Notes under the pieces: generated by a model | What the model saw: the letters and a program-made list of their open reading frames with translations, nothing else | What the model was told of the DNA's origin: nothing | The model's database searches: none | Part shown: piece after piece, positions 1 to 64,000 of the stretch | Layout of the letters: every line of letters begins with the position of its first letter | How positions within the stretch are numbered: the first letter of the stretch is position 1 | Made by a program: the position numbers and the translations under genes | Assembly: GCA_964398525.1 (NCBI GenBank) | Contig: CAYNMS010000002.1 | Coordinates: 2,403 to 66,402, forward strand | Direction of reading: 5' to 3' | Source: an uncultured Pseudomonadales bacterium | Lineage (GTDB): Bacteria > Patescibacteriota > Microgenomatia > UBA1400 > CAYNFZ01 | Length of the DNA: 64,000 bases

Positions 1-1111
1 TGTCGGCAAGTTTTTTAGCGGATCGGGCAACGGGAACGTTGAAGGCAATAATGACGGCGTCGGTAGTTTGGGCGAGGAGTACATCGGATTCGGTAACCGG
101 ACCGGTACCGGTTTTGATAAATTGGACTTCGTCGGCTAAGTTTTGACGGATGGCTTCGAGAGAGCCTCTGGTGTCGGCGTTTAAGATAATTTGAATGGAG
201 GCTGGAGTTTCTTCTTCGGAAAAAGCAGCCGGAGCAATAGGGGTTGAGGAGGGAATGTCGGCCTCAACTGCTTGGGAGTTAGTGGTGGTTTGAATATGTT
301 GAAGATTGTCGGGGGTGGTAAAGAGGGAGCCGGCTGATGGGACATCTGAGAGACCCAGGACTTCGACTGGGGTTGAGGGTCCGGCTTGATTAACTGGGCG
401 ACCGGCGCTATCGGATAGACGACGGGCTTTACCAGTCACGGGTGGGGTTTGGAGAGAGACGAGTTCATCGCGAAGTTTAAGAGTGCCTTGGCTGACTAAA
501 AGAGTGGCAACTGGGCCAAGATTTTTTCTCATTTGGCTTTCGATAACTACAGCCTCGAGAGGAGCGTTGGGGTCGGAGGTTAATTCTTCAATTTCGGCCA
601 AGGCGAGAATGGTGTCGAGAAGCTTGTCGATATTAGTGCCTTTGATGGCAGAAATTTCAACAACCGGAGTGTTACCGCCGTAGCCTTCGACGTTAATCCC
701 CTCTTCGACGAGTTGGGCTTTGGCCATTTCTGGGACGGCGCCTTTGACATCGATTTTGTTGATGGCCACAATAACGGGGACGCCTGACTCTTTGATGTGG
801 CGAATTGATTCTTTGGTTTGGGGCATGACGCCGTCGTCGGCGGCCACGACCAATACAACGATGTCGGTAACAGCGGCTCCCCGGGCTCGCATTTTGGAAA
901 AAGCGGCGTGACCCGGAGTATCAATAAAGGTGATGGGTTGGTCTCGATGGGTGATTTGATAGGCGCCAATTGCCTGAGTAATACCGCCGGCTTCTGAGGC
1001 AGTAAGGTTGGTGTGGCGGATATGATCCAGGAGAGTGGTTTTACCATGGTCGACATGACCCATGATGGTAACGACTGGTGGCTTGGTGATGGTAGCGGAT
1101 TTTTTGGCCAT
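1..1111 (-). CDS. infB: Translation initiation factor IF-2, 3' partial (runs off window start); protein begins directly at the G domain
   Basis: Minus-strand translation from ATG (cat at 1109-1111) gives [71 protein letters not shown], i.e. IF-2 G-domain motifs G1/G2/G3. The frame stays open to position 1. A TAA one codon upstream closes the frame, and the same TAA is the nusA stop. Not listed in the ORF track because it runs off the edge. Confidence 0.85.
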
Positions 1112-1114
1112 AGT

Positions 1115-2299
1115 TTAGGAAGTAGCCTCCAAAGCAACTTGTAACTCCTCAGCAGCTTTGGGGCCGATACCGGCGATTTTTTTAAAATCTTCTTGGAAGG
1201 ACTTGAGCTGATCTAAGGTGGTGATATCGGCTTTGGTTAGTGCGTTTAGAGTGCGAGGAGTTAAACCCAGAGCCTCAAGTTGGCTTGAGGACGCTGGTTG
1301 GCCGGTCTCGACTTTATCTCCAGATTGACCTTTGATGTCAATTTTATAGCCGGTGAGTTTGGCAGCGAGGCGGACATTTTGACCACCACGGCCGATGGCC
1401 AGACTGAGTTGATCATCTGGGACAGTGACTAGAACGGTTGATTCATCCTGATTGATGTCGATATGAAGACCTTCGGCAGGAGCCAGAGCAGCCGTGATGA
1501 AGGTAAGGGGATCTTGACTGTACTGAATGATGTCGATTTTTTCGCCGTTTAACTCGTTGATGACTTCCTGGACACGAACGCCCTTTTGGCCAACACACGA
1601 GCCGACTGGGTCGACACCTTCTTGAGTGGAATGAACGGCAATTTTGGTGCGGTAGCCAGCCTCGCGAGCGATAGCTTTAATTTCGACAGCGCCTGAAGAG
1701 ACTTCTGGTACTTCGCGGCGGAAAAGTTCTTCAACAAGCTGAGGGGCGGCACGAGAAACAATGATGGTTTTGCCTCGCATGGTGTCACGGATTTCTTTGA
1801 TGTAGACAGCCAGGCGTTGGTTCATTTTGTAGTATTCGCCTTGAATTTGTTCCTCGGAAGGCATAACTCCCTGACCGCGACCAATATCGATAATGACGTT
1901 TTTACCGTCAAAGCGCAAAACCATGCCGGAAATGACTGAATCGACTCTTTCCTCGTACTCGCCAATGATGGCATCCTTTTCGGCTTCACGAACGCGTTGA
2001 AGAATGACCTGTTTGGCGGTTTGGGCAGCGATTCGGCCAAAACCGGGAGGGGTAATATCTTGGTCGGTATCGGTGTCGACAATTTTGGCGGCACCGGTGT
2101 CGGCGTCGAGTTCGACTTGATAGCGTTCAAGGGGTGTCTCGTCGTCGGTAAATCGGTCGGGAAAATCCTTTCTAAAAGCCGCGAGAATGGCGGTTTTAAT
2201 AGTATCGAGGACGACTTGGGGGTCTATACCACGTTCATTACAGATTTGATTGATTGCAGCCGCGAATTCAGTTCGAGCTGATAAAGGTGAGTTGGCCAT
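1115..2299 (-). CDS. nusA: Transcription termination/antitermination factor NusA
   Basis: 394 aa. Has the NusA N-terminal domain, S1 and KH motifs (GRGGQNVRLAAKLTGYKIDI). Canonical nusA-infB adjacency. Confidence 0.9.
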   Translation of the reverse strand: MANSPLSARTEFAAAINQICNERGIDPQVVLDTIKTAILAAFRKDFPDRFTDDETPLERYQVELDADTGAAKIVDTDTDQDITPPGFGRIAAQTAKQVILQRVREAEKDAIIGEYEERVDSVISGMVLRFDGKNVIIDIGRGQGVMPSEEQIQGEYYKMNQRLAVYIKEIRDTMRGKTIIVSRAAPQLVEELFRREVPEVSSGAVEIKAIAREAGYRTKIAVHSTQEGVDPVGSCVGQKGVRVQEVINELNGEKIDIIQYSQDPLTFITAALAPAEGLHIDINQDESTVLVTVPDDQLSLAIGRGGQNVRLAAKLTGYKIDIKGQSGDKVETGQPASSSQLEALGLTPRTLNALTKADITTLDQLKSFQEDFKKIAGIGPKAAEELQVALEATS

Positions 2300-2321
2300 G
2301 TTAGTCTTTTTAGTTAATCAC

Positions 2322-2352
2322 TAATAAAAAAGGTGGATTGCGGCCACCTTGA
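2322..2352 (-). terminator. Rho-independent terminator downstream of the dnaJ-like gene (minus strand)
   Basis: Minus-strand reading: aaggtgg-ccgcaat-ccacctt hairpin (7 bp stem) followed immediately by TTTTTTATT. Confidence 0.55.
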
Positions 2353-2391
2353 GTCAAACAGGGGTATTTTACCACTCCAGACCTCTTGGGG

Positions 2392-3255
2392 TCAATTATT
2401 AAGGGTTGAGTCTAATTGGCGAAGAAGAGTTTTCTGCTCCCTAGTAAGGGAAGTGGGGACGGTGACTTGAAGGTGAACATATTGGTCGCCTTTTGATGAG
2501 CCCCGTAGATGTTTAATGCCTTGACCTTTGAGTCTGACGATAGTACCGGATTGGGTTCCCGGGCGAATTTTGAGTTTGACTGGCCGATCGATAGTGGGGA
2601 CTTGAATGGTTGTCCCCAGGGCGGCCTGGGTAAAGGGGAGTTGGAATTCCAGATGGACGTCATAGCCTTGGCGTTTGAATTGGGGGTGAGGCCGAACGTT
2701 TAGGGTAACGTCAAAATCCTGATAGCGGATTCTGGTGCCGTCACTGGCTCCGGCCGGGATATTGACGGTGTGGCTTTTGCCTTGATGAACCAGGGTTCTT
2801 TTAGTACCTTTGACGGCTTCCATGAAATCGACTTCAAGAGAGTAACGAGGCTTTTGTTGGCGAGTGAAACCACCGCCAAAAAAGGATTCAAAAATCTCAA
2901 ACGGGTCGGAGAAATCAAAATCGGAGAAAGGTTGGCCAGAGCTGGTGTAGGTATAGGTGAAAGGCCCACTACGGGAAGATTGGGGTCCGCCAAAACCGTC
3001 GAAACCAGAGAAACCGGAGTTGGCAGCGGGATCGAAGGCGGCAGACCCGAATTGGTCGTAGGTTTTTCTTTTTTGAGGGTCGGAGAGGACTTCGTAGGCC
3101 TGATTGACTTGTTTAAACTCCTTGTCGGCATTGGGGGATTTGTTTCTGTCAGGATGAAACTCTAAGGCTTTTTGTCGATAAGCTTTTTTGATATCGGCGG
3201 GACTGGCTGATTTGGAAACGCCGAGGATGTCGTAATAGTCGCGTTGTTCAGGCAT
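2392..3255 (-). CDS. dnaJ: DnaJ-family co-chaperone, type II/CbpA-like (J domain + G/F region + C-terminal substrate domain, no CxxCxGxG zinc finger)
   Basis: N-terminal DYYDILGV...HPDRN J-domain signature. G/F-rich linker. No Cys-rich zinc-finger repeats in the translation. Confidence 0.8.
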
Positions 3256-3323
3256 AGGGAGTTTGAGTTAATTTTGATAGACTGGGTTGACCAAGTAAAT
3301 GGCAGAATTGACCAAGCAGGGCA

Positions 3324-3731
3324 TTAGTTGGATTGAGAGGGGTTGGTAGAAACCCGAGTTACATGAAGCTTGAATTTGGCAATGGGTTTATTTTCTGAGG
3401 AGAGAATGAGATGGTAGGTGCCGGTTTGAGAGAGATTTAGGTTGATGATGTCGGTAATTAGATTGGCCCGGCCGTTGGTACCAAGATTGATTTTGATACT
3501 TCTGGCGGGAATTATGGTTTTGTCTTCGGGACCTTCGAGCTTAAGGCTGACTTGAGCCTTTGCCTCTGGCTGGCCGGTAATTACGGCGACAACAAAGAAA
3601 CGGGAGTATTGGGCAGGTAAATCGCGGACAAAGATACGATCAAACATGCCGATGACGCTTAATTTGCCTTCTTGGCTGGTTAGAGCAAAGTCGCAAAGAG
3701 TAAACAGATCTACTTTAAGTGTTTGGGCCAT
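3324..3731 (-). CDS. Hypothetical 135-aa protein inserted between dnaK and dnaJ
   Basis: Clean ORF with ~60-nt gaps to both neighbours on the same strand. No recognisable family. Confidence 0.45.
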   Translation of the reverse strand: MAQTLKVDLFTLCDFALTSQEGKLSVIGMFDRIFVRDLPAQYSRFFVVAVITGQPEAKAQVSLKLEGPEDKTIIPARSIKINLGTNGRANLITDIINLNLSQTGTYHLILSSENKPIAKFKLHVTRVSTNPSQSN

Positions 3732-3750
3732 AATTGTGATAACTAATAGA

Positions 3751-3775
3751 GGCGAGGAGAGAGACTCTCCCCGCC
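3751..3775 (-). terminator. Imperfect hairpin between dnaK stop and the downstream ORF (possible partial terminator/attenuator)
   Basis: ggcgaggagaga/tctccccgcc inverted repeat with one mismatch. Weak T-tract on the minus strand. Confidence 0.25.
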
Positions 3776-3793
3776 TAGAAATAATATTTTAGC

Positions 3794-5686
3794 TTATTCT
3801 TCGACGATTTCCCCTTCTTCGACATCATCTTTTTTGTCGGATTCTTTTTTGGTTTCGTCAGAAGGTGACTCTTGAGACTTTTGAGACTCCTGATAAATGG
3901 CCTCACCTAGTTTTTGAGAAGCTTCGAGAACTTCTTCGGTTGCTTGGTTGAGAGCTTCGGCGGTGGCATTTTGATCGTCGGCAAGTGACTTGAGTTTTTC
4001 GGTTAGGTTTTTGATCTGGTCAAGTTCTTTTTTGTCGATCTTGTCGCCATGTTCTTTGAGTTGTTTGTCTACTTCAAAGGCAGTTGATGAAGCCTTGTTG
4101 CGAGCCTCGGCCAGGGATTTTTTGGCTTGATCCTCCTTTGCATGCGCTTCGGCTTCTTGGCGCATTTTTTCAACTTCGGCCTCGTCTAAGTTGGTAGCAT
4201 TTTTGATGGTGATCTTTTGCTCTTTGCCGGTCCCTTTGTCTTTGGCAGAGACGTTTAGGATACCGTTACTGTCGATGTCGAAAGTAACTTCGATTTGAGG
4301 CATACCCCGAGGAGCTGGGGGAATGCCATCGAGAATAAAGCGGCCAAGAGTTTTGTTGTCGGCGGCCATTTCCCGCTCACCTTGAAGGACGTGGATCTCA
4401 ACTTGAGTTTGATTGTCAGCGGCGGTGGAGAAGATCTGAGACTTGCTGGTGGGGACGGTGGTATTCCTGTCGATAAGTGGGGTTCTGACTCCACCAAGAG
4501 TTTCTAAACCGAGAGTAAGAGGAGTGACATCAAGAAGAAGGACGTCTTTGACATCGCCGGTGAGAACGCCACCTTGGATAGCGGCACCGACGGCAACCAC
4601 TTCATCGGGATTGACCCCTTTGTGGGGTTCTTTGCCGAAAAAGTCTTTGACAACCTGTTGAATTTTGGGCATACGAGTCATGCCACCGACGAGGACAATT
4701 TCATCAATGTCCGAAGCCGAAAGTCCAGCGTCTTTGAGAGCGGCTTTGACGGGAACCAGGGTTTTTTGAACCAGTTCATCCACTAATTCCTCGAGCTTGG
4801 CTCGAGTGAGTTTGAGGGTAAGATGGAGAGGCTGACTATCCTGACCTTGAGTAATAAAAGGCTGGTTGATTTCAGTTTCCTGGGAAGAGGAGAGTTCGAT
4901 TTTAGCTTTTTCGGCGGCGTCTCTGATGCGTTGCAGGGCTTGTTTGTCCTTGGAGAGATCGACGCCTTGTTCTTTTTTAAACTCGGAGACAATCCAGGTG
5001 ATGATGACTTGATCGAAATCGTCACCGCCAAGGAAAGTATCGCCGTTGGTAGCTTTGACTTCGAATACACCGTCACCGACCTCAAGAATGGAAATATCGA
5101 AAGTACCACCGCCTAGATCGTAGACAGCGATAGTTTCATTTTGTTTTTTGTCGAGGCCGTAGGCCAGTGAGGCGGCGGTGGGTTCGTTGATAATCCGCTC
5201 AACAGTGAGGCCGGCAATTTCTCCGGCTTGTTTAGTGGCTTGGCGCTGAGAGTCGTCGAAATAAGCAGGAACAGTGATGACTGCCCGGGTGACTTCCTCA
5301 CCGAGATAACTTTCAGCGTCGGCTTTGATCTTTTGGAGGATCATGGCTGAGATTTGTTCAGGAGTGTAGGTTTTGTCGGCGACCTTGACATCGGCTGTGT
5401 TGTTTTTGCCGCTGACAATTTCGTAGGGGACCATTTTTTGAGTCTTTTTAACTTGGGAATCAGAGGTTTTGCGACCCATGAGACGCTTGATGGAGTAGAT
5501 GGTATTTTGGGGATTTAAAATCATTTGGCGTTTGGCAACTTCGCCAACTAGCCGTTTTTGAGGCTCGACAATTGAAGGAATGGTGTTTTTTCCCTCTGAT
5601 GAGGGGATGATTTTAGGTGAACCGCCTTCCAGGACGGCAACGGCTGAATTGGTGGTACCTAGATCAATGCCAATAATTTTGCTCAT
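3794..5686 (-). CDS. dnaK: Molecular chaperone DnaK (Hsp70)
   Basis: 630 aa. [28 protein letters not shown] Hsp70 signatures and acidic C-terminus. Confidence 0.97.
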
Positions 5687-5721
5687 AGTAGCTCCTTTGA
5701 GAGGTGATTGGTTAATAAACG

Positions 5722-6159
5722 TTAAGATTTTTGGCCAGTGCCGACAGTGACTTGGGCTGGCCGAATGAGAGTCTGGTCTAGACTGAAACCAGGCTTTTCA
5801 ACAGTGACGACTTGATCTTTGGGTCCCGGAACTTGCTGAAGACATTCCATAGTTTGAGGATCAAAGGTCGAATCTTGAGGGTTAATAGTAGTGACACCTA
5901 AATCGGTGAGGATTTTATCGAAGTGGTCGACTACTAGTTGTAGACCAGTATCCTTTAAGTGGTGATGGGCCCGGAGAAGGTCGTCGTAGAGAGGTAAAAA
6001 TTGGCTGATGAGGTCGGCCTGAAGATGGTGAGCTAGGGCAAGGCGTTCCTGCTCAACTCGCTTTTGCAGATTGTGGTAATCGGCTAGAGCACGTTTGTAT
6101 TGTTCCTCTAGTTGTTGATTTTGTTGGTTGTCAGCTGATTTGGTTTTGGAACGGGTCAT
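5722..6159 (-). CDS. grpE: Nucleotide exchange factor GrpE
   Basis: 145 aa, coiled-coil N-terminus, GrpE-like C-terminus. Position between hrcA and dnaK. Confidence 0.8.
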
Positions 6160-6160
6160 G

Positions 6161-6889
6161 TTAAGCAGATCGAGAAATATCTTGTAAAGTGCGAGAGAGG
6201 TGACGGACGAGAGGAATTATGTAGGCGTAATTGAGGCGACTGGGGCCGATGATACCGATGGAGCCGGCGGTATTGCCGAGATTAAAGTCGGAAAAGACAA
6301 TGGTGATGGGCTGGAGGTGGCGGTTGTCAAAATCGTCTCCTAAGAGAACGTGGATGGCACCCTCGTCCTGGGCTCGTTCGAGAAGGGAGAGGAGTTGGCC
6401 GGTTTCTTCCAAAAGGGAAAAAACGGTTTTGGTTACGTCGATATCAAAGAACTCGGGCTCATCAAAGAGATGGAAGTAACCGGCATGATAAGAGCGGTGA
6501 TCGCTGGTAACTGCCAGACCGACACAGTGGGTTTTGTCAGCTAAAGTGCGGGTGGATTCACGAAGAAGGTCTTCAAGATGGCCGCGGACATCCCAAATTC
6601 TTTGTTTTACTGAAACTTCTTCGGCGACGGAGAGGTCATCTTCTTTCATGAGTTGTTGAACGTAGAATTTGATCGCCTTGGGGGTGGGGATTCGTCCTGA
6701 GGAAACGTGGGGTTGGTGCAGGTAACCGGAGCGGACGAGTTGAACCATCTCGTTTCTGATGGTGGCCGGTGAAACGCCGAGATTGAATTTACGATCAAGC
6801 ATCTCAGAACCGATCGGTTGGGCAGTCTCGATATATTCTTCAATAATAATTTTGAGAATGTCAACCTGGCGAGGAGTGAGATCGTACAT
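6161..6889 (-). CDS. hrcA: Heat-inducible transcription repressor HrcA (start moved to internal Met; the ORF-track N-terminal extension to 6955 is probably untranslated and contains the CIRCE operator)
   Basis: MYDLTPRQVDILKIIIEEYIETAQPIGSEML...ATIRNEM matches the HrcA N-terminal wHTH consensus. ATG at 6887-6889. Confidence 0.8.
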   Translation of the reverse strand: MYDLTPRQVDILKIIIEEYIETAQPIGSEMLDRKFNLGVSPATIRNEMVQLVRSGYLHQPHVSSGRIPTPKAIKFYVQQLMKEDDLSVAEEVSVKQRIWDVRGHLEDLLRESTRTLADKTHCVGLAVTSDHRSYHAGYFHLFDEPEFFDIDVTKTVFSLLEETGQLLSLLERAQDEGAIHVLLGDDFDNRHLQPITIVFSDFNLGNTAGSIGIIGPSRLNYAYIIPLVRHLSRTLQDISRSA

Positions 6890-6918
6890 AGGTGCTAGAA
6901 ACAATCGATTAATGAGTG

Positions 6919-6945
6919 CTAGCACTATGTTAGCAAGAGTGCTAA
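6919..6945. promoter_or_regulatory. CIRCE operator (HrcA binding site) upstream of hrcA-grpE-dnaK
   Basis: cTAGCACTa-N9-GAGTGCTAA compared with consensus TTAGCACTC-N9-GAGTGCTAA. Sits 30 nt upstream of the corrected hrcA start. Confidence 0.7.
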
Positions 6946-6963
6946 ACCTTGTCAATACTGGGG

Positions 6964-8778
6964 CTAACGTTTGAGAACTGCAAGATAGGCAGATTGAGGG
7001 ATTTCGACTTTAGAAAAATGGCTGCGTTTAGTTTTGCCCTTTTTTTGCTTTTCAAGAAGTTTTTTTCTTCGAGTGATATCGCCTCCATAGAGTTTAGCGG
7101 TAACATCTTTACGATAAGCTTTAATGGTTTCGCGGGCGATGATTTGACCACCAACGGCGGCTTGAACAGGAATCTGGTGAAGAGTGCGGGGGATGGCATC
7201 TTTGAGTTTGGCAACGATATGTTTGGCGGTATCTTGGACTTTGGAGGAATGGAGAATTTGAGAAAGAGCTTCGACAGGCTCGTGATTGATTAGGACTGAG
7301 AGCTTGACGGCGTCGACAGGCTGATAATCGAAAAGTTCGTATTCAAGACTGGCATAACCACTGGATAGGGATTTTAACTGGTCGTAGAAATTTATGATGA
7401 GTTCGGAGAGGGGGACGAGATACTCAAGTTTGACTTTTTGGCCATAGAAGGTTTGATTAATCATTTCGCCACGAGCATCGTTTAAAAGGTTCATGATGGC
7501 ACCAAGATATTCATTAGGAGTATAGATAACCACTGAGGTTAATGGCTCTTGGATTTCGCGAATGAGATTGGAGTCGGGAAGTTCTTCAGGGTTTTTGACT
7601 TCGAGAGTTTGGCCGTCGGTGGTAGTTACCCGGTAAACCACGGTGGGGGTGGTGGGGATTAGATCGAGCCCGTATTCGCGTTTGATGCGCTCCAGGACAA
7701 TTTCTGCGTGAAGTACCCCCAAGAAACCGACGCGGAAACCTTTACCTAGCGCAAGGGAGCTGGAGGGCACAAACGAAAGTGAGGCGTCGTTGAGGGCTAG
7801 TTTTTCTAAACCTTCTTTTAGGAGTGAAAATTCTTTACCTTCAAGAGGGTAAATATCCATGAAAACAACCGGTTGAGGGTCTTTGTATCCGGGTAAGGGG
7901 GTTATTTGAGAAAGGGAAGCAAAATGGGTAATGGTATCTCCTGGACGGACGAGTGAGACATCCTTGAAACCAGTGGCAATGTAACCAACTTGACCAGCTT
8001 GGAGTTGATCGACTGGCTGCATTTGAGGGGTAAAAATTCCAAGTTCCTTAACCGGAAACGACTGCTGATTATTAAACAGACTGACTTCATCTTGGGAGCT
8101 GAGGAACCCTGATTCGAGTTTGACGAAGGCAATGACGCCTTTGTGAGGATGATATATAGAGTTGAACACCAGACAACGCAAGGGATCTGAAATTGCACCT
8201 GAGGGAGCGGGGATGGCGGTGGCTAGAGCAGCAAAAAGGGCGTTGATGTTGGTTCCGGTTTTGGCTGAAATGGAGACAATGGCTTGGGAGTTGAGACCGA
8301 GAGTGTCGACTAAGTCCAGGGTTACGGCCTCTGGATCAGCAGCCGGGAGATCGATTTTATTTAAAGCAACGATGAGGTTTAGACCAAGATTTTTGGCTTT
8401 TTGAAAATTGGAGAGAGTTTGAGCTTGGATGCCTTGGGTGGCATCGACTAAGAGAACCGCACCTTCGCAGGCGGCGAGAGAGCGGGAAACTTCATAGCCA
8501 AAGTCGACGTGACCGGGAGTGTCGATGAGATTTAAGTTTAGCTGGGGGTAACCCAGACTCGAGACAAGGTCAGGTGGCAGAGTGTAGGTGAGACTAACGG
8601 GAGCGAGTTTGATGGTGATCCCCCGCTCTTGTTCGATAGGGTTGCTGTCTAAGAGGCGCTCGTGGAATTGTCGCTGACTAATAGTGTTGGTTGCCAAGAG
8701 GAGTTGATCGGTAAGTGTGGTTTTGCCGTGATCGATGTGAGCGATGATGGAAAAGTTACGGATTGAAGATTGATTCAT
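6964..8778 (-). CDS. lepA: Elongation factor 4 (LepA)
   Basis: 604 aa. IRNFSIIAHIDHGKTTL GTPase and the LepA-specific C-terminal domain. Confidence 0.92.
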   Translation of the reverse strand: MNQSSIRNFSIIAHIDHGKTTLTDQLLLATNTISQRQFHERLLDSNPIEQERGITIKLAPVSLTYTLPPDLVSSLGYPQLNLNLIDTPGHVDFGYEVSRSLAACEGAVLLVDATQGIQAQTLSNFQKAKNLGLNLIVALNKIDLPAADPEAVTLDLVDTLGLNSQAIVSISAKTGTNINALFAALATAIPAPSGAISDPLRCLVFNSIYHPHKGVIAFVKLESGFLSSQDEVSLFNNQQSFPVKELGIFTPQMQPVDQLQAGQVGYIATGFKDVSLVRPGDTITHFASLSQITPLPGYKDPQPVVFMDIYPLEGKEFSLLKEGLEKLALNDASLSFVPSSSLALGKGFRVGFLGVLHAEIVLERIKREYGLDLIPTTPTVVYRVTTTDGQTLEVKNPEELPDSNLIREIQEPLTSVVIYTPNEYLGAIMNLLNDARGEMINQTFYGQKVKLEYLVPLSELIINFYDQLKSLSSGYASLEYELFDYQPVDAVKLSVLINHEPVEALSQILHSSKVQDTAKHIVAKLKDAIPRTLHQIPVQAAVGGQIIARETIKAYRKDVTAKLYGGDITRRKKLLEKQKKGKTKRSHFSKVEIPQSAYLAVLKR

Positions 8779-8807
8779 GGAATGGGTATTTTACAGGCCA
8801 GCCAAGG

Positions 8808-10478
8808 TTAAAGAGAAGTGGAAGATTGATCCAGGGTTTCCTCAGAAGAAGAGAGGACTTTGCGCCAATTGCCGATTTTGGAAAGAAGCTTCAAGTAGGC
8901 GTTTAACTGCTGGACGCGCAGTAACTTGGAGAAAATAAAGTAAACCGAAAGACCGATTAAGCCGACGATAATTGTAAGGATAATTAGATCAATGGTACGG
9001 GTGGTATCGAAGATAAATTCATCTAAAAGGCGCATGGGGGCCCAGAGGAAAAGACCGGTGGCAGCTGAAGCAACGAACATTTTGAGTAAAGGAAGAAAGA
9101 GAGCATAGAGGTTGAATTGGCCCAGCTTAAAAATTAAGACAATTAATAAAAATGCGGCCTGGAAAAGAACGGCCAAGGTAGAGCCCCAAGCCATACCCAG
9201 GACACCTAAATTAAGAGTGAAAACGAAGTAGAACGAAAGGGCTACATCAATTATGACAGCCAAAAAAGTAGCCAGGAGGGGGGTTTTGGTGTTATGAAGA
9301 GCATAAAAAGCCCGGGCTAGAAGGTGGATAGCGGCGTGAGCAAAAACTCCTAGAGCCAAGATGGCAACGATTTTGCCGGTTAAAAGTGTAGCCTGCCAGG
9401 GGAAAGTTTTGGCGCCGTAGGCAATACGAACTGCGGGAATACGTAAAATGATGAGCATGACGGAGGCAGGTAAGGCAAGATAGAAGATTTGATGAAGAGA
9501 ATCAATTAGAGTTTGAGAGAAGCGTTTGAGATCCTTGGTAGCAGATTCTTGAGACAGGAAGGGCAGGCTCGCTTGGCCGATGGGAATACCAAAGATGCGG
9601 ACAGGAATATTCATAAGGGTGGTGGCCAGACGAACTAATGTCAAACTACCTACGGCTAAATTGGTGGCGAGGTAAATCATGACAAATGGCTGAATTTGTT
9701 CGATTGACAAAGCAGCGGTACGAGGCAGCATTAAGCGGATAATTTGGCGGACTCCAGGATGGCGTAGATTGAATATGGGCCGGTAGCTGAACCTGAGCCG
9801 GCCAGCTAATGGCACTTGCATCATCAAATGAAGGAAGGCACCTAGAACAACCCCAAAAGCCGCGCCATAAAGGCCAATAGTAGGCCCAAGAATAAGGGTA
9901 CCGAGAATAATGCCAAGGTTATAGGCCAGAGGGGAAAGGGCAGGGATTAGGAAGCGGTGGTTGGCTTGAATGATGCCGGTCATAAAATTACTGATAGCAA
10001 AAAAGAACTGGGCTAAAAGCATGATGCGGGTAAAATTGCTGGCTAGATGAACTTGCTCTTGGCTAAAATTTGATCCGGTGATGAGTTGGTTTAGAGGCTG
10101 GGCGAAAATAAAGATAGGAAAAGCCAAAACCAGGAATACCAAAAGGACAAGATTGATCATGGAATTGGCTACGAGATTGGCTTCATCGACACTTTTGTGA
10201 AGATACTTGGAGTAGACCGGAATAAAGGCAGCAGAGAGAGCGCCAATAACCAAAAGTTGAAAAATAAAGTCAGGCAAACGAAAGGCTACGCCGTAGGCGT
10301 CGAGAGCCGCTTGGTTTACCGGATGATTGTAGAACATGGACACCAGAAGACGTTCGCGCAACAGGCCAAGAATGCTTGAGAGGAAGTAAGCAGCTGTGAT
10401 AATGGCGGCGGCTGAAAGAATACTGGACTGTTGGCGCTCAAAAATGAGTTGGCCGTTTTTGAAAAGATGCTTAACCAT
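8808..10478 (-). CDS. murJ: Lipid II flippase MurJ/MviN
   Basis: 556 aa polytopic membrane protein with an MviN-like N-terminus. Confidence 0.8.
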   Translation of the reverse strand: MVKHLFKNGQLIFERQQSSILSAAAIITAAYFLSSILGLLRERLLVSMFYNHPVNQAALDAYGVAFRLPDFIFQLLVIGALSAAFIPVYSKYLHKSVDEANLVANSMINLVLLVFLVLAFPIFIFAQPLNQLITGSNFSQEQVHLASNFTRIMLLAQFFFAISNFMTGIIQANHRFLIPALSPLAYNLGIILGTLILGPTIGLYGAAFGVVLGAFLHLMMQVPLAGRLRFSYRPIFNLRHPGVRQIIRLMLPRTAALSIEQIQPFVMIYLATNLAVGSLTLVRLATTLMNIPVRIFGIPIGQASLPFLSQESATKDLKRFSQTLIDSLHQIFYLALPASVMLIILRIPAVRIAYGAKTFPWQATLLTGKIVAILALGVFAHAAIHLLARAFYALHNTKTPLLATFLAVIIDVALSFYFVFTLNLGVLGMAWGSTLAVLFQAAFLLIVLIFKLGQFNLYALFLPLLKMFVASAATGLFLWAPMRLLDEFIFDTTRTIDLIILTIIVGLIGLSVYFIFSKLLRVQQLNAYLKLLSKIGNWRKVLSSSEETLDQSSTSL

Positions 10479-10648
10479 GAAAAGATGATGAATTGAAATA
10501 TAGGACTGCCATCAACCAAGCACGAACACAGACAAGGCGATGGAAGTTATGAGGATATTGTAAATCTAAGGCCTGGTTTTGGGAAGGGAAGAAACGAAAC
10601 CATAAAGAGCCGGTTGCAGAAAAAAGAGGACGCAGATAGAATTGGAGG

Positions 10649-11371
10649 GTGGTAAAGAAAAAGAAATATTCACGGGTCCTTTTGAAGATTAGTGGTGAAT
10701 CGCTTTTAGGAGAGAGGGAGTCGGGGATCTCTTATGAAGCCGCTTTGTCGGTGGCAGAACAACTCAAGGAAGTGTATGGTCTGGGAGTGGAAATGGCTAT
10801 AGTTATTGGTGGGGGAAATATTTTTCGAGGATTGTCGGCTTCAAAAACTGGTTTTGACCGGGCAACGGCTGACTATATGGGAATGTTGGCAACGGTGATT
10901 AATGGTTTGGCACTACAGAATGCCCTGGAAGAGCTGGGGGTGGACACCAGAGTACAGTCGGCTTTGGATATGCCCAAGGTGGCAGAGCCGTTTATCAGAC
11001 GACGGGCAATTAGACACATGGAGAAGGGGCGAGTAGTAATCCTCGTAGCCGGAACAGGAAGCCCTTATGTAACCACGGATTCTGGAGCGGCTTTGAAGGC
11101 TTTGGAACTAAACTGTGAAGTATTGATGAAAGCGACAAAAGTTGACGGAGTTTATGATTTTGACCCGATGAAAAACTCGGAAGCAGTGAGGTATCCGAAA
11201 CTAAGTTATTTAGAGGCAATTCAAAATGAGAATGTGCAGGTAATGGATACGGCAGGCATTTCACTGTGCATGGATAATGGATTACCGATTATGGTATTTA
11301 ACCTATTTAAAGATGGAAACCTGAAAAGAGCGGTAGAAGGGGAAGAGATTGGGACGCTGATTGGCGTGTAG
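10649..11371 (+). CDS. pyrH: UMP kinase
   Basis: YSRVLLKISGESL...GGGNIFRG amino-acid kinase/UMPK motifs. GTG start inferred. Confidence 0.88.
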   Translation: MVKKKKYSRVLLKISGESLLGERESGISYEAALSVAEQLKEVYGLGVEMAIVIGGGNIFRGLSASKTGFDRATADYMGMLATVINGLALQNALEELGVDTRVQSALDMPKVAEPFIRRRAIRHMEKGRVVILVAGTGSPYVTTDSGAALKALELNCEVLMKATKVDGVYDFDPMKNSEAVRYPKLSYLEAIQNENVQVMDTAGISLCMDNGLPIMVFNLFKDGNLKRAVEGEEIGTLIGV

Positions 11372-11379
11372 AAGAATTT

Positions 11380-12054
11380 TCAGAGTTTGATGAAACCAGC
11401 AGGATTGACTTGGATACCGTTGTCGTGGATTTCAAAGTGAAGATGAGGACCGGTGGTAAAACCGGTCAGGCCAATTTCGCCAATTTGGTCACCGGCGTCA
11501 ACAACCTGACCAAGGATGACCTGGAAGCGCTTGAGGTGGGCGTAGACGGAGAGAAGGCCGTGGCCGTGATCAAGAATTAAGTAGTGACCATAGCCAGTGA
11601 AGCCTGATTCAAGGTAAACTACTTGCCCGGCAGAGAAGGCTACCACAGGTGATCCAGCTTGGGCAGTTAGATCCCAGGCGAGATGGCCGTTTCGATAACC
11701 TTGAGAAAGGTCGCGCATCTGAGGAACGGGATTAACCGTTTCTCGAGGGGTGGTGTGAATAGGGGGGAGGGACTCAGACAGGACTACATCAGAGACCGGA
11801 AGGAGGTCTGGCGAGAGAGGCGAGCCTTGAGGGTGAGCGAGAGGATTTAACAGAGGCACAGCAAGCATGGCCGTAGCCAAATTAAGGCCAACAAAACGAC
11901 GAATCCAGCGTTTTTCCAACCAACGGCGAAAGAAGCGACTGGCAGGATTGGCTTTGTATGGCCGGGGAAGCCGGTCAATATGGGGCAAATTAAGAGTATT
12001 GACCTGGATATGGAGGAAAAAGTTAAAAAAGATTTCGGAAAGAAAACGTATCAT
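11380..12054 (-). CDS. M23/LytM-family metallo-endopeptidase, secreted (start uncertain)
   Basis: HxxxD...HLHFE LytM motifs (GHYLILDHGHG...GPHLHFEIH). Confidence 0.75.
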   Translation of the reverse strand: MIRFLSEIFFNFFLHIQVNTLNLPHIDRLPRPYKANPASRFFRRWLEKRWIRRFVGLNLATAMLAVPLLNPLAHPQGSPLSPDLLPVSDVVLSESLPPIHTTPRETVNPVPQMRDLSQGYRNGHLAWDLTAQAGSPVVAFSAGQVVYLESGFTGYGHYLILDHGHGLLSVYAHLKRFQVILGQVVDAGDQIGEIGLTGFTTGPHLHFEIHDNGIQVNPAGFIKL

Positions 12055-12229
12055 AGGGCGGCTTAGTTAGGCCGCTTGAAGGTTTTGCCAAGATGAGGCG
12101 GGAGGATTGCCTTAATTAATTGGTAACTAGGGCAAAAAAACTTCCAAATTCAGGAAGTTTGGTGGAATTTAGCACAATTGGAAGTGAATGTCAATAATAT
12201 TATAGGATATTTCTAAGCTTGGTGATCAA

Positions 12230-12290
12230 AGCAAACCTTACGAAGGGAGATAAAAATTTGTATACTGGGAAAAGAAGAATAAACGGAGGT
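12230..12290 (+). promoter_or_regulatory. Putative gap promoter (ttacga-N17-tatact) and GGAGG ribosome-binding site
   Basis: -35/-10-like hexamers with 17-bp spacing. GGAGG 6 nt before the ATG at 12296. Confidence 0.3.
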
Positions 12291-12295
12291 TAATC

Positions 12296-13357
12296 ATGGA
12301 AAAAGTAAATGTAGCAATAAATGGTTTTGGTAGGATTGGCCGAACGGCTTTGAGAGTGTGGCTGTCTAGGGACGATTTAAAAGAAAAAATGTGGATGACA
12401 GCGATTAATACGTCTGGTTCGATGGAGGCGGCTGGCTGGGCACATTTGCTTAAATATGACAGTAATTATGGAGTGTTTGAGAAAAAGATATGGGTGGAGG
12501 AGGAAAGGCCGGTTAAGGAAGCGACTGCCGAAGACCCTTTTATTGGAAATCTGGTGATAGAAGGAATCAAAATTCCCCTGCTGGCCCAAAGAGATCCTGA
12601 GCAGATTCCCTGGAAAAAATACTATGTAAAAGTGGTACTGGAGTCTACCGGAGTGTTTACGGATGAAGTTGGAGCAGGTAAACACATAAAAGGCGGGGCA
12701 GAGAGGGTGTTAATTTCGGCACCGAGTAAGGGTGGTAAGATTAAAACTCACGTGCTGGGGGTAAATGAATACTCGGGAGAGTATCCAGTTGCCGACAACG
12801 CCTCTTGTACGACTAATTGCACCGCGCCGGTCGTGGCAGTATTACACGAGAAAATTGGAATGGTTAAGGCTGCGTTGACGACGATTCATGGCTATACCGA
12901 TGACCAGAACTTGCAGGATGGTTCCCACAGAGACTTGAGGCGAGCAAGAGCGGCTGCCAAAAATATTATTCCCACTTCTACGGGTGCGGCAATTGCGGTA
13001 ACCAAAACAATACCTGATTTAGAGAATAAGTTTGATGGTGTGGCTTTAAGGGTGCCGGTGTCGGTTGGGTCTCTATCGGATATTACTTTTTTGGCTAATA
13101 GAGCGACAACGGTGGATGAGGTAAATGGCTACTTAAAAGAGGCTTCGGTGAGTGAAAGATTCAAGGGAATATTGGCGGTAACAGAGGAGCCGATAGTGTC
13201 AGGGGATATCGTGGGTAGAGGCGAATCATCTATCGTGGACTTATCCCTAACTCAAGTGATAGATGGAGATTTGGTCAAAGTCTTTGCCTGGTACGACAAT
13301 GAATGGGGTTATTGCAACCGCCTGATGGAACAGGCGGTGGCTGTGGGTAACAAATAG
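12296..13357 (+). CDS. gap: Glyceraldehyde-3-phosphate dehydrogenase (type I)
   Basis: VAINGFGRIGR NAD-binding motif and SCTTNC catalytic motif. Confidence 0.92.
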   Translation: MEKVNVAINGFGRIGRTALRVWLSRDDLKEKMWMTAINTSGSMEAAGWAHLLKYDSNYGVFEKKIWVEEERPVKEATAEDPFIGNLVIEGIKIPLLAQRDPEQIPWKKYYVKVVLESTGVFTDEVGAGKHIKGGAERVLISAPSKGGKIKTHVLGVNEYSGEYPVADNASCTTNCTAPVVAVLHEKIGMVKAALTTIHGYTDDQNLQDGSHRDLRRARAAAKNIIPTSTGAAIAVTKTIPDLENKFDGVALRVPVSVGSLSDITFLANRATTVDEVNGYLKEASVSERFKGILAVTEEPIVSGDIVGRGESSIVDLSLTQVIDGDLVKVFAWYDNEWGYCNRLMEQAVAVGNK

Positions 13358-13360
13358 AGA

Positions 13361-13431
13361 GGCCGGAGCGGGAGTCGAACCCGCGCATGGCGGTTTTGCA
13401 GACCGCAGCGTTACCACTTCGCCATCCGGCC
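13361..13431 (-). tRNA. tRNA-Cys (anticodon GCA)
   Basis: Reverse complement ggccggatggcgaagtggtaacgctgcggtctGCAaaaccgccatgcgcgggttcgactcccgctccggcc. 7-bp acceptor stem, GTTCGA T-loop, anticodon loop ctGCAaa. CCA not encoded. Confidence 0.85.
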
Positions 13432-13518
13432 ACACAGGGATTATACCAAGGCTCGAGAATAAGTGCTGGTTTGTGGAAGTGAAAGGGGTTTGTTAAAATC
13501 ACCTCTGGAGAAAAGAGT

Positions 13519-14496
13519 ATGAAGAAAATTTTTGGCCAGATGAGAAGGTGGGTGACTGGGGGGTTAATATTGGTGCTGGCAGCGTGTGGAAGATTGGGAA
13601 TGGCCGGAGGTGACCAGGGGGCGCTTCAGGTGACGAGTAACGCCGCCTTTGGAGTGTATCTTAATGATAATTACGTGGGTCAAACGCCATTTTATGATGA
13701 AAAAATTGGGGTGGGAGAGTATGTGTTGAAGTTAGTACCTAATGGAGCAGAAGGGTCGGGGGTGTGGCAGACTCCAGTGATGGTGGACAACAGAGCCTTG
13801 AGCGTGGTGCATTATGAGCACGGTCGAAGAAGTGAATTATCCACGAGTGAAGTAATGGAGCTGGAGAAACTGCCGAATGAAGAGGGGGTGGAGTTGTCAC
13901 TAACAAGTATTCCCGACAACGTGGTGGTCAGACTTGACGAACAGGCGGTGGGGTTTTCGCCGGTTTTACTGGATGACTTGACTGAAGGGGATCATGTGTT
14001 AGCAATGGAGGCGGTAGGATATAAAACCAAAACAATTAACTTGAAATTGAATCGAGGTTACCGGCTCAACGTGGCGGTGCAGCTAGCCCGAGATGAAGAA
14101 ACAATGATAGAGAAAGTAGAACCGGTGACCGAGGCGACTGGTAGCGGTGAACTGCTGGAAGTGGATGAATTGCTATCCCCTTCTCCATCCCCTAGTCCAT
14201 CGATTCAGCCAGAAACGTCACCAAGTTCGGGATTTGGACAGGTGATAGGTGGAGTAATCACCGGTGCTGGAAATAATGAGTTGACAAAACCATATGTGGA
14301 AATAAGAGAGACCGGAACTGGATGGTTGAGAGTGAGAAGTCAGGCAGTGGTAGCTGATAATGAAGTAGCCAAAGTAAAAACGGGAACTTTTTTCCCTTTG
14401 GCGGTGGTGAGTAACAATCAAGAGTGGGTGAAGATTGAGTACCAAAAAGACAAAGAAGGATGGGTGAGTAAGTCGTTTGTGCGAATTGTGGAATGA
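13519..14496 (+). CDS. Lipoprotein with PEGA-like repeats, Ser/Pro linker and C-terminal SH3b-like domain
   Basis: Lipobox LVLAAC. Two PEGA-like segments. SPSPSPSPS linker. C-terminal KVKTGTFFPLAVVSNNQEWVKIEY. Confidence 0.6.
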   Translation: MKKIFGQMRRWVTGGLILVLAACGRLGMAGGDQGALQVTSNAAFGVYLNDNYVGQTPFYDEKIGVGEYVLKLVPNGAEGSGVWQTPVMVDNRALSVVHYEHGRRSELSTSEVMELEKLPNEEGVELSLTSIPDNVVVRLDEQAVGFSPVLLDDLTEGDHVLAMEAVGYKTKTINLKLNRGYRLNVAVQLARDEETMIEKVEPVTEATGSGELLEVDELLSPSPSPSPSIQPETSPSSGFGQVIGGVITGAGNNELTKPYVEIRETGTGWLRVRSQAVVADNEVAKVKTGTFFPLAVVSNNQEWVKIEYQKDKEGWVSKSFVRIVE

Positions 14497-14500
14497 AGAG

Positions 14501-15457
14501 TTAACTGAGCCAATAGATGATGGTGAAGGAGAGAAGTAGCCAGGTAAGGACAGCGGCAATGAGGGGCTCGTCTGACAGCAGGACCCGTTCGGGACTCTCG
14601 CCTCGATTTTGTTCGTAAACCAGTTGGAGGTAGCGCATAACGCCGTAGATGACTAAGGGAACGGTGGCCATCATCAGCTTTTCGCTAGTAAAAGTTCTAG
14701 GAAAGAGAGTGTAAAGAGACAACAGAAGACCTTGTGGTTTGACGGGTGAATAATTGAAAGAGAAAAGAGCGTAAGAAAGCCAAGTAGCGTTGGCAAACAT
14801 GCCGGTATAAATGTCCAGAAGTCGGGGGGTGTAGCGAGAAAGGGTTTGGCGGTGTCCGGTTAGGTCACCGACGGTACCCTTGAGGAGGGTGCGTTCGCTT
14901 TGGCGTTTACCCACAGCCAAGAAGAGGGAGACTGAAACTACGGTAAGCAAAAACCAAACGCTCATATGAAGGTTGACGACGAGGGCACCGGCATAGACAC
15001 GAAGGATAAAGCCAGCGGCGATGGCAAAGACATCTAATATGGGTTGGTGTTTGAGTTTTAATGAATAAAAAGTGTGAAGCAAAATGTAAAAAAGGATAAT
15101 GGCCAGGAAAAAAGTGGAAGTGGTCCAGGCTAAATAGATGCTGGTAAAAAAGCCGGCAATGGCAAAAAAGGTGGCAGCGGAGACGGAAAGATCACCTGAG
15201 GGAATAGGACGCTTTTTTTTGAAGGGGTGAAGTTTGTCTTGAGGGGCGTCGATAATGTCGTTGACGACATAGACACAGCTGGTAACCAAAGTGAAGATAA
15301 GAAAAGCCCAGGTAACACGGAGGAAATAGCCAGGTTCGAACATAAAACCAGAGAAGAAGAGGGCAGCAAAAAGACTAAGGTTTTTGAGCCATTGGCGGGG
15401 ACGAGCAGTGCGGACAAGGTAGAAAAAAGTAGAATGGGTGATGGTGTTAAGTTTCAT
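14501..15457 (-). CDS. UbiA-family polyprenyl-phosphate phosphoribosyltransferase-like protein (decaprenyl-phosphate 5-phosphoribosyltransferase/Rv3806c-like)
   Basis: RPRQWLKN...YVVNDIIDAPQDKLHPFKKKRPIPSG (NDxxDxxxD...RP motif), ~8 TM. Start moved to internal Met (cat 15455-15457) to limit overlap with the upstream gene. Confidence 0.65.
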   Translation of the reverse strand: MKLNTITHSTFFYLVRTARPRQWLKNLSLFAALFFSGFMFEPGYFLRVTWAFLIFTLVTSCVYVVNDIIDAPQDKLHPFKKKRPIPSGDLSVSAATFFAIAGFFTSIYLAWTTSTFFLAIILFYILLHTFYSLKLKHQPILDVFAIAAGFILRVYAGALVVNLHMSVWFLLTVVSVSLFLAVGKRQSERTLLKGTVGDLTGHRQTLSRYTPRLLDIYTGMFANATWLSYALFSFNYSPVKPQGLLLSLYTLFPRTFTSEKLMMATVPLVIYGVMRYLQLVYEQNRGESPERVLLSDEPLIAAVLTWLLLSFTIIYWLS

Positions 15458-16553
15458 GAGAGCGAGTGGCTTGAGTGAGATATTTAAGCCACAACAAGAT
15501 GCCACTAGTAATTAGGGCAGCTAGGGCTATTGTAAAGATTTTTTGGGCGCTGTTCAATTTGAGTGACAAAAGGCCAAGGACGAAAGTAGCAGCCCAGTAA
15601 AACAAAGCAATCTGTGGCCGGGACCAGCCTGAGTCAAGAAGGTGGTGATGGAGGTGGCCGCGGTCTCCCCAGACTGGAGACTTACCTTGATACACGCGCC
15701 TGATAATAGAAACGATAGCGTCGGTAGTGGGGATGGCGAGGATGAGAATCATGGCAGCAACTTTGGCTCCAGAAAGGATTGCCAAAATAGCGAGAAGAAA
15801 ACCGGCTAAAGTGCCCCCGCCATAACCGGGCATAATTTTTTGGGGGAAGAAGTTAAAAAGGAGGAAACCAGCGTAGGCTCCGGCGGTGATGGCAGCCAGG
15901 GAGGTGACCTCCCACTGAGTGATATCGGAAGAGAATCGAAGAGAGAATAAACCCATAAACACGGCGGCGATGGCCACAAACCCGGGCATTTGACCGTCTA
16001 AACCCTTGGACCAGTTGACGATGTTGGACATCCAGAGAATCCAGATTAGGGCAAAAAGATCTGAGATTACCCAAATGGTGCGGAGTTTGCCAAAAAGAAA
16101 GATGGGGATTTGGGGAGTGTTGAGATGGATTACGGAGCCAGGGGGGCCGAAAGGATTGGTGATAAACGCAATGCCGATACCAGCCCCAACGACAATCAAA
16201 GCGGCAACGGTAGTGGTAAGGAGACGCAGGTAAGGGGAAAGGTCATAGATATCGTCGGCTATACCGACAAGAGTGAGAATGAGGGCGGCGGTGAGAATGC
16301 CAACGAAATGCTTGTCTACACCCAAAAAGAAGAACCCGGCTATGGCCAGAGCGATAAAAATGGGAATACCTCCTCCGCGAGGAACCGGGTGGGAGTGAGT
16401 GTTTTTGAGGCGACTATGTTTAGCTGGGTCGTCTACCCAGCCCCGGCGGCGATAGAAGCCAATAACCAACGGAGTGAAGAAGGCGGTGAGAATAAAGGCT
16501 AGGATAGCGGGTAAAAGGAAAGTGGAGACAAGTATTGGCAATGAAGGAAACAA
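15447..16553 (-). CDS. GT4-family polyprenyl-phosphate N-acetylhexosamine-1-phosphate transferase (MraY/WecA family)
   Basis: PLVIGFYRRRGWVDDP N-terminus, DDIYDL, and NIVNWSKGLDG (NxxNxxDGxDG) motifs. Polytopic. Confidence 0.75.
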   Translation of the reverse strand: MFPSLPILVSTFLLPAILAFILTAFFTPLVIGFYRRRGWVDDPAKHSRLKNTHSHPVPRGGGIPIFIALAIAGFFFLGVDKHFVGILTAALILTLVGIADDIYDLSPYLRLLTTTVAALIVVGAGIGIAFITNPFGPPGSVIHLNTPQIPIFLFGKLRTIWVISDLFALIWILWMSNIVNWSKGLDGQMPGFVAIAAVFMGLFSLRFSSDITQWEVTSLAAITAGAYAGFLLFNFFPQKIMPGYGGGTLAGFLLAILAILSGAKVAAMILILAIPTTDAIVSIIRRVYQGKSPVWGDRGHLHHHLLDSGWSRPQIALFYWAATFVLGLLSLKLNSAQKIFTIALAALITSGILLWLKYLTQATRSHET

Positions 16554-16919
16554 TTAAAGAATGATGATTAAAACGTGGAAAAGGGCGATAGTAAAAAGAA
16601 AGGAGATTAAAGTGGAAGTGACGGCAAGAATTCGAGCAAACATGCGATCAGATTGGAAATGGATGCGAGACAACCAAATATGGGTGATGAGGAAAATGAG
16701 GGTGGCTAAAGGTAGAGCTAGAAGGAAGGGTTTTTTGGCAAGTTGTTCTGGGCCTCTGGCAAGAGAGTAAAAAATAGGGACTACGGGAGGGAGGCGATGG
16801 TAATGGTAGATGAGGGTGAGAGTAGAGGAAATTAGGAGGCCAAAAGACACGAAGAAAGAAGTGCGAACTATTGAATCACGTACAAAAGAATTAGTGGAAA
16901 AGTGATGCGGTCTGGGCAC
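16554..16919 (-). CDS. Small 4-TM membrane protein, possibly a GtrA-like lipid-linked sugar translocase
   Basis: 121 aa, ~4 predicted TM segments. Embedded between the GT4 and GT-C genes. Size and context resemble GtrA/Rv3789-type proteins. Confidence 0.3.
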   Translation of the reverse strand: MPRPHHFSTNSFVRDSIVRTSFFVSFGLLISSTLTLIYHYHRLPPVVPIFYSLARGPEQLAKKPFLLALPLATLIFLITHIWLSRIHFQSDRMFARILAVTSTLISFLFTIALFHVLIIIL

Positions 16920-16944
16920 AGAGGCATTATATCAAGAGATTCGG

Positions 16945-18489
16945 CTAGAGGCGTTTGTAAACCAGGGCGCGATGGCCTTGATTTGCCTGGGCAGAAAGGC
17001 CGGGGTCGCCAATTCGCTCCACAAGCAAATAACTAGTGTCGATATGGGCTTGTAACTCTGGAAAAGGCAAGGGTTCGTTTTCCATGATGACGATGGCAGC
17101 TGGGGGATTGGCTTCTAAATGATTGAGAGTGGTTTGGTAGTAATCCAGGTCGTTAACATGAAAGGAAGTGACGAGTTTGGTGGCGGGCAGGCGATTGGAC
17201 ATGACGTAAACCTCCGGGTCATTGCCCCAAACGTAGATTTTTTCTCCCGGTAGAGTTAATTGCCTGAGTCGAGTGGCTAAGGCATAGTTACGGGGAACCC
17301 GACGATCAAAAGTACGATAGAAACTGGTACGGTCGGCTTGACCGGTGATATAGGTAAAGAAATGGCGATAGTAAGGAACAACACTCCAAAATGAGAAATT
17401 AAAACGGACAAAAGAGGCTAAAACTAGAGTGATACCCGCTAGCGAAAGGACTCGGATCAATCGGGAAGGGTGGAGGAAAAGATAACCGACAACTAAAAGG
17501 AATGGAGCAACAACTTGGAGGAGATAGTGGGGATAAGGACGGGCAGAGAGTAAGGCGGCAAAGAGAGAGCTAACGAGCCAGAAGAGAGAGAAAGTGACGA
17601 AGGGAGGAAGGCGGCGGCGGGAGAAATATAAAAGAAGGATAAAAGTAAGCCAGAGCAGAATTCGAGCGGTAAGGCTGCCAAAGAGGAGATATTGAGTGAG
17701 GAAATCAGAAGCCTGCCAAACAGAAACATAGCCAGCACTACCGGTGGCGTTAAAAATTAAAGAAAGGGGAGAGACGCCTAAAATGGCCAAGAATATCACA
17801 GCGATAACCACGGGGAGGGCGAGGCCAAGGACAAAGAGGTGGAAATGTCGATTGGAAATAAGGTGCTTTTGTAACTCCTTGAGGGAGTGGGGAAAGAAAT
17901 AGAAGAAGGTGGTGATGGCAATAATATCTAGGGCGGCATGTATTTTGAAGAGGAAAGCTAGTGAGAGAAGTAGGCCGGAGACAAAATGGAAAGAGGGGCG
18001 GGTGGTAAGCTGCTGGCGGCGACCAGGTTTAGTGGTAAGAAGAACTAAGGCTAGCAAAACTAGAACAATAAAGAAGTTTTCTGCATTGGCAATGGTGCCT
18101 TCAATGATGGGAGTGGAGGTGAAAAAAACAAAAGCCAGTGTGAGGAAAAAAGCCGAAGATAAGGAGAAAAGGCGACGAGAGAGGATAAAAAAGCAGGAAG
18201 TACCCAGGAGGGTGGCCAGGATTAAGATGAGGCGAAGGTTAGTGACATGGGTGGCAAGGGCGGACAAAAGATAAATGGCAGGGGGTTTGTTGGGGAAGTC
18301 GGTGATTTGGGAGTAAAGAACCTGACCGTGACGGATGCCGTGACCGATGGCTAAGTAGATATTTTCGTCACCGTACCAAAATGGCTCAAAAAGAGAAGGC
18401 AGACGAAGGATAACGACCAAAAGGAGAAGGAGAAGGAGATATTCGTGTTGGTTTAGATAACGATTGAATTTGGCCAAGAGAGCAAACAT
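16945..18489 (-). CDS. GT-C fold membrane glycosyltransferase (ArnT/PMT_2-like, GT39/83)
   Basis: 514 aa, more than 10 TM. WYGDENIYL in the first loop (DE motif). Confidence 0.7.
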   Translation of the reverse strand: MFALLAKFNRYLNQHEYLLLLLLLVVILRLPSLFEPFWYGDENIYLAIGHGIRHGQVLYSQITDFPNKPPAIYLLSALATHVTNLRLILILATLLGTSCFFILSRRLFSLSSAFFLTLAFVFFTSTPIIEGTIANAENFFIVLVLLALVLLTTKPGRRQQLTTRPSFHFVSGLLLSLAFLFKIHAALDIIAITTFFYFFPHSLKELQKHLISNRHFHLFVLGLALPVVIAVIFLAILGVSPLSLIFNATGSAGYVSVWQASDFLTQYLLFGSLTARILLWLTFILLLYFSRRRLPPFVTFSLFWLVSSLFAALLSARPYPHYLLQVVAPFLLVVGYLFLHPSRLIRVLSLAGITLVLASFVRFNFSFWSVVPYYRHFFTYITGQADRTSFYRTFDRRVPRNYALATRLRQLTLPGEKIYVWGNDPEVYVMSNRLPATKLVTSFHVNDLDYYQTTLNHLEANPPAAIVIMENEPLPFPELQAHIDTSYLLVERIGDPGLSAQANQGHRALVYKRL

Positions 18490-18550
18490 AGCATTAGCAT
18501 AGCAAATTGTGGCGTGAGTGGCTATTAATAACTAGGACTTAACTGGAGTT

Positions 18551-20050
18551 TTATTTGGGAGAAACTTTCTCGGTGACACGATATTCGATGTAGCGGCCCA
18601 GCATTAGGCGAGTGTGGGCGTCTAAGCCAGGAAGAGCAGAGAAAAAGAAGCCAATGATGGGTAGCAGGAAAAACTCTAAGGGTTGGAGAAGTTTGGTGAA
18701 GATAGAAACCTGGTGAGGCCGGGGAGGGCGATTTTTGGCATCAATGAGAATGATGATAAACATTGAAAGAAGGGACAAGGTAAGAATGGTACTGGAGACT
18801 TGAGGGAGGGTTTTGCCCATGATGGTACGGGAGAATTCGGGATTGAGAAGTGGAGGGAAAAAGGCGCCCACGGTGATGGCAAACCAATTGACTGGCCAGA
18901 GGAAGTGGTCTTCAATGACTTTTAAGACTCGTACAGTTTTGTCCCAAAAAGGAACTCCGGGGACAGTTAAGTATTGGCGAATAATGTAGGCATCGTCGCT
19001 AACTCCCCAAGCCCAACGTTTGATTTGTTCATATTGATTTACCATGCTGGCCCAAAAACCATTGGCTTGAGCGGCGTCGGCATAGACGGGAAGGAATAAC
19101 GGCTCGACTTCCAGATCGCCTTTAAAGTGAAAATAAGCCTTGAAGAAAAGCCGATAATCCTCGGGAATGACGTCGGTATCCCAGTAGCCAATTTCATCAA
19201 TCATTTTGAGGCTGGTGGAGTAGGTAGAAAAGTTGATCAGCCGGTCACGACGCATAAGGATAAACATTTGAGTGACCGAAAAAATTGAAGCCAGGACTCG
19301 AACCGGGGCGGGAACCTGCCATATATTGTTGTAAAAAGTAATGGCAGCCTGCCAGATGCGGCGGTAGCGATGGGGGTGATTCAAAAACTCGAAAGTGAGG
19401 GCAGAGAAATACTGGGAATCAAGCAGGGCGTCGGCATCTTGACTGGTAATGGTGACCAAGTTAATATCAAAGCCTTGTTGATCGATGAGTTTTTGTTTGG
19501 CAAGTTTGGCGCCCCAAGCGGTGTTGCTGCTTTTACCTTTGACTTCATTTTTAATGTCAGGATGGTAGGTAGTCCAAAGGTGACCAAAGTGGTGAGAATA
19601 TTTTTTGACTAGGAGTTTGGCTTTTTGATGGGCCGACTCCCCTTCTCGCTCTTCAAAAGAAAGCATGAGATGAAGGTTTTGGGTTGGATAGCTTTGTCCA
19701 GCTAAGTTAGCCAGGGTACGCTCGAGTGTCGGCAGCGGTTCTTGGTAGGTGGGAATAACGATGATGTGGTGGTATTGATCCCAAGCGGATTTGGTTTTTA
19801 GATCCGCGAGCCAATCATTTTTTCTTGAGGCTTGGATGCGCATGTGAGCAAAGACGGCAAGGAAAGCGACGGACAGAGAGCGGTATAGCCAGTAAACCGA
19901 AAAGGAAATGATATAGTAGGCAACCACTTCGGGAATAAGGATCGAACCCCAGACTGGGAAGAGAATGAGAAACCAAGAAAAAAGCCCTGGCAGAATTTCG
20001 AGAGCACGTTGGGTACGGACGGGATGGCGGCGAACATAGGAACTGACCAT
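18551..20050 (-). CDS. Processive family-2 glycosyltransferase (cellulose/chitin-synthase-like)
   Basis: QDADALLD (D,D,D) and QIKRWAWG (QxxRW) motifs. N- and C-terminal TM segments. Confidence 0.75.
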   Translation of the reverse strand: MVSSYVRRHPVRTQRALEILPGLFSWFLILFPVWGSILIPEVVAYYIISFSVYWLYRSLSVAFLAVFAHMRIQASRKNDWLADLKTKSAWDQYHHIIVIPTYQEPLPTLERTLANLAGQSYPTQNLHLMLSFEEREGESAHQKAKLLVKKYSHHFGHLWTTYHPDIKNEVKGKSSNTAWGAKLAKQKLIDQQGFDINLVTITSQDADALLDSQYFSALTFEFLNHPHRYRRIWQAAITFYNNIWQVPAPVRVLASIFSVTQMFILMRRDRLINFSTYSTSLKMIDEIGYWDTDVIPEDYRLFFKAYFHFKGDLEVEPLFLPVYADAAQANGFWASMVNQYEQIKRWAWGVSDDAYIIRQYLTVPGVPFWDKTVRVLKVIEDHFLWPVNWFAITVGAFFPPLLNPEFSRTIMGKTLPQVSSTILTLSLLSMFIIILIDAKNRPPRPHQVSIFTKLLQPLEFFLLPIIGFFFSALPGLDAHTRLMLGRYIEYRVTEKVSPK

Positions 20051-20089
20051 AGAGTGTATTTTAAAAGATGATGAGGAGGAAAGCGAAGA

Positions 20090-20878
20090 TTAGATGGCTA
20101 ATCGGAAAAGGGAATGGGTGTTTTTTGAGATTTGGTGAACAAGATTTGAAAGGGATTGGTTGAGGAGTTGAGAAGCACAGGTGTAGGTGGAGGCAATATT
20201 GGCCGGGTGGTTGGGAAACTGACCCCGATGGGGATTTAGGTAGGGAGCGTCGGTTTCAAGTAGGAGCCGATTGGCAGGAACAAGAGGAAGCAGAGAGCGA
20301 AGGGTTTTGGAAGAAGAGAAAGTTAGATTGCCAGCAAAAGAGATGTATAAGTCCAGGTCGAGGGCTCGACGCAAAATGGTCTCGTCGCCTGAAAAGCAAT
20401 GAAGAACGGCTTTGACTGGGTGGCTATGGAGAAGATTAAGAGTGTCGGAATGGGCGTCTCTGATGTGAATGGTAAGCGGGAGTTTGTTTTCTTGGGCAAG
20501 TTTGAGTTGGTGGAGGAAAAGTTCCTGTTGAAGCTCGATAATTTGGAGTCGCTTAGGATGGTGAGTGATCCAGTGATAATCAAGTCCACACTCACCTAGG
20601 GCAACGGGAGAGCGAGTGAGTTGGTCGTTTAGAGCTTGAAAAAGAGGTTTGGGGGAGGCTTGAGACTCGATAAGATCAGTGGCCAGACTGGGGTGAAGGC
20701 CGATGGCGGCATAAACTTGAGAGTGTTGGGAAGCGAGTTGGAGAGCCTGATGATTGGAATCCGGATCAATACCGGGCACAATTATGGTGTTGACTCCGGT
20801 TTGAGTGGCGAGAGAGAGATAGTGATCTGCTTGAGAAAGTAGAGGGGGTAGGTTTAAGTGAGTGTGAGTATCGACCAT
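20090..20878 (-). CDS. tatD: TatD-family metal-dependent hydrolase/DNase
   Basis: MVDTHTHLN... TatD signature. Confidence 0.8.
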   Translation of the reverse strand: MVDTHTHLNLPPLLSQADHYLSLATQTGVNTIIVPGIDPDSNHQALQLASQHSQVYAAIGLHPSLATDLIESQASPKPLFQALNDQLTRSPVALGECGLDYHWITHHPKRLQIIELQQELFLHQLKLAQENKLPLTIHIRDAHSDTLNLLHSHPVKAVLHCFSGDETILRRALDLDLYISFAGNLTFSSSKTLRSLLPLVPANRLLLETDAPYLNPHRGQFPNHPANIASTYTCASQLLNQSLSNLVHQISKNTHSLFRLAI

Positions 20879-20887
20879 AAGAGTAAA

Positions 20888-22318
20888 TTACTGGTCGAGA
20901 CGAGGAAATAAGGGTTTGAGGGCGGATATTTCAGGACCTTGAAAGTGACTGGTGAGAGTGGCACTGGTTTGGGGCAGGAAAGGTTGGAGCTCGAAGCTGA
21001 CTTGACGGAAATGAGCTACCAGGGTTTGAAGAGTGGATTGGAGTTGACTGCCTTGCTGCTGCCAAGGACGTTTTTCCTCAATGAGTTGATCGATTTCTTT
21101 GAGCCGGAGCCAAATGGAAGCCAAAGCCAGATCAAAACGATAATCATGGAGGTGATTTTTGACTTGAGAGCGCAGACCGGGAGGGGTATCTGAGGGGAAC
21201 TCGAGTCCGCTTTTGGCACAAAGGGAGGCAAGACGGGAGGCAGTGTTACCTAAACCGTTGGCGAGATCTGAATGATAGGCGGCGAGGAATTTATCTTTGG
21301 AAAAATCACTATCGGCAAAAGGAGAAACCTTGGCCAGAAGGAAATAACGAAGCGGGTCGGCACCGTAACGGTCAAGAAGAGGGAGAGGATCAAAAACGTT
21401 GCCAAGAGTTTTGCTCATTTTTTGGCCAGATACGGTTAAATATTCATGAACAAAAAGTGACTTGGGTAGTGCCAGGCCAGCGGAGAGAAGGAAAGCGGGC
21501 CAGTAGACAGCGTGGAAGCGAAGGATGCCTTTGCCAATGACGTGGACATCTGCTGGCCACCACTGATGGTATTTGGCCTGATCCCATCCGAAACCTACTC
21601 CAGACTGATAGATATTGAGAGCATCGAACCAAACGTAAATGCGCTGAGACGGGTCTCCCGGAACCGGGATGCCCCAGTCTCTGGCTCTTTGATTAGTGCG
21701 GGAAATACTAATATCGGCCAAACCCCGTTTGATGAAGGCAATGACTTCATTTTTTCGAGTTTGGGGGATGATCAATAATTGGTTGGAATCAATGAGGTGA
21801 AGAAGTTGGTCTTGGTAGCGAGAGAGGCGGAAAAAGTAATTGGTTTCAGTAACGGTTTCGAGTGACTTACCCGGGTGCTCGGGACACTGGTTATCTTCCA
21901 GTTCTTCGGGTTGATAGAAGGCTTCACAGCCAACACAATAAAGGCCGGAGTAAGATTTTTGATAAATGTCGCCGTTTTGGTCACAAAGTTGCCAGAGTTT
22001 TTGACTGGCGGGGTAGTGGTGAACTTGGTCGGAACCTTTTTGCCAAATATCAAAGGCGGCATTGAGTTTCTGAGAGAGAGCCAGAAAACTTTGAGTGTTT
22101 TGATCGACAAAGTCTTGGATAGGCTGGCCGGCGGCTTCGGCGGCTTGAACGTTTTTGAGGGCGTTTTCGTCGCCACCAGAGAGAGTGAGAACTTGGTCGC
22201 CAAGGAGCCGGCGGAAACGAGCGATGGTGTCGGCTTGGACAAATTCAAGCGCGTGGCCGATGTGGGGCCGGGCATTAACATAGGGGATAGCGGCGGTGAG
22301 ATAGTATTTTTGGGTCAT
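20888..22318 (-). CDS. metG: Methionyl-tRNA synthetase (short form)
   Basis: PYVNARPHIGHA (HIGH) and KMSKTLGN (KMSKS) motifs. Confidence 0.9.
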   Translation of the reverse strand: MTQKYYLTAAIPYVNARPHIGHALEFVQADTIARFRRLLGDQVLTLSGGDENALKNVQAAEAAGQPIQDFVDQNTQSFLALSQKLNAAFDIWQKGSDQVHHYPASQKLWQLCDQNGDIYQKSYSGLYCVGCEAFYQPEELEDNQCPEHPGKSLETVTETNYFFRLSRYQDQLLHLIDSNQLLIIPQTRKNEVIAFIKRGLADISISRTNQRARDWGIPVPGDPSQRIYVWFDALNIYQSGVGFGWDQAKYHQWWPADVHVIGKGILRFHAVYWPAFLLSAGLALPKSLFVHEYLTVSGQKMSKTLGNVFDPLPLLDRYGADPLRYFLLAKVSPFADSDFSKDKFLAAYHSDLANGLGNTASRLASLCAKSGLEFPSDTPPGLRSQVKNHLHDYRFDLALASIWLRLKEIDQLIEEKRPWQQQGSQLQSTLQTLVAHFRQVSFELQPFLPQTSATLTSHFQGPEISALKPLFPRLDQ

Positions 22319-22336
22319 AGAAAAAATGAGGTGGAA

Positions 22337-22738
22337 TTAAGGAGATTTTAGCACAGGCTTGCCTGGTGGATGAGACAGGTAGAGAGCGGCGGCTTCAAAA
22401 GAGAGAAATAAGAGCAGGGTTAAGGCCAGATAAAGAAGATGGGAAAAACCAAGGAGGCGTAATAGTAAGATGGTTACCAGAAAAAGACTGATAAATAGTG
22501 AGCGACGAGTGTGGAGAAGAAGAAACTTGAGTGAGGAAAAGAGAGCGAGAAAGAGCAAGAGAAAGAAGGGTAGATAGAGGCCAGGAAGAAGCAGATTTTG
22601 AAAAAGGCGGGGAGGGAGCCGGAAGAAGATGTAGACCAAGATTGTCCAGGAAAGAATCGAGACAGTAAGATAAAACCAGCGGGAAGAAAGATGAAATTGA
22701 GGAGAGGTTTTTTGGAGACGACGATTGCGACGGGACAT
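22337..22738 (-). CDS. Hypothetical small polytopic membrane protein
   Basis: 133 aa, 3-4 hydrophobic segments, basic N-terminus. No family recognised. Confidence 0.4.
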   Translation of the reverse strand: MSRRNRRLQKTSPQFHLSSRWFYLTVSILSWTILVYIFFRLPPRLFQNLLLPGLYLPFFLLLFLALFSSLKFLLLHTRRSLFISLFLVTILLLRLLGFSHLLYLALTLLLFLSFEAAALYLSHPPGKPVLKSP

Positions 22739-22830
22739 GGGGATAGTGTAGCGGGAAAAAATCTGAGGGGGGAGGGGTAAATTCAGACTGGGAAAGTTGA
22801 TTGCAAGAGATGCCCTGGTAGAATGAGCTT

Positions 22831-23967
22831 ATGGATTTTATGGGGAGCTTGTTACTAATACTGTTGGTGGGAGTGGCGGTTTTGGTAGTGGTTTTGTATA
22901 GGAAATTGGAAGGATTGGCCAGCAGAACAGGAGAGATGGATGAGGAGAAAGCCAGGTCAATTGTGAATCAAGTGTTTGGTGAAATAAGCAATAAAGTAAT
23001 TTTGCAAACTAAAGGGGCTTTGTCGAGCGAGAAAGAGGCGATTTTTAAAGACAATGAAAATAAGGCAAAAGCGATTGAAAAAATGGTGGCGGAGTTGAAG
23101 ACAGAGATAGATGAGAGACAAAAGGAAATTAGAGGGTTGGAACAGGACCGAAATAAAAAATTTGGAGAGATAACCACGGCAATTGAGGAACATAGAAAAA
23201 TTACGGAAGAACTGAAGACTTCGACCCAATCGCTATCTAAAGTGTTATCCAACAACCAAACCCGAGGACAGTGGGGGGAGAGAATTATTGAGGATATTTT
23301 GCAGAGTGCAGGTTTGATGGAGGGGGTGCATTTTTTAAGACAGGCAACCTTGGGAAGTTCGAGTGTAAAACCGGATATAACCATATTGCTACCTAACCAG
23401 CGGAAAGTGTGTGTGGATGTGAAATTTCCATATGCGGAGATACAGAAAATGGCGTTGGCTGAGGGAAAAACGGCTAAAGCGGAACATTTGAAGAATTTTA
23501 GCAGGGATGTAAGAAAGAAAATTGGCGAGATAGAAACTAGAGGTTATATAGATGTTGAACATGGGACACTGGATTACGCGATTATGTTTGTGCCCAACGA
23601 AATGCTGTTTTCGTTTATAAATCAACAATTGCCTGATGTGGTAGACGAGGCTATGGATAAAAAAGTGATGATGGTCTCCCCGTTTACGTTTTTGATTGTG
23701 GCGCGAACGGTGATGGAATCTTACCGGAATTTTATGATGGAGAATAATTTAAAGACGATAGTTAAACATATAACTGAATTTGTAGACGACTGGAAAAGAT
23801 TTCAAGGGGAGTTTGGAAAGTTTGATGAGTCGATTGAATCAATGAGGAAAAGGTTTGATCAAATTTACACCACCAGATATAAACAAATGGATTTGAGAAT
23901 TAAGAGGATTCAAGAGGATCAACAAGAAAAACTAATTGAAGAGGGGCAACCTTTGTTGAAGGGGTAG
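22831..23967 (+). CDS. rmuC: DNA recombination protein RmuC
   Basis: N-terminal TM, long coiled coil, GQWGE motif and C-terminal PD-(D/E)XK-like region. Confidence 0.8.
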   Translation: MDFMGSLLLILLVGVAVLVVVLYRKLEGLASRTGEMDEEKARSIVNQVFGEISNKVILQTKGALSSEKEAIFKDNENKAKAIEKMVAELKTEIDERQKEIRGLEQDRNKKFGEITTAIEEHRKITEELKTSTQSLSKVLSNNQTRGQWGERIIEDILQSAGLMEGVHFLRQATLGSSSVKPDITILLPNQRKVCVDVKFPYAEIQKMALAEGKTAKAEHLKNFSRDVRKKIGEIETRGYIDVEHGTLDYAIMFVPNEMLFSFINQQLPDVVDEAMDKKVMMVSPFTFLIVARTVMESYRNFMMENNLKTIVKHITEFVDDWKRFQGEFGKFDESIESMRKRFDQIYTTRYKQMDLRIKRIQEDQQEKLIEEGQPLLKG

Positions 23968-23968
23968 G

Positions 23969-24499
23969 ATGGAAACCATAGTAACTAAAAGTGGCAAGAA
24001 GTTGATGGTGAGGGCACCCAATCCCGGGGACGCGAAAGTGGTGCTTACTTATATAAACGAGTTGGTTTTAGAGGATGTACCGATTTTAGTAAATGAAAAA
24101 CAAACTCTAGAAGATGAGGAAAGGTATATAAAGGAGGCTTTGGCTGAAATCGAACGAGAAGAAAAGATCCAATTGTTAGTGTTTGATGGTGAGAAACTGG
24201 TAGGAAATGCTCAAGTGGATAGAGGTAAATATCGGGAGAAGCATGTTGGAGTCTTGGGAATTTCGATAGCCAAAGACTTTCGGGGCATGGGAGTAGGCTA
24301 CAAGTTGGCAAAAGCCGTGACAGAAAAAGCAAGGGGGATAGGGGTAAAAATAGTAGTGTTGGAGTATATGAAAATAAATAAACTAGCAAGAAAAATGTAT
24401 GAGAAATTGGGATTTATTGAGTTTGGGGAATTGGCAAATGGGATGGAGTACCAAGGAAAGTTGGTGTCGAAGGGGTATATGTACAAACAACTAGATTAG
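23969..24499 (+). CDS. GNAT-family N-acetyltransferase
   Basis: 176 aa. Starts 1 nt after the rmuC stop, so translationally coupled. Confidence 0.6.
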   Translation: METIVTKSGKKLMVRAPNPGDAKVVLTYINELVLEDVPILVNEKQTLEDEERYIKEALAEIEREEKIQLLVFDGEKLVGNAQVDRGKYREKHVGVLGISIAKDFRGMGVGYKLAKAVTEKARGIGVKIVVLEYMKINKLARKMYEKLGFIEFGELANGMEYQGKLVSKGYMYKQLD

Positions 24500-25014
24500 G
24501 CTTGATAGAAGTAAACTCCTTTGAAGTTGTCTTTGAGGTGTTGGTGAAATTTGAGACCAGGGATTTGATAGTCGGGAGAAATGATGAGAGTGCCAGGTTT
24601 TAGTTGGGGAAGAATTTTGGATTTGACTGGTCCCATGTATTTGGTCATTTGATAGAGATAGACAATATCGACTTGGGAGAGATCCGCCCGCCACATGTCG
24701 CCAAAATGGATTTTGATTTTTTTATGGTCTACCCCACTCTTTCTGGTGCGCCAAAGAGCAGTTAAATAGACTAGAAAGTCAGATTCCCAGCCCTGAGCAA
24801 ATGAAGCTCCTTGTTTGACGGCTTCGATGAGAATGCGGCCATCACCACAGCCCAGGTCTGCGACATGGTCGCCTGGCTTGATAAAGCTGGTGATTGTTTT
24901 GAGACGCTCTTTAGGTAAGGGTACATAGGGAGAACCTTTGAAAGAAGTGTAGACGAAACTGGAAAGCCAAAAGAGAATGAGACCGAAAATCAGGAGGGCC
25001 AGAAGTGAGAGCAT
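24496..25014 (-). CDS. Membrane-anchored class I SAM-dependent methyltransferase (start corrected to internal Met; ORF-track extension to 25311 overlaps the helicase gene)
   Basis: MLSLLALLIFGLILF TM, then VADLGCGDGRIL (motif I). Confidence 0.6.
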   Translation of the reverse strand: MLSLLALLIFGLILFWLSSFVYTSFKGSPYVPLPKERLKTITSFIKPGDHVADLGCGDGRILIEAVKQGASFAQGWESDFLVYLTALWRTRKSGVDHKKIKIHFGDMWRADLSQVDIVYLYQMTKYMGPVKSKILPQLKPGTLIISPDYQIPGLKFHQHLKDNFKGVYFYQA

Positions 25015-25087
25015 AAAAGCATTGTAGCGGCTAGGAGAGCGAATCGCCAGAAGATCAATGAAGACAGGAGGCTTTATAATAGCTCTT

Positions 25088-27907
25088 ATGGACCAGTTAA
25101 AAGGAATTGAAGAATTAAATTTAGAACAAAAACAAGCAGTAGAGAATGAAGACGGACCACAACTGATTGTGGCTGGGGCGGGAACCGGAAAAACCAGAGT
25201 GATCACCGAGAAAATGAAGTGGCTAGTAGAGAGAGGATTGAAGCCGGATGAGATTTTGGCATTGACTTTTACCGAAAAAGCAGCCGAGGAAATGGTAGGA
25301 AGACTGGACACGATAATGCCACTTGGATATGAAGAGCCGTGGGTGTCGACTTTTCATAGATTTGGAGAGAGAGTGTTGAAACAAGAAGCATTGGAGATTG
25401 GACTGGATCCTTCGTACCGGATTATGACCCAACCGGAACAGTGGCTGTTGGTAAAGGAGCATTTATTTGAGTTTGAGCTTAGTTATTACCGGCCGCTAGG
25501 AAACCCCAACAAGTTTATTGGTGCTTTGATTAAATTGTTTGCCAGAGCTGGTGATGAAAATGTAAGCGCTCAAGAGATTAGAGAATATGCCAAAAGTATA
25601 AAGGGGGACGTGGAAGAAACTGAAGTGGAAAAACTGTTGGAAGTGGCGGGAGCGTATGAAAAATATAACGAATTGAAACTGAAAGAGTCGGTAATGGATT
25701 TTGGAGATTTGATTTCGTGGTGTTTGAAACTGTTTGCAGAAAGAAGCAACGTGCTGGCAAAGTATCAGGGGCAGTTTAAGCATATTTTGGTGGATGAATT
25801 TCAGGACACAAATTACGCCCAGTATCAATTGATAAAGATGCTGGCGCCGGTTGAGAAACAGCCAAATTTAACGGTAGTGGGAGATGACAGCCAATCGATA
25901 TATCGATTTAGAGGAGCGGCGATTTCTAATATTTTGAATTTTATGAGGGATTACCCTAAGGCAAAGCAAATTGTACTGACCAAAAATTACCGCTCGATTC
26001 AGCCGATTTTGGATGGAGCTTATAGATTAATCAAACAAAACGACCCGGAGACTTTGGAGGCGAAACTGGGTATTAGTAAAAACCTGATAAGCCAACGACA
26101 AGTCAAGATTGATGAGAAACCCTTGGTGGTGGAACTAGACTCGGCAGAAGAGGAAGTGGGGTGGGTGATTAAAAAAATATTCGAACTGTTGGCAAAAGGT
26201 TACAACTATAAGGATGTGGCGATTGTGGCACGAGCCAATAGTCAACTTGAGGCTTATGTGGCAGGACTGAAGCAACTGTCACTACCCTATCGAAGGGTGG
26301 GAAATAGGGGGTTGTTTGATCAGGAGGAAATAAGAGGGTTAATTAACTTTATGAGAGTGATGGTTAACCCGGAAAATAACGTAGATTTGTTTGGTTATTT
26401 GTATATGGAGGAGCTGGAACTTAACAAAAGCTTGATCCTGAAAAAGCTAACTGAGGCAAAAAGAAACCGAGTGAGTTTGTATGAATTGATTTTAAAAGAT
26501 GAGTCTTTTGGCCGAGCAGTTGAGTTGATCCGACAGGCGCAAGAGAAAATAGATGAGCAAAAAAGTAGTCAGATTTTGTTTAATTTTGTCAATGAAAGTG
26601 GTTACTTGAAAAGACTGGTGGAGAAGGAAAGCTTGGAAAATGCTTTGAAGTTGAAAAATTTGAATTTATTTTTTAGATATTTGAGAGGCTTTGAGGAAAA
26701 AACAAATTTAAGTGTAGTGGGACTGGTGGAAATGTTGGATGACTTGATGGAGGCGGGAGAAAATCCCCAGCAAGCAGAAATTGAAGATATTGACGCGATT
26801 ACTTTAACCACAGCACACAGTGCTAAGGGGTTGGAGTTTGGAGTGGTATTTATGGTGAGTTTGGTGGCCGGGAGGTTTCCGGCATATGGCAGAAGAGACC
26901 CGATTGAGTTACCCACTGATTTATTTAAAGAAAGCTTGCCTGAAGAGGATAAAACTGCGGAAGAAAGACGACTGTTTTATGTGGGTATGACTCGAGCACG
27001 CGACCGGTTGTTTTTAACCTGGGCAAAAGATTATGGAGGAGTCAGAAAAAGAAAAGCATCCGGGTTTTTGACTGAAACAGGGTTTGAAGGGATAAAAGCA
27101 GAAACAAACGGACAATTGACGTTACTGGGAATTAAACCTCAAGACCCGCCGGTGATTTATGAGGGGGAACAAGAATATAGATTGGATCACTTGAGCTATT
27201 CGCAAATTGATACGTATAAAGCCTGTCCACTAAAGTTTAAATACAGATATATCCTACAAATTCCAGCTGAACCACACCACGCTTTATCTTTTGGGAGATC
27301 GATACATGAAACACTCAAAGAGTTTCACCAGTTTGAACAAGCAGGAAGAGAGGTGAAGCGGGAAGAGTTGCTGGCGATATATGAGAAAAATTTCGTGAAA
27401 GAAGGTTATGATTCGGAACAGCACAGAAGAGAGAGGTATGAAGCTGGGAGGTTAGCGATGAGTGATTATCACAGTAAATGCAAGGAACTGTTGGGGAGGG
27501 CGTGGAGATTGGAGCAGAGCTTTAAATTAGTGATCGGTGGAATTCCCTTGATTGGCAAGATCGACAGAATTGATAAAAACGGACAAGCTTATGAAATTAT
27601 TGATTATAAGACCGGATCGGCTGGAAGAAAAGGGCAGGCAGATAAAGATGAGCAGCTGAGTATTTATGCGCTAGCGGCTCATGAGGCGTTGGGGATTGAG
27701 GCAGAGCGGCTATCGCTTTATTTTATTGAGAGCAATGAGAAAGAGGCTTCGACAAGAACGCTAAAGCAAATGGAAAAGAAGAAGGCGGACTTGGAAGGAA
27801 TGGTGGAGGAGATTAAAAGTTCGAAATTTGAACCTAAGCCAGGTAATCCCTTTCCATGCGGATTTTGTGAGTACAGAACCATATGTCCGTTTGCGGACAG
27901 GGGTTAG
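25088..27907 (+). CDS. UvrD/PcrA-family SF1 helicase fused to a C-terminal PD-(D/E)XK (Cas4/AddB-like, 4-Cys) nuclease domain
   Basis: LIVAGAGTGKT (Walker A), DEFQDTN, TAHSAKGLEF helicase motifs. C-terminus IDRIDK...IIDYKTG...CGFCEYRTICPF (RecB-nuclease motifs plus Cys cluster). Alternative start at 25058. Confidence 0.8.
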   Translation: MDQLKGIEELNLEQKQAVENEDGPQLIVAGAGTGKTRVITEKMKWLVERGLKPDEILALTFTEKAAEEMVGRLDTIMPLGYEEPWVSTFHRFGERVLKQEALEIGLDPSYRIMTQPEQWLLVKEHLFEFELSYYRPLGNPNKFIGALIKLFARAGDENVSAQEIREYAKSIKGDVEETEVEKLLEVAGAYEKYNELKLKESVMDFGDLISWCLKLFAERSNVLAKYQGQFKHILVDEFQDTNYAQYQLIKMLAPVEKQPNLTVVGDDSQSIYRFRGAAISNILNFMRDYPKAKQIVLTKNYRSIQPILDGAYRLIKQNDPETLEAKLGISKNLISQRQVKIDEKPLVVELDSAEEEVGWVIKKIFELLAKGYNYKDVAIVARANSQLEAYVAGLKQLSLPYRRVGNRGLFDQEEIRGLINFMRVMVNPENNVDLFGYLYMEELELNKSLILKKLTEAKRNRVSLYELILKDESFGRAVELIRQAQEKIDEQKSSQILFNFVNESGYLKRLVEKESLENALKLKNLNLFFRYLRGFEEKTNLSVVGLVEMLDDLMEAGENPQQAEIEDIDAITLTTAHSAKGLEFGVVFMVSLVAGRFPAYGRRDPIELPTDLFKESLPEEDKTAEERRLFYVGMTRARDRLFLTWAKDYGGVRKRKASGFLTETGFEGIKAETNGQLTLLGIKPQDPPVIYEGEQEYRLDHLSYSQIDTYKACPLKFKYRYILQIPAEPHHALSFGRSIHETLKEFHQFEQAGREVKREELLAIYEKNFVKEGYDSEQHRRERYEAGRLAMSDYHSKCKELLGRAWRLEQSFKLVIGGIPLIGKIDRIDKNGQAYEIIDYKTGSAGRKGQADKDEQLSIYALAAHEALGIEAERLSLYFIESNEKEASTRTLKQMEKKKADLEGMVEEIKSSKFEPKPGNPFPCGFCEYRTICPFADRG

Positions 27908-27914
27908 GAAAAAA

Positions 27915-28949
27915 TTAAAGAGGAAAACGGGAGCGGAAACGAAGATATTTCCAGCGGAGACGGTCGAGTTTGGTGAAGAGATTGTAACGGGAAGGTTGCC
28001 AAACGTAGTCATAGGTACCAACAAATTCCATGAGAGTACCACCATAACCTTCTTTGAAACGGTGAAAACCGTACCAAGGATCGCTGGCGTCTGGATGGGG
28101 CCCAAGAGAGCCCCAGAAATCAAAGAGGGTACAGCCCTTAGAGAGACCAAAACGGATTGCTTCCCAAGCGAGTAGGTTGTTGGCCATAACATCCCGGTGT
28201 TGGCGGCTGCTGGCACCGTAGGGGTAGTAAAGAGTGTGGTTGTGTCGAAAAAGGATCCAGGCGCCGAGAGTTTGATCTTGATAGACAGCTTTGAGAAGAT
28301 GGGCCATGCCAGCGGAATGGAGATGTTGCCACATAAGCCGATGGTATTTTTCTGAGTGGGAGTAAAACTCCTGACGTGAGGTGGTTTGACGCCAAAGATC
28401 TAGGTATTGGTTGAAGCCAGTTTCAGAATTATCTTCAACGACGGTGACGCCTTTTTTTTGAGCGAGCCGAATGTTGTAGCGGGTTTTGCTTTTGAGATTG
28501 GCAAAAAGGGCGTCTTCACCTGGGGTGAGATCGAGGATAAAGCTAAAAGGGGTAAACATCGGCCGGCCGGCGACGTGATTATGTTCCTGGAGAAATTGCC
28601 GGGCGGCCTTGATGTCGGCTGAAGGCGAGTCAACTGGTGAGTAAAGATTGGGCTCGTTTTTGATGTAGATAAGATTATGTTTTTCGGCGGCAGTTTTGAG
28701 GGCAAAAAGTTGGGCATCATCGGGAAAGCCGGCTTTGGGGAGATAGCCCAATTTCCAGCCAAGACGGGGTATTTGATGAATGGTGATTTGAAAACTTTGA
28801 AGGATATTGGGGCCATCGAAAAGAGCAAGGCGTAAAAGATCGGTGCCGGTAGCACGGCGAAAGTCTCCCCAAGCCCAGGTTTGGAGTGGATGAGTGGCGA
28901 CAGAATCAAATTTGGCTTTTTCTTGAAGGAGAGGTTCTCTGATGAGCAT
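27915..28949 (-). CDS. FemAB-family peptidyl/aminoacyl transferase (peptidoglycan interpeptide bridge formation)
   Basis: 344 aa. Recalled S. aureus FemA alignment: KTRYNIRLAQKKGVTV aligns with KRNTKKVKKNGVKV, and LYYPYGASS...FDFWGSLG...GFHRFKEGYGGTLMEFVGTYDYV aligns with VYYAGGTSN...YNFYGVSG...GVVKFKKGYNAEIIEYVGDFIKP. Confidence 0.7.
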   Translation of the reverse strand: MLIREPLLQEKAKFDSVATHPLQTWAWGDFRRATGTDLLRLALFDGPNILQSFQITIHQIPRLGWKLGYLPKAGFPDDAQLFALKTAAEKHNLIYIKNEPNLYSPVDSPSADIKAARQFLQEHNHVAGRPMFTPFSFILDLTPGEDALFANLKSKTRYNIRLAQKKGVTVVEDNSETGFNQYLDLWRQTTSRQEFYSHSEKYHRLMWQHLHSAGMAHLLKAVYQDQTLGAWILFRHNHTLYYPYGASSRQHRDVMANNLLAWEAIRFGLSKGCTLFDFWGSLGPHPDASDPWYGFHRFKEGYGGTLMEFVGTYDYVWQPSRYNLFTKLDRLRWKYLRFRSRFPL

Positions 28950-28961
28950 AAGTCGATTGTA

Positions 28962-29606
28962 TCATGGCCTCTGGTGACGATGAGTAAGGAGACGGAACAA
29001 AGCTTGAAATGACCTTTTTATACCCAAAAGGAGAAGAAGAGCGTCTGAATGAGGCGAGGCGGTTTGGAGATAGAGAAGTTCTGATTGGAGGCGTTTATCC
29101 AGTGATGGCAGAGGTAGAAAGCGGATTGCCGGTGATATGAGTCCAGGCCGGACGGTGAAACGGGCACGGGCTTTGGAGGGGAGTTTTTTGGATTGGCTGG
29201 GCTCGAGAGGACGGGGACCAATTAGACTCATATGGCCGGAGAGAATATTGAAAAGCTGAGGGAGTTCATCTAAGCCCGTGTGGGAGAGTAAAAATCCTAG
29301 ACGAGTAAAACGAGGGTCGTGGTGGATTTTAAACAAAGGAGGTTCGGCTTGATTGAGATGCTGATGACGCCAACGTTGTTGGGGAGCACCTTTGATCATG
29401 GTACGAAACTTGATTAGAGTAAAGGAGCGGGCGCGAAAACCTGTGCGTTTTTGACGAAAAAAAACGGGAGGGCCTGAAGTAATTAGAATTAAGAGAAATA
29501 GAGTTAAGAATGTTGGAAGTAAAAGGAGGATGAGGAGAACGGAAACTGAGAGATCGAAAATCCGTTTGGCGGGATGGCTGAGATAAGGTGAAAGAATTTG
29601 GGGCAT
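28962..29606 (-). CDS. Polyprenyl-phosphate sugar phosphotransferase (bacterial sugar transferase, WbaP/PglC C-domain type)
   Basis: N-terminal TM. KFRTM motif (LIKFRTMIKG). Size 214 aa. Confidence 0.65.
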   Translation of the reverse strand: MPQILSPYLSHPAKRIFDLSVSVLLILLLLPTFLTLFLLILITSGPPVFFRQKRTGFRARSFTLIKFRTMIKGAPQQRWRHQHLNQAEPPLFKIHHDPRFTRLGFLLSHTGLDELPQLFNILSGHMSLIGPRPLEPSQSKKLPSKARARFTVRPGLISPAIRFLPLPSLDKRLQSELLYLQTASPHSDALLLLLGIKRSFQALFRLLTHRHQRP

Positions 29607-29754
29607 GGTTTATGCTAGATAAAGATGTTAAGTAAATTTAAAAGAAGATTTGGTTGGCAACTTTTGCCGGGGTGGGCTAAGGTGTTATTAGTGCTGGAAG
29701 TGTTGGTGGGAGTGGTTTTTTTGGGCGGAATGGTGTGGGTGATTTGGGGGTGAA

Positions 29755-31656
29755 TTAGCCCAGGAGTTGGTCGATATCGATTTCGTCATTTAAGAACTGG
29801 TCTAGGAGCGAATCGTTGAGATTGGAGTTGGGAGAGGAAAAAGGACGAAGAAGATGGGGTGGAATTTCTGAGAGAAAACGCGAGGACAGATTGGAGCCAC
29901 GACCACCAAAATACAACCGGTTTTTGGCATAAGTTAGATAGAGGTGGCGCCGGGCTCGAGTCAAAGCCACATAGCAAAGGCGTCTTTCTTCCTCGAGCTC
30001 GTGAGGCTCGAGAAGACTGCGGCTATGGGGAAACAAGCCTTCTTCCAGGCCAACCACAAAAACCTGATCAAACTCCAAGCCTTTGGCTGAATGCATGGTC
30101 ATGAGAGTTAAAGGAGCGGAGGTAGCGGCGTTGGTGGGCCGATGATTTTGATCGTAGCTTTGAGTGTTGTTTTCAACCAGGGAGACACTTTCGAGAAAAT
30201 CAGAAAGAGACTCAAACTGAGTTGAAACACTTTTTAACTCTTGAATATTTTCCAAGCGGGAGAGGTCGGCTTCATCTTTGGGATCGAAGCGGTCGAGGTA
30301 GTTGGTGGCCTCGAGGACCTGATCGAAAATTTGAGTGCTAGTTAATTTTTGGAGATCAAGAGAGGAAAGTTTGGTTTGAAAGGAATGTAAACGGCGTTTA
30401 CCCAAGGCTTGGGCACGATTGAGACTGACGGTGTCGGAAGGGTTGATGAGAAGGCGCAGATAGGCAAGGATGTCTTTGATTTCTTTGCGTTGGTAAAATT
30501 TGACGCCACCAACTAAGACATAGGGAATACCGGCTCGTATACAAGCTTCTTCGAAGGCACGTGATTGGGCATTAGTGCGATAAAGGACGGCGGAGGATGA
30601 GTCAGGGTGGTGACGAAGCGCGCTTAAAACAAATGAGGCCTCGTGTTTTTCGTCTTCGGCAACAAAAAGGTGGAGCGGATCGCCGTCGGTTTGATCGGTC
30701 CAAAGAGAAAGAATGGGGTGGGTTTTGTTGTGGGAGATAACAGCGTGGGCGGCGTCGAGGATGGGTTGGGTACTGCGGTAGTTGCGTTCAAGTTTGATGG
30801 TGGTGAGTTCGGGAAAATCGGTTTCAAGAAAGTTAAGATTTCTGTAGTCGGCGCCGCGCCACCTGTAGATGGATTGGGAGGCATCACCGACAACTGTCAA
30901 GCGGCGATGCTCTTGAGCAATAGTTTTGATAATTAAGTATTGGGCTTTGTTGGTGTCTTGATATTCGTCCACTAAAACGTGGGCAAAACGAGATTGGTAA
31001 CGGAGACGAACCGGAGGAACATCGAGCAAGAGGCGGACGGTGTAGTTGAGAAGGTCGTCAAAATCTAGAGCAGAAATTTCCTGGAGGTGACGTTGATAGT
31101 GGGTGTAGAGGGTGGCGATGGTAGTTTGAAAGTGGCCATAGGCGATGGTTTGATAATCGGCTGGGGTGAGTAATTCGTTTTTGGCTTGAGAGATTTGAGA
31201 TAAAACGGTGCGGGGGCGAAATTCTTTGGGTGATAAATCGAGTTGGCGGAGAAGGTGTTTGATCAGGTCTAATTGATCAGTGTCGTCATAGATTAAATAG
31301 TCGGGTGAGAGTCTCAAGTGGTGGGCTTCACGGCGAAGGAGTTTGGCACAGAAGCGATGAAAAGTGCCAGCGAAAGGTAGAGTGGTACCGACTAAGGTTT
31401 CCAAGCGTTCCTGCATCTGGCTGGCGGCTTTGTTAGTAAAAGTGAGCAGGAGAATTGAGTTGGGATCAGCCCCTTGATGGATGAGGTTGGCGGTACGATA
31501 AATGAGGGTTCTGGTTTTACCACTACCGGCTCCGGCTAAAACCAAGAGAGGCCCCTGATTGTGAGTGACGGCAGAGAGTTGTTGAGAATTGAGTTGTTGG
31601 GAAAAGTCGATGGCTGATGGCATGCTAGAATGAGCTAAAGAACTGCTGGTTACCAT
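29755..31656 (-). CDS. UvrD/PcrA-family ATP-dependent DNA helicase (minimal form; start at 31656 or 31623)
   Basis: LLVLAGAGSGKTRTL, DEYQDTN, TMHSAKGLEFD motifs. The ORF-track start at 31887 overlaps tpiA and has a non-conserved N-terminus. Confidence 0.8.
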   Translation of the reverse strand: MVTSSSLAHSSMPSAIDFSQQLNSQQLSAVTHNQGPLLVLAGAGSGKTRTLIYRTANLIHQGADPNSILLLTFTNKAASQMQERLETLVGTTLPFAGTFHRFCAKLLRREAHHLRLSPDYLIYDDTDQLDLIKHLLRQLDLSPKEFRPRTVLSQISQAKNELLTPADYQTIAYGHFQTTIATLYTHYQRHLQEISALDFDDLLNYTVRLLLDVPPVRLRYQSRFAHVLVDEYQDTNKAQYLIIKTIAQEHRRLTVVGDASQSIYRWRGADYRNLNFLETDFPELTTIKLERNYRSTQPILDAAHAVISHNKTHPILSLWTDQTDGDPLHLFVAEDEKHEASFVLSALRHHPDSSSAVLYRTNAQSRAFEEACIRAGIPYVLVGGVKFYQRKEIKDILAYLRLLINPSDTVSLNRAQALGKRRLHSFQTKLSSLDLQKLTSTQIFDQVLEATNYLDRFDPKDEADLSRLENIQELKSVSTQFESLSDFLESVSLVENNTQSYDQNHRPTNAATSAPLTLMTMHSAKGLEFDQVFVVGLEEGLFPHSRSLLEPHELEEERRLCYVALTRARRHLYLTYAKNRLYFGGRGSNLSSRFLSEIPPHLLRPFSSPNSNLNDSLLDQFLNDEIDIDQLLG

Positions 31657-31698
31657 AACACGGAAACCGAGGTCTGTACAGTAAATCGAAGGAGAAAA

Positions 31699-32367
31699 AT
31701 GGAATATATTGTGGCAAATTGGAAATCTCACAAAAGCTTGGCTGAGGCTAAGGAATGGATGGAGGAAATGAGTAAATACTGGAGAGAGTTGTCTGAGAGG
31801 GAAGTGGTGGTAGCACCGCCGATGCCTTACTTGGAGCAGATGAGTGAATATAAAAAGTCTTTGACTGGAATGAAGTTGGCTTGCCAAGACTTATCACCAT
31901 TTCCTTTTGGGGCCTATACCGGAGCCGTGGCGGCAGCGATGGTGAATGATTGGTGTGAATATGCCATAGTGGGTCATTCTGAGAGACGAGCTTATTTTGA
32001 GGAAAAACACCAACAAATTGCCAATAAAGTTGAGCAAGCAAGAGAGGCAGGAATAAAGGCAATTGTGTGTGTGGATCGAGGATATGTGAAGGCTCAAGCA
32101 GCAGCGTTGGGAGAAAATATAGGAGAAATAATTGCTTATGAACCGTTGGAAGCCATTGGGACGGGATTGGCCCAAGATCCGGAGGAAGTTAAGAAAGTGG
32201 TGGCTGAAATTCGTCTGGTGGCAAAACCAAAAGCAATTCTTTATGGCGGAAGCGTGAATGCGGATAATGCTAGAGAGTTTTTAAAAATAGATGGGGTGGA
32301 TGGTCTACTGGTGGGAGGGGCGAGTTTAAAAGCCGAGAGTTTTGCCAGGATTTGCGGACTAGTGTGA
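31699..32367 (+). CDS. tpiA: Triosephosphate isomerase
   Basis: IVANWKSHKSL, VGHSERR, AYEPLEAIGTG motifs. Confidence 0.88.
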   Translation: MEYIVANWKSHKSLAEAKEWMEEMSKYWRELSEREVVVAPPMPYLEQMSEYKKSLTGMKLACQDLSPFPFGAYTGAVAAAMVNDWCEYAIVGHSERRAYFEEKHQQIANKVEQAREAGIKAIVCVDRGYVKAQAAALGENIGEIIAYEPLEAIGTGLAQDPEEVKKVVAEIRLVAKPKAILYGGSVNADNAREFLKIDGVDGLLVGGASLKAESFARICGLV

Positions 32368-33981
32368 AACAGAATAAATGGAGTAAGAGGGAGACTCGAG
32401 TAGGAGAGGAAATTGGCTGAAGTAGCTGAGATTGATTTCAAATGAAGCGTGTTCGGAAGGGCCGATAACCACATAATCGATTGAGTAGTGGTCTAGGAGC
32501 AAGGAGGCCTGGCTGGAACCGGAGTAGATATTGGCGATGTCTGTTTCTCTGGTGGTGTAGTCGAGGCCATAAGTCCAGAGCCAACCACGGTAGCCCATGA
32601 GAATTTGTCTGCCGGTGAGGGTGGGGATAAAGTGATTGTGTTGGTCGCTGGTGAGAATAACTGAGTCGGGGGAGGTAAGTTCTCGGACTTTGGAGGCTAG
32701 GTCTAATTCTTCATTCGTAAACATGGGGGTTTGGAGCTTTTCAAAATCCAGAAGGCGAAGAGCGTCGAGAAAACCGGAGAAGGTGAAAACAAGGAAAAGG
32801 AGGCTGAAAGCGATTAAACCAAGGCGTTTGGCTTGAAGTAGACGAAAAAGAAGAGTGGTGGCAGGCAGACTAAAGGCAAGGTAAATCCAGGTGAAGATTT
32901 TGGAATTGTCCCAGTCGTAGGGTTGGAAAAGAATTAGGTTTGATAAAAAGAAGAGAAAATAGAAGGGCAAGAAGAAAAGCTTTTGGCGCGAGGGGAGAAA
33001 GAAGTAGCCAACAAAAGAGGCGGGGAGAAACAAACCCCAGTTGATTAACCAAAACCAAAACCAGTTGATGTCTTTGCTTTTAGCTAGCCAGCCAGGATAA
33101 AGGCGGAAAAACGATTCAGAAGTACTAGGAAAGATGAAATGAGTGGCTAGAGGATAAGCGACAGAAAGACTGATAAAGGCGGTGAGCATCCAGTAGGAAA
33201 AAGGGTGGCGTCTGAGAGTAAGGAGAAATATCCAAAGGGTTAAGATAGCCATGACTATGGCGGTGTGAGCGTGGATAATAGGAAGGGGGCCAAGGAGAAG
33301 ACCGAGGACGAGAAAATGACGGAGTTTGACTTTGGTGGCAAAAATGCGCCAGAGGAGAGTGAGGATGAGTAGACCAGTGATTAGCCCCAGAAGAAAGGCA
33401 CGTTGAGGCACGAGCTCGCCCGAGATGATGTTGATCCATTCGATGTAATGGGAACCAATGTGAGTGTATTCCTGAGGCAAATGGGTGATGGTGGTCAAAA
33501 AGCCAGTCTGGGCAACGTCCTGGAAGAAATAAATAAAACCCAAACCACCACTGAAGAACCATAAAAGAGAGGCAACGAGCGCGCGGGAAAGAGAGGAAAA
33601 TTGGGAGTATACCCAAGGCAGGAGAAATAAAAGAATGAGGCAGAGAAAACCTCCGAGAAAATTCCAGGCCAGATGATGGGGAAGACCTAGACGAAGAAGA
33701 TAGCCGCCAAGCATATCCGCGACAAAAGAATAAGAAAAAGGGTGGCCGTAAAAAAGAGGGTGATTCAGGGGAAAAGTCGAGCGGAAAGCAAAAGCGCTCA
33801 TGTAACTTAGGTGAACAGCGCCGTCTGCCCAACTGCCCACCCACCCAGCAACAATACCAGTTGGGGTGGAGACTAATTGCCGGCTCCAAAGAAGGAGAAA
33901 GTAAAGAGAGCCTATCAGGGAGTAAACTAGGAGAAAGAGTTTGGAGCGGGTAAAAGTAAACTTGAGGCGAAACTTAGTCAT
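32359..33981 (-). CDS. Large polytopic membrane protein, possible GT-C fold glycosyltransferase
   Basis: 540 aa, more than 12 hydrophobic segments, periplasmic-loop Asp residues. No firm family. Confidence 0.35.
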   Translation of the reverse strand: MTKFRLKFTFTRSKLFLLVYSLIGSLYFLLLWSRQLVSTPTGIVAGWVGSWADGAVHLSYMSAFAFRSTFPLNHPLFYGHPFSYSFVADMLGGYLLRLGLPHHLAWNFLGGFLCLILLFLLPWVYSQFSSLSRALVASLLWFFSGGLGFIYFFQDVAQTGFLTTITHLPQEYTHIGSHYIEWINIISGELVPQRAFLLGLITGLLILTLLWRIFATKVKLRHFLVLGLLLGPLPIIHAHTAIVMAILTLWIFLLTLRRHPFSYWMLTAFISLSVAYPLATHFIFPSTSESFFRLYPGWLAKSKDINWFWFWLINWGLFLPASFVGYFFLPSRQKLFFLPFYFLFFLSNLILFQPYDWDNSKIFTWIYLAFSLPATTLLFRLLQAKRLGLIAFSLLFLVFTFSGFLDALRLLDFEKLQTPMFTNEELDLASKVRELTSPDSVILTSDQHNHFIPTLTGRQILMGYRGWLWTYGLDYTTRETDIANIYSGSSQASLLLDHYSIDYVVIGPSEHASFEINLSYFSQFPLLLESPSYSIYSVSH

Positions 33982-34054
33982 TGTGATAGTATAGCCAATT
34001 GGAGTTGAGTCAAAAAGGGTCGTGTAAATGAGGTAAGTGAGATAGAATTTAGAA

Positions 34055-35308
34055 GTGAAAAAAAGGACAAAATTTTTACTGGGGTTAATTCTAGGGTTTG
34101 CTTTGGTAACAAGACTCTGGAACTTGAATTACCCGCAAAACTACTACTTTGACGAGGTTTATCATGCGTTTACGGCTGGAGCATATGCCCAAAATGACCC
34201 CAAAGGTTATGAATGGTGGCACACATCGGTGGTGGAGGGAACGGCTTATGAGTGGTTGCATCCACCTGTTTCTAAATTAATGATGGCGGTGTCGATATGG
34301 CTAATAGGGGATGAGAGTTTTGCGTGGAGATTTCCAGGAGCCTTGATGGGGGTAATAATGGTGGGAGTGTGCTTTTGGTTGGGGAAAGTTATTTTTGGGA
34401 GCAGAAGAGCAGGTTTGTGGGCGGGGGCAATTGCTAGTTTGGAAGGGTTACTTTTGGCTCAATCACGTATAGCCATGAATGATATTTATGTGACGACATG
34501 GATGTTGCTGGGGATAGGTTGGTATTGGAAATGGAGAAAAGAGGGTAGAAATAATTGGAAGGATTTGATGATATCAGCTGGGTGGTTGGGACTGGGGGTG
34601 GCAACTAAATGGTCGGGAGTATTTGCCCTAGGAACGGTGGGGTTATGGGAAATTATGGAGTTAATAGCAAATAAGGGTAAGCACTGGAGAAAATCGGTAG
34701 CTGGTGGGTTGATTTATTTGGTAGCAGCAGGGGGAATTTATATTGCTTCTTACAGCCAGTTTTGGTTACAGGGGCATACGTGGCAACAGTGGGTGGAACT
34801 GCATAAGCAGATTTGGTGGTATCAAACTAATTTGGAGGCAACTCATGCTTATCAAAGCACACCAATACAATGGTTATTGAATTTAAAACCGGTGTGGTAT
34901 TTTGTGGAATACAAAGAGAAGACTGTAGCCAATATCTATGCCCTAGCAAATCCAGCCATTGCCTGGGGAGGATTATTGGCGGCGGGATGGATGTTGTGGC
35001 AGGGGGTTAGGGCTAAAAAAAGAGAATACTTGTTTTGGTTGAGTTGTTATTTGTGGGTGTGGTTACCTTGGGTGGGTTCACCCAGAATAATGTTTTTTTA
35101 TCACTACACGCCGGCGATGGCATGGTTGAGTATTGGTATTGGGGAGAGTTTGGCCCGACTGGAAAAGACTAGTTGGGGGAAGTGGTTTGGGTTTACTTAC
35201 TTATTGGTGGTGATAGGTATGTTTGTTTTTTTCTGGCCGGTGTGGACTGGAGTGGCGGTACCAACAGAGTGGAGCAAGTGGTTCTTTTGGATATCAAGCT
35301 GGAAATAG
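34055..35308 (+). CDS. GT-C glycosyltransferase, protein O-mannosyltransferase/ArnT-like (PMT_2, GT39/83)
   Basis: YYFDEVYHAFTA DE motif in loop 1. 417 aa, ~11 TM. Confidence 0.7.
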   Translation: MKKRTKFLLGLILGFALVTRLWNLNYPQNYYFDEVYHAFTAGAYAQNDPKGYEWWHTSVVEGTAYEWLHPPVSKLMMAVSIWLIGDESFAWRFPGALMGVIMVGVCFWLGKVIFGSRRAGLWAGAIASLEGLLLAQSRIAMNDIYVTTWMLLGIGWYWKWRKEGRNNWKDLMISAGWLGLGVATKWSGVFALGTVGLWEIMELIANKGKHWRKSVAGGLIYLVAAGGIYIASYSQFWLQGHTWQQWVELHKQIWWYQTNLEATHAYQSTPIQWLLNLKPVWYFVEYKEKTVANIYALANPAIAWGGLLAAGWMLWQGVRAKKREYLFWLSCYLWVWLPWVGSPRIMFFYHYTPAMAWLSIGIGESLARLEKTSWGKWFGFTYLLVVIGMFVFFWPVWTGVAVPTEWSKWFFWISSWK

Positions 35309-35309
35309 G

Positions 35310-36179
35310 TTAGAGCAACAAAAGGCTTAAAGCGCCGACAACCAAAACGGCAAATCCGACTGAGAAGACTGTAAGAGTGGGAAAAGACGAGCCGGCTGTA
35401 GGTAGGTTGGGTGCGGGAGAGACTGAAGGTGAAGGCACAACTCCACCCGTGACTGGAGTGGAAGGGTTGGGGGTAGTACTGAGAGGAGTGGGTGTGGGTG
35501 AAGGAGTTGGGGCAGTTGGAGTAGGAGTGGGAGAGGGTGTAGGTGAAGGTGAGGGTGAAGGTGTGGGAGTGGGTTCGGGTCCACCTAAAGGCTGACAGGT
35601 AGCAGATTCTGGATAAGACTCAAGTCGACAGGTATCAGTTTGGGGGGAACAGAAGTAAGTTTGATCGGCGGTTTGACACTGCTCATCGGTGGTGCAAGGT
35701 GAGTCACAGGTGTATTCAACATCTTCCGGCTGACAATCAGATTGGTCCGGATAATCCGGATGTCGACAAGTGCCGGTGGTAGTAGAACAGGTATATTCTT
35801 GATCGGCGGTTTGACACTGCTCATTGGTGGTGCAAGGTGAGTCGCAGGTGTATTGGCAAAGACAATCTTGGGAAGCTGGACATTCAGGATTAACACAAAC
35901 CTCAAGATCTTGATTACAGACTAGACCAGTTCCACACTGATTGTTTGTTTGACAAGTGCCTTGGTAGCAGCTGAGAGGGTTAACAGTAAAACTAAAAGAG
36001 CAAGTTTCTGCCGCAGCTGGCCGGGATTGGGGAGCAGTGGGGGCTACAGAAGTGCTACCGCGAGACTTAAGAAAAAGGGCGACTCCAACTGCGGTGGCAG
36101 CGATAAAGACAATTGAAGTAATGATGACTAGTGAGATGGGCTTGGGTCGATGCATTAAAGTTGATCCCAGGCGGTACAT
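35310..36179 (-). CDS. Secreted/anchored Cys-rich modular protein with two 46-aa Cys repeats, a Pro/Thr/Ser linker and a C-terminal hydrophobic anchor
   Basis: N-terminal signal-anchor. Repeats YTCDSPCTT(N/D)EQCQTADQ.Y.C. PTPTPSPSPSPTPSPTPTP linker. C-terminal LTVFSVGFAVLVVGALSLLLL. Confidence 0.55.
   Translation of the reverse strand: MYRLGSTLMHRPKPISLVIITSIVFIAATAVGVALFLKSRGSTSVAPTAPQSRPAAAETCSFSFTVNPLSCYQGTCQTNNQCGTGLVCNQDLEVCVNPECPASQDCLCQYTCDSPCTTNEQCQTADQEYTCSTTTGTCRHPDYPDQSDCQPEDVEYTCDSPCTTDEQCQTADQTYFCSPQTDTCRLESYPESATCQPLGGPEPTPTPSPSPSPTPSPTPTPTAPTPSPTPTPLSTTPNPSTPVTGGVVPSPSVSPAPNLPTAGSSFPTLTVFSVGFAVLVVGALSLLLL
35661..35855. repeat. Tandem direct repeat (period 138 bp, 57-bp core 55/57 identical) inside the Cys-rich gene
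   Basis: ttgatcggcggtttgacactgctcatcggtggtgcaaggtgagtcacaggtgtatt at 35661 and the same with 2 mismatches at 35799. Confidence 0.8.
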
Positions 36180-37636
36180 TGTGGTTGGGCATCACATGCC
36201 TGGCACTGGACTTGGTATTGGCCAGGTTGTGTGACAAAAAGGTTGAGAGATAAATTGGGTTGAGATGAACTGACGCCGATGGTTTGCCAAGCTTGATCAT
36301 TGATGCGATAGCGAAAGTTGTAACTAGTAACTTGACTAATGCCAGCCCCTCCTGCAGTACAAGTGAAATTGACAGAATCACCGATTTGAGGGGATGGAAG
36401 AGAAGAGTTGAGGTTGGAACATACAAAAGATTCGGTTATTAAAGGGGTGGGGGTTGGTGTGGGTAAGGGAGTAGAGGGTGGGGTGGGCGAAGAAGGTGGT
36501 GGAGTAGGTTGGGAAGAATATACAGGTAAAGGGGTGGGGTAAGTTCCACCGACGGCAGGCTGGCCACAGGAGAGGTTGGGTTCACATTCACAATAGGTGA
36601 TGCCAGAGAGAACCAGTTCACCAGCGATGGAGTCGGACTGGATGCGGACACAATCCTGATAACAATTGGTTTTGGCATTTGAACCACAAGCCTCGTTGCC
36701 ACAGCCTATAAATACCCGATCACCTTCTTGGGAACAAGTTTGTTGGGAGGAGCTGATATAGCCACAGGCGTGCATGTTGACTTCAGTTCCCCACTGACCA
36801 AATTCATTACACATTCGTCCCATGCCATCCGTGGTACATTGGGCTTGTCCGGGGGAGCATTCTTGAGAAGAGGTGTTACCCGTACAGATGTTGGCACAAA
36901 CACTGGCGGCTTGAGAACCGGTGGTAGTGTTGGTGCACATTTGAAAATCGACGGAACCGTTGTTGTCATAATCACATTTTAGAAGGTAAAGACAACCCCC
37001 ACCGGCAGTATTGCCGGTGTCAACCCAACCATTGACGTTGGTGCAAGATGATGAAGGACTAGGGTTGGTGGTTGATGTTGGTCCTGTCCAACCTTCACAA
37101 CAGTGGAGCCCCCCACACACGTCCACAGGTCCGCCAGATTCAGATGCATGAGGACAGTCGCCACTGCCGGAGCCAGGGTTGGCACACCAGCTACAAGTGG
37201 GTCCTGAAGGGTTTGAGGGGGGTGGGGTGGGGTCTGGATTTGAAGTACCGCCAGGATTCCAACCGGTACAACAAGGCAGACCACCACAAACATCGACGCC
37301 GCCACCTGACTCCGGAGCGTGGCCGGTTGAAGCAAAACATTGATCTGCACCAGCACACCAACTACAAGATGGGGTGGTGGAGGCTTGTTGGCGAATATCT
37401 TGAGATTGTTGAACCAAGCGCAAGCCTACGACGCTACCAATTCCAAGCGTGAAGACTAGAAAGGTTGATAATAGAAGGTTTTTTTTAGGGTTAGGTTTGC
37501 CAAATCTTGAAGGCTTAGAAGAGTTTGGTGAATCAGAAGCAGCGTTTGGTGAGGGGCTTGAAGGTGGATTGAGGATTGGTTGACCAGGACGAGATGTCGG
37601 TGGGCGAAAAGTTGGAGTGGTTGGGTTTTGGTCCAT
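36155..37636 (-). CDS. Large Cys-rich surface protein: Pro-rich N-terminal tail, one TM, duplicated CSWCA...VDVCGGL.CC.GW modules, Ig-like C-terminus
   Basis: 493 aa. More than 40 Cys in the ectodomain. Two ~45-aa modules in tandem. PT linker. Overlaps the downstream gene by 25 nt. Confidence 0.55.
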   Translation of the reverse strand: MDQNPTTPTFRPPTSRPGQPILNPPSSPSPNAASDSPNSSKPSRFGKPNPKKNLLLSTFLVFTLGIGSVVGLRLVQQSQDIRQQASTTPSCSWCAGADQCFASTGHAPESGGGVDVCGGLPCCTGWNPGGTSNPDPTPPPSNPSGPTCSWCANPGSGSGDCPHASESGGPVDVCGGLHCCEGWTGPTSTTNPSPSSSCTNVNGWVDTGNTAGGGCLYLLKCDYDNNGSVDFQMCTNTTTGSQAASVCANICTGNTSSQECSPGQAQCTTDGMGRMCNEFGQWGTEVNMHACGYISSSQQTCSQEGDRVFIGCGNEACGSNAKTNCYQDCVRIQSDSIAGELVLSGITYCECEPNLSCGQPAVGGTYPTPLPVYSSQPTPPPSSPTPPSTPLPTPTPTPLITESFVCSNLNSSLPSPQIGDSVNFTCTAGGAGISQVTSYNFRYRINDQAWQTIGVSSSQPNLSLNLFVTQPGQYQVQCQACDAQPQCTAWDQL

Positions 37637-37639
37637 ACA

Positions 37640-39028
37640 TTACTTGGTGGAGCGGTGTCGCAAAAATAATCCAGCAAGAAGGGTGGAACTACCCAGGAAA
37701 AGAATGAGAAGTGTTTGACTAATATTGCCAGCCACAGGCACACCTCCCTTGGAAACAGGTTGTGTAGTTCTGCCGGAATCTGTGGCCACGGTGGCGGGGG
37801 TTGGAGAAGGAGTGAGGGTTGGAGTTGGAGAAAGAGTGGGCAGAGGAGTGGGGGTGGGAATTGGAGTGGGAATTGGAGTGGGGGTGGGGGTAAGTTGGCC
37901 CGAAGGGGAAGAGGTAAAGGAGGGAAGATTTGAGTCTTGAGCATAGACCGTGAAACTTCGGGTAAGGGTTTGTAAAAGTCCAGAAGTGTCGGTGTAGGTT
38001 AGAGTAATTGTGTGTTGGCCGGGTTCAAGATCTTGTGGGGGTGTCCAAGAGAAGTTGCCCTCTGAGTCAGAAGTAACTTCATCTTCGTAAGTAACAGGGG
38101 ATTCGACTTTGATTTGGAGGCGAGTATTGGCAGGTGCTTTTCCTTGGATTTCCGGACGCGAGGTATCTAGTTGTTGGCCATCGGAGGCGGGGTTTAATAA
38201 AATTACCGCAGCTTGACTGGCGGTTTCTGACTCTAGATTAGTTTCTGAGGTTGATTCTGGGCTAGGATCTGGGGTTGATGATCTTGAAAAATCAAAGTCT
38301 TGGCCTAAAACAATAGGAGGAACGGGTTGGTGGTTGGAAGTGTCGGTTTTCCCTGAGGTTTTGGTGGAGTCGGTACTAACGACATCGATGATGATGGGGG
38401 TGGTTTGATCATAGGAAATAAAGCCACTGAGATCGGCGGTGCGTATTGTAGAAAGAGGGAGTGCCCAAGAACCTGAAGCTTTGACAAGAGTGGAAATAGG
38501 GGTAGCGCCAGGCAGACGAATGTAGAGTATAGACCCCTCAGCTGGTGTTTGGGCGGGCGTGGTCACAGTCCCATAGATAGTTTCTGAGTCTGGAGCGTTA
38601 CCGAGAGATGCACCTGTAGTGATCTGATAGGGTTGGCCGTTTTGATCAAAAAGGTCTTGACTTCCAGAGCCAAGTTTAAAATAGTAAGTGGTAGTTGGTT
38701 TGAGATCAGAGATAGAGATATGATGAGTGACGAAAGAGCCGGTCTGACCAGAGAGACGATCTCTTTCATCGGGGACGGTAGTGTCCAACTCTGTGGAAGT
38801 GCCGTAACGAACAAAACCAGTGGTTGGCTGATCCGTTACCCAGGAAACGGTAAACGAACGATCAGTAACGTTGGTTATTTGAACTTGTTTTGGGGTGGCT
38901 TCTGGGGCGGCTCGGGGTAAGAAATTGGTTTGTCTACCAACCAAAAAGACACCGACGCCAGCACCGATAAACAAGATTAGGAGGGCAAAAATGGTAGGTA
39001 TTTGTTTCTTGAGCAGGGTTTTGTCCAT
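37640..39028 (-). CDS. Surface protein with N-terminal signal-anchor, fibronectin type III-like domain, PT-rich stalk and C-terminal TM anchor (start at internal Met)
   Basis: FTVSWVTDQPTTGFVRYGTS FN3-like (purple-acid-phosphatase N-domain type). C-terminal LLILFLGSSTLLAGLFLRHRSTK. Confidence 0.55.
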   Translation of the reverse strand: MDKTLLKKQIPTIFALLILFIGAGVGVFLVGRQTNFLPRAAPEATPKQVQITNVTDRSFTVSWVTDQPTTGFVRYGTSTELDTTVPDERDRLSGQTGSFVTHHISISDLKPTTTYYFKLGSGSQDLFDQNGQPYQITTGASLGNAPDSETIYGTVTTPAQTPAEGSILYIRLPGATPISTLVKASGSWALPLSTIRTADLSGFISYDQTTPIIIDVVSTDSTKTSGKTDTSNHQPVPPIVLGQDFDFSRSSTPDPSPESTSETNLESETASQAAVILLNPASDGQQLDTSRPEIQGKAPANTRLQIKVESPVTYEDEVTSDSEGNFSWTPPQDLEPGQHTITLTYTDTSGLLQTLTRSFTVYAQDSNLPSFTSSPSGQLTPTPTPIPTPIPTPTPLPTLSPTPTLTPSPTPATVATDSGRTTQPVSKGGVPVAGNISQTLLILFLGSSTLLAGLFLRHRSTK

Positions 39029-39123
39029 AAATTCAGGATGACACGAAGTTATCACCATGAGAGAACTCAGGGCTGACTCCATGGTAACGGCTCAAGAGAA
39101 TTAACTCAATATGTCAAAATGTA

Positions 39124-39519
39124 TCATTGCCCCAAAAAAGGATTATTTCCAGGCGAAGCTGGTGGTGGGGTTGGGGTTGGGGTGGTGGCGGAGGGGGAGG
39201 CGGTTAGACCGGCTGATGGAGTGGCGGGGGGAAGGGTTGACTGGATGTCTGGATTGGGCAGAGTGGAGGCCCGGAGTTTGAACGCCTCCAACTCTTGACT
39301 GGTAAAAGAAAGGCGATTGCCTAAGGCTCCGGCTTGATCAATGTAGAGCTCGGAAGTTATAGGTTCCACATTTAAAGAAATTTGTTGAGAAGAATCTTGC
39401 TGGTTATAGACCCAAAATATTTCGAATGCGATCCAAATGATGACGACCAAAAAACTGATTAAGGCGAGTTTGAAGAGATTTTGTTTTAATTTTAGTCTCG
39501 GGTGGGAGGATAATTTCAT
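39124..39519 (-). CDS. Small bitopic membrane protein with Pro/Thr-rich C-terminus (possible PilP-like accessory component)
   Basis: 131 aa, single N-terminal TM. ATGA overlap with the upstream PilO-like gene. Confidence 0.4.
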   Translation of the reverse strand: MKLSSHPRLKLKQNLFKLALISFLVVIIWIAFEIFWVYNQQDSSQQISLNVEPITSELYIDQAGALGNRLSFTSQELEAFKLRASTLPNPDIQSTLPPATPSAGLTASPSATTPTPTPPPASPGNNPFLGQ

Positions 39520-40178
39520 AGGTCTGGAGTGGTAACGATTGACTCTTTGGAGTAATAAACGTTAAAGGTAACGGTCATGGAAATGGCAGGATCAACTTCT
39601 TCATCTTCGAGTGAAGGCTGACTGAATGATACTGAATCGATCAAAACAACCCGTTGAAGATTGTTTAGATCAGCTAGCAACTGTTTGAGTTGTGGTAATT
39701 CCCCTTTTGATGTCATGCGGATTAAAAGGCTGGAAAATGGGGAAGCCTCTGCTTCTGGATTGGTGCCTACTAAAGTGAGTGGGTCGATGCGAAGACTCAC
39801 AAGCCGAGTGCTGTGAAGGGAGTTGATGTATTCAAGTTGAAGTAAAAGTTGATCAAGTTGGTGTTCGGGAGGGATGGCTAGATCGAAGTTAAGAAGGGTA
39901 GTTTGGTGTTGATTAAATTGAGCTTGGGCAGTATTTAGGGCATTGAGTTTGGTATCAACTTTTTTTTCTAATTCCTCTTTTTCTTTTATTTCACCCACTA
40001 GGCTGGATACAGTAGAAAGAGTGGGGCGAATCGCGGCAAAACCGAAAAAACTGATTGTTAGAATGGTTAAAATTAAGGCAGATGAGGTTTGGGCAATGGG
40101 TTTATGATAAGCCCGGCGGATTGAATGGTAGTAGCTTTTGTAATTTAACTGATTGGTTTGGTTGAGGGGTTGATACAT
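39516..40178 (-). CDS. PilO-like type IV pilus inner-membrane assembly protein
   Basis: Cytoplasmic N-terminus, one TM, coiled coil, C-terminal LQRVVLIDSVSFS region similar in architecture to PilO. Confidence 0.45.
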   Translation of the reverse strand: MYQPLNQTNQLNYKSYYHSIRRAYHKPIAQTSSALILTILTISFFGFAAIRPTLSTVSSLVGEIKEKEELEKKVDTKLNALNTAQAQFNQHQTTLLNFDLAIPPEHQLDQLLLQLEYINSLHSTRLVSLRIDPLTLVGTNPEAEASPFSSLLIRMTSKGELPQLKQLLADLNNLQRVVLIDSVSFSQPSLEDEEVDPAISMTVTFNVYYSKESIVTTPDL

Positions 40179-40181
40179 GAA

Positions 40182-40784
40182 TTATTCCTCGAATTCAGAG
40201 CTAGATTCTGTTTTTGGTTTGGGAGCGGGGGTGGAGACGCCGGCATATTTAGCGCTAACGATGAAGCTTATACCAGTGTCTTTGTCGCTAGTGTTAATTT
40301 TATCCAAAAGTACATCATCGAACATGGCTTCACCTTTGAGGGTGTCGACGAAAACAGACAGGGACTGAGAAGAGTAGGCTTTGGCGATCATGACAAAGCG
40401 ATCGTTGCGAGTGGAGATATCTTCAAAGACGATATCACTGGGGGTATTTTCTGTCACAAAGTTGACTACTTGAATTAGTTGAGGTTTGTCATCAAGTGTT
40501 TGAAGGAACTCGGCTTTTTTTTGAATGGTGCGTACATTGGTTTCGAGTTGTTGGTATGACTGAAGGAGGGCTTGGTTGGAAAGGATGGAGTTATTGAGGT
40601 CAGTAAGTTTGCGGTCGAGAGTAAAACGAGACAAGAAGGTGATGATGACCACCATTTCGGTAAAAACTACGATATAACGGCCAATGGAAAGAGCCCAGGT
40701 GAGAAATTTGCCTATAGGACTTTCGGCAAAAGGATCCTTGGGGAGAAGGTTGACATCAATGGGTTTTGAGCGTCGGGCAGGCAC
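40182..40784 (-). CDS. PilN-like type IV pilus assembly protein
   Basis: N-terminal KPIDVNLLPKD (INLLP motif), single TM, ~200 aa. Confidence 0.5.
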   Translation of the reverse strand: MPARRSKPIDVNLLPKDPFAESPIGKFLTWALSIGRYIVVFTEMVVIITFLSRFTLDRKLTDLNNSILSNQALLQSYQQLETNVRTIQKKAEFLQTLDDKPQLIQVVNFVTENTPSDIVFEDISTRNDRFVMIAKAYSSQSLSVFVDTLKGEAMFDDVLLDKINTSDKDTGISFIVSAKYAGVSTPAPKPKTESSSEFEE

Positions 40785-40864
40785 TTAGTTTGGCAATAAT
40801 GTCTAATTACCCCAGTTAGGGGCTAATACCAATACCATAGCAGGTTTTGAGGCAAGGAACAATC

Positions 40865-41176
40865 TTAAGACTTGACGGATTTGGTGGGTCGGGAAGTAGC
40901 TTTTTGGGAGGATTTTTTGGGTTTAGCTGAATCAGGACTGGAAGTAGTGGTTAATTTGGATAGGCGAGATTTGATGCGAGCTGCTTTGTGAGGGTGAATA
41001 AGATTTTTTTTAGCACTCCGGTCGATAGCAGAAAAAGCTTCGCTTAAATTTGACTGGTTGGGGTTTTGTTCGATACTTTTGATAGCTAATTTGAATTTGT
41101 CTTTAGTGCGTCGATTGACGAGGGTGCGACGTTGATCTTTTCTGAGAGCTCGTTTGGCTGATGAAGTAATAGGCAT
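40865..41176 (-). CDS. rpsT: 30S ribosomal protein S20 (with basic C-terminal extension)
   Basis: MPITSSAKRALRKDQRRTLVNRRTKDKFKLAIK matches the S20 N-terminus. Confidence 0.75.
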   Translation of the reverse strand: MPITSSAKRALRKDQRRTLVNRRTKDKFKLAIKSIEQNPNQSNLSEAFSAIDRSAKKNLIHPHKAARIKSRLSKLTTTSSPDSAKPKKSSQKATSRPTKSVKS

Positions 41177-41295
41177 AGATGATTAATTTTATTTGATGAC
41201 TTAAAATTGACTGGTAAACCAGGTTTGGATTATATCACCTTAAGATAAATAGGAGAAGGGGTTTGTAAAAAGGTAGGGTAGAAACTAAAGGAATT

Positions 41296-41856
41296 ATGAT
41301 AAAAAATAAAAACTTTGGAATACTTAAGGGTGAAGAATGGTTAGGTGAAAAATTCGTTCAGTGTAGGTTTGAAGGTTTGATGGAAATGTGTGTGTTTGAT
41401 GGGTGTGAGTTTGTTGAGTGTAATTTTTCTGAGGCAAAACTGCAAAATGTGGGACTGCTTGAATGCAAACTGGCTGAAAGTAAATTGGCCTACATTAATT
41501 TTGCTGAGACTTTAATAAAAAGTTGTGAATTTATCAAAGCGATTATGCCGGGTTGTGTCTTTGAAAAATTTGAGTCAGAAAGTAAGACTCAAAGAAAAAG
41601 ACTTAATTTAAAAGGTTGTAGATTTGATCAAACTGATTTAAAGAAAACCTTGTTTATAAAAGCTAATTTGACTGAAGTGAGTTTTAAGGGAGCAAATTTA
41701 GAGAGAGTTGGATTTGAAAACTGTAATTTGAGTGGGGCGGATTTTAGAGAGGCTTTACTGGGTGGAATTAACTTAGTAAACACAACTGTTGATGGAGCAA
41801 AAATAGATGTGGCCGGCTGTATAGCCTTGGCACAAAACCAAGGTTTTAGCTTGTAA
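41296..41856 (+). CDS. Pentapeptide-repeat protein
   Basis: Tandem A(D/N)LxG-type quintets through most of the 186 aa. Confidence 0.65.
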   Translation: MIKNKNFGILKGEEWLGEKFVQCRFEGLMEMCVFDGCEFVECNFSEAKLQNVGLLECKLAESKLAYINFAETLIKSCEFIKAIMPGCVFEKFESESKTQRKRLNLKGCRFDQTDLKKTLFIKANLTEVSFKGANLERVGFENCNLSGADFREALLGGINLVNTTVDGAKIDVAGCIALAQNQGFSL

Positions 41857-41891
41857 AGGAGACAGGTTTAAATCAAAACTGTTATGATGGA

Positions 41892-42431
41892 TTGATGGAA
41901 TGGTGGCCATGGATAATTGTGAGATTATTGGCTCCACTACTGATTTGGAAGTGGCAGTTTGTGGGAGCGTTGGTCGCAATTGTGGCTGACAACCTGGATG
42001 TAGTGGTGTGGGACGTGATGGGAGTGGAGAAGTTGAGCCAATATTACAACCCAATTGATAAAGCTTTGGATATGTGGATTTATTTGGTAGCAGGAATGGT
42101 GGTTTTAACCAAGTGGAAAAACAAGAGAGCAAAAAAAGCAGGAGTAGTGTTGTTGGTTTGGCGGTTGTTGGGGTTTTTAATTTATGAGTTAACCGGATGG
42201 CGTTATCTGCTGTTTATCTTTCCTAATTTGTTTTGGACATTCTTTGTGGTCTATACAGGCTGGATGGCAATGACAAAAAAGGATCCAATAAATTCAAGTA
42301 GGAGGCTTGGACTACTGTTGTTGGTGTTGGCAATACCAAAACTAGCACAGGAATATCTATTTCATGTAGTGGAATTTGATTTATATGGATTATTTAATGA
42401 TGTGGTTGGCTGGGTGGCTAATTTGGTTTAA
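41892..42431 (+). CDS. Hypothetical 5-TM membrane protein
   Basis: 179 aa. Trp-rich hydrophobic segments. Confidence 0.4.
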   Translation: MMEWWPWIIVRLLAPLLIWKWQFVGALVAIVADNLDVVVWDVMGVEKLSQYYNPIDKALDMWIYLVAGMVVLTKWKNKRAKKAGVVLLVWRLLGFLIYELTGWRYLLFIFPNLFWTFFVVYTGWMAMTKKDPINSSRRLGLLLLVLAIPKLAQEYLFHVVEFDLYGLFNDVVGWVANLV

Positions 42432-42443
42432 AAAAGTAGACAT

Positions 42444-42478
42444 AAAAAAACCGGGGCAAAAAGCCCCGGTTTTGTAGT
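42444..42478. terminator. Bidirectional rho-independent terminator between the membrane-protein gene (+) and groEL (-)
   Basis: accggggc-aaaaa-gccccggt perfect 8-bp stem, flanked by an A-tract upstream and T-tract downstream, so it works on both strands. Confidence 0.75.
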
Positions 42479-42490
42479 TTAAATAAACGT

Positions 42491-44122
<1,632 letters not shown>

Positions 44123-44132
44123 CTATTAAAAC

Positions 44133-44447
44133 TTATTTGATGACTGCAAGAATATCTTCAAATTTGAGGAATTGGTATTCAACGTCGTTAATTTTAACGT
44201 CGTTGCCACCCCATTTTTTGTAAACGACTTGGTCGCCTTTTTTGACAGGGGAGGTGATTTTGGCGCCTGACTCGGTTATCCAAGTGTCGCCAACGGCCAA
44301 AACTTGGCCTTGTTGAGGTTTTTCATCGTGAGAATCGGGAAGATAGATACCAGATTCAGTTTTGGTTTCGCTAGAAACCGGTTCAACCAGAACATACCCG
44401 GGCATGGGTGAAAGGTTGGTGGGGGTCATTTTGGTGGACTTAGCCAT
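44133..44447 (-). CDS. groS: Co-chaperonin GroES
   Basis: 104 aa. Mobile loop and β-barrel conserved residues. Confidence 0.9.
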   Translation of the reverse strand: MAKSTKMTPTNLSPMPGYVLVEPVSSETKTESGIYLPDSHDEKPQQGQVLAVGDTWITESGAKITSPVKKGDQVVYKKWGGNDVKINDVEYQFLKFEDILAVIK

Positions 44448-44537
44448 AACTTGACTCCTAAAGATAAATAATTAGTAGTTAATTTAGGCACACTAGTAAA
44501 AATGAAAAGGCAAGCTGACAGCAGACTTATGATAATG

Positions 44538-44564
44538 CTATCACTCAACGGTGTCAAGTGCTAC
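44538..44564. promoter_or_regulatory. Degenerate CIRCE-like inverted repeat upstream of groES
   Basis: ctaTCACTC-N9-aAGTGCTAc (7/9 + 7/9 matches to consensus), ~90 nt upstream of groES, in the intergenic gap. Confidence 0.4.
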
Positions 44565-45191
44565 CTAAGAGGTAAGAGCTTGTTCGGTGTGGGCGGGAAT
44601 GATTGGCGGCAGAGAGGATTCAGAGTGGCCTATGGGAGTGATTTGGGAGAGGAGAACATTTTCGCAGACCAAGCCTTTGGAATCAAAATGAGCATTAAGC
44701 TCGTTTCTGAGCATGTTCTCAACCTGAGGACGTTGGGAGCGAATGTCTGCCAAAGTTAGGCTGAGAAAGGCGTTGCCAATTTTGGAACGGGAAACGGGGC
44801 GGACAATTTTGCTGACAAAATTCTCGCCAACATTTTCCCAAAGTTCTGGAGCTTGGTTTTTGTTGATGCGAAAGTGAATCGAGCCTTCGACTTGGATATC
44901 ATGACCATCTTTGGTGGTGGTTACAATTGATTCATCACCGAGGGCTTCTTTTTGACTTGAATCGAAGTTTTTGTGGATGGTGTATTCGAGAATTTGAGCA
45001 TTAAATAGCTTGGCGATTTGCCAAAAAGGGATTTTGAGGTGTAAACCTGGTCCCCAAGTGTAGGGGAGAACGCCACGACCACGGTCGTAGACACAAGCAA
45101 TATGGCCGGGAGGTACGGAGATAAAAAAGCCCCCAACCACCTCGTCAACTAGAAAACCGACAACTAAACGATCAAATTCCATAAGACACAA
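44565..45191 (-). CDS. SPFH/band-7 domain protein (start uncertain)
   Basis: SPFH-like core (KDGHDIQVEGSIHFRI...). No N-terminal TM in the called ORF. Confidence 0.55.
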   Translation of the reverse strand: MCLMEFDRLVVGFLVDEVVGGFFISVPPGHIACVYDRGRGVLPYTWGPGLHLKIPFWQIAKLFNAQILEYTIHKNFDSSQKEALGDESIVTTTKDGHDIQVEGSIHFRINKNQAPELWENVGENFVSKIVRPVSRSKIGNAFLSLTLADIRSQRPQVENMLRNELNAHFDSKGLVCENVLLSQITPIGHSESSLPPIIPAHTEQALTS

Positions 45192-45258
45192 AAGGGGTGA
45201 TAAGTAATGAAGGGTTGAGAGTATTTTACTTGACTCTTAATAGAATTGCACACAATAT

Positions 45259-45987
45259 CTAGCGAGAAGGCTTAAAGAGAAGCTGAGAAAAGAAACGGGA
45301 GAGGAGGTCGATGACAACAACGATGAAACTAAACCAGAGAGTGGTGATGACGAAAAGTTTTTTTCCAGCGGGGAGAAACATAAAAATAAAGAAAGAGGCG
45401 ATAGGGAGAATAAAAAGATAGCGAATTAAATCTTGGCGGGAAGTGGGGAAAGGGGAGTTGATGAGACTAACGGCTTCGACCATAAAAATGGTGAAGGATT
45501 GAAGGAGGTTTAGGAATAGATTGGTGTGGGTTAAATCAAACCTACCCAAAAAGGTTAAGTTGAAGGGTTGGGCAATAGCGGGCATAAAATCGTAGAGCAA
45601 ATGAAGGTCGGCACCCAAGAGGCCGGTGGTGAAGATACGATAAAGAATGAAGAAAATAATCATTTGAATGGCGAAATTGACCGCTTCGGAGATTAACACA
45701 CGACGATTGGAGCGGAAAATAAGCCTAACGGCTGTTTTTTGCCGATGAGGTTGATTTTCAAATTCATTTTTGGCTTTGAGGATTGATTGTTGGATTTCGT
45801 GACGTTCACTTTTTGAGCGCATACCGGCTAGGGTCAAAGGCAGGAGAAGGATGCGGATAGTTAAAGTAAAAAGAATGACGGCAATGCCCATATCAGCAGA
45901 GATAAAAGGGAGACGCTCGGTTAAATAATAGAAAGCAACCAAGAGGTTGAAGAAAGGCTGGTAAATTAGGGTAGTAAATAGGGGCAT
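45259..45987 (-). CDS. YidC/Oxa1-family membrane insertase, short paralog
   Basis: GIAVILFTLTIRILLLPLT...helix-hairpin...NFAIQMIIFFILYRIF. 242 aa. Confidence 0.65.
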   Translation of the reverse strand: MPLFTTLIYQPFFNLLVAFYYLTERLPFISADMGIAVILFTLTIRILLLPLTLAGMRSKSERHEIQQSILKAKNEFENQPHRQKTAVRLIFRSNRRVLISEAVNFAIQMIIFFILYRIFTTGLLGADLHLLYDFMPAIAQPFNLTFLGRFDLTHTNLFLNLLQSFTIFMVEAVSLINSPFPTSRQDLIRYLFILPIASFFIFMFLPAGKKLFVITTLWFSFIVVVIDLLSRFFSQLLFKPSR

Positions 45988-46017
45988 AAAAACTTAGGTT
46001 GATTGTAACCTAAAAGC

Positions 46018-46542
46018 CTAGGTTTGATTGCTGGGAGTGGAAGCGAGAAGGCGAGTGGTGGAAACTTTGGGATTAAAATAATGAACCACTTCTACCTGAC
46101 CGCCATGTTTAGATAAAATCTCGCGCTTTTTTTGAAGATGAGGGGTGTGAGAAGAAACTGCCAGGACGTGAGGGGAGATGGTTTGAATCAAATTCGAATG
46201 ATCTTTGGGGGAGGAAAAGTGGGAGGGAAGAATAAAGGCAGTGTCAACTGAAGGGTGGTCGAGGACCTGTTGAAGCCGCTGGTGTTGTGGTTGTTTGGGT
46301 CTTTGAGGTCCTTTGAGTTGACGGACGCGCTGGTCAGACTCGATTCCAACTATGAGAAAGTTGCCAATTCGCTTGGCTTTGGTGAGGAATAGTTGGTGTT
46401 CTGCATGAAAAAGGTCGAAAACACCTGTGGCGAGCACAATGACTTGCTTAAGTTGACGGGCATGGTCAAGTTTAGTTTGAACTGGAGGGGGGAGAAGAGA
46501 TTTCATGAAGGTGATTTTAACCGGTGGTAGAAGTGAGGCCAA
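46018..46542 (-). CDS. Cytidylyltransferase-like (HxGH-type nucleotidyltransferase) protein
   Basis: VLATGVFDLFHAEH matches the (T/H)xGH motif with a variant third position. Confidence 0.45.
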   Translation of the reverse strand: MASLLPPVKITFMKSLLPPPVQTKLDHARQLKQVIVLATGVFDLFHAEHQLFLTKAKRIGNFLIVGIESDQRVRQLKGPQRPKQPQHQRLQQVLDHPSVDTAFILPSHFSSPKDHSNLIQTISPHVLAVSSHTPHLQKKREILSKHGGQVEVVHYFNPKVSTTRLLASTPSNQT

Positions 46543-47446
46543 GAGAATGAAGTCGCTTTTGATAGCGAGACATGATTAAGGGGGCAGTTTGCCTTGGGTG
46601 GAAAAATGCACTATAGGTCGTTGTCTCCTCTTGAGTACGGTGTTTGTTCATGTAAATTTGTTGGAATTTATAAGCCAAAAATTCCAGTGGGATAAAAAGC
46701 TGAAAAAAAGGATTGAGGGGTTTAAATGGATGGAAAGGTGTTGGCGGTAGGGGAGAGTGGGGGAGAAAATCAAGCACCCATCGGTTTTGGTGGCGAAAGT
46801 GAGCATCCAGATTGGGTTGGCGTTGCCATAACAGTTGGGCTTGGTGAATTTCATAGGCAGTGTAAAGATTGCGACGATTTGGTGCAAGTTTTAAATGGTG
46901 TGAATCCAGAAAAAGATTGGTACAAAATTTGTTGGTTACTCCCCTGCCTCGAACCGGCATTTCGGGTTTTCTTCTTAAACGCAACACATCTAAGGTTAAA
47001 GTTAAAATCAGTCTGGCGGTCCACATTAGTTTGGGTCTGGTGACGATCATTAAATCAATGTCATCATCGGGATTAGCATTACCTGAGGCGACAGAACCAG
47101 TGAGATAGATAGCCTCAATAAAGGGAAAAACTCTCCCCCACTCCCCTACCCACTTTCGGGTTTTGTTTTGTTTTTTTCGAGAGGCTAGACGGCGAAGGCT
47201 TCTGAGTGAAAAAAGTTGAGATCGACCGGAAAGGGCAAAAAGCTTTTCCGACTCCCCTGCCCCATCGTGGATGACTTGGTTGGATTTGAATAGACGAGAA
47301 ATAGCAAGACTTAGGTCTTTTGGGGAAATTGGGGTAGACGAGATGAGTCGAGAGTGGATTTCGGTTTGAGTGAGGGGATAGTCAAAGATATCGGCATAGG
47401 CGAGAGTTTTGAGGACGGCAACTTCTGAGGGAGACATAGAAAACAA
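46517..47446 (-). CDS. Pol-beta-superfamily nucleotidyltransferase with N-terminal wHTH-like region
   Basis: TGSVASGNANPDDDIDLMIV ([QT]GS-x9-DxD motif). 309 aa. Overlaps the downstream gene by 26 nt. Confidence 0.55.
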   Translation of the reverse strand: MFSMSPSEVAVLKTLAYADIFDYPLTQTEIHSRLISSTPISPKDLSLAISRLFKSNQVIHDGAGESEKLFALSGRSQLFSLRSLRRLASRKKQNKTRKWVGEWGRVFPFIEAIYLTGSVASGNANPDDDIDLMIVTRPKLMWTARLILTLTLDVLRLRRKPEMPVRGRGVTNKFCTNLFLDSHHLKLAPNRRNLYTAYEIHQAQLLWQRQPNLDAHFRHQNRWVLDFLPHSPLPPTPFHPFKPLNPFFQLFIPLEFLAYKFQQIYMNKHRTQEETTTYSAFFHPRQTAPLIMSRYQKRLHSLGLTSTTG

Positions 47447-49297
47447 TCAATTTGCCAACGGTTGGGTTGGTTGACGGTCAGACTGAGGAGTATAGCCGAA
47501 GCGAGTGAGAACCTGAGTGACTCCTTGGGAGGCGGTTTCGAGAGTAGAGTCGGTTTGGGCTCCAGAGTTGAGGTCGTTAATAGCAGTTTGGTAATACTGA
47601 ATGATTAGATCGTTAATGCCGTTATCAAAGGTACGTGAAGCCATGGGAAAACTGACTGCATCAGGGGCTTGTTTGATGTAGGCGCCGACATATGGATCAT
47701 CGAGGAGTTGGGAGGCCATGTCCGGTCTAGGATAAGGTTCCCCAAAAAGGCGTTCCTGGCTGGCAGCATTGTAGAGTTGTTGGAGGACCTCGGGTGAAGA
47801 GAGGTAAGCAAGGAGTTGCCAAGCGGCTTCTTTTTCTTTGGTCGAACTGGCTTTGGATACACCTTCTACCCAGTAAGACGCCCAGGTTACCTGAGTGTCT
47901 GGAAGTTGAGGGAGAGGAACTATGGCAAAATCTAAATTCGGGTTAATGGAGTTGACTTCGTGTGCCCGCCAAGAAGGAGCAATCATCATGGCAGCTTTTT
48001 CGGTGGCGAAAGCGTAAGTTGCCTCTGGAAGAGTTTCGTCCCAAAGGGCATCTTCTTGGCTAAAAAGGGTGTAATACTCTATCGCGTCGATGGCGAAAGG
48101 GTGGTTGGGAGTGGCGGGGGTGGTGCCGTTTTGGAAGATCATAAGACCCAAAATATCGGAAAAGTGATCTATTTTTTCGGTACTGCCTAGCGCAACACCT
48201 GAGCGCTGAATTGTTGGTCCAGTTTTGATAGTAAGCTCGTTGGCAGTAGTGCGGAGTTCGTCCCAGGTGCGGGGAGGAGCCTTGGCAGCGGTCGCAAAAA
48301 TGGTTTTGTTGTAATAAAGACCTAGGCCATCGATCATGAGGGGAATGCCCACAAATGAATCATTGGCGGCTAAGTCGGTGGCGGCTACGGGGTAAAAGTT
48401 GTTTTGAAATTGACTGGAAGTCATGACGGATGAAGGCAGAAGGTCTAGCTCATTACTGAGCATAGTTGCCCAAGTGTTGTGGAAACGGAAGAGATCTGGT
48501 CCGTTGCCTTGTTCAAAAGAGGATTGAAGCCTTTGGCGATAATCCTGAGGTGATTGTTGGGTGTAGTTAACGGTGACACCGTGTGAATCCTCGAACTGAG
48601 AAAGGACATTCTCCAAAACCATAGAAGGCTCCCACAACCCCCAATATTCCAGAGTGACTCCACTAACCGAAGGCAGGGAGGTTGAGTTGGAAGGGTTTGA
48701 AGGAGTGTCCGTTGAGTCGGAAAAGAATAAAAAGTAAGCAGCGGCTCCAGCAGCTGATAAAAGCAAAAGGACAATGACTATCAAAAAGATTTTTAGAATT
48801 GGCTTTTTTTTAGGTGAAGAGGGAGGAGGGTTGGAGTTGATGGTAGGGTTTTCTTGAGGAGGAAGTTGAGGAGATGGTTCAAGAGAAGGTGATGGAGTTG
48901 TAGGTTGGGGTTGAGGTGGAAGTGGGGGTTGGGGTGGCTGGGTTGGAGAAGGGTTGGCAAATGGGGGCGGGGTGGGCAATCCTAGGCTGGGGTCTGGTGT
49001 GGGGTTGGGTGAAGAAGTGGGGTTGGGTGGGGGTGAAGCCTCTGTGAGGCTTGGTGTGGTATTGGGAGAAGGGGGTGGGGTGGGTTGTGGTAAGGGTGAA
49101 ACATTTGCTTGGGTGGATGGAGGTGGGGTGGAAGGCTTGGTTTCGGTTTGAAGTTGAGGTAGGGGTGGAGTGGGGGTGGGGGGTGGGGGTGGGGTAGGAA
49201 TAGATGCAATACCCGGTTCGGATTGAGGATTGGTGGGTGCGTCGGGTCGAGAAGGGGTTTGAGGTGGGGTGGGGCGATTGTTGGGTGAATCAGTCAT
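47447..49297 (-). CDS. ABC-transporter extracellular solute-binding protein (family 1, sugar type) with ~170-aa Pro-rich N-terminal tail and TM anchor; no cognate permease/ATPase adjacent
   Basis: C-terminal 430 aa has a typical SBP fold signature (YYNKTIFA..., periplasmic-binding motifs). N-terminus PPTPTPP... then ILKIFLIVIVLLLLSAAGAAAYFLF. Confidence 0.6.
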   Translation of the reverse strand: MTDSPNNRPTPPQTPSRPDAPTNPQSEPGIASIPTPPPPPTPTPPLPQLQTETKPSTPPPSTQANVSPLPQPTPPPSPNTTPSLTEASPPPNPTSSPNPTPDPSLGLPTPPPFANPSPTQPPQPPLPPQPQPTTPSPSLEPSPQLPPQENPTINSNPPPSSPKKKPILKIFLIVIVLLLLSAAGAAAYFLFFSDSTDTPSNPSNSTSLPSVSGVTLEYWGLWEPSMVLENVLSQFEDSHGVTVNYTQQSPQDYRQRLQSSFEQGNGPDLFRFHNTWATMLSNELDLLPSSVMTSSQFQNNFYPVAATDLAANDSFVGIPLMIDGLGLYYNKTIFATAAKAPPRTWDELRTTANELTIKTGPTIQRSGVALGSTEKIDHFSDILGLMIFQNGTTPATPNHPFAIDAIEYYTLFSQEDALWDETLPEATYAFATEKAAMMIAPSWRAHEVNSINPNLDFAIVPLPQLPDTQVTWASYWVEGVSKASSTKEKEAAWQLLAYLSSPEVLQQLYNAASQERLFGEPYPRPDMASQLLDDPYVGAYIKQAPDAVSFPMASRTFDNGINDLIIQYYQTAINDLNSGAQTDSTLETASQGVTQVLTRFGYTPQSDRQPTQPLAN

Positions 49298-49329
49298 GTT
49301 GGACAGGAACTACTTTTCTCTGGTAGGTT

Positions 49330-51162
49330 GTGGTTATAATAGCATCTATGAAGCAAGCTGTGCAAGATAAAAGCAAGAGACTAAAAAAGATAGCCTTGGA
49401 AGTGGTAAAAAACCGTTGGTGGCAGTTAGTGGGTGGTTTGATAATTTTGACGGGAATGATGGGAGTGATTATTTGGATGACTTGGCAGGAGCGGGTTTTG
49501 CCAGGAGTTGAGATTGCTGGATTTAAGGCTTCGGGATACACCAGAGAAGAGCTGGTGAAAACAATGGAAACTCTTGAGACTGATTATTTGAACCAAAAGC
49601 AGAAGTGGTATGAATTTAGACTACCTCAAGATTCGAGTCAAAGCAGCAAAATTGCGGTGGATGTGGAGAAAATAGGAGTGGTGTTTGATCCGATCAAAAC
49701 TACAGATAAGGCTTTGTTGGTGGGAAGGCGTGGGGGAATTAACGACAGATTGAGAGAAATCTGGTCTTCCTGGAGAAAAGGAGTGAATTTAACTCACGAA
49801 TTTAGCTATAACCAAGAAGCATTAAAAGAAATAGTAGAAATGATTGGAGAGGAAGTGGATAAGCCTGGAGCGGAAGCGGGGGTAGTCTGGGAAAACGAGG
49901 AAATTCAAGTACTCTCGGGTGAGAATGGTTGGGTGGTAGACAAAGAAGAGTTAGCTAAGCGAGTAGTGGCTGATGTGGCTAGAATAAACAACCAGGAATC
50001 AGTGATTGTACTCAAGGAGGAGGACAACAAACTTCAAGAAAGTGAAATTGAAGCAGTGAGAACAAGGGCAGAGCTGATAATGGAAAAAGGACTGACTATT
50101 AGAGTAGACGGAGAGGAGGATTTGGGTTGGAGTTTGACTGGAGAAGATTTGCTGGGACTGGTGGAGGTTAGGGGTGGTTGGTCAAAGGATAAAATTGAAG
50201 ATTATTTAGTTAGCATTGCTGAGAGTGTGAATCGACCGGCGCAAAATGCATTGTTTAAATTTGAAGAGGGTAGGGTGAGTGAGTTTGCTGCTGGTGTGGC
50301 TGGACTGAGTTTAAACGAAGAGGAAAGCAGACAACAGCTTGAAGAGTCACTTGAAAGGCTTGAGACTGAAGAAGTAGAAGTGGAAGCAGTACTGGTGGCA
50401 AACAAAAACGAACCGGAGATAAAAACTCCTGAGGTGAATGACTTGGGAATTAATGAGTTGATTGGTCGAGGAGACAGCACATACAGAGGCTCGATAGCAG
50501 GCAGGGTGCACAATGTGGCTTTGACTGCTTCGAAACTGAATGGAGTGCTGGTGCCACCTGGAGAGGTGTTTTCGTTTAATCAAACCATTGGGGAGGTGAG
50601 TGGAGCGACGGGGTATCAGGCGGCTTATGTGATAAAAAATGGCAGAACTGAGTTGGGTGATGGAGGTGGAGTGTGCCAGGACAGCACCACCTTGTTTAGG
50701 GCAATTTTGGATGCTGGATTGCCAGTACTGGAGAGAAAAGCGCATTCATACCGAGTGGGGTATTATGAACAAAACGACAAACCAGGGTTTGATGCGACAG
50801 TGTACTCACCGAGTGTTGATCTGAAATTTAAAAACGACACGCCGGGGCATATTTTAATCCAAGCCAAAGCTGATAGTGCAAATTTAAAGTTGGTGATAGA
50901 ACTTTATGGCACAAGTGATGGAAGGGTAGCTGAAGTGACTAACTATCAACAATGGGCGGCTGTGCCAGCCCCTCCCCCACTCTACCAGGATGATCCAACA
51001 CTACCTCCTGGGACTGTAAAACAAGTGGATTGGGCGGCAGCTGGACTGAAGGTAAAGTTTGATTACAAGGTAACCAGGGATGGTGAAGTGCTCCAAGAAG
51101 AGACGTTTTATAGCAATTTTAGGCCTTGGCAGGCAGTTTACCTTAAAGGACCTGAAGTTTAG
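49330..51162 (+). CDS. VanW-family protein
   Basis: N-terminal TM. GDGGGVCQDSTTLFRA VanW-domain motif. Confidence 0.6.
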   Translation: MVIIASMKQAVQDKSKRLKKIALEVVKNRWWQLVGGLIILTGMMGVIIWMTWQERVLPGVEIAGFKASGYTREELVKTMETLETDYLNQKQKWYEFRLPQDSSQSSKIAVDVEKIGVVFDPIKTTDKALLVGRRGGINDRLREIWSSWRKGVNLTHEFSYNQEALKEIVEMIGEEVDKPGAEAGVVWENEEIQVLSGENGWVVDKEELAKRVVADVARINNQESVIVLKEEDNKLQESEIEAVRTRAELIMEKGLTIRVDGEEDLGWSLTGEDLLGLVEVRGGWSKDKIEDYLVSIAESVNRPAQNALFKFEEGRVSEFAAGVAGLSLNEEESRQQLEESLERLETEEVEVEAVLVANKNEPEIKTPEVNDLGINELIGRGDSTYRGSIAGRVHNVALTASKLNGVLVPPGEVFSFNQTIGEVSGATGYQAAYVIKNGRTELGDGGGVCQDSTTLFRAILDAGLPVLERKAHSYRVGYYEQNDKPGFDATVYSPSVDLKFKNDTPGHILIQAKADSANLKLVIELYGTSDGRVAEVTNYQQWAAVPAPPPLYQDDPTLPPGTVKQVDWAAAGLKVKFDYKVTRDGEVLQEETFYSNFRPWQAVYLKGPEV

Positions 51163-51200
51163 GTGAAGCCAAAGTGAGGCTCTTTGTCGTCTGGTAGAAT

Positions 51201-52280
51201 TTGAGAGTGAAAATACTAGCAATTGAAACCAGTTGTGATGAGACGGCCGCTGCGGTGGTAGAGAACACGGAAACTGGAGGAGTTAAAGTCTGGGGAGAGA
51301 TGGTGGCCTCATCGGAGGAAATGCATGTTAAAACAGGTGGGGTGGTGCCTGAGGTGGCGGCCAGAGCGCAGATGGAATCGGTGGTACCGGTGGTGAAGGA
51401 AGCGATAAAAATAGCCATGAGGGTGAAAGAGGCTTCGTTAGTTAAAGTGAATGAGTGGGTAAAAACAGAGATTGAGGTGATGGCGGTAACGGTGGGGCCA
51501 GGACTGATTGGTTCTTTGTTGGTGGGAGTGGAGACGGCGAAAGCAATGGCGCTTGCCTGGGACAAACCGTTGGTGCCAGTTAACCATTTGGTGGGACACT
51601 TGTATGCGGCTTGGGTGGAGACAGATAAGCGAGAAGTGCCGGAATTGCCAGCACTGGGGCTGGTAGTAAGTGGAGGACATACGGACTTAGTGATAATGAA
51701 TAACCATCAAGACTGGGAGTATTTGGGTGGAACCAGGGATGATGCGGCGGGTGAGTGTTTGGATAAGTGTGCCCGGATACTAGGCCTCCCCTACCCCGGA
51801 GGGCCTAATGTGGCGAACTTGGCAAGTGAATACAAGGGAGTGGAACAATTGAGATTGCTGCCAAGGCCTTTGTGGGATAGTCAAGAGCTGGATTATTCAT
51901 TCTCCGGACTTAAGGTGGCAGTAGGGCGAGAAGTGGATAAGATTAAAAAAGAAAAAGGCAGGGTGAAACAAGAGGACAAAGCTAGATTGGCGGCTGAATT
52001 GGAGGAGGCAGTAACCGAGAGTTTGATAAAAAAGGTAAAAATTGCCCTCGAGAATCACCAGCTAAAAAGTTTGATTGTGGTGGGTGGGGTGGCGGCTAAT
52101 TTGAGATTGAGAAATAGATTAAATGAGTTGGTTGACGGAAAAGCTGTTAAATTATTTTTGCCTGAGTTAAAATATTGCACAGACAATGCAGTGATGGTGG
52201 GGGCGGCGGCCTTGTTTCACTACTCCCCCGTCTCAATTGATCAAGTAAAAGCTGATCCGTCGTTGTCGCTAGAAAGTTGA
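51201..52280 (+). CDS. tsaD: tRNA N6-adenosine threonylcarbamoyltransferase TsaD
   Basis: ILAIETSCDETAAAVV, HLVGHLYA, VVGGVAAN motifs. Confidence 0.88.
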   Translation: MRVKILAIETSCDETAAAVVENTETGGVKVWGEMVASSEEMHVKTGGVVPEVAARAQMESVVPVVKEAIKIAMRVKEASLVKVNEWVKTEIEVMAVTVGPGLIGSLLVGVETAKAMALAWDKPLVPVNHLVGHLYAAWVETDKREVPELPALGLVVSGGHTDLVIMNNHQDWEYLGGTRDDAAGECLDKCARILGLPYPGGPNVANLASEYKGVEQLRLLPRPLWDSQELDYSFSGLKVAVGREVDKIKKEKGRVKQEDKARLAAELEEAVTESLIKKVKIALENHQLKSLIVVGGVAANLRLRNRLNELVDGKAVKLFLPELKYCTDNAVMVGAAALFHYSPVSIDQVKADPSLSLES

Positions 52281-52286
52281 GGAAAT

Positions 52287-52703
52287 ATGGCAATAGGAAT
52301 TGAGACAGAGCATGTTACTCCCCCAACAACAAACCATAATGAAGGTCGATTGCACAAGGCTTTTTACAGAGTAAGAAAGTTTCTAGGGTTAGAACAACAA
52401 CAAAACAAAGAGGGTGAAAGTGGTGTGTCCTCGGATAAAAGTGAAGTTGACCTGTTTGAGAATGATAAGGATGGTGTTGTGGGTGTGGCGGGATACACAC
52501 AAAATGAAGTTCGACAGATTCGAGAGTGGGCAGCTCAGGCTAGAGAACGCAATGCTGGTGTATACACACCCGAACCTAGGGTGAGCCCACAAAGACCTGG
52601 AAGATCAAGAACTGATGAGGATAAGGGTGGTTCAGTCAAAGTAGACCGGAAACAAACAAACGATTGGATCACAAGGCAAACTAGACAGGGAGGTCGTGGC
52701 TGA
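52287..52703 (+). CDS. Hypothetical small hydrophilic, Arg-rich protein
   Basis: 138 aa, low complexity, disordered-looking. 6 nt after the tsaD stop. Confidence 0.35.
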   Translation: MAIGIETEHVTPPTTNHNEGRLHKAFYRVRKFLGLEQQQNKEGESGVSSDKSEVDLFENDKDGVVGVAGYTQNEVRQIREWAAQARERNAGVYTPEPRVSPQRPGRSRTDEDKGGSVKVDRKQTNDWITRQTRQGGRG

Positions 52704-52706
52704 GTT

Positions 52707-52715
52707 TGGTATAAT
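52707..52715 (+). promoter_or_regulatory. Extended -10 promoter element (TGgTATAAT) for the valS leader
   Basis: tttggtataattgg. Perfect TATAAT with upstream TG. Confidence 0.4.
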
Positions 52716-52719
52716 TGGT

Positions 52720-52908
52720 CAAAACCAGGCTGGGAATGATGTCGCCCGGCCGTCCCGCAAGGGAGAGTGGAAGAAGAAAAGGGAAACCTGATTAGAACTT
52801 CCCGGGTAAGCCCGTAACAGCAGGAATAAGTCTGAGGTTGGTGGTTGCCAACCAAAGATCAAAGGTGGTACCTTCTCGTTAGAGAACCTTGAAGGCCATC
52901 TTTTTTTG
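52720..52908 (+). ncRNA. Structured leader, T-box-like antiterminator element upstream of the valS operon
   Basis: AAAGG-UGGUACC-UUCUC(GUUA)GAGAA-CCUUGA reproduces the T-box antiterminator layout: A1 helix, 7-nt UGGNACC bulge able to pair the tRNA ACCA end, A2 hairpin. Upstream are a 6-bp stem ggttgg/ccaacc and a GUC codon-like triplet. Followed by UUUUUUU and a GAGGAGG SD. Confidence 0.35.
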
Positions 52909-52924
52909 TAATTAGAGGAGGATT

Positions 52925-53296
52925 ATGTCAAAAATTGAGACCTATTTTGCTTCGGGTGACACTGGTAATGATAAAAATGGGAGAGTAATAAATGGAGACA
53001 CGATCCTAAATGAAAGCAGCCAAGACCAATTTGCAGCCGAGGAAGATTTTGCATCCTTATTAGAAGAAGGATTAGTTGATGGCCCACAGATTAGACCCAC
53101 AAGTCGTAGGGGTAAAAAAGAATCCTATCAGGTTTTACATGGTAGCCCAATAGTTCATCGCGATACTGATAACGAAAACAGTCGAATAGCTAAAGAGAGA
53201 GGGTCACGTGGTCGATCATTTGCTGAAGATGGTCTACCAAAATCAAAAAAGTGGCGAAGAAAAGCAAAACTCCCAAGAAGGAATGTGTATGAATAA
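52925..53296 (+). CDS. Hypothetical small basic protein (Lys/Arg-rich C-terminus) preceding valS
   Basis: 123 aa. Strong SD gaggagg 4 nt upstream. Stop overlaps the valS start region. Confidence 0.4.
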   Translation: MSKIETYFASGDTGNDKNGRVINGDTILNESSQDQFAAEEDFASLLEEGLVDGPQIRPTSRRGKKESYQVLHGSPIVHRDTDNENSRIAKERGSRGRSFAEDGLPKSKKWRRKAKLPRRNVYE

Positions 53297-55556
53297 ACAA
53301 TACAACCCACAAGAGCACGAAGGGAAAATTTACAAACAATGGGAAGAGAGTGGAGCTTTCTCCCCTACCGACAACCCCAAGGCTAAGCCTTTTTGCATCA
53401 TCATGCCGCCGCCGAATGCTAACGACCCCTTGCATGTAGGACATGCGATGTTTGTGACTCTTGAAGATATCTTGATTCGCTATCACCGAATGAAGGGAAA
53501 AGCGGCTTTGTGGTTGCCTGGCACAGACCATGCAGGGATTGAGACTCAGTTTGTGTTTGAGAAGAAACTAAAAGAGAAAGGCCAGAGCCGGTTTGATTTT
53601 GAGAGGGAAAAACTGTTTGAGATGATTTCTGAGTATGTAAAAGCTAACAGTGGTGTGGCGGTGGAGCAAATGAAGAAATTGGGGGCGAGCGCTGATTGGG
53701 GGAGGTATAAGTTTACGCTAGATGAGGATATTGTCGCCGATGTGATAGAAACGTTTGAAGAACTACATAAGGATGGAATGGTCTACAGAGACATGAGACT
53801 AGTGAATTACTGCACTAAGTGTGGGACGGCATATAGCGAACTGGAAGTGGAGCATGTGGAGAGAAAAGACCCGTTGTATTATATTGCCTACGGGCCGTTT
53901 ACTTTGGCCACAGTCAGGCCAGAGACTAAGTTTGGCGACACGGCAGTGGCGGTTAATCCAGACGACACCAGATATCAGGAATATGTGGGGCAGGAAATTG
54001 AGGTTGAAGGGCTACTGGGAAAGTTTAAGATGAAAGTGGTTGCTGATGAGTATGTAGATCGGGAGTTTGGAACGGGAGTAGTAAAGATTACTCCGGCTCA
54101 TGATCCCAATGATTACGAGGTGTGGCAAAGACATAAAGACGAAATACCCGGCCTTAAACAAGTGATTGGATTTGACGGCAAAATGAATGAATTGGCGGGA
54201 AATTATGAGGGGTTGAGTGTAGAACAGGCGCGAGTGAAAGTGGTAGCTGACCTCGAGTCTAAAGGTTTGTTAACAAAGGTTGACAAGGCTTACAAGCACA
54301 ATGTGGGGGTGTGTTACCGGTGTGGAAAGGTGTTGGAGCCGCTACCGATGCCTCAGTTTTTTGTCAAAACTGGCGAAATGACCAGGAGAGGATTGAAGGC
54401 TATGGACGAGGGAGAAGTTAAAGTATTTGGGGCGGGACACGACAAAATATTAAAACATTGGCTGACAAACCTCAAAGAATGGAATGTGTCAAGACAGATT
54501 GTGTGGGGTATTAGAATGCCGGTATGGTACGAGGTAAGTGAAGGTGATTTAAAGCCAGGAGAAGAACTGGAAGTGGTGTTTTTGGATAGCAAAGGGGAAA
54601 GCCAGTCTGGGGAAATAAGAGAGATGCTTAAAAAATTTGAGCTCAAAGAGATTGCCAGAGGGCTCCAGAGTTTGAGGGCTGGGGTGGGGGCAAAATATGT
54701 GGTCTCCCCTACCGCGCCCGGAGAAGGCTATATTCAAGAGACAGATACGTTTGATACCTGGTTTTCGTCGGCACAATGGCCTTTTGTGACGCTTAAAAAC
54801 GCTAAAGAGGGTGATTTTGAGAGGTTTTACCCCACCCAAGTAATGGAGACGGCTTATGATATTTTGATGTTTTGGGTGATGAGAATGCTCATGGTGGGAA
54901 TTTATAAAACGGGAAAAGTGCCGTTTGAGAAAGTGTACTTGCATGGTTTGATTCGAGACGAGAAAGGCAAGAAAATGAGTAAGAGTAAGGGGAATGTGAT
55001 TAACCCGCTAGATGTAGTGAGTGAATACGGAGCAGATGCGCTACGAATGGCATTGGTGATTAGATCGAGTCCTGGGTTGGATAAGAATGTGGGGGAAAGG
55101 GATTTTCGAGGCATGCGAAATTTGACGAACAAGATCTGGAACGCGTCAAGGTTTGTGATCATGAGCATGGAAGACAAAGACGTGACCGGCTCGAGTGGAG
55201 AGGGAGATGGAGAATTTAGAGAGAAACTGGATGAGATCGTGGCTTCGGTTGGCCAACAATTGGAAGACTTACGCCTAGGATTGGCGGCGGAGACGGTTTA
55301 CAACGAGTTTTGGCATTGGTTTTGTGATGAGGGAATCGAAAAGGCTAAAAAGGGTGAGGTTTCATACAAAGCACTGCTTGAAGGATTGGTGGTGTTTTTG
55401 AAACTAATGCATCCGTTTGTGCCGTTTGTGACGGAGGCAGTGTATCAAGAGTTGAAAAACAACAGAAAAGTAAAAGATGTTGGTGGAGAATGGTTGAAAT
55501 CAGAAATGTTGATTTCAGCTTTGTGGCCTGAAAGCAAAACAAAATACTCAAGTTGA
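53289..55556 (+). CDS. valS: Valyl-tRNA synthetase (short form without C-terminal coiled coil)
   Basis: PPPNANDPLHVGHA (HIGH), KMSKSKGN (KMSKS), editing-domain motifs. Start chosen at MNKQYNPQ with an AAGGA SD. The ORF-track start at 53208 is an upstream extension. Confidence 0.9.
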   Translation: MNKQYNPQEHEGKIYKQWEESGAFSPTDNPKAKPFCIIMPPPNANDPLHVGHAMFVTLEDILIRYHRMKGKAALWLPGTDHAGIETQFVFEKKLKEKGQSRFDFEREKLFEMISEYVKANSGVAVEQMKKLGASADWGRYKFTLDEDIVADVIETFEELHKDGMVYRDMRLVNYCTKCGTAYSELEVEHVERKDPLYYIAYGPFTLATVRPETKFGDTAVAVNPDDTRYQEYVGQEIEVEGLLGKFKMKVVADEYVDREFGTGVVKITPAHDPNDYEVWQRHKDEIPGLKQVIGFDGKMNELAGNYEGLSVEQARVKVVADLESKGLLTKVDKAYKHNVGVCYRCGKVLEPLPMPQFFVKTGEMTRRGLKAMDEGEVKVFGAGHDKILKHWLTNLKEWNVSRQIVWGIRMPVWYEVSEGDLKPGEELEVVFLDSKGESQSGEIREMLKKFELKEIARGLQSLRAGVGAKYVVSPTAPGEGYIQETDTFDTWFSSAQWPFVTLKNAKEGDFERFYPTQVMETAYDILMFWVMRMLMVGIYKTGKVPFEKVYLHGLIRDEKGKKMSKSKGNVINPLDVVSEYGADALRMALVIRSSPGLDKNVGERDFRGMRNLTNKIWNASRFVIMSMEDKDVTGSSGEGDGEFREKLDEIVASVGQQLEDLRLGLAAETVYNEFWHWFCDEGIEKAKKGEVSYKALLEGLVVFLKLMHPFVPFVTEAVYQELKNNRKVKDVGGEWLKSEMLISALWPESKTKYSS

Positions 55557-55572
55557 ATGGTTGAAACAAAAA

Positions 55573-55592
55573 GGCGCCGGATGTCCGGCGCC
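55573..55592. terminator. GC-rich hairpin between valS (+) and rplY (-); terminator for rplY, possibly bidirectional
   Basis: ggcgccgg-atgt-ccggcgcc 8-bp stem. On the minus strand it is followed by TTTTTGTTTC. Confidence 0.6.
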
Positions 55593-55618
55593 AGGAATAA
55601 CGAATTTTAGTGACTCCC

Positions 55619-56287
55619 CTACTCGGCATTTTTGTCAGAAGCCTGAGCAGAATCTTCAGCTTCTGGGGTTTCTGGGGCTGTGGCTGCTTCTTCGCCCTCA
55701 GTTTCAACTGGTTCTGGTTCTTCTTCCTCGGCCTGCTGCTCTTGAATAAGAACAATGGGGGTTTCGGGGTCGGTTTGAATTTCAACCTTAGTGCCGATTT
55801 TGAGGTCAGCGACAGTTATGGTGTCGCCGATGTTTGCTAGACCGGAAATGTCTACCTGAATAGATTCCGGTAGATCGGTAGGTAGGGCCTCGACTTCAAT
55901 TTCATCTAAAGGAGTAACCAGGACTCCATCTTTTTCTTTAATAGCGGGAGATTCACCAATGATTTCGATGGGAATATTGGCTGTGACTTTTTCTTTCAAA
56001 TTTACTTGGCGAAAATCAACATGAAGCGGCTTACCACTGACCGGGTCGTGATGGATTTGGCCAATAAGGACGGGGTGGTTTTTGGTGTCGACAACCAAAT
56101 CTACTAAACCAGTTTCTCCCTCTTGTTGGTAAACTTTTGTAAACGAAACAGTGTCAACCTGAAGAGCCTGAGATTTAATCTTGTTGCCAAAAAGGTTGGA
56201 GGGCAAAATGCCTTGTCGACGAAGGCGGTTGATCTTGCGACCAAAAAGTTCGCGCTTTTGAGCCTTAAGCTGGGTTCTTTGTGCCAT
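55619..56287 (-). CDS. rplY: 50S ribosomal protein L25/general stress protein Ctc (start corrected to internal Met)
   Basis: MAQRTQLKAQKRELFGRKINRLRRQGILPSNLFG... L25 N-terminus, acidic C-terminal tail. cat at 56285-56287. Confidence 0.8.
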   Translation of the reverse strand: MAQRTQLKAQKRELFGRKINRLRRQGILPSNLFGNKIKSQALQVDTVSFTKVYQQEGETGLVDLVVDTKNHPVLIGQIHHDPVSGKPLHVDFRQVNLKEKVTANIPIEIIGESPAIKEKDGVLVTPLDEIEVEALPTDLPESIQVDISGLANIGDTITVADLKIGTKVEIQTDPETPIVLIQEQQAEEEEPEPVETEGEEAATAPETPEAEDSAQASDKNAE

Positions 56288-56352
56288 GAAAGTAGATGTG
56301 TGATTGATGATTGGGTGGAAAGGAAAAACGACTTTCCAGAGGTGAAATTTTA

Positions 56353-59300
56353 TCACTGGCGAGGACTAAACTCAAACTGGAAGCTTTGATCTGAGGAAAT
56401 TGTTTGAGAATATTTTATTAAGTCCTGAGTTGAAAACTGGATTGGTAGAGAAGTTGGATAATAGTTTGGAGGTGGAATAATTTGAAGATTGAAAATGTAA
56501 GGGGCAACACCTGGTTGATAATCGTAGAAATAGTTTAAGTTAAAATTGGTTTTTAAAAGAGATAAGGGTAGATGATAATCAACAACAAGAGTTGAAGTGG
56601 TTGAAGGTGAGACATCTAAGAGAAGACCTAAAACTAAGAAATTGTGTTGAATGCTGGTGTCGTATTGGTCTATTTTTAGAAGGGTCTCACCAACTTTTAC
56701 AGTATTAATTTGAGCAGATTGAGGCAAGTAAAGCCTGAGGTAATTTTTATAACTGCCTAAAGGCCAATTTGCCGAATCGGCGGAGTTGGTGAAATTAATT
56801 TGAAGAGTCTCCCCCACTTGGTTGGGTTGGGAAAAATCCAGGAGATGGCTGACCTGGCGATTAATGAAGGGGTTGATTTTGTTAACACCCACATTGGCTT
56901 CGACGAGCGAAAAATGAGTAGAGTGACAAGGCTCAGACAAACAGTGGTTGGGTGTAAGTGGGTTGGTGAAGTGGGTTTGATTCAGTGACTGATTGCTTTC
57001 TGGTTTTAAGGGGTAAAGGGTGAGGGGTTGTTGGGGAAGGGTTTGCAGAAGAGCTTGGGAGAGAAGGGAATAATTGGTCTGGGGTGATGACAGGTTGGAG
57101 AATAGTTGTTGAAAAAGAAGGGTAAGAAAATCTGATTGTGCCTGGTCGGCTGAATCGACCAGGTGGTTTCTTTGGAGGGAAAGGTAATTTTGTGAATTAA
57201 CCGGCTGAGAAATTGAAGGGGGGGTAAGAGGTCCAGTGATGTCGAGCAGAGGAGTAAATAGGTTGGAGTTTAGAAGGAGAATATAATCGACATTAAAGTT
57301 GGTTTGCTTTTGATAAAACCAAGCAATTCGTTTGGCAGTGGTGGCAGTATCCGGATCCCAGTTTACATCTCTTAAAAACCAACTTGATTCACCCAAAAAT
57401 TGTTTGACTGCCAGTGGGGGTTCGACGTGTCCCAAAAGTTTGTTGTCCAGAGAAGAGACGTCTCCGATCTCGACCGAGATGAGTTTGCCTTGATTGAGAG
57501 TAAGATCGGCGTAGGTGGTAATAAAGCCGCCAGTGGGACGAAGCTCGGAAGTGTCTTGGACTAGAACAAGTATTCGCTGAGGTGTAGAGGAGGAGAAAAT
57601 CGGGCCGAATTGTGTAAAAAGCTGGTGTTGGGAAAATAGGGCGGACTTGACATGGGTGAGTTTGGACGAGGCTTGGTCGAGGTTCAAACTCGACAAAAAT
57701 GATGACTCCCCTACTTCTAAGAATTGTTTTTGGTGAGCTTCGAGTTGGGAGATGGAACGAAAGGCTTTGAGTGAGTCTGTGGTGGCTTTGGTTAAATAAC
57801 TGCTTTCAAGGTTTGTGTTTGGATCAAAGAGGGCTTGGAGTAAAGATCCGGTTGAGATTTGAGCCTGTGCCAAGTCGTTTAAACTACTGGAAAATGAATG
57901 GGTGTAATTTAGTTGAGTTTGAAATGAGTGGGCAGTTTGTTGACCAAACACCATGGATACGGGTGATTGAATGACGTTGAAGGCTAACCTAAGTGTATTT
58001 AAAGTTGGATTAAGAAACGAAGTGTGGCTGAGGATTTCTTGTGGTGGAGAAAATATTAGTTCGGGAAGAACACGAAGTTTTTGAGTAAAAATAAAAAGTG
58101 CAGTTAACACAATTAAAACTAAGGCAGATAGTGTCCCCAAAAACGCCACGACTCGACGACGGGGGTTTTTGGGTTTGATCGAAGGAAAATTAAAGCGCCG
58201 AGATTTTTTGGGGTTGGAGGTTACGCCAAGGGATTGGAGGGTGAATTGTTTGTGATCTTGGTTGGTGAAGGAAGTGAGAGGGGGGGTGGGTGGTTTAAGG
58301 TTAGAGGGTGTTTCAGGGTTTGGTTGGAGACTAATTTTTTGATTGTTGGGGGGTGAGGTGAAAATGAGATGGTTTGGGTCTGTTTTTTTGAGGGTGACAG
58401 GTTGGGTGACAATTGGATTCGGGGGTGGGGTGGGTGATGATGGTTGTTTCTTTGAATGGTTGGTGGAAATGGACTCTGATTTGTGCCGAGTTTCCTGTGA
58501 AAATCCCAACTGAGGATGGGCTTTGTACCAAGAAACGGTTTCAGATAAGTGGGTAGAAATGTCAGTGGGAGGAAGCCACGACAATTGCTGCCAGGTAGCT
58601 TGAATTTGCTGCCATAATTCTGGATGATCTTGATAATTAAATTTTGAAGCAGAAAGTGAAGGAGAGGGGGGAGAAACTTCAGTTATTTGTTGGAGCTTTG
58701 AGACAAGATCACGTACCAATAGAGGTTGACCACCAAGTTGAAAAATTTTGCCAACAGAATCTGAACTAAGCAGGCTTTTGACAATGGCTTGGGTGGCGGA
58801 GGCTAAATGAAGTGGGTAGATAGTGGTATCTAAAGAAGGATAATCTAAAAGGTCTGGTGCCAGAGTGGATAGAAAAATTGGAGTGAGAGGATTATTGGTC
58901 TGTGAGACTACAGCTCGCCCAAAAAGATGGTTGGTGACAATGAAGCGGAGATTTTGTTGATGATTGACGAGCCGAGAAGAGATAAATGTTTGAAGACGAT
59001 CGAAGTCAGATTCTTGATCTGAATCAGGTAGGGGAGGGGGGGAAATAATGGCAAGTTTGGCGGAAATGGGGAAAAGACCAAAAAAGCGATCGAGTGATTC
59101 AAAATCGGGATGTTGAGGAGAAAAAACAAAAAAACCATAGTGGGGTGTTTGGGTGGTGTCGGTGATGGAGGTAAGGTGGGTGGTTTCTGGCAAATCTATG
59201 ATTTGATCAAAAATGTGGGTGTCTAAAAAATCCGATTTGGGTCCGACAAGAGTAACACCAAGCCCTCGAGACAACAGATCACGGGCAAGGAATAATCCAA

Positions 59301-59382
59301 GATTGTCGGTATTGCCGGTAATTAATGCGGTAATGGTTTGAGTAAGGGTTTCAACCTGGACAGATTGGTTAGCCATAGACAA
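56353..59382 (-). CDS. Large (1009 aa) fusion protein: N-terminal NAD(P)-binding epimerase-like Rossmann domain, Pro-rich linker, single TM, ~580-aa extracytoplasmic domain
   Basis: ITALITGNTDNLGLFLARDLLSRGLGVTLVG (Rossmann). SPTPPPNP linker. VVAFLGTLSALVLIVLTALFIF TM. Confidence 0.5.
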   Translation of the reverse strand: MSMANQSVQVETLTQTITALITGNTDNLGLFLARDLLSRGLGVTLVGPKSDFLDTHIFDQIIDLPETTHLTSITDTTQTPHYGFFVFSPQHPDFESLDRFFGLFPISAKLAIISPPPLPDSDQESDFDRLQTFISSRLVNHQQNLRFIVTNHLFGRAVVSQTNNPLTPIFLSTLAPDLLDYPSLDTTIYPLHLASATQAIVKSLLSSDSVGKIFQLGGQPLLVRDLVSKLQQITEVSPPSPSLSASKFNYQDHPELWQQIQATWQQLSWLPPTDISTHLSETVSWYKAHPQLGFSQETRHKSESISTNHSKKQPSSPTPPPNPIVTQPVTLKKTDPNHLIFTSPPNNQKISLQPNPETPSNLKPPTPPLTSFTNQDHKQFTLQSLGVTSNPKKSRRFNFPSIKPKNPRRRVVAFLGTLSALVLIVLTALFIFTQKLRVLPELIFSPPQEILSHTSFLNPTLNTLRLAFNVIQSPVSMVFGQQTAHSFQTQLNYTHSFSSSLNDLAQAQISTGSLLQALFDPNTNLESSYLTKATTDSLKAFRSISQLEAHQKQFLEVGESSFLSSLNLDQASSKLTHVKSALFSQHQLFTQFGPIFSSSTPQRILVLVQDTSELRPTGGFITTYADLTLNQGKLISVEIGDVSSLDNKLLGHVEPPLAVKQFLGESSWFLRDVNWDPDTATTAKRIAWFYQKQTNFNVDYILLLNSNLFTPLLDITGPLTPPSISQPVNSQNYLSLQRNHLVDSADQAQSDFLTLLFQQLFSNLSSPQTNYSLLSQALLQTLPQQPLTLYPLKPESNQSLNQTHFTNPLTPNHCLSEPCHSTHFSLVEANVGVNKINPFINRQVSHLLDFSQPNQVGETLQINFTNSADSANWPLGSYKNYLRLYLPQSAQINTVKVGETLLKIDQYDTSIQHNFLVLGLLLDVSPSTTSTLVVDYHLPLSLLKTNFNLNYFYDYQPGVAPYIFNLQIIPPPNYYPTSLPIQFSTQDLIKYSQTISSDQSFQFEFSPRQ

Positions 59383-59553
59383 TAACCATGATAATCGCTT
59401 GATGAAGGGGATGCAATTATTGGGTTGTTTTTAGGTATTTATTAGTTTTTATGGTTTTACTTACGTTTTTTTTGTTACTTGTCCCTTGGGTTTTGATTAT
59501 GTTTTTTATCCCTTTTTTGTTCTTACCTCTTTCACGTGCTCACTCCTTGGGTT

Positions 59554-59583
59554 AAACAAAAATAACCACACAGAAGTGTGGTT
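59554..59583 (-). terminator. Rho-independent terminator downstream of rnhA
   Basis: aaccacac-agaa-gtgtggtt perfect 8-bp stem, with ATTTTTGTTT on the minus strand. Confidence 0.65.
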
Positions 59584-59605
59584 GACCTATAAGGTGGATA
59601 GGAGT

Positions 59606-60040
59606 CTAGATGGAAGAATCGAGCGCTTGGTTTAAAAGTTGGTCGGCACGGAAGTTTTGGGCGCGGGGAATATGTTTAAAAGTTGGGTTAATATTTAATT
59701 GTGCAAGCTTGGTTTTTATAGTGAGAGCAAGTTTGATAAGGGTAGAATTTTTGATTTGATAAACGCCGGAGAGTTGACGAACCACAAGTTGAGAATCTAA
59801 GTAAAAACAAACCGAAAAGGGAGAGGGGAAGTTTTGGGAGTCGAACCATTCTAAGGCACAAATGAGCGCGGTATATTCAGCGACATTGTTGGTAGTGGAC
59901 CCAATGTAACGAGAGGTTTCGAAAAGAGTTTTTTGTTGGGAGTCCTGAATAACCACGCCAACAGCGGCAGGGCCCGGATTACCACGAGCACCGCCATCGG
60001 TAAAAACACTAAATTGACAACTTGAAGTCGGAGAATTCAC
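59606..60040 (-). CDS. rnhA: Ribonuclease HI
   Basis: VFTDGGARGNPGPAA...NNVAEYTALICAL RNase H motifs. Confidence 0.82.
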   Translation of the reverse strand: MNSPTSSCQFSVFTDGGARGNPGPAAVGVVIQDSQQKTLFETSRYIGSTTNNVAEYTALICALEWFDSQNFPSPFSVCFYLDSQLVVRQLSGVYQIKNSTLIKLALTIKTKLAQLNINPTFKHIPRAQNFRADQLLNQALDSSI

Positions 60041-60492
60041 GACAGGGGACGAAGATCGACAATTAAGTTTCGATGGGGTTCTTCGCCTTCTGAATAGGTG
60101 ACGACATCGGGATGTTCTGAAAGTGTGGTGTGGACAAGGCGGCGTTCATAACTACTTAGACCAGTAAGACTGACAGCTTGGCCCCGGGAAACCACTTTGG
60201 AGGCGGCGTTGTGGGCAAGGTTTTCAAGAGCAACTTGGCGTTGTTGGCGGTAGTCATTGATGTTGAGTCTAACTGGTAGGCGCTCACCAGTTTGTTGTTG
60301 AATAAGTGAAAAAATTAATTGGATAGCACCCAGAACTTCACCCCTGTGTCCAATTAACAGCCCAGAATCTTGTTGATCAATATTGACTTGGACGATAATG
60401 GCATCGTCACTGGTCTCAACTTCTAATTCAGGAGAATAACCAAGAAGAGTGGTAAAGAATTCAGTAACAAAATCTGAGTTAATAACTGACAT
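60037..60492 (-). CDS. jag: KH/R3H RNA-binding protein Jag/KhpB
   Basis: KH-like region plus R3H motif (ERRLVHTTL). Conserved position downstream of yidC. Confidence 0.7.
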   Translation of the reverse strand: MSVINSDFVTEFFTTLLGYSPELEVETSDDAIIVQVNIDQQDSGLLIGHRGEVLGAIQLIFSLIQQQTGERLPVRLNINDYRQQRQVALENLAHNAASKVVSRGQAVSLTGLSSYERRLVHTTLSEHPDVVTYSEGEEPHRNLIVDLRPLS

Positions 60493-60503
60493 AAAATCCT
60501 TAA

Positions 60504-61253
60504 CTACTGATTAACAATAAGGCCAAAACGATTAAGGTGGGGTTTCAAACCGCCCCAACCGGAAACAAAGTATTGTTGAATGAGACTAAAGAGGGTGGAG
60601 ACAACCCAATAGAGGGCTAGACCTGAGGGGAAGGCGCGAGCGATGAAGAAAGTAAAAACAGGCATGACATACATCATTTGAGACTGCATGGTTTGGGCCA
60701 TATCAGTGAGATCTTCGGCTTTTTTGTCGTCTTTTTTAGTTTTAGTTTGGGCGGCAAGTTTGGTTTCAGCAGTGGTGCTGGTAGCGGGGGCGAGCATGAG
60801 GCCTAGAAGAAATTGGGATAAACCTGCGAGAACTGGAAGCACAAACGTGGAGTCGGGTTGATTGAGTTGGAGCCAGAGGAAATTAAGATTGGCTCCCGGT
60901 GTGTCGGAAGTGAGAGAACTGGATAAAACTTGATAAAAGATGATGAACAGACCAATTTGAACCAGTTGAGGTAAGCAGCCGCCTAGAGGATTAATTTTGT
61001 GTTCTTGATAAAGCTCAAGTTGTTTTTGAGACAGAAGTTTTTTGTCGTTGCCGTATTTTTCTTTAAGTTTGTCTAGTTCTGGTTTGAGGCTAGACATTTT
61101 TTGAGTGGAACGGAGTGAGGGTAGGGTAAGGGGGATAAGACCCAGACGGATAACCAGAGTGACGGCAATGATGGCTAGACCGTAGTTGTTACCTAGCAGA
61201 TTGGCGGTGACTTCGAGAATTTGGGAAAAGAATTGATTAACAAAAGTAAACAT
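60504..61253 (-). CDS. yidC: Membrane protein insertase YidC (short Gram-positive-type)
   Basis: GLAIIAVTLVIRLGLIPLT...coiled hairpin...NPLGGCLPQLVQIGLFIIFY. Confidence 0.85.
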   Translation of the reverse strand: MFTFVNQFFSQILEVTANLLGNNYGLAIIAVTLVIRLGLIPLTLPSLRSTQKMSSLKPELDKLKEKYGNDKKLLSQKQLELYQEHKINPLGGCLPQLVQIGLFIIFYQVLSSSLTSDTPGANLNFLWLQLNQPDSTFVLPVLAGLSQFLLGLMLAPATSTTAETKLAAQTKTKKDDKKAEDLTDMAQTMQSQMMYVMPVFTFFIARAFPSGLALYWVVSTLFSLIQQYFVSGWGGLKPHLNRFGLIVNQ

Positions 61254-61270
61254 AAAAGCCTCAAGTTTGA

Positions 61271-61516
61271 TTAAGAATGACAGGAAAGCAAGCGTTTGAA
61301 CGCCAAGACACTACCTCGAATTGTACCATAGCGGCGAATGGCTTGACGGGCATATTGACTACAAGTAGGTTGGTGGCGGCAAGCATGAGGAGCGATGCCA
61401 ATTGAAGTGAGAAGGAGGGTGCGGACCGGGTGAAGGGTTTGATAAAATTTAAGAAGGAAATTCACGGATTTGAGAGTGTAATTTTTGGAAAAGGTGTTGG
61501 ATTTGAATAAAATCAA
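61271..61516 (-). CDS. yidD: Membrane protein insertion efficiency factor YidD (true start probably GTG at 61465)
   Basis: LKFYQ...[19 protein letters not shown]...RLLSCH haemolytic-domain motif. Confidence 0.7.
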
Positions 61517-61775
61517 GAGAATTGGCAGCAGGCTTGAGAATAATTAAAAGATCGAAACCTAGGTCTAGGGACAATTGAGAACGAAGGGCGGAAAGAAACT
61601 GGCGTTTTAAGTGGTTACGAGCGGAGGCTTTGAGAGCAACTTTTTTGGAAACAATGAGGGCAACACGAAGGTGTGAAAGTTGATTATTTTTGAATATAAA
61701 GGTGGCAAAAGGGGTTGATAGCTTTTTTCCAATTAAATTTTGGTCTAAAGATAAACGATATTTTTTGGGTAACAT
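61449..61775 (-). CDS. rnpA: Ribonuclease P protein component
   Basis: MLPKKYRL...FKNN...[10 protein letters not shown] RnpA pattern. Adjacent to rpmH. Confidence 0.78.
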
Positions 61776-61776
61776 A

Positions 61777-61911
61777 CTAGACAGTAAGTCGACTACGGCC
61801 CTTTTGTCGGCGGTTTTTGAGAACTTGGCGGCCGGTTTTGGTGCTCATGCGTTTGAGAAAGCCATGAACTCGGGTGCGTTTGGTTTTCTTGGGTTGATAA
61901 GTACGTTTCAT
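61777..61911 (-). CDS. rpmH: 50S ribosomal protein L34 (44 aa; below the ORF-track size cutoff)
   Basis: Minus-strand translation [44 protein letters not shown]. cat at 61909-61911, cta at 61777-61779. Confidence 0.9.
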
Positions 61912-61984
61912 ATTGCCTCAAAAATGTAAATGAAGGAGTGTATTTTACCAGAGAAGCTAGACAAGAAAAAGGGGTTTGGGTAAG

Positions 61985-62027
61985 TTGTGGGTTGACGGAG
62001 TGTGGAAAACTTGGTTTTATGTGGAAA
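61985..62027. promoter_or_regulatory. DnaA-box cluster in the dnaA promoter region
   Basis: tgtggaaaa at 62000 and 62019 (complement of TTTTCCACA), plus weaker tgtgggttg at 61985. Confidence 0.5.
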
Positions 62028-62041
62028 AGTAAGGAAGCAAT

Positions 62042-63427
62042 ATGGATCAAAATGGATTTAGTTTGGACCAAAAAGAATTGTGGAGGGACGCTATTGCCGA
62101 TCTGGAGATGACGGTATCTAGACCATATTTTGAGTCATATGTAAAAAAATTGACAGTGCTGAGTGTTCATGAAAGTGAGGGAGGGATTACGGAAATTACA
62201 CTGGCTTGCCCAAGCGTGTTTCACCAAAAAGAAATTGAAAAGAGGTTGGAAAAAGAAATCAGAGAATCTTTGGGGAGAGTGACGGGAAAAAAGATTGCTA
62301 TGGAACTGGTGGTAGACACGAGGGGAATAAATACAGAGATTGTGGATAGTGGACCGTTGTTTGCAGGAGTTGATGAGGGAGAATACAGACCTCCGGTACA
62401 AGATGTGGGGCTAAAAAAAGATTTTACTTTAAGTAATTTTGCCGTGAGCAGCTCAAATGAAATGGCCTATGCGGCAGCTAAGGCGGTAGCAAACAACCCC
62501 GGTAAAGCGTATAACCCGTTGTTTTTATATGGTGGAGTAGGGGTGGGAAAAACCCACTTAATGCAGGGGGTGGGGCATGTAATATTGAATAGAAGAAAAG
62601 AAACAACGGTAATATATTGCTCGGGTGAAGACTTTACAAACGAGATAATTGATGCAATCAGGAAAAAAAGTACACCGGGGTTTAGAAAAAAATACAGAAG
62701 TGTGGAACTCTTGCTGATTGATGACATTCAGTTTATAGCGGGTAAAACTGCGGTTCAGGAAGAATTTTTTCATACGTTTAATACAATTACCCAGGCGGGG
62801 GGGCAGGTAATTTTGACCAGCGACAAACCACCAAAAGAAATTGATTCTCTTGAGGAGAGGTTGAGGAGTAGATTTGAGGGCGGATTGAGTATTGATATTG
62901 GCCAGCCAGACTTTGAACTGAGAAGTGCAATTGTGATGATTAAGGCAAGGCAGCTGGGAGCGGAAATACCAACTGAGGCAGCCCAAATGGTAGCTCAGCT
63001 GGAATCGGACGCAAGAACTTTGATCGGAAGCTTGATGAAAGTAATTGCCATGAGCGAGGCACAAGGAATTAAAATTGATAAAGAATTAGTGATGAGGGTG
63101 TTGGGAAGGGAGTTGGCTCAAAATCGAAGTCAAAACCGGGTTAGCCCAGGAGTAATAATTGAAAAGGTGTGTGAAGAATACGGGGTGGAGGTGGAAGAAG
63201 TTAAAGGACCGAGACGATTAAAACAACTAACGACTCCACGGCATGTGGCGATGTTTATACTTAAAAATGATCTTAATCTGGGGTTGGTGGAAATTGGTGG
63301 TTGGTTTGGAGGACGAGATCACACGAGTGTGATGCATGCAATTACTAAAGTGGAGAAATGGCAGAAAGAAAAACCAGAAACCCGGGAAAAAATTGACAGG
63401 CTTAGAAGGGGTTGGGGAAAAAATTGA
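62042..63427 (+). CDS. dnaA: Chromosomal replication initiator DnaA
   Basis: NPLFLYGGVGVGKTHLMQ (Walker A), DDIQFIAGK, and C-terminal DNA-binding HTH (TPRHVAMFILKN). Confidence 0.93.
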   Translation: MDQNGFSLDQKELWRDAIADLEMTVSRPYFESYVKKLTVLSVHESEGGITEITLACPSVFHQKEIEKRLEKEIRESLGRVTGKKIAMELVVDTRGINTEIVDSGPLFAGVDEGEYRPPVQDVGLKKDFTLSNFAVSSSNEMAYAAAKAVANNPGKAYNPLFLYGGVGVGKTHLMQGVGHVILNRRKETTVIYCSGEDFTNEIIDAIRKKSTPGFRKKYRSVELLLIDDIQFIAGKTAVQEEFFHTFNTITQAGGQVILTSDKPPKEIDSLEERLRSRFEGGLSIDIGQPDFELRSAIVMIKARQLGAEIPTEAAQMVAQLESDARTLIGSLMKVIAMSEAQGIKIDKELVMRVLGRELAQNRSQNRVSPGVIIEKVCEEYGVEVEEVKGPRRLKQLTTPRHVAMFILKNDLNLGLVEIGGWFGGRDHTSVMHAITKVEKWQKEKPETREKIDRLRRGWGKN

Positions 63428-63731
63428 GGAAAAGCTATTAAATGGGGGGAAAAGTTTGGGGAAAGGATGGGGAAAGGATAAATAAATTAAACTTGAGGTA
63501 AATGTAGAAAAATCTAGGTCACAAGATAAAGTTAAAAAATAAACCTGAAAGCATGAATGATAGATATCCACAAGTTATTCACAAATATCCACAAAGATTT
63601 CAACATTAAACAAACGGTTATTAACACAAGTAAAACCCAAAAAGAAATCAAGGAAAAATAAATTTTCCACTTTTGTCGGGTACCTACTACAACTACTGCT
63701 AATAAAATAATAAAGAAGAAGGGGAAGCTAA
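63428..63731. other. Putative chromosomal replication origin (oriC): three phased DnaA boxes plus AT-rich unwinding region
   Basis: ATATCCACA at 63564, TTATTCACA at 63575, ATATCCACA at 63585 (10-11-bp phasing). TTATTAACA at 63619. TTTTCCAC at 63664. AT-rich 63650-63720. dnaA-dnaN intergenic region. Confidence 0.7.
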
Positions 63732-64000
63732 ATGAAAATAGAATTATTGCAGGAAAACTTAAATCAAGGATTAAGCTGGGTGGGACGGTTTGTGGCCAAC
63801 AAGCCGAGTTTGCCGATATTGGGAATGGTAGAGATAACCGCTGAGAAAGGAAAAGTAAAAATCCGGGGTACAGATATGGATACGGGAATTGAGGCAGTCG
63901 TGGGGGCAAGAGTGGAAGAAGAAGGAAGGGTGGTGGTGCCAGCTAGATTGTTGGCAGAGTATGTTAATTTACTGCCGGCGGGTAAAGTAAAACTTGAAAA
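63732..64000 (+). CDS. dnaN: DNA polymerase III beta sliding clamp, 5' partial
   Basis: MKIELLQENLNQGLSWVGRFV...LPILGMVEI DnaN N-terminus. Runs off the window end. Confidence 0.75.
   Translation, partial: MKIELLQENLNQGLSWVGRFVANKPSLPILGMVEITAEKGKVKIRGTDMDTGIEAVVGARVEEEGRVVVPARLLAEYVNLLPAGKVKLE

Follow-up and report, generated by a model that had tools for sequence, protein, structure and literature searches.

A conserved gene cluster with a predicted Rv3806c-type phosphoribosyltransferase and GT-C enzymes in a Microgenomates-type CPR genome

Described systems and the locus

Three-component extracytoplasmic pentofuranose glycosylation is known from Citrobacter youngae O1/O2 (ORF15-ORF14-ORF12), in which the logic of a polyprenyl-phosphate 5-phosphoribosyltransferase (PPPRS), a transporter, and a GT-C enzyme has been shown biochemically (Kelly et al., PNAS 2024, PMC11127046). 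In Pseudomonas aeruginosa, group IV pilins are modified with D-arabinofuranose by means of a PPPRS (PSPA7_6246), DprE1/E2 homologues, and the GT-C enzyme TfpW. The mycobacterial decaprenyl-phosphoarabinose/arabinan pathway was compared through Rv3806c, Rv3807c, DprE1/E2, Rv3789, the Aft/Emb GT-Cs, and WecA. In the ArnC/ArnT and GtrA/GtrB/GtrV systems, a polyprenyl-monophosphate sugar donor is formed inside and consumed outside, and the donor synthase is a GT2 acting on a nucleotide sugar.

The locus described here lies within a window of 64,000 nucleotides (the whole stretch of DNA analysed) that belongs to a Patescibacteria (Microgenomates-type) genome, i.e., to a CPR bacterium. An earlier sequence-only reading had called the genome low in GC, a description that does not agree with its GC content of 46% (0.46). 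The five consecutive minus-strand genes of that reading were recovered as open reading frames forming one cluster (14501-20050), listed here together with a more distant gene.

14501-15457, minus strand: predicted polyprenyl-phosphate 5-phosphoribosyltransferase (PPPRS/DPPRS-type UbiA), from PF01040, NCBIfam DPPRS models, and an Rv3806c PDB match
15447-16553, minus strand: polyprenyl-phosphate N-acetylhexosamine-1-phosphate transferase superfamily enzyme (MraY/WecA family, GT4), from PF00953
16554-16919, minus strand: small 3-TM membrane protein of 121 aa, weakly DUF1648-like, from hydrophobic segments and orthologues
16945-18489, minus strand: GT-C fold glycosyltransferase (ArnT/PMT/PIG-M-like), from its multi-TM GT-C fold
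18551-20050, minus strand: putative membrane-embedded GT2 of hyaluronan/cellulose-synthase-like architecture, from DxD, ED, and QxxRW motifs and fold
34055-35308, plus strand: second GT-C enzyme (PMT family), from PF02366

With moderate confidence, we prefer to read the cluster as an envelope-glycan module that is conserved in Microgenomates-type CPR and would be built on a lipid-linked pentofuranose donor.

The predicted phosphoribosyltransferase and its partners

Counted from the ATG at 15457, the UbiA product comprises 318 aa (a GTG at 15505 opens the longest reading frame), contains VNDIIDAPQDKLHPFKKKRPIPSG, and consists of the UbiA domain only, without a fused HAD domain. PF01040 is matched with 75.6 bits against a cutoff of 34.2, and the top NCBIfam models are three decaprenyl-phosphate phosphoribosyltransferase models (225, 201, and 140 bits), with NF008977 at 225.2 bits against a cutoff of 234, i.e., 9 bits under the equivalog cutoff, and NF008978 at 201.5 bits against 207. 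Models for quinone, heme, chlorophyll, and GGGP prenyltransferases reach at most 55 bits, which leaves the DPPRS models ahead by at least 170 bits. The closest PDB relative is Rv3806c (8j8j, E 2e-31), 28 orders of magnitude ahead of the second, a DGGGP synthase (1.5e-3). Within the PRPP-binding set compared, R22, K28, Y70, N73, D77, K87, R90, Y138, and K143 of Rv3806c are shared without change by this protein and 80/80 orthologues, and these invariant residues include contacts to the ribose 5-phosphate (K28, Y70) and to the pyrophosphate of PRPP. The other residues of the set are replaced: Y157 by Phe, a replacement that also occurs in mycobacteria, Q135 by His (Q in 57/80 orthologues), and K208 by Gln (K in 40/80). 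In ordinary UbiA enzymes, the phosphoribose contacts of Rv3806c are not conserved (PMC10994848). Model scores, the top PDB relative, and the conserved PRPP site place the predicted enzyme in the DPPRS clade, apart from quinone and heme prenyltransferases, and bear out its earlier designation as an Rv3806c-type protein.

The start codon of the UbiA gene overlaps the stop codon of the upstream GT4 gene by 11 nt. The GT4 product matches PF00953 (E 5e-25), as expected from the WecA/MraY-type transferase proposed before, and scores 71.7 bits with the WecA model TIGR02380 against an equivalog cutoff of 326 and 45.1 bits with the MraY model against 192. A profile of its orthologues finds MraY (1e-15) and eukaryotic GPT (1e-6) in the PDB, and the product is best described as a predicted member of the superfamily only, neither a WecA nor an MraY equivalog.

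The 121-aa protein had been regarded as a 4-TM, GtrA-like protein, which had to be revised, as three rather than four hydrophobic segments are present in 63/69 orthologues, GtrA (PF04138) is matched by 0/69, and DUF1648 is matched by eight of the 69 (best 3e-5). The window copy has no match in Pfam or NCBIfam, and the family shows a conserved loop motif, QPxIPLFYSL. The small gene was left uncalled in one public annotation of a related locus (L081).

In agreement with the ArnT/PMT-like enzyme suggested earlier, the product of 16945-18489 is a GT-C superfamily member with an invariant D41-E42 motif past TM1, which puts acidic residues into the first loop on the outside. Its C-terminal part (about residues 371-514) forms an extracytoplasmic alpha/beta domain. 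The structures nearest to it (ArnT, PIG-M, PMT) belong to enzymes using polyprenyl- or dolichyl-monophosphate monosaccharide donors. AftA, AftB, and AftD are also among its structural matches, but it is nearer to ArnT, PIG-M, and ALG3 than to the mycobacterial arabinofuranosyltransferases; its fold does not by itself specify the donor, a point that weighs against the preferred reading. Two more GT-C enzymes had been proposed at 32.4-35.3 kb, and one of them could be retained: the product of 34055-35308 matches PMT (PF02366, 6.7e-24), PMT_4TMC (1.8e-14), PMT_2 (1.4e-11), and Pmt4 in the PDB (2.5e-7), whereas that of 32359-33981 has no family match. The PMT-family gene is 14 kb from the cluster here, and in 32/80 related loci its orthologue is the gene immediately behind the UbiA gene, in the same orientation.

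The GT2 carries the invariant residues D205xD207, E297-D298, and Q342xxR345W346, and Glyco_trans_2_3 is matched by 37 of its 52 orthologues. Its AF2 model (pLDDT 80) matches hyaluronan synthase (HAS; 7sp7, E 1e-9, TM 0.50) and BcsA (4.5e-8) in Foldseek over the full length, with a probability of 1.0 and a TM-score of about 0.5. These motifs and the modeled TM channel architecture are those of a putative processive-type membrane synthase, consistent with the QxxRW synthase named by the sequence-only reading. With hyaluronan synthase, BcsA, and chitin synthase it shares, besides motifs and fold, a GT-A domain framed by two TM helices on the N-terminal and several on the C-terminal side; it differs in an identity of only 11-15% at this TM-score and in having no PilZ or other regulatory domain.

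Gene order and competing explanations

Conservation of gene order was assessed in 80 related loci (neighbourhoods of ~20 kb), with rates counted in loci with enough flank. The GT4 gene adjoins the UbiA gene in 80/80 loci; of the other three genes, that for the small protein occurs in 74/78, that for the GT-C in 64/71, and that for the GT2 in 52/66, an order far beyond chance. The genes are tightly packed, with a 0-nt gap between the small protein and GT4 genes and a 25-nt gap between the GT-C and small protein genes. Where synteny is broken, the core adjoins other glycan genes, namely those for NTP_transferase, PMT_2, GT2, GDP-mannose dehydratase, GT87, and UDP-galactopyranose mutase. The housekeeping genes MetRS and TatD are syntenic as well, and adjacency in such compact genomes is consequently weak evidence for a single five-gene pathway. 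Within the neighbourhood, conservation is highest for the GT2 (median identity to orthologues of 67%, versus 41% for MetRS and 31% for the GT-C).

Several other explanations of the locus deserve consideration. A role of the UbiA homologue unrelated to glycans, as an ordinary prenyltransferase of aromatic compounds or lipids (for quinones, heme O, or archaeal-type ether lipids), could be argued from Pfam, in which only the general UbiA model is matched, and from some JGI records that call homologues '4-hydroxybenzoate polyprenyltransferase'. The model scores, the PDB match, and the invariant 5-phosphate contacts described above, however, effectively refute this at the sequence level, homologues also carry the NCBI name decaprenyl-phosphate phosphoribosyltransferase, and we regard the idea as highly improbable. 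More serious, albeit still unlikely in our judgment, is the view that independent modules are juxtaposed, with the GT2 producing a secreted polymer of its own, the MraY/WecA-family enzyme starting an unrelated glycan (e.g., a wall-teichoic-acid-like or protein-glycosylation precursor), and only the UbiA enzyme, perhaps with one GT-C, cooperating within the inherited synteny of a compact genome. The retained order of MetRS and TatD, the very uneven conservation of GT2 and GT-C, and the absence of the GT2 from 14/66 loci that retain the rest are in its favor. Synthase-type GT2 enzymes such as BcsA and HAS act without a lipid-linked primer, and the link of this GT2 to the other cluster genes is for that reason conjectural. 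On the other hand, the overlapping GT4-UbiA pair is never separated in the 80 loci, the GT-C and small protein remain with it through several rearrangements, and the genes that replace neighbours are again glycan genes.

The sequence-only reading itself pointed to an arabinan-like logic. In a true arabinan-type pathway, DprE1/DprE2-like epimerases elsewhere in the genome would convert polyprenyl-P-ribose to polyprenyl-P-arabinofuranose, and the GT-C enzymes would act as arabinofuranosyltransferases in the assembly of an arabinan-like polymer. Mycobacterial arabinogalactan synthesis indeed draws on the enzyme classes encoded here (DPPRS-type enzyme, WecA-family initiator, GT2, and GT-C), the GT-C has Aft enzymes among its structural matches, and in one related locus (L050) a UDP-galactopyranose mutase gene lies four genes after the UbiA gene. 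However, no DprE1/DprE2-type epimerase (FAD-dependent oxidase or SDR) was found in the 64-kb window or among the families recurring in at least 4 of the 80 neighbourhoods. DprE1/E2 homologues belong to the candidate modification system in known non-actinobacterial Araf systems, and an equivalent of GtrA/Rv3789 is lacking here. The arabinan part of the proposal found no support in this comparison, and we rate such a pathway as improbable. Since no epimerase is present in the window or recurs nearby, ribofuranose is the more economical donor sugar, and polyprenyl-P-ribofuranose is more likely to be the donor than the arabinofuranose form.

A proposed route and its place among known systems

For the preferred envelope-glycan module, the most likely role of the five genes, as predicted from their sequences, would be to charge a membrane lipid with a pentose (probably ribose) and to transfer this sugar to a polymer on the outer surface of the cell. 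Homology and the conserved PRPP site suggest that the UbiA-fold enzyme would move 5-phosphoribose from PRPP to polyprenyl phosphate at the cytoplasmic face. A phosphatase encoded outside the cluster would then strip the 5'-phosphate to yield polyprenyl-P-ribofuranose; the 64-kb window contains no HAD or PAP2 protein, and no 5'-phosphatase recurs beside the cluster. With no epimerase associated, the sugar most likely stays ribofuranose. The donor would next be flipped across the membrane. The 3-TM protein is the sole unassigned membrane protein of the cluster, but to give it this role, or an accessory one, is a guess. Apart from MurJ, 6 kb from the cluster, no MATE or SMR/GtrA transporter family of Pfam is found in the cluster or the window, and no known flippase recurs beside the cluster in the 80 neighbourhoods. 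Finally, the ArnT/PMT-like GT-C, in many relatives with the adjacent PMT-family GT-C, would pass the pentose on to an extracytoplasmic acceptor. Candidate acceptors are a glycan begun on polyprenyl-P by the MraY/WecA-family enzyme and a polymer extruded by the GT2, with Ser/Thr/Pro-rich surface proteins as an alternative.

As neither a phosphatase nor an epimerase nor a known flippase accompanies the overlapping GT4-UbiA pair, these two enzymes could also make an undescribed lipid-linked precursor that contains ribose phosphate. The 5-phosphate of polyprenyl-P-ribose-5-P could, for example, be retained as acceptor or linkage. That such a new precursor serves, together with the conserved GT2, a lineage-wide, essential wall polymer of the Microgenomates type is a speculative extension to which we assign little probability.

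The envelope-glycan module resembles the Citrobacter systems in a UbiA-fold phosphoribosyltransferase predicted to use PRPP, in the joint encoding of this enzyme with a GT-C predicted to move pentofuranose outside the membrane, and in ribofuranose as the default sugar without an epimerase. It differs in that the UbiA protein has no fused HAD phosphatase domain, a 3-TM DUF1648-like protein takes the place of the MATE/SMR transporter, the GT-C is ArnT/PMT-like, and the module is fixed beside an MraY/WecA-family enzyme and a synthase-type GT2. Whereas the Citrobacter systems are serotype-variable accessories, the module here seems to be part of the conserved core of its lineage. The mycobacterial arabinan pathway is similar in its Rv3806c-type enzyme with a conserved PRPP site and in combining GT-C transferases with a WecA-superfamily initiator and a GT2 within one genomic context, but no DprE1/E2, PAP2 phosphatase, or GtrA-like Rv3789 is found locally here, the GT-C shows no evident special kinship with the Aft or Emb families, and the host is a CPR bacterium. 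The P. aeruginosa pilin system likewise joins a PPPRS to a GT-C outside Actinobacteria, and a protein acceptor is conceivable here given that the second GT-C is of the PMT family; there, however, epimerases are present and the product is Araf, and a pilin acceptor is without support at this locus. Pilus genes and genes for Pro/Thr-rich surface proteins occur in the window, which fits a conceivable protein acceptor. The ArnC/ArnT and GtrA/GtrB/GtrV systems share the donor formed inside and consumed outside, but the donor synthase here is UbiA-fold and predicted to be PRPP-dependent, and the cluster has no GtrA homologue.

The clustering of an Rv3806c-type phosphoribosyltransferase with GT-C enzymes in a non-actinobacterial, reduced genome was thus correctly recognized by the earlier reading; the UbiA homologue falls among the DPPR synthases, and its pairing with GT-C enzymes is kept in related genomes. 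The implied novelty has to be qualified, because a phosphoribose synthase paired with a GT-C outside Actinobacteria has already been published (Kelly et al., PNAS 2024, PMC11127046), which makes the CPR cluster a variant and no new principle. It is a conserved, previously undescribed CPR variant of a scheme known from tuberculosis bacteria and some Gram-negatives, and hitherto undescribed for the CPR group.

Gene layout and the UbiA-family enzyme

The gene-dense window (46% GC) contains, at 14501-20050, a head-to-tail run of five minus-strand ORFs, which the sequence-only reading had described; they are listed here in the order of transcription.

18551-20050, minus strand: membrane GT2 with invariant DxD, ED and QxxRW motifs
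16945-18489, minus strand: predicted GT-C superfamily enzyme, recognized by orthologue matches, fold and an Asp-Glu pair, with no family match of its own
16554-16919, minus strand: small 3-TM protein with the loop motif QPxIPLFYSL common to its family
15447-16553, minus strand: MraY/WecA-superfamily enzyme (PF00953), here called GT4
14501-15457, minus strand: UbiA-fold enzyme, matched in Pfam by the general UbiA model only

Judged against its orthologues, the UbiA gene most likely starts with the ATG at 15457, which gives the same length of 318 aa and makes an 11-nt overlap with the stop of the gene before it; the remaining intergenic spacings are 0, 25 and 61 nt. Promoter and terminator scans returned matches at chance level only and do not define an operon.

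Three NCBIfam models for decaprenyl-phosphate phosphoribosyltransferase score 225, 201 and 140 bits against the UbiA protein, the first two slightly under their curated cutoffs, and a fourth match, PRK08238 (148 bits), is a 482-position model of which the C-terminal UbiA part alone is matched. Models for heme O synthase, chlorophyll synthase, 4-hydroxybenzoate prenyltransferase and GGGP prenyltransferase reach at most 55 bits. The top solved structure is Rv3806c, the phosphoribosyltransferase of M. tuberculosis (8j8j, E 2e-31), followed by DGGGP synthase at 1.5e-3, and CPR homologues carry the name decaprenyl-phosphate phosphoribosyltransferase at NCBI. The residues by which Rv3806c holds PRPP have been given in its structure paper, including phosphoribose contacts that are absent from ordinary UbiA enzymes (PMC10994848). 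When Rv3806c, the window protein and 80 orthologues were aligned, R22, K28, Y70, N73, D74, D77, D81, K87, R90, Y138, K143 and R207 (Rv3806c numbering) were identical in 81/81. Three positions differ in the window protein: Y157 is Phe, a replacement found in mycobacteria too (PMC10994848), Q135 is His (Gln in 57/80 orthologues) and K208 is Gln (Lys in 40/80). From model scores, best structure and conserved PRPP residues, the sequence thus gives good support for a polyprenyl-phosphate phosphoribosyltransferase that uses PRPP; on the same grounds, a quinone or heme prenyltransferase was rejected.

Partner enzymes and conserved gene order

The GT4 product scores far under the equivalogs of both WecA and MraY, while in the PDB its orthologue profile matches MraY as well as the eukaryotic GlcNAc-1-P transferase. 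It was rejected as the true MraY of the genome (MraY model score 45 bits, cutoff 192), and its DRGHLHH motif is closer to that of WecA/TagO than to the PxHHHFE of MraY. At 27915-29606, a FemAB-family peptidyltransferase adjoins a small Bac_transf polyprenyl-phosphate hexose-1-phosphate transferase, which is a second, independent glycan-initiating enzyme of the window.

For the GT2, the GT-C and the small protein, profiles built from orthologue alignments matched nothing in the PDB, and fold-level evidence was therefore needed. For the 16945-18489 product, several lines point to the GT-C superfamily: PMT is matched by 13/65 orthologues, homologues are annotated as GT39 or ArnT family, the best Foldseek match of its AF2 model (pLDDT 94) is ArnT, and an invariant Asp-Glu pair follows TM1 throughout the family. 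The GT2 has no Pfam match at E<=0.01, although it is the best conserved gene of the whole neighbourhood; Glyco_trans_2_3 is matched by 37/52 of its orthologues, and its model (pLDDT 80) aligns over the full length with hyaluronan synthases and BcsA. Its family comprises about 400 representatives at E <1e-30, one relative being labelled Chloroflexota. The small protein had been taken for a GtrA-like protein of 121 aa, a label that fails on the orthologues: three hydrophobic segments are seen in 63/69, DUF1648 is matched by 8/69 and GtrA by 0/69.

The comparison of gene order covers 80 loci, all CPR by content, from a scan limited to one genome for each species. Along the direction of transcription it reads MetRS, TatD, GT2, GT-C, small protein, GT4 and UbiA.

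Occurrence of the core genes in the 80-locus set (counts other than that for the GT4-UbiA pair use only loci with enough flank)
GT4 adjoining UbiA: 80/80 loci
Small protein: present in 74/78 loci
GT-C: present in 64/71 loci
GT2: present in 52/66 loci

In one public annotation the small 3-TM gene was left uncalled (8646-8967 of the related locus L081), despite the ORF family being present in 74/78 loci. The GT2 orthologues have a median identity of 67% to the window copy, those of UbiA 57% and those of the GT4 52%; the values for comparison are 61% (GAPDH) and 41% (MetRS). A PMT-family GT-C directly follows the UbiA gene in 32 loci, its window orthologue being 34055-35308. Beside this PMT gene, 32359-33981 encodes a 540-aa multi-TM protein with relatives in only 2/80 loci; it had also been labelled a GT-C, which finds no backing in Pfam or NCBIfam (no match in either) or in hhalign against the GT-C family (4% probability).

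Where the surroundings of the core differ, its neighbours are again genes for glycans: a nucleotidyltransferase occurs in 13 loci, a PMT_2 GT-C together with a GT2 in 9, GDP-mannose dehydratase-type enzymes in 8 and a GT87-like protein in one locus (L033). In another, L050 (CAZEEI010000002.1), 13777-14946 encodes a UDP-galactopyranose mutase (PF03275, 1.4e-57), four genes downstream of UbiA and next to a sugar nucleotidyltransferase and dehydratase/epimerase-like ORFs, which suggests that at least one relative combines galactofuranose with pentofuranose chemistry.

All relatives of the window belong to the Microgenomates group within the Patescibacteria (Woesebacteria, Pacebacteria, Chisholmbacteria, Shapirobacteria and other MAGs). 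About half of the related loci bear the record title 'uncultured Pseudomonadales bacterium' and single ones Vitreimonas sp. or Limisphaerales bacterium; as gene content and synteny are those of Microgenomates-type CPR, the public records seem to carry wrong taxonomic labels. The window also shows extreme strand asymmetry, with a plus-strand GC skew of +0.31 overall and 0.09-0.46 across all 2-kb bins. It does not depend on gene orientation, the skew at third codon positions lying between -0.48 and -0.63 in genes on the minus strand and between +0.38 and +0.51 in those on the plus strand, and it is common to only the four closest relatives (L001, L002, L003 and L032), the other 76 CPR loci lying at about -0.05. 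From the position of dnaA (62042-63427), with rpmH/rnpA/yidC diverging from this gene, the leading strand would be the C-rich minus strand, contrary to the usual rule. Further along, 56353-59382 encodes a 1009-aa protein with a DUF4012 domain, whose N-terminal 300 aa have no Pfam match and resemble by eye a degenerate Rossmann (epimerase-like) fold.

A putative pentofuranose route and its relation to known systems

The best-supported reading of the cluster, for which we infer all catalytic steps beside the observed families, folds and synteny, is a lipid-linked pentofuranose route. The UbiA enzyme would convert PRPP to polyprenyl-P-ribose-5-P, a phosphatase encoded elsewhere would remove the 5-phosphate, and the lipid-linked donor would be flipped across the membrane, where the ArnT/PMT-like GT-C would move the sugar onto an acceptor on the outside; in many relatives the adjoining PMT-type GT-C may take part as well. 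In the 64-kb window, where essentially every ORF was scanned with Pfam, there was no DprE1-type FAD oxidase or DprE2-type reductase, no PAP2 or HAD phosphatase, no PRPP synthase and, besides MurJ, no MATE, SMR or GtrA protein. Clustering of all ORFs in the 80 neighbourhoods (about 20 kb each) likewise gave no recurrent DprE1/DprE2-type, phosphatase, PRPP synthase or MATE/SMR/GtrA-type family. Because no epimerase is associated with the cluster, the donor sugar would most simply be ribofuranose, and the arabinose proposed from the sequence alone was an over-reach.

Candidate acceptors are a GT4-primed glycan, Ser/Thr/Pro-rich surface proteins and the polymer of the synthase-like GT2. Among the products of 35310-39082 and 47447-49297 are several large proteins, secreted or anchored, with long Pro/Thr/Ser-rich linkers and Cys-rich repeats: two lack a Pfam match, one has Fn3 and Big_13 domains, and one is a solute-binding protein whose proline-rich N-terminus measures 190 aa; PilN/PilO-like genes lie at 39516-40784. 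These products are possible O-glycosylation acceptors for the PMT-type enzymes.

A GT-C paired with an Rv3806c-type synthase is already known outside Actinobacteria. Kelly et al. demonstrated the pairing biochemically for Citrobacter O antigens; they also cite the pilin arabinosylation system of P. aeruginosa and list further candidates, accompanied by MATE or SMR transporters, from Burkholderia, E. coli, Rhizobium, Xanthomonas, Bacillus and a phage, while CPR bacteria go unmentioned (PMC11127046). Full-text literature searches found no paper tying decaprenyl, DprE1 or DPPRS to CPR/Patescibacteria, and the 'lipocone' paper names UbiA and Patescibacteria in unrelated contexts. Unlike the systems of Kelly et al., the CPR module is without known transporter and phosphatase parts and has a conserved 3-TM protein instead; its synthase gene is always paired with a MraY/WecA-family gene, and the module adjoins a highly conserved synthase-type GT2. 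The observation behind the sequence-only reading largely stands, as does its pathway logic, shorn of arabinose and GtrA and with a smaller novelty than it implied.

Implications for the CPR envelope

The envelope of CPR/Patescibacteria mediates attachment to host cells, and its chemistry is almost unknown. The enzymes of this module are conserved like core metabolic genes, and they lead to the testable prediction of a pentofuranose, probably ribofuranose, surface glycan on many Microgenomates-type bacteria, and with it to what may be a lineage marker or labelling handle. The recently defined polyprenyl-phosphoribose route would thereby extend, without its known flippase and phosphatase, into a large section of the bacterial tree that has not been cultivated.

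Follow-up and report, generated by a model that had tools for sequence, protein, structure and literature searches.

A pilN-pilO pair linked to putative envelope-protein genes in Microgenomates

A cassette of six co-directional, tightly packed minus-strand ORFs was analysed in a 64-kb window (the whole stretch of DNA under study), and its first four genes, encoding PilN, PilO, a small TM protein and an FN3/Big_13 protein, proved to be an almost invariant core in Microgenomates. In the explanation that we favour, to which about an even chance is given, the cassette represents the pilN-pilO portion of the alignment complex of the type IV pilus (T4P) of these bacteria, detached from the rest and co-transcribed with lineage-specific envelope partners. 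T4P are thought to be central to the attachment of ultrasmall CPR bacteria to their hosts. With PilP and PilQ missing from CPR bacteria (for PilQ see PMC6744442), no proteins are known that take the pilus through their unusual envelope. Here, pilN-pilO is split from pilM and the motor genes and locked to genes for a small protein and a strut protein in hundreds of Microgenomates contigs. The small membrane protein and the putatively wall-anchored β-sandwich strut can be put to the test as candidates for the envelope components that are missing. The literature searched gave no description of such an arrangement, in agreement with the earlier note on this DNA, which had not recognised it as a described system.

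The PilN/PilO pair and its conserved companions

All six ORFs were found where the earlier note had placed them (Table 1), and the tight packing it described was seen at the junctions. The pilN stop codon TAA is followed after 3 nt by the ATG of pilO, the FN3 gene TAA is separated from the Cys493 ATG by the same distance, and pilO overlaps the small gene in ATGA. The overlap between Cys493 and the last gene lies in TAATG, and the start of the latter is therefore probably 36155 (281 aa) and not 36179. The largest gap, from the small gene to the FN3 gene, measures 41 nt (ATG 39082) or 95 nt (ATG 39028), with the start at 39028 matching the family consensus MxxxxxxKxIPT. A single transcript for the six genes is plausible. 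In the promoter region that had been proposed at 40785-40864, no promoter-like site was found, and neither promoter-site type exceeded shuffled expectation in a scan across 33900-41400.

Table 1. Features of the cassette and its immediate neighbours in the window
Feature	Position	Strand	Basis or remark
Convergent PMT-family (GT-C) glycosyltransferase	34055..35308	+	Pfam PMT, PMT_4TMC, PMT_2
Last gene, 281 aa, 21 Cys	35310..36155	-	Family members at +2 elsewhere
Cys493, 35 Cys	36155..37636	-	No family match; positional homologues in other loci
Juxtamembrane motif QQSQDIRQQA, outer side of Cys493 TM helix	37382..37411	-	Strict regex
FN3/Big_13 strut protein, 462 aa from ATG 39028	37640..39028 (ORF to 39082)	-	Pfam, AF2
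FN3 protein C-terminal sorting-like signal: VPVAG, hydrophobic helix, RHRSTK	37643..37741	-	Family comparison
Small bitopic protein, 131 aa, PilP position	39124..39519	-	Family recovery; ATGA overlap with pilO
pilO, 220 aa	39516..40178	-	Pfam PilO and T2SSM_b above cut-off
pilN, 200 aa, GTG start	40182..40784	-	PF05137 above cut-off
VNLLP motif, PilN residues 11-15	40740..40754	-	Family alignment
rpsT (S20), co-directional upstream neighbour, 80 nt from pilN	40865..41176	-	TIGR00029

The products of the first two genes were shown to be true PilN and PilO homologues, as had been suspected from the sequence. Both passed the Pfam gathering scores (28.7 bits against a cut-off of 22.8 for PilN with PF05137; 28.9 against 22 for PilO with PF04350), and their family profiles matched PilN and PilO structures from Myxococcus and Pseudomonas, namely M. 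xanthus PilN 3jc8 (E=1.1e-6) for PilN and 3jc8 (2.1e-12), 2rjz (5.7e-9) and 5uvr (1.1e-5) for PilO. In the pilN product, a short N-terminal stretch in the cytoplasm precedes a single TM helix, which leads into a long coiled coil and a ferredoxin-like domain. The check by AlphaFold model and Foldseek that had been suggested for PilN yielded the PilN/GspL fold: in the AF2 model (pLDDT 83) a helix spanning residues 23-98 is followed by αββαββ, and the Foldseek matches were PulL/GspL, PilN 4bhq, XcpY, EpsL and PilO. N12 and L13 vary hardly or not at all among 25-28 family members whose overall identity is only 27-61%. PilM is known to bind a highly conserved N-terminal motif of PilN (PMC5805733), and we take (V/I)NLLP to be this peptide, with PilM binding predicted.

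In the small protein, the TM helix contains a conserved Trp; a P(L/I)xPxLD...L..R motif is also present, and the PT-rich tail is disordered. The protein gave no match in Pfam, NCBIfam or the PDB. Its family was found in 65/70 genome loci and 49/51 metagenome loci, the shortest members having just 60-69 aa. It stands in the PilP position, yet shows neither a lipobox nor a β-domain and does not match PilP. The N-terminal TM helix of the FN3 protein is followed by the sequence FLPRAAPE and three β-sandwich domains, after which come a PT linker and the C-terminal anchor. Pfam assigned Pur_ac_phosph_N/fn3 and Big_13 domains to it and no Secretin domain, and the AF2 model (pLDDT 82) has three β-sandwich domains, for which Foldseek returned generic FN3 arrays and adhesins and no resemblance to PilP, GspC or secretin domains. 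More than 235 homologues were detected, those with a named source being from Woesebacteria, Pacebacteria or Patescibacteria. A [VIL..]Px[SAT]G motif followed by a hydrophobic stretch is present in 94/127 family members, 85 of these 94 carrying in addition a basic tail, and a few members have the canonical LPPTG or LPQTG. Cell-wall anchor HMMs gave no match at E<=1 to the FN3 and last proteins, and no TLxTC-type (sortase) ORF was found in the 64-kb window.

The linkage of these four genes was observed in both directions. The pilO gene directly follows pilN in 79/79 loci, and the FN3 gene follows the pair in 67/70 genome loci; in the reverse test, PilN/PilO lay upstream of the FN3 family in 50/51 metagenome loci. 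The core is kept where the flanks differ, with smpB in one locus (L006) and a Metallophos-domain gene in another (L008). In many loci the cassette is nevertheless surrounded by a syntenic housekeeping stretch (HrcA-GrpE-DnaK, LepA, MurJ, S20 ... TIM, UvrD), MurJ being upstream in 69/78 and S20 in 54/78, and part of the gene-order conservation may therefore be inherited with this stretch (murJ, rpsT, tpiA, uvrD) and not selected. The conserved six-gene order that the earlier note had raised for comparison with related genomes thus stands for the four-gene core in both test directions, whereas genes 5 and 6 vary and the PMT gene recurs in 3/45 loci.

In three loci the FN3 gene is swapped for arrays of VirB2-like T4SS_pilin genes placed after the PilN-PilO-small trio, which the model of a detached pilus module leaves unexplained.

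Variable Cys-rich proteins and the PMT gene

The PT-rich cytoplasmic N-terminus of Cys493 is followed by a TM helix and the juxtamembrane sequence QQSQDIRQQAS; the ectodomain is Cys-rich and variable, and the Ig-like domain at the C-terminus (about 36158-36454) is conserved. QQSQDIRQQA is the sole strict-regex match in 64 kb, and the matches in fetched loci fall at positions +1 or +2 after the FN3 gene in 9/12 and 40/42 cases. In the last protein, a TM helix is followed by the sequence 'APTAPQSRPAAAE' and CSFSF. Three Cys modules and a PT linker lead to an LPTAG motif with a hydrophobic C-terminus (about 35313-35405) that lacks a basic tail. Members of its family at +2 in other loci have in common an APTAP motif, the module C.D.C...C...C.NP.C...C.C and a C-terminus of the type ELP(E/K/Q/T)AG..PT. 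followed by a hydrophobic end. Neither protein matched a Pfam or NCBIfam family. An exhaustive HMMER search with Cys493 recovered only 170 representatives at E<=1e-3, most of them matching residues ~375-493 only, and positional homologues were found in L006, L007, L010 and other loci.

Genes 5 and 6 evolve fast and belong to positional families rather than being conserved orthologues; the view of them as fixed components is not supported. The comparison with 746 background ORFs supports the existence of locus-specific families of cargo-like proteins with shared N- and C-terminal signals: the N-terminal motif occurs in 31/101 genes at +1 and 17/59 at +2 downstream of the FN3 gene versus 6/746, LPx(A/T)G in 27/49 genes at +2 versus 1/746, and Cys content is 4.5% versus 0.4%. 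Hydrophobic C-terminal anchors, which had been ascribed to the large proteins as a group, are present on the FN3 and last proteins and absent from Cys493. The shared motifs may define new sorting signals, and the hypervariable, disulfide-rich proteins that bear them are candidate host-attachment molecules.

The convergent PMT gene scored above cut-off with PF02366 (85.2 bits) and PMT_4TMC (54.2 bits), and reached 62.5 against a cut-off of 800 with the NCBIfam equivalog. These matches support membership of the PMT/GT39 family, a profile match that does not extend to function; O-glycosylation of the PT linkers is a possible role. Within nine genes downstream, a homologue was present in only 3/45 loci; the gene is a lineage-specific neighbour of the cassette, and a place for it in the conserved unit is not supported.

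Relation to pilus, secretion and surface-anchoring systems

The PilN and PilO proteins are alike in sequence, topology and fold to those of the PilM-PilN-PilO-PilP(-PilQ) systems of Pseudomonas, Myxococcus and Thermus. The type IVa alignment subcomplex also has the same pilN-pilO order and the same (V/I)NLLP in PilN; a membrane-anchored protein with a disordered region comes after pilO, like PilP, and then a large envelope protein, like PilQ. In contrast to type IVa systems, pilM is not adjacent to pilN, the third gene product lacks a lipobox, a β-domain and a PilP match, and the fourth is no secretin but a stalk built of three β-sandwiches, anchored by a TM helix and ending in a sorting-like signal. 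The cassette moreover adds Cys-rich surface-protein genes, and the organism probably has no outer membrane. A canonical pilMNOPQ operon was accordingly rejected (no adjacent pilM, no PilP lipoprotein, no PilQ secretin). In Saccharibacteria TM7x, from the same radiation, PilN and PilO likewise score weakly yet are real homologues. There, pilM-pilN-pilO share one locus with pilB, pilT, pilC, pilD and pilins, and episymbiosis is driven by the pili (PMC12206443), whereas here pilN-pilO stands apart from these genes and adjoins FN3 and Cys-rich genes.

The type II secretion system offers partial likenesses. The C-terminal domain of the PilN model fits best on the PulL/GspL periplasmic domain (TM-score 0.73, target), PilO matches T2SSM_b and GspM profiles, and a bitopic partner that bears β-domains recalls GspC. 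The cassette, however, lacks the GspL cytoplasmic domain, GspD, GspE, GspF and pseudopilins, and PilO as GspM was discarded with 31.8 bits against a cut-off of 60 for the NCBIfam equivalog NF040576.

The surface proteins resemble sortase-anchored proteins of Gram-positive bacteria (LPXTG proteins, MSCRAMM-like stalks) in several respects: the N-terminal segment is hydrophobic, tandem Ig-like/FN3 domains or else modules rich in Cys are present, the wall-spanning linker is rich in Pro/Thr, and a C-terminal xPxxG motif precedes a hydrophobic helix. They differ from them in that the motif is mostly (V/I)PxSG or LPxAG and not LPXTG, the last protein has no basic tail, no sortase gene is found in the operon or window, and the N-terminal helices, with their conserved juxtamembrane motif, resemble anchors and not ordinary signal peptides. 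Sortase-assembled Gram-positive pili have a pilus-specific sortase in their operon and CnaA/CnaB-type (isopeptide-bonded) pilin domains. Such a pilus was rejected here, with no sortase in the cassette or flanks and domains of the FN3, Big_13 and Cys-knot types.

As regards the remaining pilus genes, reading of translations, motif scans and Pfam searches on ORFs of doubtful function detected no pilM, pilB, pilC, pilT, pilD, secretin or class-III prepilin in the 64-kb window, confirming the absence of pilM, pilB, pilC, pilQ and prepilin genes already noticed there. No pilM, pilB, pilC or pilin gene adjoins pilN in any fetched locus; directly upstream, in the place of pilM, rpsT or murJ is found in the window and most fetched loci. 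Neither a T4P ATPase nor a pilin beside the cassette was found in the 170 ORF-called loci (L001-L170). In one related contig, L095, a gene for a canonical type IV pilin lies upstream of the cassette, at a distance of ~3.3 kb. This true pilin served as positive control for the class-III signal regex (short leader, G|(F/M)TLxE, hydrophobic helix), which matched nothing in genes 3-6 or the window, and these genes were discarded as type IV pilins or pseudopilins. In the relative Ch65, which has the same G/C strand disparity, PilM, PilB, PilT, PilC, PilD and pilins are reported to be encoded at one separate locus, where PilN and PilO are not listed, and its complete genome also has a sortase (PMC7143001).

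A detached alignment module and competing explanations

In the favoured reading, PilM, the PilB/PilT ATPases, PilC, PilD and the pilins would be encoded elsewhere in the genome, as the related complete genome suggests, and PilN-PilO dimers would tether PilM to the membrane around the motor. The small bitopic protein, in the PilP position, probably packs against PilN/PilO. The FN3/Big_13 protein would take the PilQ position, held in the membrane by its N-terminal helix, with its C-terminal (V/I/L)Px(S/A/T)G presumably acted on by sortase, an enzyme reported almost throughout Microgenomates (PMC6744442). In a cell without an outer membrane, its three β-sandwiches could then form a strut or cage that joins the membrane platform and the wall. 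The next one or two genes would supply fast-evolving, disulfide-rich, PT-linked surface proteins with a juxtamembrane TM...Q(D/E)(I/L)RxxA, the last one with LPx(A/T)G. These would probably be presented as adhesins at that site or close to it; in the lineage of the window, the neighbouring PMT may O-glycosylate them. The small, FN3 and Cys-rich proteins are candidates for a tie to the pilus on the grounds of gene linkage.

A more speculative extension, to which we give a rather small chance, is that PilN-PilO, the small protein and the FN3 strut constitute an undescribed, Microgenomates-wide envelope platform. As a T4P conduit, it would be the missing PilP/PilQ equivalent that lets pili cross the wall in cells that have no outer membrane; as an adhesin sorting station, it would read the juxtamembrane motif and hand hypervariable Cys-rich adhesins over to sortase-like anchoring. 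In some lineages, the FN3 gene after the trio is replaced by the VirB2-like pilin arrays.

The genes might instead be neighbours only, with PilN/PilO serving the pilus and the small, FN3 and Cys-rich proteins being ordinary wall-anchored surface proteins without a functional tie to PilN/PilO. A shared transcript or the conserved murJ-rpsT neighbourhood would then explain the linkage, as the recurrent large-scale synteny, the generic adhesin-stalk look of the FN3 model and the great variation of genes 5 and 6 could indicate. We consider this unlikely: the four-gene core stays intact where flanks change, linkage is 96-98% in both directions despite a PilO identity across lineages of only ~25%, the pilO/small overlap suggests translational coupling, and the N-terminal motif is almost confined to genes directly after the FN3 gene. 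Distinctly improbable is the model drawn from the earlier note, in which PilN/PilO form a self-contained, minimal platform that needs no pilus motor and builds or presents the Cys-rich and FN3 adhesins. It would account for the lack of pilM, pilB, pilC and pilin genes beside pilN in the window and fetched loci (the L095 pilin being some distance away), for the tight linkage to cargo-like genes with locus-specific signals, and for the joining of the trio to other surface subunits, the T4SS_pilin arrays, in three loci. The strong constraint on the PilN (V/I)NLLP, the Ch65 motor genes at another locus, the pilin in L095 and the full pilus loci with PilM in relatives (PMC7143001; PMC6744442; PMC8672522) argue against it, and PilN/PilO alone have no energy source or known secretion function.

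A last alternative is that the PilN/PilO-like proteins were recruited to wall biogenesis, where they would act with the lipid II flippase MurJ and with sortase substrates to organise a site for the attachment of surface proteins to newly made peptidoglycan. Lipid II is the acceptor of sortases. The co-directional MurJ directly upstream in most loci, the sortase-like signals on the FN3 and last-gene proteins, and the frequent proximity of LytR-CpsA-Psr, PMT_2, DUF2298, Wzy_C and FemAB genes would all suit such a site. It is nonetheless very improbable, as PilN/PilO have no precedent in wall synthesis, the conserved (V/I)NLLP points to the pilus, and the murJ of the window itself lies 30 kb off (8808-10478) with the cassette unchanged.

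Gene layout and the PilN/PilO pair

The cassette is best read as a variant T4P alignment module in which pilN and pilO are encoded away from pilM and joined to uncharacterised envelope and surface proteins. ORF reading recovered the six minus-strand genes announced in the earlier note, and their tight packing was found at four junctions: 3 nt separate the pilN TAA from the pilO start, pilO and the small gene share an ATGA overlap, 3 nt also lie between the FN3 gene TAA and the Cys493 (gene 5) ATG, and a TAATG overlap joins Cys493 and the last gene, so that the most probable start of the latter is 36155 (281 aa), the one also chosen by gene callers on sibling contigs. The packing does not hold between the small gene and the FN3 gene, where the sole larger gap measures 41 nt (ATG 39082) or 95 nt (ATG 39028, which fits the N-terminal consensus of the family). 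The gene spacing makes one transcript plausible. The promoter region proposed at 40785-40864 was not borne out, no promoter-like site lying there, and a scan of 33900-41400 gave neither promoters nor terminators above shuffled expectation.

Coordinates of the cassette genes and of other features in the window and in homologous loci
Feature	Sequence	Position	Strand	Detail
Gene 1, pilN	window	40182..40784	-	
Gene 2, pilO	window	39516..40178	-	
Gene 3, small protein	window	39124..39519	-	131 aa
Gene 3 homologue	L002	9653-10060		135 aa
Gene 4, FN3 protein	window	37640..39028	-	
Gene 5, Cys493	window	36155..37636	-	35 Cys
Gene 6, last gene	window	35310..36155	-	21 Cys
N-motif TM...QxQ(D/E)(I/L)RxxA(S/A)	window	37382-37411		also L005, L006, L013, L020, L094 and others
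PMT gene	window	34055..35308	+	convergent
Pentapeptide-repeat protein	window	41296-41856	+	adjoins rpsT
Membrane protein without family	window	41892-42431		179 aa
YidC/60KD_IMP-like	window	45259-45987	-	
YidC/60KD_IMP-like	window	60504-61253	-	
DUF4012 protein	window	56353-59382	-	1,009 aa
dnaA	window	62042-63427		
T4SS_pilin array	L044	11648-14654		Paceibacterota-labelled
T4SS_pilin array	L065	11646-14324		Paceibacterota-labelled
T4SS_pilin array	L080	11701-14572		Paceibacterota-labelled
Canonical type IV prepilin	L095	3-266	-	MKSNTKGFTLIELL...

The identification of the first two products as PilN and PilO stood up to profile comparison. Gene 1 scored above the Pfam PilN threshold and gene 2 above those of PilO and T2SSM_b, and matches to solved structures were obtained with profiles built from the relatives of each, to PilN (E=1.1e-6) and PilO (E=2.1e-12) of the Myxococcus pilus machine and to Pseudomonas PilO (E=5.7e-9). 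In the AlphaFold2 model of PilN (pLDDT 83), the TM segment and coiled coil form a single long helix, and the αββαββ domain can be superposed on PulL/GspL, Thermus PilN, XcpY, EpsL and PilO. The cytoplasmic N-terminus of PilN carries VNLLP, with N12 and L13 invariant or nearly so in a family whose members are only 27-61% identical; from sequence, (V/I)NLLP is taken to be the conserved PilN N-terminal motif that sits in a pocket of PilM (PMC5805733).

Conservation of the gene order

The same six genes occur on sibling contigs, and a relative with 46% PilO identity shows rpsT-pilN-pilO-small-FN3 and then a large gene rich in Cys. Since a word-indexed homologue search with PilO yielded 3 matches only, families were gathered from the fetched homologous loci with purpose-built HMMs. 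A PilN alignment scan of species-representative genomes returned 202 relatives, with 80 loci retained, the informative record titles being Pacebacteria, Microgenomates, Woesebacteria, Shapirobacteria and Cerribacteria. Gene order was counted in 84 non-redundant loci, using ORFs called and HMMs built for this analysis: PilO directly follows PilN in 79/79, the FN3 family lies among the four downstream genes in 67/70 and the small family was recovered in 65/70. The reverse test started from the FN3 family in 80 metagenome loci (scan query, 14 closer FN3 sequences): upstream of the FN3 gene, PilN and PilO were present in 50/51 and the small gene in 49/51. On long contigs, divergent FN3 homologues always come after pilN-pilO-small despite changed flanks, such as smpB in L006 or a Metallophos-domain gene in L008. 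The conservation to be checked for all six genes is confirmed for the pilN-pilO-small-FN3 core, kept in both directions of search, but not for genes 5 and 6, which vary rapidly. The proposed coupling to the PMT glycosyltransferase gene was abandoned, and this gene was excluded from the conserved unit, a homologue lying near the cassette in only 3/45 loci.

In three loci (L044, L065 and L080) the genes after PilN-PilO-small form arrays encoding PF18895 T4SS_pilin proteins (VirB2/TrbC-like, small two-TM proteins), in place of the FN3 gene; in L044 and L080 an ECF-type sigma factor replaces murJ upstream. Many cassette records (e.g., L011-L014, L028, L047) bear implausible labels, namely Pseudomonadales, Gammaproteobacteria, Limisphaerales, Lentimicrobiaceae and TM6, which, on records carrying the Microgenomates cassette, look like taxonomy mislabels; CP011212.1, labelled TM6, has been assigned to UBA1400/PJMF01 (PMC7143001). 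This record and JACKFW010000001.1 are among the complete or near-complete genomes with the cassette.

Small, FN3 and Cys-rich proteins

The small protein gave no usable match in Pfam, NCBIfam or a PDB profile search. Its family, whose smallest members have 60-69 aa, has a Trp conserved within the TM helix and a P(L/I)xPxLD...L..R motif, whereas the disordered tail varies. The PT-rich tail differs by a four-residue TPTP insertion between the window and L002, otherwise identical sibling contigs, which is repeat-length variation within the population. Gene 4 contains fn3/Pur_ac_phosph_N and Big_13 domains (Pfam), and in its model (pLDDT 82) three β-sandwich domains and then a disordered PT linker lie between one TM helix at the N-terminus and another at the C-terminus. 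Foldseek returned only generic FN3 arrays and adhesin stalks as neighbours, with no PilP, GspC or secretin-like domain among them. The C-terminus (VPVAG, helix, RHRSTK) is an instance of a family-wide signal: 94 of 127 FN3-family proteins have [VIL..]Px[SAT]G and then a hydrophobic stretch, 85 of the 94 with a basic tail, and a few present canonical LPPTG or LPQTG. No class-III signal was found in genes 3-6, which were rejected as pilins or pseudopilins.

Neither Cys493 nor the last protein matched any Pfam or NCBIfam family. An exhaustive HMMER search with Cys493 retrieved only 170 representative clusters among 1.84 billion, 3 of them at E<=1e-30, and most matches are confined to its final ~110 residues and fall at the C-terminal end of 300-950-aa proteins; genes 5 and 6 are therefore viewed as positional families with conserved ends and fast-changing middles. 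An N-terminal TM helix is present in 70/101 genes at +1 (the first gene after FN3), and the juxtamembrane N-motif TM...Q(D/E)(I/L)RxxA occurs in 31/101 at +1 and 17/59 at +2 (the second gene), against 6/746 background ORFs. The strict form has one match in the window, in Cys493, and is almost confined to +1/+2 in the fetched loci (9/12 and 40/42). The juxtamembrane R-x(1,2)-A-[AS] matches neither the canonical signal peptidase I site nor the prepilin site, and the motif may represent a new sorting or cleavage signal. Related R-x-A-A strings were seen in the FN3 family (FLPRAxPE) and in the gene-6 family (SRPxAAE).

At +2, median Cys content is 4.5% versus 0.4% in the background, and LPx(A/T)G plus a hydrophobic stretch, most commonly as LPEAG, ends 27/49 complete genes versus 1/746. 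In gene 6 no basic tail accompanies the LPxAG signal. Its family shares APTAP...(S/T)xP, a C.(L/F)(S/E)F strand, PT linkers and C.D.C...C...C.NP.C...C.C modules, and ends in ELP(E/K/Q/T)AG..PT. ahead of the hydrophobic terminus. In some Pacebacteria a protein of ~2,300 aa, likewise bearing the N-motif, occupies the +1 position. Such giant proteins, 1,969 to >2,340 aa, run off the locus end in many Pacebacteria (L015, L017, L020, L023, L026, L027, L033 and L069, from about 13.5 kb), and begin with the same TM helix plus QQDIRQQAS.

Pilus gene content, proposed role and genomic surroundings

As previously noted, pilM, pilB, pilC, secretin and class-III prepilin genes were not found in the 64 kb, and neither were pilT and pilD, nor a sortase by catalytic-motif scan. 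No ORF of the fetched genome and metagenome loci has a pilus-ATPase Walker A motif, and the gene of ~561 aa that precedes pilN in most loci, considered as PilB/PilM, proved to be MurJ. The only class-III pilin in these loci, which served as positive control for the search, is a gene at the edge of L095, a Woesebacteria-like contig, ~3.3 kb upstream of the cassette; the sibling contigs L094 and L097 lack it, suggesting that pilin content varies between strains.

In Ca. Chazhemtobacterium aquaticus Ch65, pilins, PilD, PilB, PilT, PilC and PilM are encoded in a single locus and a sortase is reported, with PilN/PilO unmentioned (PMC7143001), and in CPR-wide surveys PilB/T, PilC, PilM, PilN, PilO and PilD are widespread and nearly all Microgenomates have a sortase (PMC6744442, PMC8672522). 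Given these gene sets and the conserved (V/I)NLLP, we infer that PilN-PilO probably serves as the alignment pair of the pilus, with pilM encoded elsewhere. The minimal, autonomous PilN/PilO platform proposed earlier is consequently improbable: the observation behind it was confirmed and its interpretation upheld in part, but self-sufficiency found no support. That the small, FN3 and Cys-rich proteins are simple neighbours, functionally unrelated to PilN/PilO, is unlikely, although less so; the turnover of genes 5 and 6 speaks for it, and the two-way linkage of the core against it. A wall-biogenesis role linked to MurJ, encoded upstream of pilN in 69/78 loci (S20 in 54/78), appears the least probable.

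The arrangement differs from that in Saccharibacteria, where pilM-pilN-pilO lie together with motor genes (PMC12206443); here pilN-pilO is split from pilM. Supplementary table 3 of that study skips tag TM7x_00430 (TXSScan position 77) between pilO1 (00425) and pilB1 (00435) of TM7x, so that an unassigned ORF probably lies there, possibly the equivalent of the small protein. Literature searches returned no description of the present arrangement, in agreement with the claim of novelty. Beyond the homology, topology, gene linkage and common signals, which were directly observed, PilN/PilO would tether PilM and encircle the PilC platform, with the small protein, in the PilP position, packing with them. 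The FN3 protein, taking the position of PilQ, would have one end held in the membrane and the other sorted to the wall, forming a strut or cage, and the Cys-rich proteins would be displayed at the surface nearby as adhesins, their PT linkers possibly O-glycosylated by the PMT enzyme in this lineage. The cassette matters because it supplies candidates for the envelope-crossing and attachment parts of CPR pili.

The 64 kb also carry the housekeeping genes dnaJ, dnaK, grpE, hrcA, lepA, murJ, groES/EL, two yidC, dnaA, several tRNA synthetases, uvrD and tpiA. G makes up 30.3% and C 15.8% of one strand through the whole window, whichever strand carries the genes; the GC skew lies between +0.2 and +0.46 in nearly all 2-kb bins, with no sign change up to dnaA or the window end. 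The same unusual disparity is reported for the complete genome of Ca. Chazhemtobacterium Ch65 and its UBA1400 relatives, and for whole chromosomes of Collierbacteria and Beckwithbacteria (PMC7143001), and it puts the window within order UBA1400 or close to it. The pentapeptide-repeat protein encoded next to rpsT, on the opposite strand, shows sub-threshold likeness to Qnr, MfpA and the Hailong HalA effector, and the gene of the family-less membrane protein lies beside it. The two YidC-like paralogues lie within 15 kb, the first ~4.5 kb upstream of the cassette by a Band_7 gene and groES/groEL, and the DUF4012 protein, encoded near origin-proximal genes, has a PT-rich region before its TM helix.

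Follow-up and report, generated by a model that had tools for sequence, protein, structure and literature searches.

Two closely spaced, cysteine-rich genes on a contig from an uncultured Patescibacterium raise the question of whether the cysteine modules repeated in their products belong to a known family, and of what kind of protein such modules build. In the 64,000-nucleotide stretch of DNA that was analysed (hereafter the window), we confirmed both open reading frames on the reverse strand, to which all features of the two genes given below also belong. Gene A (35310-36179) codes for a predicted Cys-rich surface protein of 289 residues with 21 cysteines, and gene B (36155-37636) for a protein of 493 residues with 35 cysteines and an N-terminal anchor. 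An alternative ATG at 36155 is possible as the start of gene A, which would then overlap the stop codon of gene B as TAATG. The original prediction presented the modules of these genes as two unrecognised types that match no nameable Cys-rich family. It overlooked the conserved operon, the B-A gene pair, an additional 8-Cys module, the sorting signals and the N-terminal motifs, which are included in the account given here.

Examination of the gene context revealed that B and A are the final two genes of a conserved Patescibacteria (CPR) cell-envelope cluster. On the reverse strand the cluster is headed by pilN (40182-40784; Pfam PilN match), pilO (39516-40178; Pfam PilO/T2SSM_b match) and a gene for a small TM/PT-rich protein (39124-39519), and the order of this head (39124-40784) is kept in three related loci, L001, L005 and L008. 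It is followed by a surface protein gene with Pfam matches to FN3 and Big_13 (37640-39082), which ends 3 nt upstream of gene B, and the FN3/Big_13, B and A genes are thus joined by this gap and the B-A overlap. The convergent neighbor of gene A on the forward strand (34055-35308) encodes a PMT-family (GT39-like) protein O-mannosyltransferase homolog, recognized by the Pfam models PMT, PMT_2 and PMT_4TMC. The entire order pilN-pilO-small-FN3/Big_13-B-A, facing the PMT gene, is conserved in the same three loci, each with a positional ortholog of gene A that the PMT gene again adjoins, and partly in L012. Divergence across these clusters is greatest in B and A (28-40% identity), as against 41-57% for pilN, pilO, FN3/Big_13 and PMT.

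The product of gene A has no exact match in the assembly index; we found 27 homologs, all with the same N-terminal hydrophobic layout. In gene A this layout comprises a hydrophobic segment readable from the translation (residues 15-37; 36069-36137) that could be a signal or an anchor. No obvious signal-peptidase site is seen near it, so both ends of the protein might remain anchored. The segment is followed by a conserved motif, VAPTAPQSRPAAA (36000-36047), and then by a strand with a lone cysteine, ETC60SFSFTV. The corresponding pattern, P-T-A-P-x-S-x-P and then C-(T/S)-L-x-F-x-V, is shared by 80 proteins, with the cysteine present in 80/80, the phenylalanine in 66/80 and valine or isoleucine in 69/80. 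Next comes an 8-Cys module (residues 71-108, CYQGTCQTNNQCGTGLVCNQDLEVCVNPECPASQDCLC; 35856-35969), a third module type in gene A, which is found as one copy each in P0005, P0006, P0019, L005 and L008 and as three copies in the L001 ortholog. Its relationship to the 6-Cys module that succeeds it is weak (hhalign probability 21%, pairwise E 0.001). The 6-Cys module itself is present in two copies, one of the 'CRH..DYP' type (residues 110-151; 35727-35852) and one of the 'CRLESYP' type (residues 156-197; 35589-35714). These are the two repeats of 46 residues that had been proposed for this gene, and they were recovered as such, with a length of 42-46 residues and the pattern YTCDSPCTT(N/D)EQCQTADQ.Y.C......C.....YP....CQP (n=2). 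The translation continues into a Pro/Thr/Ser-rich linker (residues 198-258; 35406-35588), which is encoded by short-period DNA repeats and is probably extended and O-glycosylated. A regular-expression scan located a putative C-terminal sorting signal (35313-35405) consisting of LPTAG (35391-35405) and a 26-residue hydrophobic tail that ends in LLLL and lacks basic residues and a charged end.

The 6-Cys module has the spacing C-x3-C-x5-C-x8-C-x6-C-x10-C, and a first round of searches yielded 67 copies in 26 matches. A profile built from 64 copies and searched against 1.84 billion cluster representatives recovered 502 representatives at E<=1e-3, 189 at 1e-10 and 52 at 1e-30. In about 165 proteins we found 478-494 complete copies. 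All six cysteines are kept in 494 of 507 domain matches, among which natural modules lacking a Cys pair were not encountered, the incomplete ones being truncated; likewise, the loop between Cys V and VI is 10 residues long in 453 of 478 copies. The module is usually found as 1-9 tandem copies per protein, normally 2-5, directly before the LPx(T/S/A)G signal of large adhesin-like proteins, and every copy is internal, with either a further module or a PT-rich linker after it. Such a motif with a hydrophobic tail terminates 119 of the 163 family representatives (LPxTG in 66, LPxSG in 31 and LPxAG in 22), at a median of 22 residues from the end of the last module. The N-terminal partner domains include DUF11 and bMG10, and most of the carriers are ordinary LPxTG proteins with adhesin-like heads.

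Scans of Pfam-A and NCBIfam with the whole proteins and nine relatives having up to 9 module copies returned no match to the modules of A or B, and the isolated Cys-rich segments of both proteins gave none even at E<=10. In particular, EGF, TNFR, granulin, DUF4215 and other curated Cys-rich profiles match neither A nor B nor the modules of their multi-copy relatives; DUF4215 does match one related protein, P0122, in a region apart from the modules. The original prediction therefore stands on both of these points: the modules of A and B are real conserved units, recurring in homologous proteins of other samples far beyond chance, and the Pfam-A and NCBIfam profiles place them in no known family. 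Judged by its profile matches, the 6-Cys module is a real domain family, which comprises at least 500 protein clusters and is not represented by a model in the libraries searched. A genome scan with the 10 closer modules as query yielded MAGs throughout. Three are titled Patescibacteria and most others 'uncultured Pseudomonadales', including isolate HK-STAS-PATE-16, and the carriers identified so far are Patescibacteria only.

The AlphaFold model of the second 6-Cys copy of gene A (pLDDT 90.6) has a compact core of a short helix and a two-stranded beta-hairpin that superposes on the solved knottin core with 1.3 A over 29 residues. Among the top Foldseek matches knottins predominate, namely spider toxins and peptides derived from potato carboxypeptidase inhibitor (PCI), an inhibitor cystine knot protein; scorpion toxins come next. 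At the sequence level the best match of the profile against PDB sequences is likewise to PCI-derived peptides, at a non-significant E of 0.13; hhalign aligns the module with PCI at a probability of 49% over 19 columns, and the PCI family model PF02977 has no match (E<=1 in Pfam scans of the whole protein, E<=10 for the isolated Cys region). Nonetheless, PCI (PF02977; PDB 4CPA, 1H20) and the module share the signature C-N/D-x-P/S-C-x-T-x-D/E-x-C, the offsets of the first five cysteines of the module (0, 4, 10, 19, 26) equal those of PCI Cys 8, 12, 18, 27 and 34, and the short helix and hairpin occupy the same places in PCI and the model. The earlier statement that knottins differ in spacing is thus incorrect for the core, and PCI-type knottins alone are matched by the model. 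The two differ in that knottin Cys IV (PCI Cys24) is missing from the module in a gapless register, and the sixth cysteine of the module sits on a conserved 11-residue C-terminal extension. As a consequence of this placement the predicted pairing is probably 1-6, 2-4 and 3-5 rather than that of a true knot, where the disulfides are I-IV, II-V and III-VI, with III-VI threading the ring. Hence, the 6-Cys fold is predicted to resemble a PCI-type knottin, in a bacterial, internal and tandem form without the free inhibitory tail of PCI. According to the knottin database in 2017, bacterial knottins had no experimental structure (PMC5753296).

The two 6-Cys copies of gene A correspond at the DNA level to the 138-bp tandem repeat proposed originally, which both a repeat search and an alignment recovered. 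The direct repeat of period 138 spans 35590-35716 and 35728-35854 with 75% identity over 127 nt, and the complete 138-nt copies are identical at 96 of 138 positions. Within them lies a core of 56 nt (35799-35854 in copy 1, 35661-35716 in copy 2) that is identical at 54 positions; the two mismatches of the predicted core were correct, and its length of 57 bp was not. Over the other 82 nt the identity falls to about 51%, and the longest perfect run of the repeat is 26 nt. Tandem Repeats Finder did not report the repeat, the 3' two thirds of which are too diverged. Synonymous differences affect 1 of 17 identical-residue codons in the core and 5 of 11 in the rest (Fisher p=0.022). Moreover, each 5' half has its nearest relative in the 5' half of the other copy. 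For the 3' halves the nearest relatives lie in other proteins, namely in modules of P0135, P0005 and P0003 for copy 1 and in the last module of P0001 for copy 2.

Recent duplication and gene conversion had both been offered as explanations for this repeat. As the 3' halves are closest to modules of other proteins and the synonymous differences contrast so strongly between core and remainder, gene conversion is the better reading, with the core as a probable short conversion tract between old paralogs. A very recent duplication of the whole unit, possibly variable in the population, would account for the 96% identity of the core and for the different module numbers of orthologs; the divergence of the other 82 nt and the closer relatives of the 3' halves in other proteins render it barely credible, and the same holds for an assembly artefact, for which a longest perfect run of 26 nt is too short to mislead an assembler. 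Indeed, an artefact could be rejected, given the 42 differences between the copies over 138 positions and the similar tandem modules of orthologs. Two scans of the metagenome collection detected no near-identical repeat DNA (the second gave two unrelated chance matches), and hence no near-identical contig with another copy number. Over evolutionary time the module number does change, positional orthologs having 1, 2, 4 or 5 copies.

Gene B, for which 4 homologs were found, begins with a TM helix (residues 54-75; predicted by AlphaFold as a helix at 52-78) and a post-anchor motif, SQDIRQQA (residues 78-85; helix and motif together 37382-37477), the latter being common to P0023, P0024, P0028, P0031 and many module proteins. 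The duplicated module that had been read from the sequence is real and very rare. Its copies (residues 91-126, CSWCAGADQCFASTGHAPESGGGVDVCGGLPCCTGW, 37259-37366; residues 148-183, CSWCANPGSGSGDCPHASESGGPVDVCGGLHCCEGW, 37088-37195) are 52% identical and conform to C-x-W-C-A...C...H-A-x-E...C-G-G-L-x-C-C-x-G-W, in which the CxWC pair, the His and the Glu are invariant and a CC pair is present. Outside B the module was seen in P0029 alone, again twice, and a profile search for it yielded no further carrier; since the two subtypes occur in P0029 in reversed order, the duplication is evidently old. No relation was detected between the modules of A and B. The C-x4-CC-x-GW motif made hevein a candidate for the gene B module, which was rejected at an hhalign probability of 1.4% and no Pfam Chitin_bind_1 match at E<=10; profile matches in PDB were ankyrin only, and spurious. 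The modules are followed by a central Cys-rich region (residues 198-357; 36566-37045) that shares 54% identity with P0028 and resembles P0030 as well. A further Cys-rich region was thus correctly foreseen; the count of about 25 cysteines was too high, the 18 in this region and 5 at the C-terminus giving about 23.

The C-terminus of B forms a predicted FN3/Ig-like beta-sandwich (36158-36436), in agreement with the Ig-like domain proposed at the outset. AlphaFold models residues 405-493 at pLDDT 81-89, with six strands in 405-482, and Foldseek matches it to FN3 domains (E from 6e-4, TM to target 0.6-0.7); a weak Y_Y_Y match (E 0.14) is all that is seen at the sequence level. Five cysteines (C406, C426, C478, C481 and C487) correspond to conserved columns across 30 copies of this domain. 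The full-length model of B, computed from 5 sequences, has a mean pLDDT of 45.9 and is usable for the TM helix and the C-terminal domain only, the confidence being low in the central region and about 25 in the modules.

Together, these features make it likely that A and B are secreted surface proteins of the stalk or adhesin type, rich in putative disulfides. A would be a small protein with a sortase-type end, the only folded parts of which are three predicted cystine-stapled mini-domains, kept off the wall by a linker of about 60 Pro/Thr/Ser-rich residues that is probably O-glycosylated. The 6-Cys module would most likely act as a rigid, protease-resistant spacer or as a binding head, carrying functional domains through the wall and beyond it. 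B, in turn, would present a lineage-specific Cys-rich head between an N-terminal helix anchor and a 5-Cys FN3-like end. The upstream FN3/Big_13 protein also has a C-terminal signal, of the form VPVAG, hydrophobic stretch and RHRSTK. A TLxTC motif scan and Pfam scans of 48 ORFs revealed no sortase in the 64-kb window, nor was one detected in the related loci, and scans for a thiol oxidase gene found none in the window or next to those loci.

The close-packed, same-strand cluster headed by pilN and pilO and conserved in L001, L005, L008 and partly L012 could also suggest that A and B, instead of acting as free-standing adhesins, have an accessory role in a type IV pilus-like machine, for instance as a wall-spanning or tip complex that takes the place of missing alignment or secretin-like components. 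This appears unlikely, as the B-A pair is found without nearby pilN or pilO in L003, where it stands beside a TPR protein, and in several other loci; furthermore, no pilin, PilB, PilC or PilM was found among the scanned window ORFs of 150 residues or more, and ordinary LPxTG proteins with adhesin-like heads make up most of the module carriers. Binding of metal or redox activity by the Cys clusters, instead of structural disulfides, has its chief candidate in the CxxC...H...C...CC module of gene B, whose invariant CxWC, His, Glu and CC pair would suit such a role and whose fold prediction failed. Both proteins, however, have secretion or anchor signals and PT-rich linkers of the extracellular type, the gene A module is confidently modeled as a cystine-stabilised fold with six invariant cysteines, and no similarity to known metal-binding families was detected, so that we consider this quite improbable. 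Finally, the one structural or sequence resemblance that was found, to PCI-type knottins, raises the prospect of tandem protease inhibitors that shield the surface or attack host proteases. PCI inhibits carboxypeptidase by its free C-terminal tail, which the consistently internal 6-Cys modules lack; given in addition the unmatched PCI family model and the missing knottin Cys IV in the gapless register, an inhibitory function is highly improbable.

Returning to A and B as surface stalk or adhesin proteins, we noted that in 12 independent contexts (the window and 11 loci) an A-like gene is immediately preceded, on the same strand, by a B-like gene, with overlaps of at most 25 nt or gaps of at most 51 nt. 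An odd number of cysteines is found in 57 of 58 proteins combining the APTAP motif with an LPxTG end, and equally in 10 of 10 representative proteins with the FN3 tail and in another 6 B-like ORFs from the loci; the count is even in the sole protein having both the APTAP-strand and the FN3-tail elements. From these counts we infer that B and A each probably carry one unpaired conserved cysteine. We tentatively suggest, as a possibility that is itself doubtful, a surface complex of the two proteins, secured by a single intermolecular disulfide, which would tie membrane-anchored B to wall-anchored A. In such a complex the strand C-T-L-S-F-T-V of A, with its lone cysteine, would dock on or complete the 5-Cys FN3-like domain of B, and the fast-evolving Cys-rich head of B would be the specificity element. 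If true, this would be a new type of envelope-bridging or host-recognition device of Patescibacteria, and one unpaired cysteine per partner makes the proposed link a small, testable hypothesis.

Much of bacterial diversity belongs to the Patescibacteria, whose cultivated members live attached to other microbes; to our knowledge, the surface molecules behind this attachment are almost unknown. The 6-Cys module, a tandemly repeated bacterial unit with a knottin-like predicted fold, provides an annotation handle on at least 500 protein clusters lacking a wall-proximal domain assignment, and the B-A cassette, often beside pilN/pilO and the PMT glycosyltransferase gene, offers a concrete genetic target in cultivable Saccharibacteria-like systems.

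Our search of the literature on knottins, LPXTG or Cys-rich modules in Patescibacteria retrieved only a general remark on Peregrinibacteria (PMC4736985). These CPR bacteria have large Cys-rich extracellular proteins, thought to give rigidity or attachment, and their genomes encode a sortase and type IV pili as well (PMC4736985); the report characterises these proteins by their composition and a weak similarity to Myxococcus repeats, and defines no module (PMC4736985). A and B, by comparison, are small, and neither matches DUF4215. The conserved adjacency of a PMT gene to genes with Pro/Thr/Ser-rich linkers recalls the PMT-dependent O-mannosylated Pro/Thr-rich secreted proteins of Actinobacteria, here in a Patescibacterium in which the corresponding glycosylation is presumed. 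Compared with LPXTG sortase substrates, gene A has LPTAG, with Ala replacing Thr, and a hydrophobic segment of 26 residues without a basic tail, and it has no Pfam or NCBIfam match to the anchor model (PF00746 / TIGR01167). In their general plan, however, the 6-Cys proteins and monoderm LPXTG proteins are alike, both having an N-terminal secretion segment, a variable adhesin-like head, a repetitive stalk and an anchor; what sets them apart is the stalk, which is made of Ig-like, Rib or G5-E repeats in the monoderm proteins and of predicted cystine-stapled mini-domains of 40 residues in the 6-Cys proteins.

The two open reading frames and their Cys-rich modules lie where the original prediction had placed them, as neighbouring genes on the minus strand. 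Gene A (35310-36179) codes for a protein of 289 residues with 21 cysteines, which begins with an N-terminal hydrophobic segment, followed by the motif VAPTAPQSRPAAA (36000-36047) and a single cysteine in the strand ETCSFSFTV. Next come an 8-Cys module (residues 71-108, 35856-35969; C-x4-C-x5-C-x5-C-x6-C-x4-C-x5-C-x-C), a third module type absent from the earlier list, two copies of a 6-Cys module (residues 110-151 and 156-197; C-x3-C-x5-C-x8-C-x6-C-x10-C), some 60 residues of Pro/Thr/Ser linker and, at the C-terminus, LPTAG with 26 hydrophobic residues after it. The 8-Cys module is shared with the related proteins P0005, P0006 and P0019 and with the related genomic loci L005 and L008, and its kinship with the 6-Cys module is weak, at an hhalign probability of 21% and a pairwise E of 0.001. 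Gene B (36155-37636) codes for 493 residues with 35 cysteines, arranged as a Pro/Ser-rich N-terminus, a transmembrane helix (residues 52-78 in the AlphaFold model), the motif SQDIRQQA (37382-37405), two copies of a module of its own (CxWCA...C...HAxE...CGGLxCCxGW), a central region with 18 cysteines, a PT linker, and a C-terminal beta-sandwich (pLDDT 81-89) for which Foldseek retrieves FN3 domains at E-values from 6e-4, in agreement with the Ig-like domain predicted there.

Searches with gene A recovered 27 homologs. Pfam assigns no family to the module region in any of these, and a regular expression located 67 copies of the 6-Cys module in 26 of them. A profile built from an alignment of 64 copies, searched against 1.84 billion cluster representatives, matched 502 proteins at E<=1e-3, of which 189 also pass 1e-10 and 52 pass 1e-30; each protein has one to nine copies. 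Across 170 retrieved proteins all six cysteines are kept in 494 of 507 domain hits, the remainder being truncated; the loop between Cys V and Cys VI is 10 residues long in 453 of 478 copies, and the arginine following Cys V is nearly invariant. Neither Pfam-A nor NCBIfam yielded a match for gene A, for its isolated Cys region (E<=10) or for many-copy relatives. The 6-Cys module is a real domain family for which the searched libraries contain no model. A literature search found no description of it; the nearest account treats, in general terms, the Cys-rich extracellular proteins of Peregrinibacteria (PMC4736985). Among species-representative genomes the matches come from metagenome-assembled genomes only, three of which are titled Patescibacteria, with most others, including isolate HK-STAS-PATE-16, titled 'uncultured Pseudomonadales'. 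The gene content of ten matched loci (L005-L007, L009, L011-L014, L016 and L018) agrees with that of the Patescibacteria-titled loci, and the 'uncultured Pseudomonadales bacterium' titles that many of these records bear look unreliable.

Examination of 163 representatives revealed a C-terminal LPx(T/S/A)G with a hydrophobic tail in 119 (LPxTG in 66, LPxSG in 31 and LPxAG in 22), at a median of 22 residues from the end of the last module. Large members carry adhesin-type domains, e.g. DUF11 and bMG10, N-terminal to the array. Since the modules precede the sorting motif and follow the adhesin-type domains, the array typically forms the stalk next to the wall in sortase-type surface proteins. Small proteins such as the product of gene A have no folded part other than the modules. 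In two related proteins, P0044 (residues 230-476) and P0058, one module is interrupted after Cys IV by some 200 residues that precede Cys V, a domain nested within the hairpin loop.

The gene B module has a far narrower distribution: a profile search found no further carrier, and regular-expression scans across every retrieved protein and locus detected it outside gene B only in the related protein P0029. The latter likewise has two copies, with the two subtypes in the opposite order, and the duplication is therefore old. The module has no match in Pfam or the PDB, and its AlphaFold pLDDT is about 25. Comparison of the two modules revealed no kinship with that of gene A, and hevein was also rejected as a relative. 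Orthologs of B keep the anchor, SQDIRQQA and the C-terminal domain and exchange the Cys-rich head; those of L005 and L001 lack the gene B module and have one gene-A-type module in its place. A B-like protein in L012 (2428-4431) has a pair of short units, QTCSTSCG...C-x-x-GLTCCK. Their C-x4-CC end is similar to the final CGGLxCC stretch of the gene B module; by this likeness, both may belong to a looser family of small units.

The window, with dnaK, dnaJ, groEL, nusA, lepA, murJ, tRNA synthetases and dnaA, is a piece of a cellular chromosome. Its base composition is extremely strand-asymmetric, with an overall GC skew of +0.31 (G 19367, C 10109) and third-codon-position skews that range from +0.4 to +0.64 for plus-strand genes and from -0.42 to -0.69 for minus-strand genes, and the C-rich strand carries two thirds of the coding bases, including dnaK, groEL, nusA and lepA. 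Near the right end yidC (minus) and dnaA (plus) form a typical origin neighbourhood (60504-63427), around which the skew keeps its sign, still being +0.37 at 62-64 kb; this leaves an unusual skew or an origin elsewhere as the two options. Genes B and A come last in a same-strand cluster of pilN, pilO, a small TM protein, an FN3/Big_13 protein (37640-39082, minus strand), B and A, which faces, in convergent orientation, genes for a PMT-family glycosyltransferase and a 540-residue multi-pass membrane protein. The latter (32359-33981) matches nothing in Pfam or NCBIfam, keeps its place beside the PMT gene in L001 (47% identity), and may be a second glycosyltransferase-like partner. The same gene order recurs in L001/L002, L005 and L008, where no B-like open reading frame was detected in L008, and partly in L012. 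Relative to L005 or L001, the pilN, pilO, FN3/Big_13 and PMT proteins are 41-57% identical and the small TM protein 33-34%, whereas A and B are only 28-40% identical and vary in length, making them the fastest-changing large genes of the cluster. The FN3/Big_13 protein itself ends in a sorting-type signal (VPVAG, a hydrophobic segment and RHRSTK; 37640-37741), and three consecutive gene products thus look envelope-anchored.

Genes B and A are closely packed. B follows its upstream neighbour after 3 nt, and A may start at an ATG at 36179, overlapping B by 25 nt, or at an ATG at 36155, where the B stop overlaps it by 1 nt as TAATG; together with the 4-nt overlap of the pair in L003, these options suggest translational coupling. 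Using jackhmmer with the C-terminal domain of B and phmmer, we found B-like and A-like genes paired on the same strand, the B-like gene coming first as the direct upstream neighbour, with an overlap of up to 25 nt or a gap of up to 51 nt, in the window and in L001, L003, L005, L006, L007, L009, L012, L014, L015, L016 and L017. Directly after the N-terminal anchor the superfamily displays one of two conserved motifs, (V/I)APTAPxSxPxAA, followed by a C-T-L-x-F-x-V strand, or SQDIRQQA (at least 61 and at least 33 of the 163 representatives, respectively, as strict expressions miss variants), which may be processing or recognition sites. The A-type lone cysteine belongs to an amphipathic strand, C-(T/S)-L-x-F-x-V, that is conserved in 80 proteins, and there are five conserved Cys columns in the FN3-like domain. 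Counted over related and hence non-independent sequences, in classes assigned by regular expression, the number of cysteines is odd in all B-like proteins checked, odd in 57 and even in one of those with the APTAP motif and an LPxTG end, odd in seven and even in 14 of those with SQDIRQQA and an LPxTG end, and even in the single protein combining both elements. These counts are compatible with a candidate intermolecular disulfide, one between A and B.

A repeat search recovers the direct repeat of period 138 nt in gene A, with 96 of 138 positions identical in our own alignment. Its 5' core (35661-35716 and 35799-35854) has the two mismatches originally predicted, over 56 nt in place of 57; the longest perfect run is 26 nt. 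Tandem Repeats Finder, run on the window, does not report the repeat because the portion outside the core is too diverged. Copies 1 and 2 are mutual best matches over their 5' halves, while the 3' half of copy 1 is nearest to modules in P0135, P0005 and P0003, and that of copy 2 to the last module of P0001, with the same ...CQP-(I/L)-GGP-x-P... junction after it. Codons for identical residues differ at one of 17 positions in the core versus five of 11 elsewhere (Fisher p=0.022); comparable cores in the L001 ortholog differ at 30-60% of such codons. The pattern fits a short tract of gene conversion between two paralogs that are themselves old. Of the two origins proposed earlier, gene conversion is the better fit and recent duplication of the whole unit does not fit, the 3' halves being nearest to other proteins; we attach almost no credence to the repeat being a recent duplication or an artefact. 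No near-identical repeat DNA was found in the scanned metagenome collection. Positional orthologs carry one (L008), two (window), four (L005) or five (L001, with three 8-Cys modules in addition) 6-Cys modules, and copy number therefore changes over evolutionary time.

The best-supported reading, which we consider probable, takes A and B to be surface proteins of a Patescibacterium that are stapled by disulfides; their secretion, oxidation, anchoring, glycosylation and adhesion are inferred. The 6-Cys module would then be a compact, protease-resistant spacer or binding unit ahead of a sortase-type anchor, the PT-rich linkers would probably be glycosylated by the adjacent PMT enzyme, and B would display a variable head on a conserved domain. 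An accessory role in a pilus machine would suit the company of pilN and pilO; we regard it as unlikely. Still less probable are metal or redox sites, for which the gene B module would be the chief candidate, and a role of the 6-Cys modules as protease inhibitors.

For the fold of the 6-Cys module, AlphaFold, given copy 2 and the 64-copy alignment, returned a model of pLDDT 90.6 in which residues 10-13 form a helix and residues 20-23 and 28-31 a hairpin. In Foldseek, peptides derived from the potato carboxypeptidase inhibitor (PCI) and spider knottins rank first and scorpion toxins further down, with TM scores of 0.55-0.67 and every E-value above 2, as expected for a module of 42 residues. Independently, the same PCI peptides are the best PDB matches of the sequence profile (E 0.13-1.5), and hhalign with the exact PCI sequence gives a probability of 49%; membership in the PCI family by sequence was rejected on these values. 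The module core is thus predicted to be knottin-like, and the claim that the modules match no nameable Cys-rich family holds for Pfam and NCBIfam while losing ground, for the 6-Cys module, at the level of structure. Read in this way, the module would lack a counterpart of PCI Cys24 and carry its sixth cysteine on an 11-residue extension, and the disulfides would then pair 2-4, 3-5 and 1-6. PCI inhibition requires a free C-terminal tail, a mechanism that the module cannot use. What emerges is a new domain family, with a core modelled as knottin-like, inside a familiar class of proteins.
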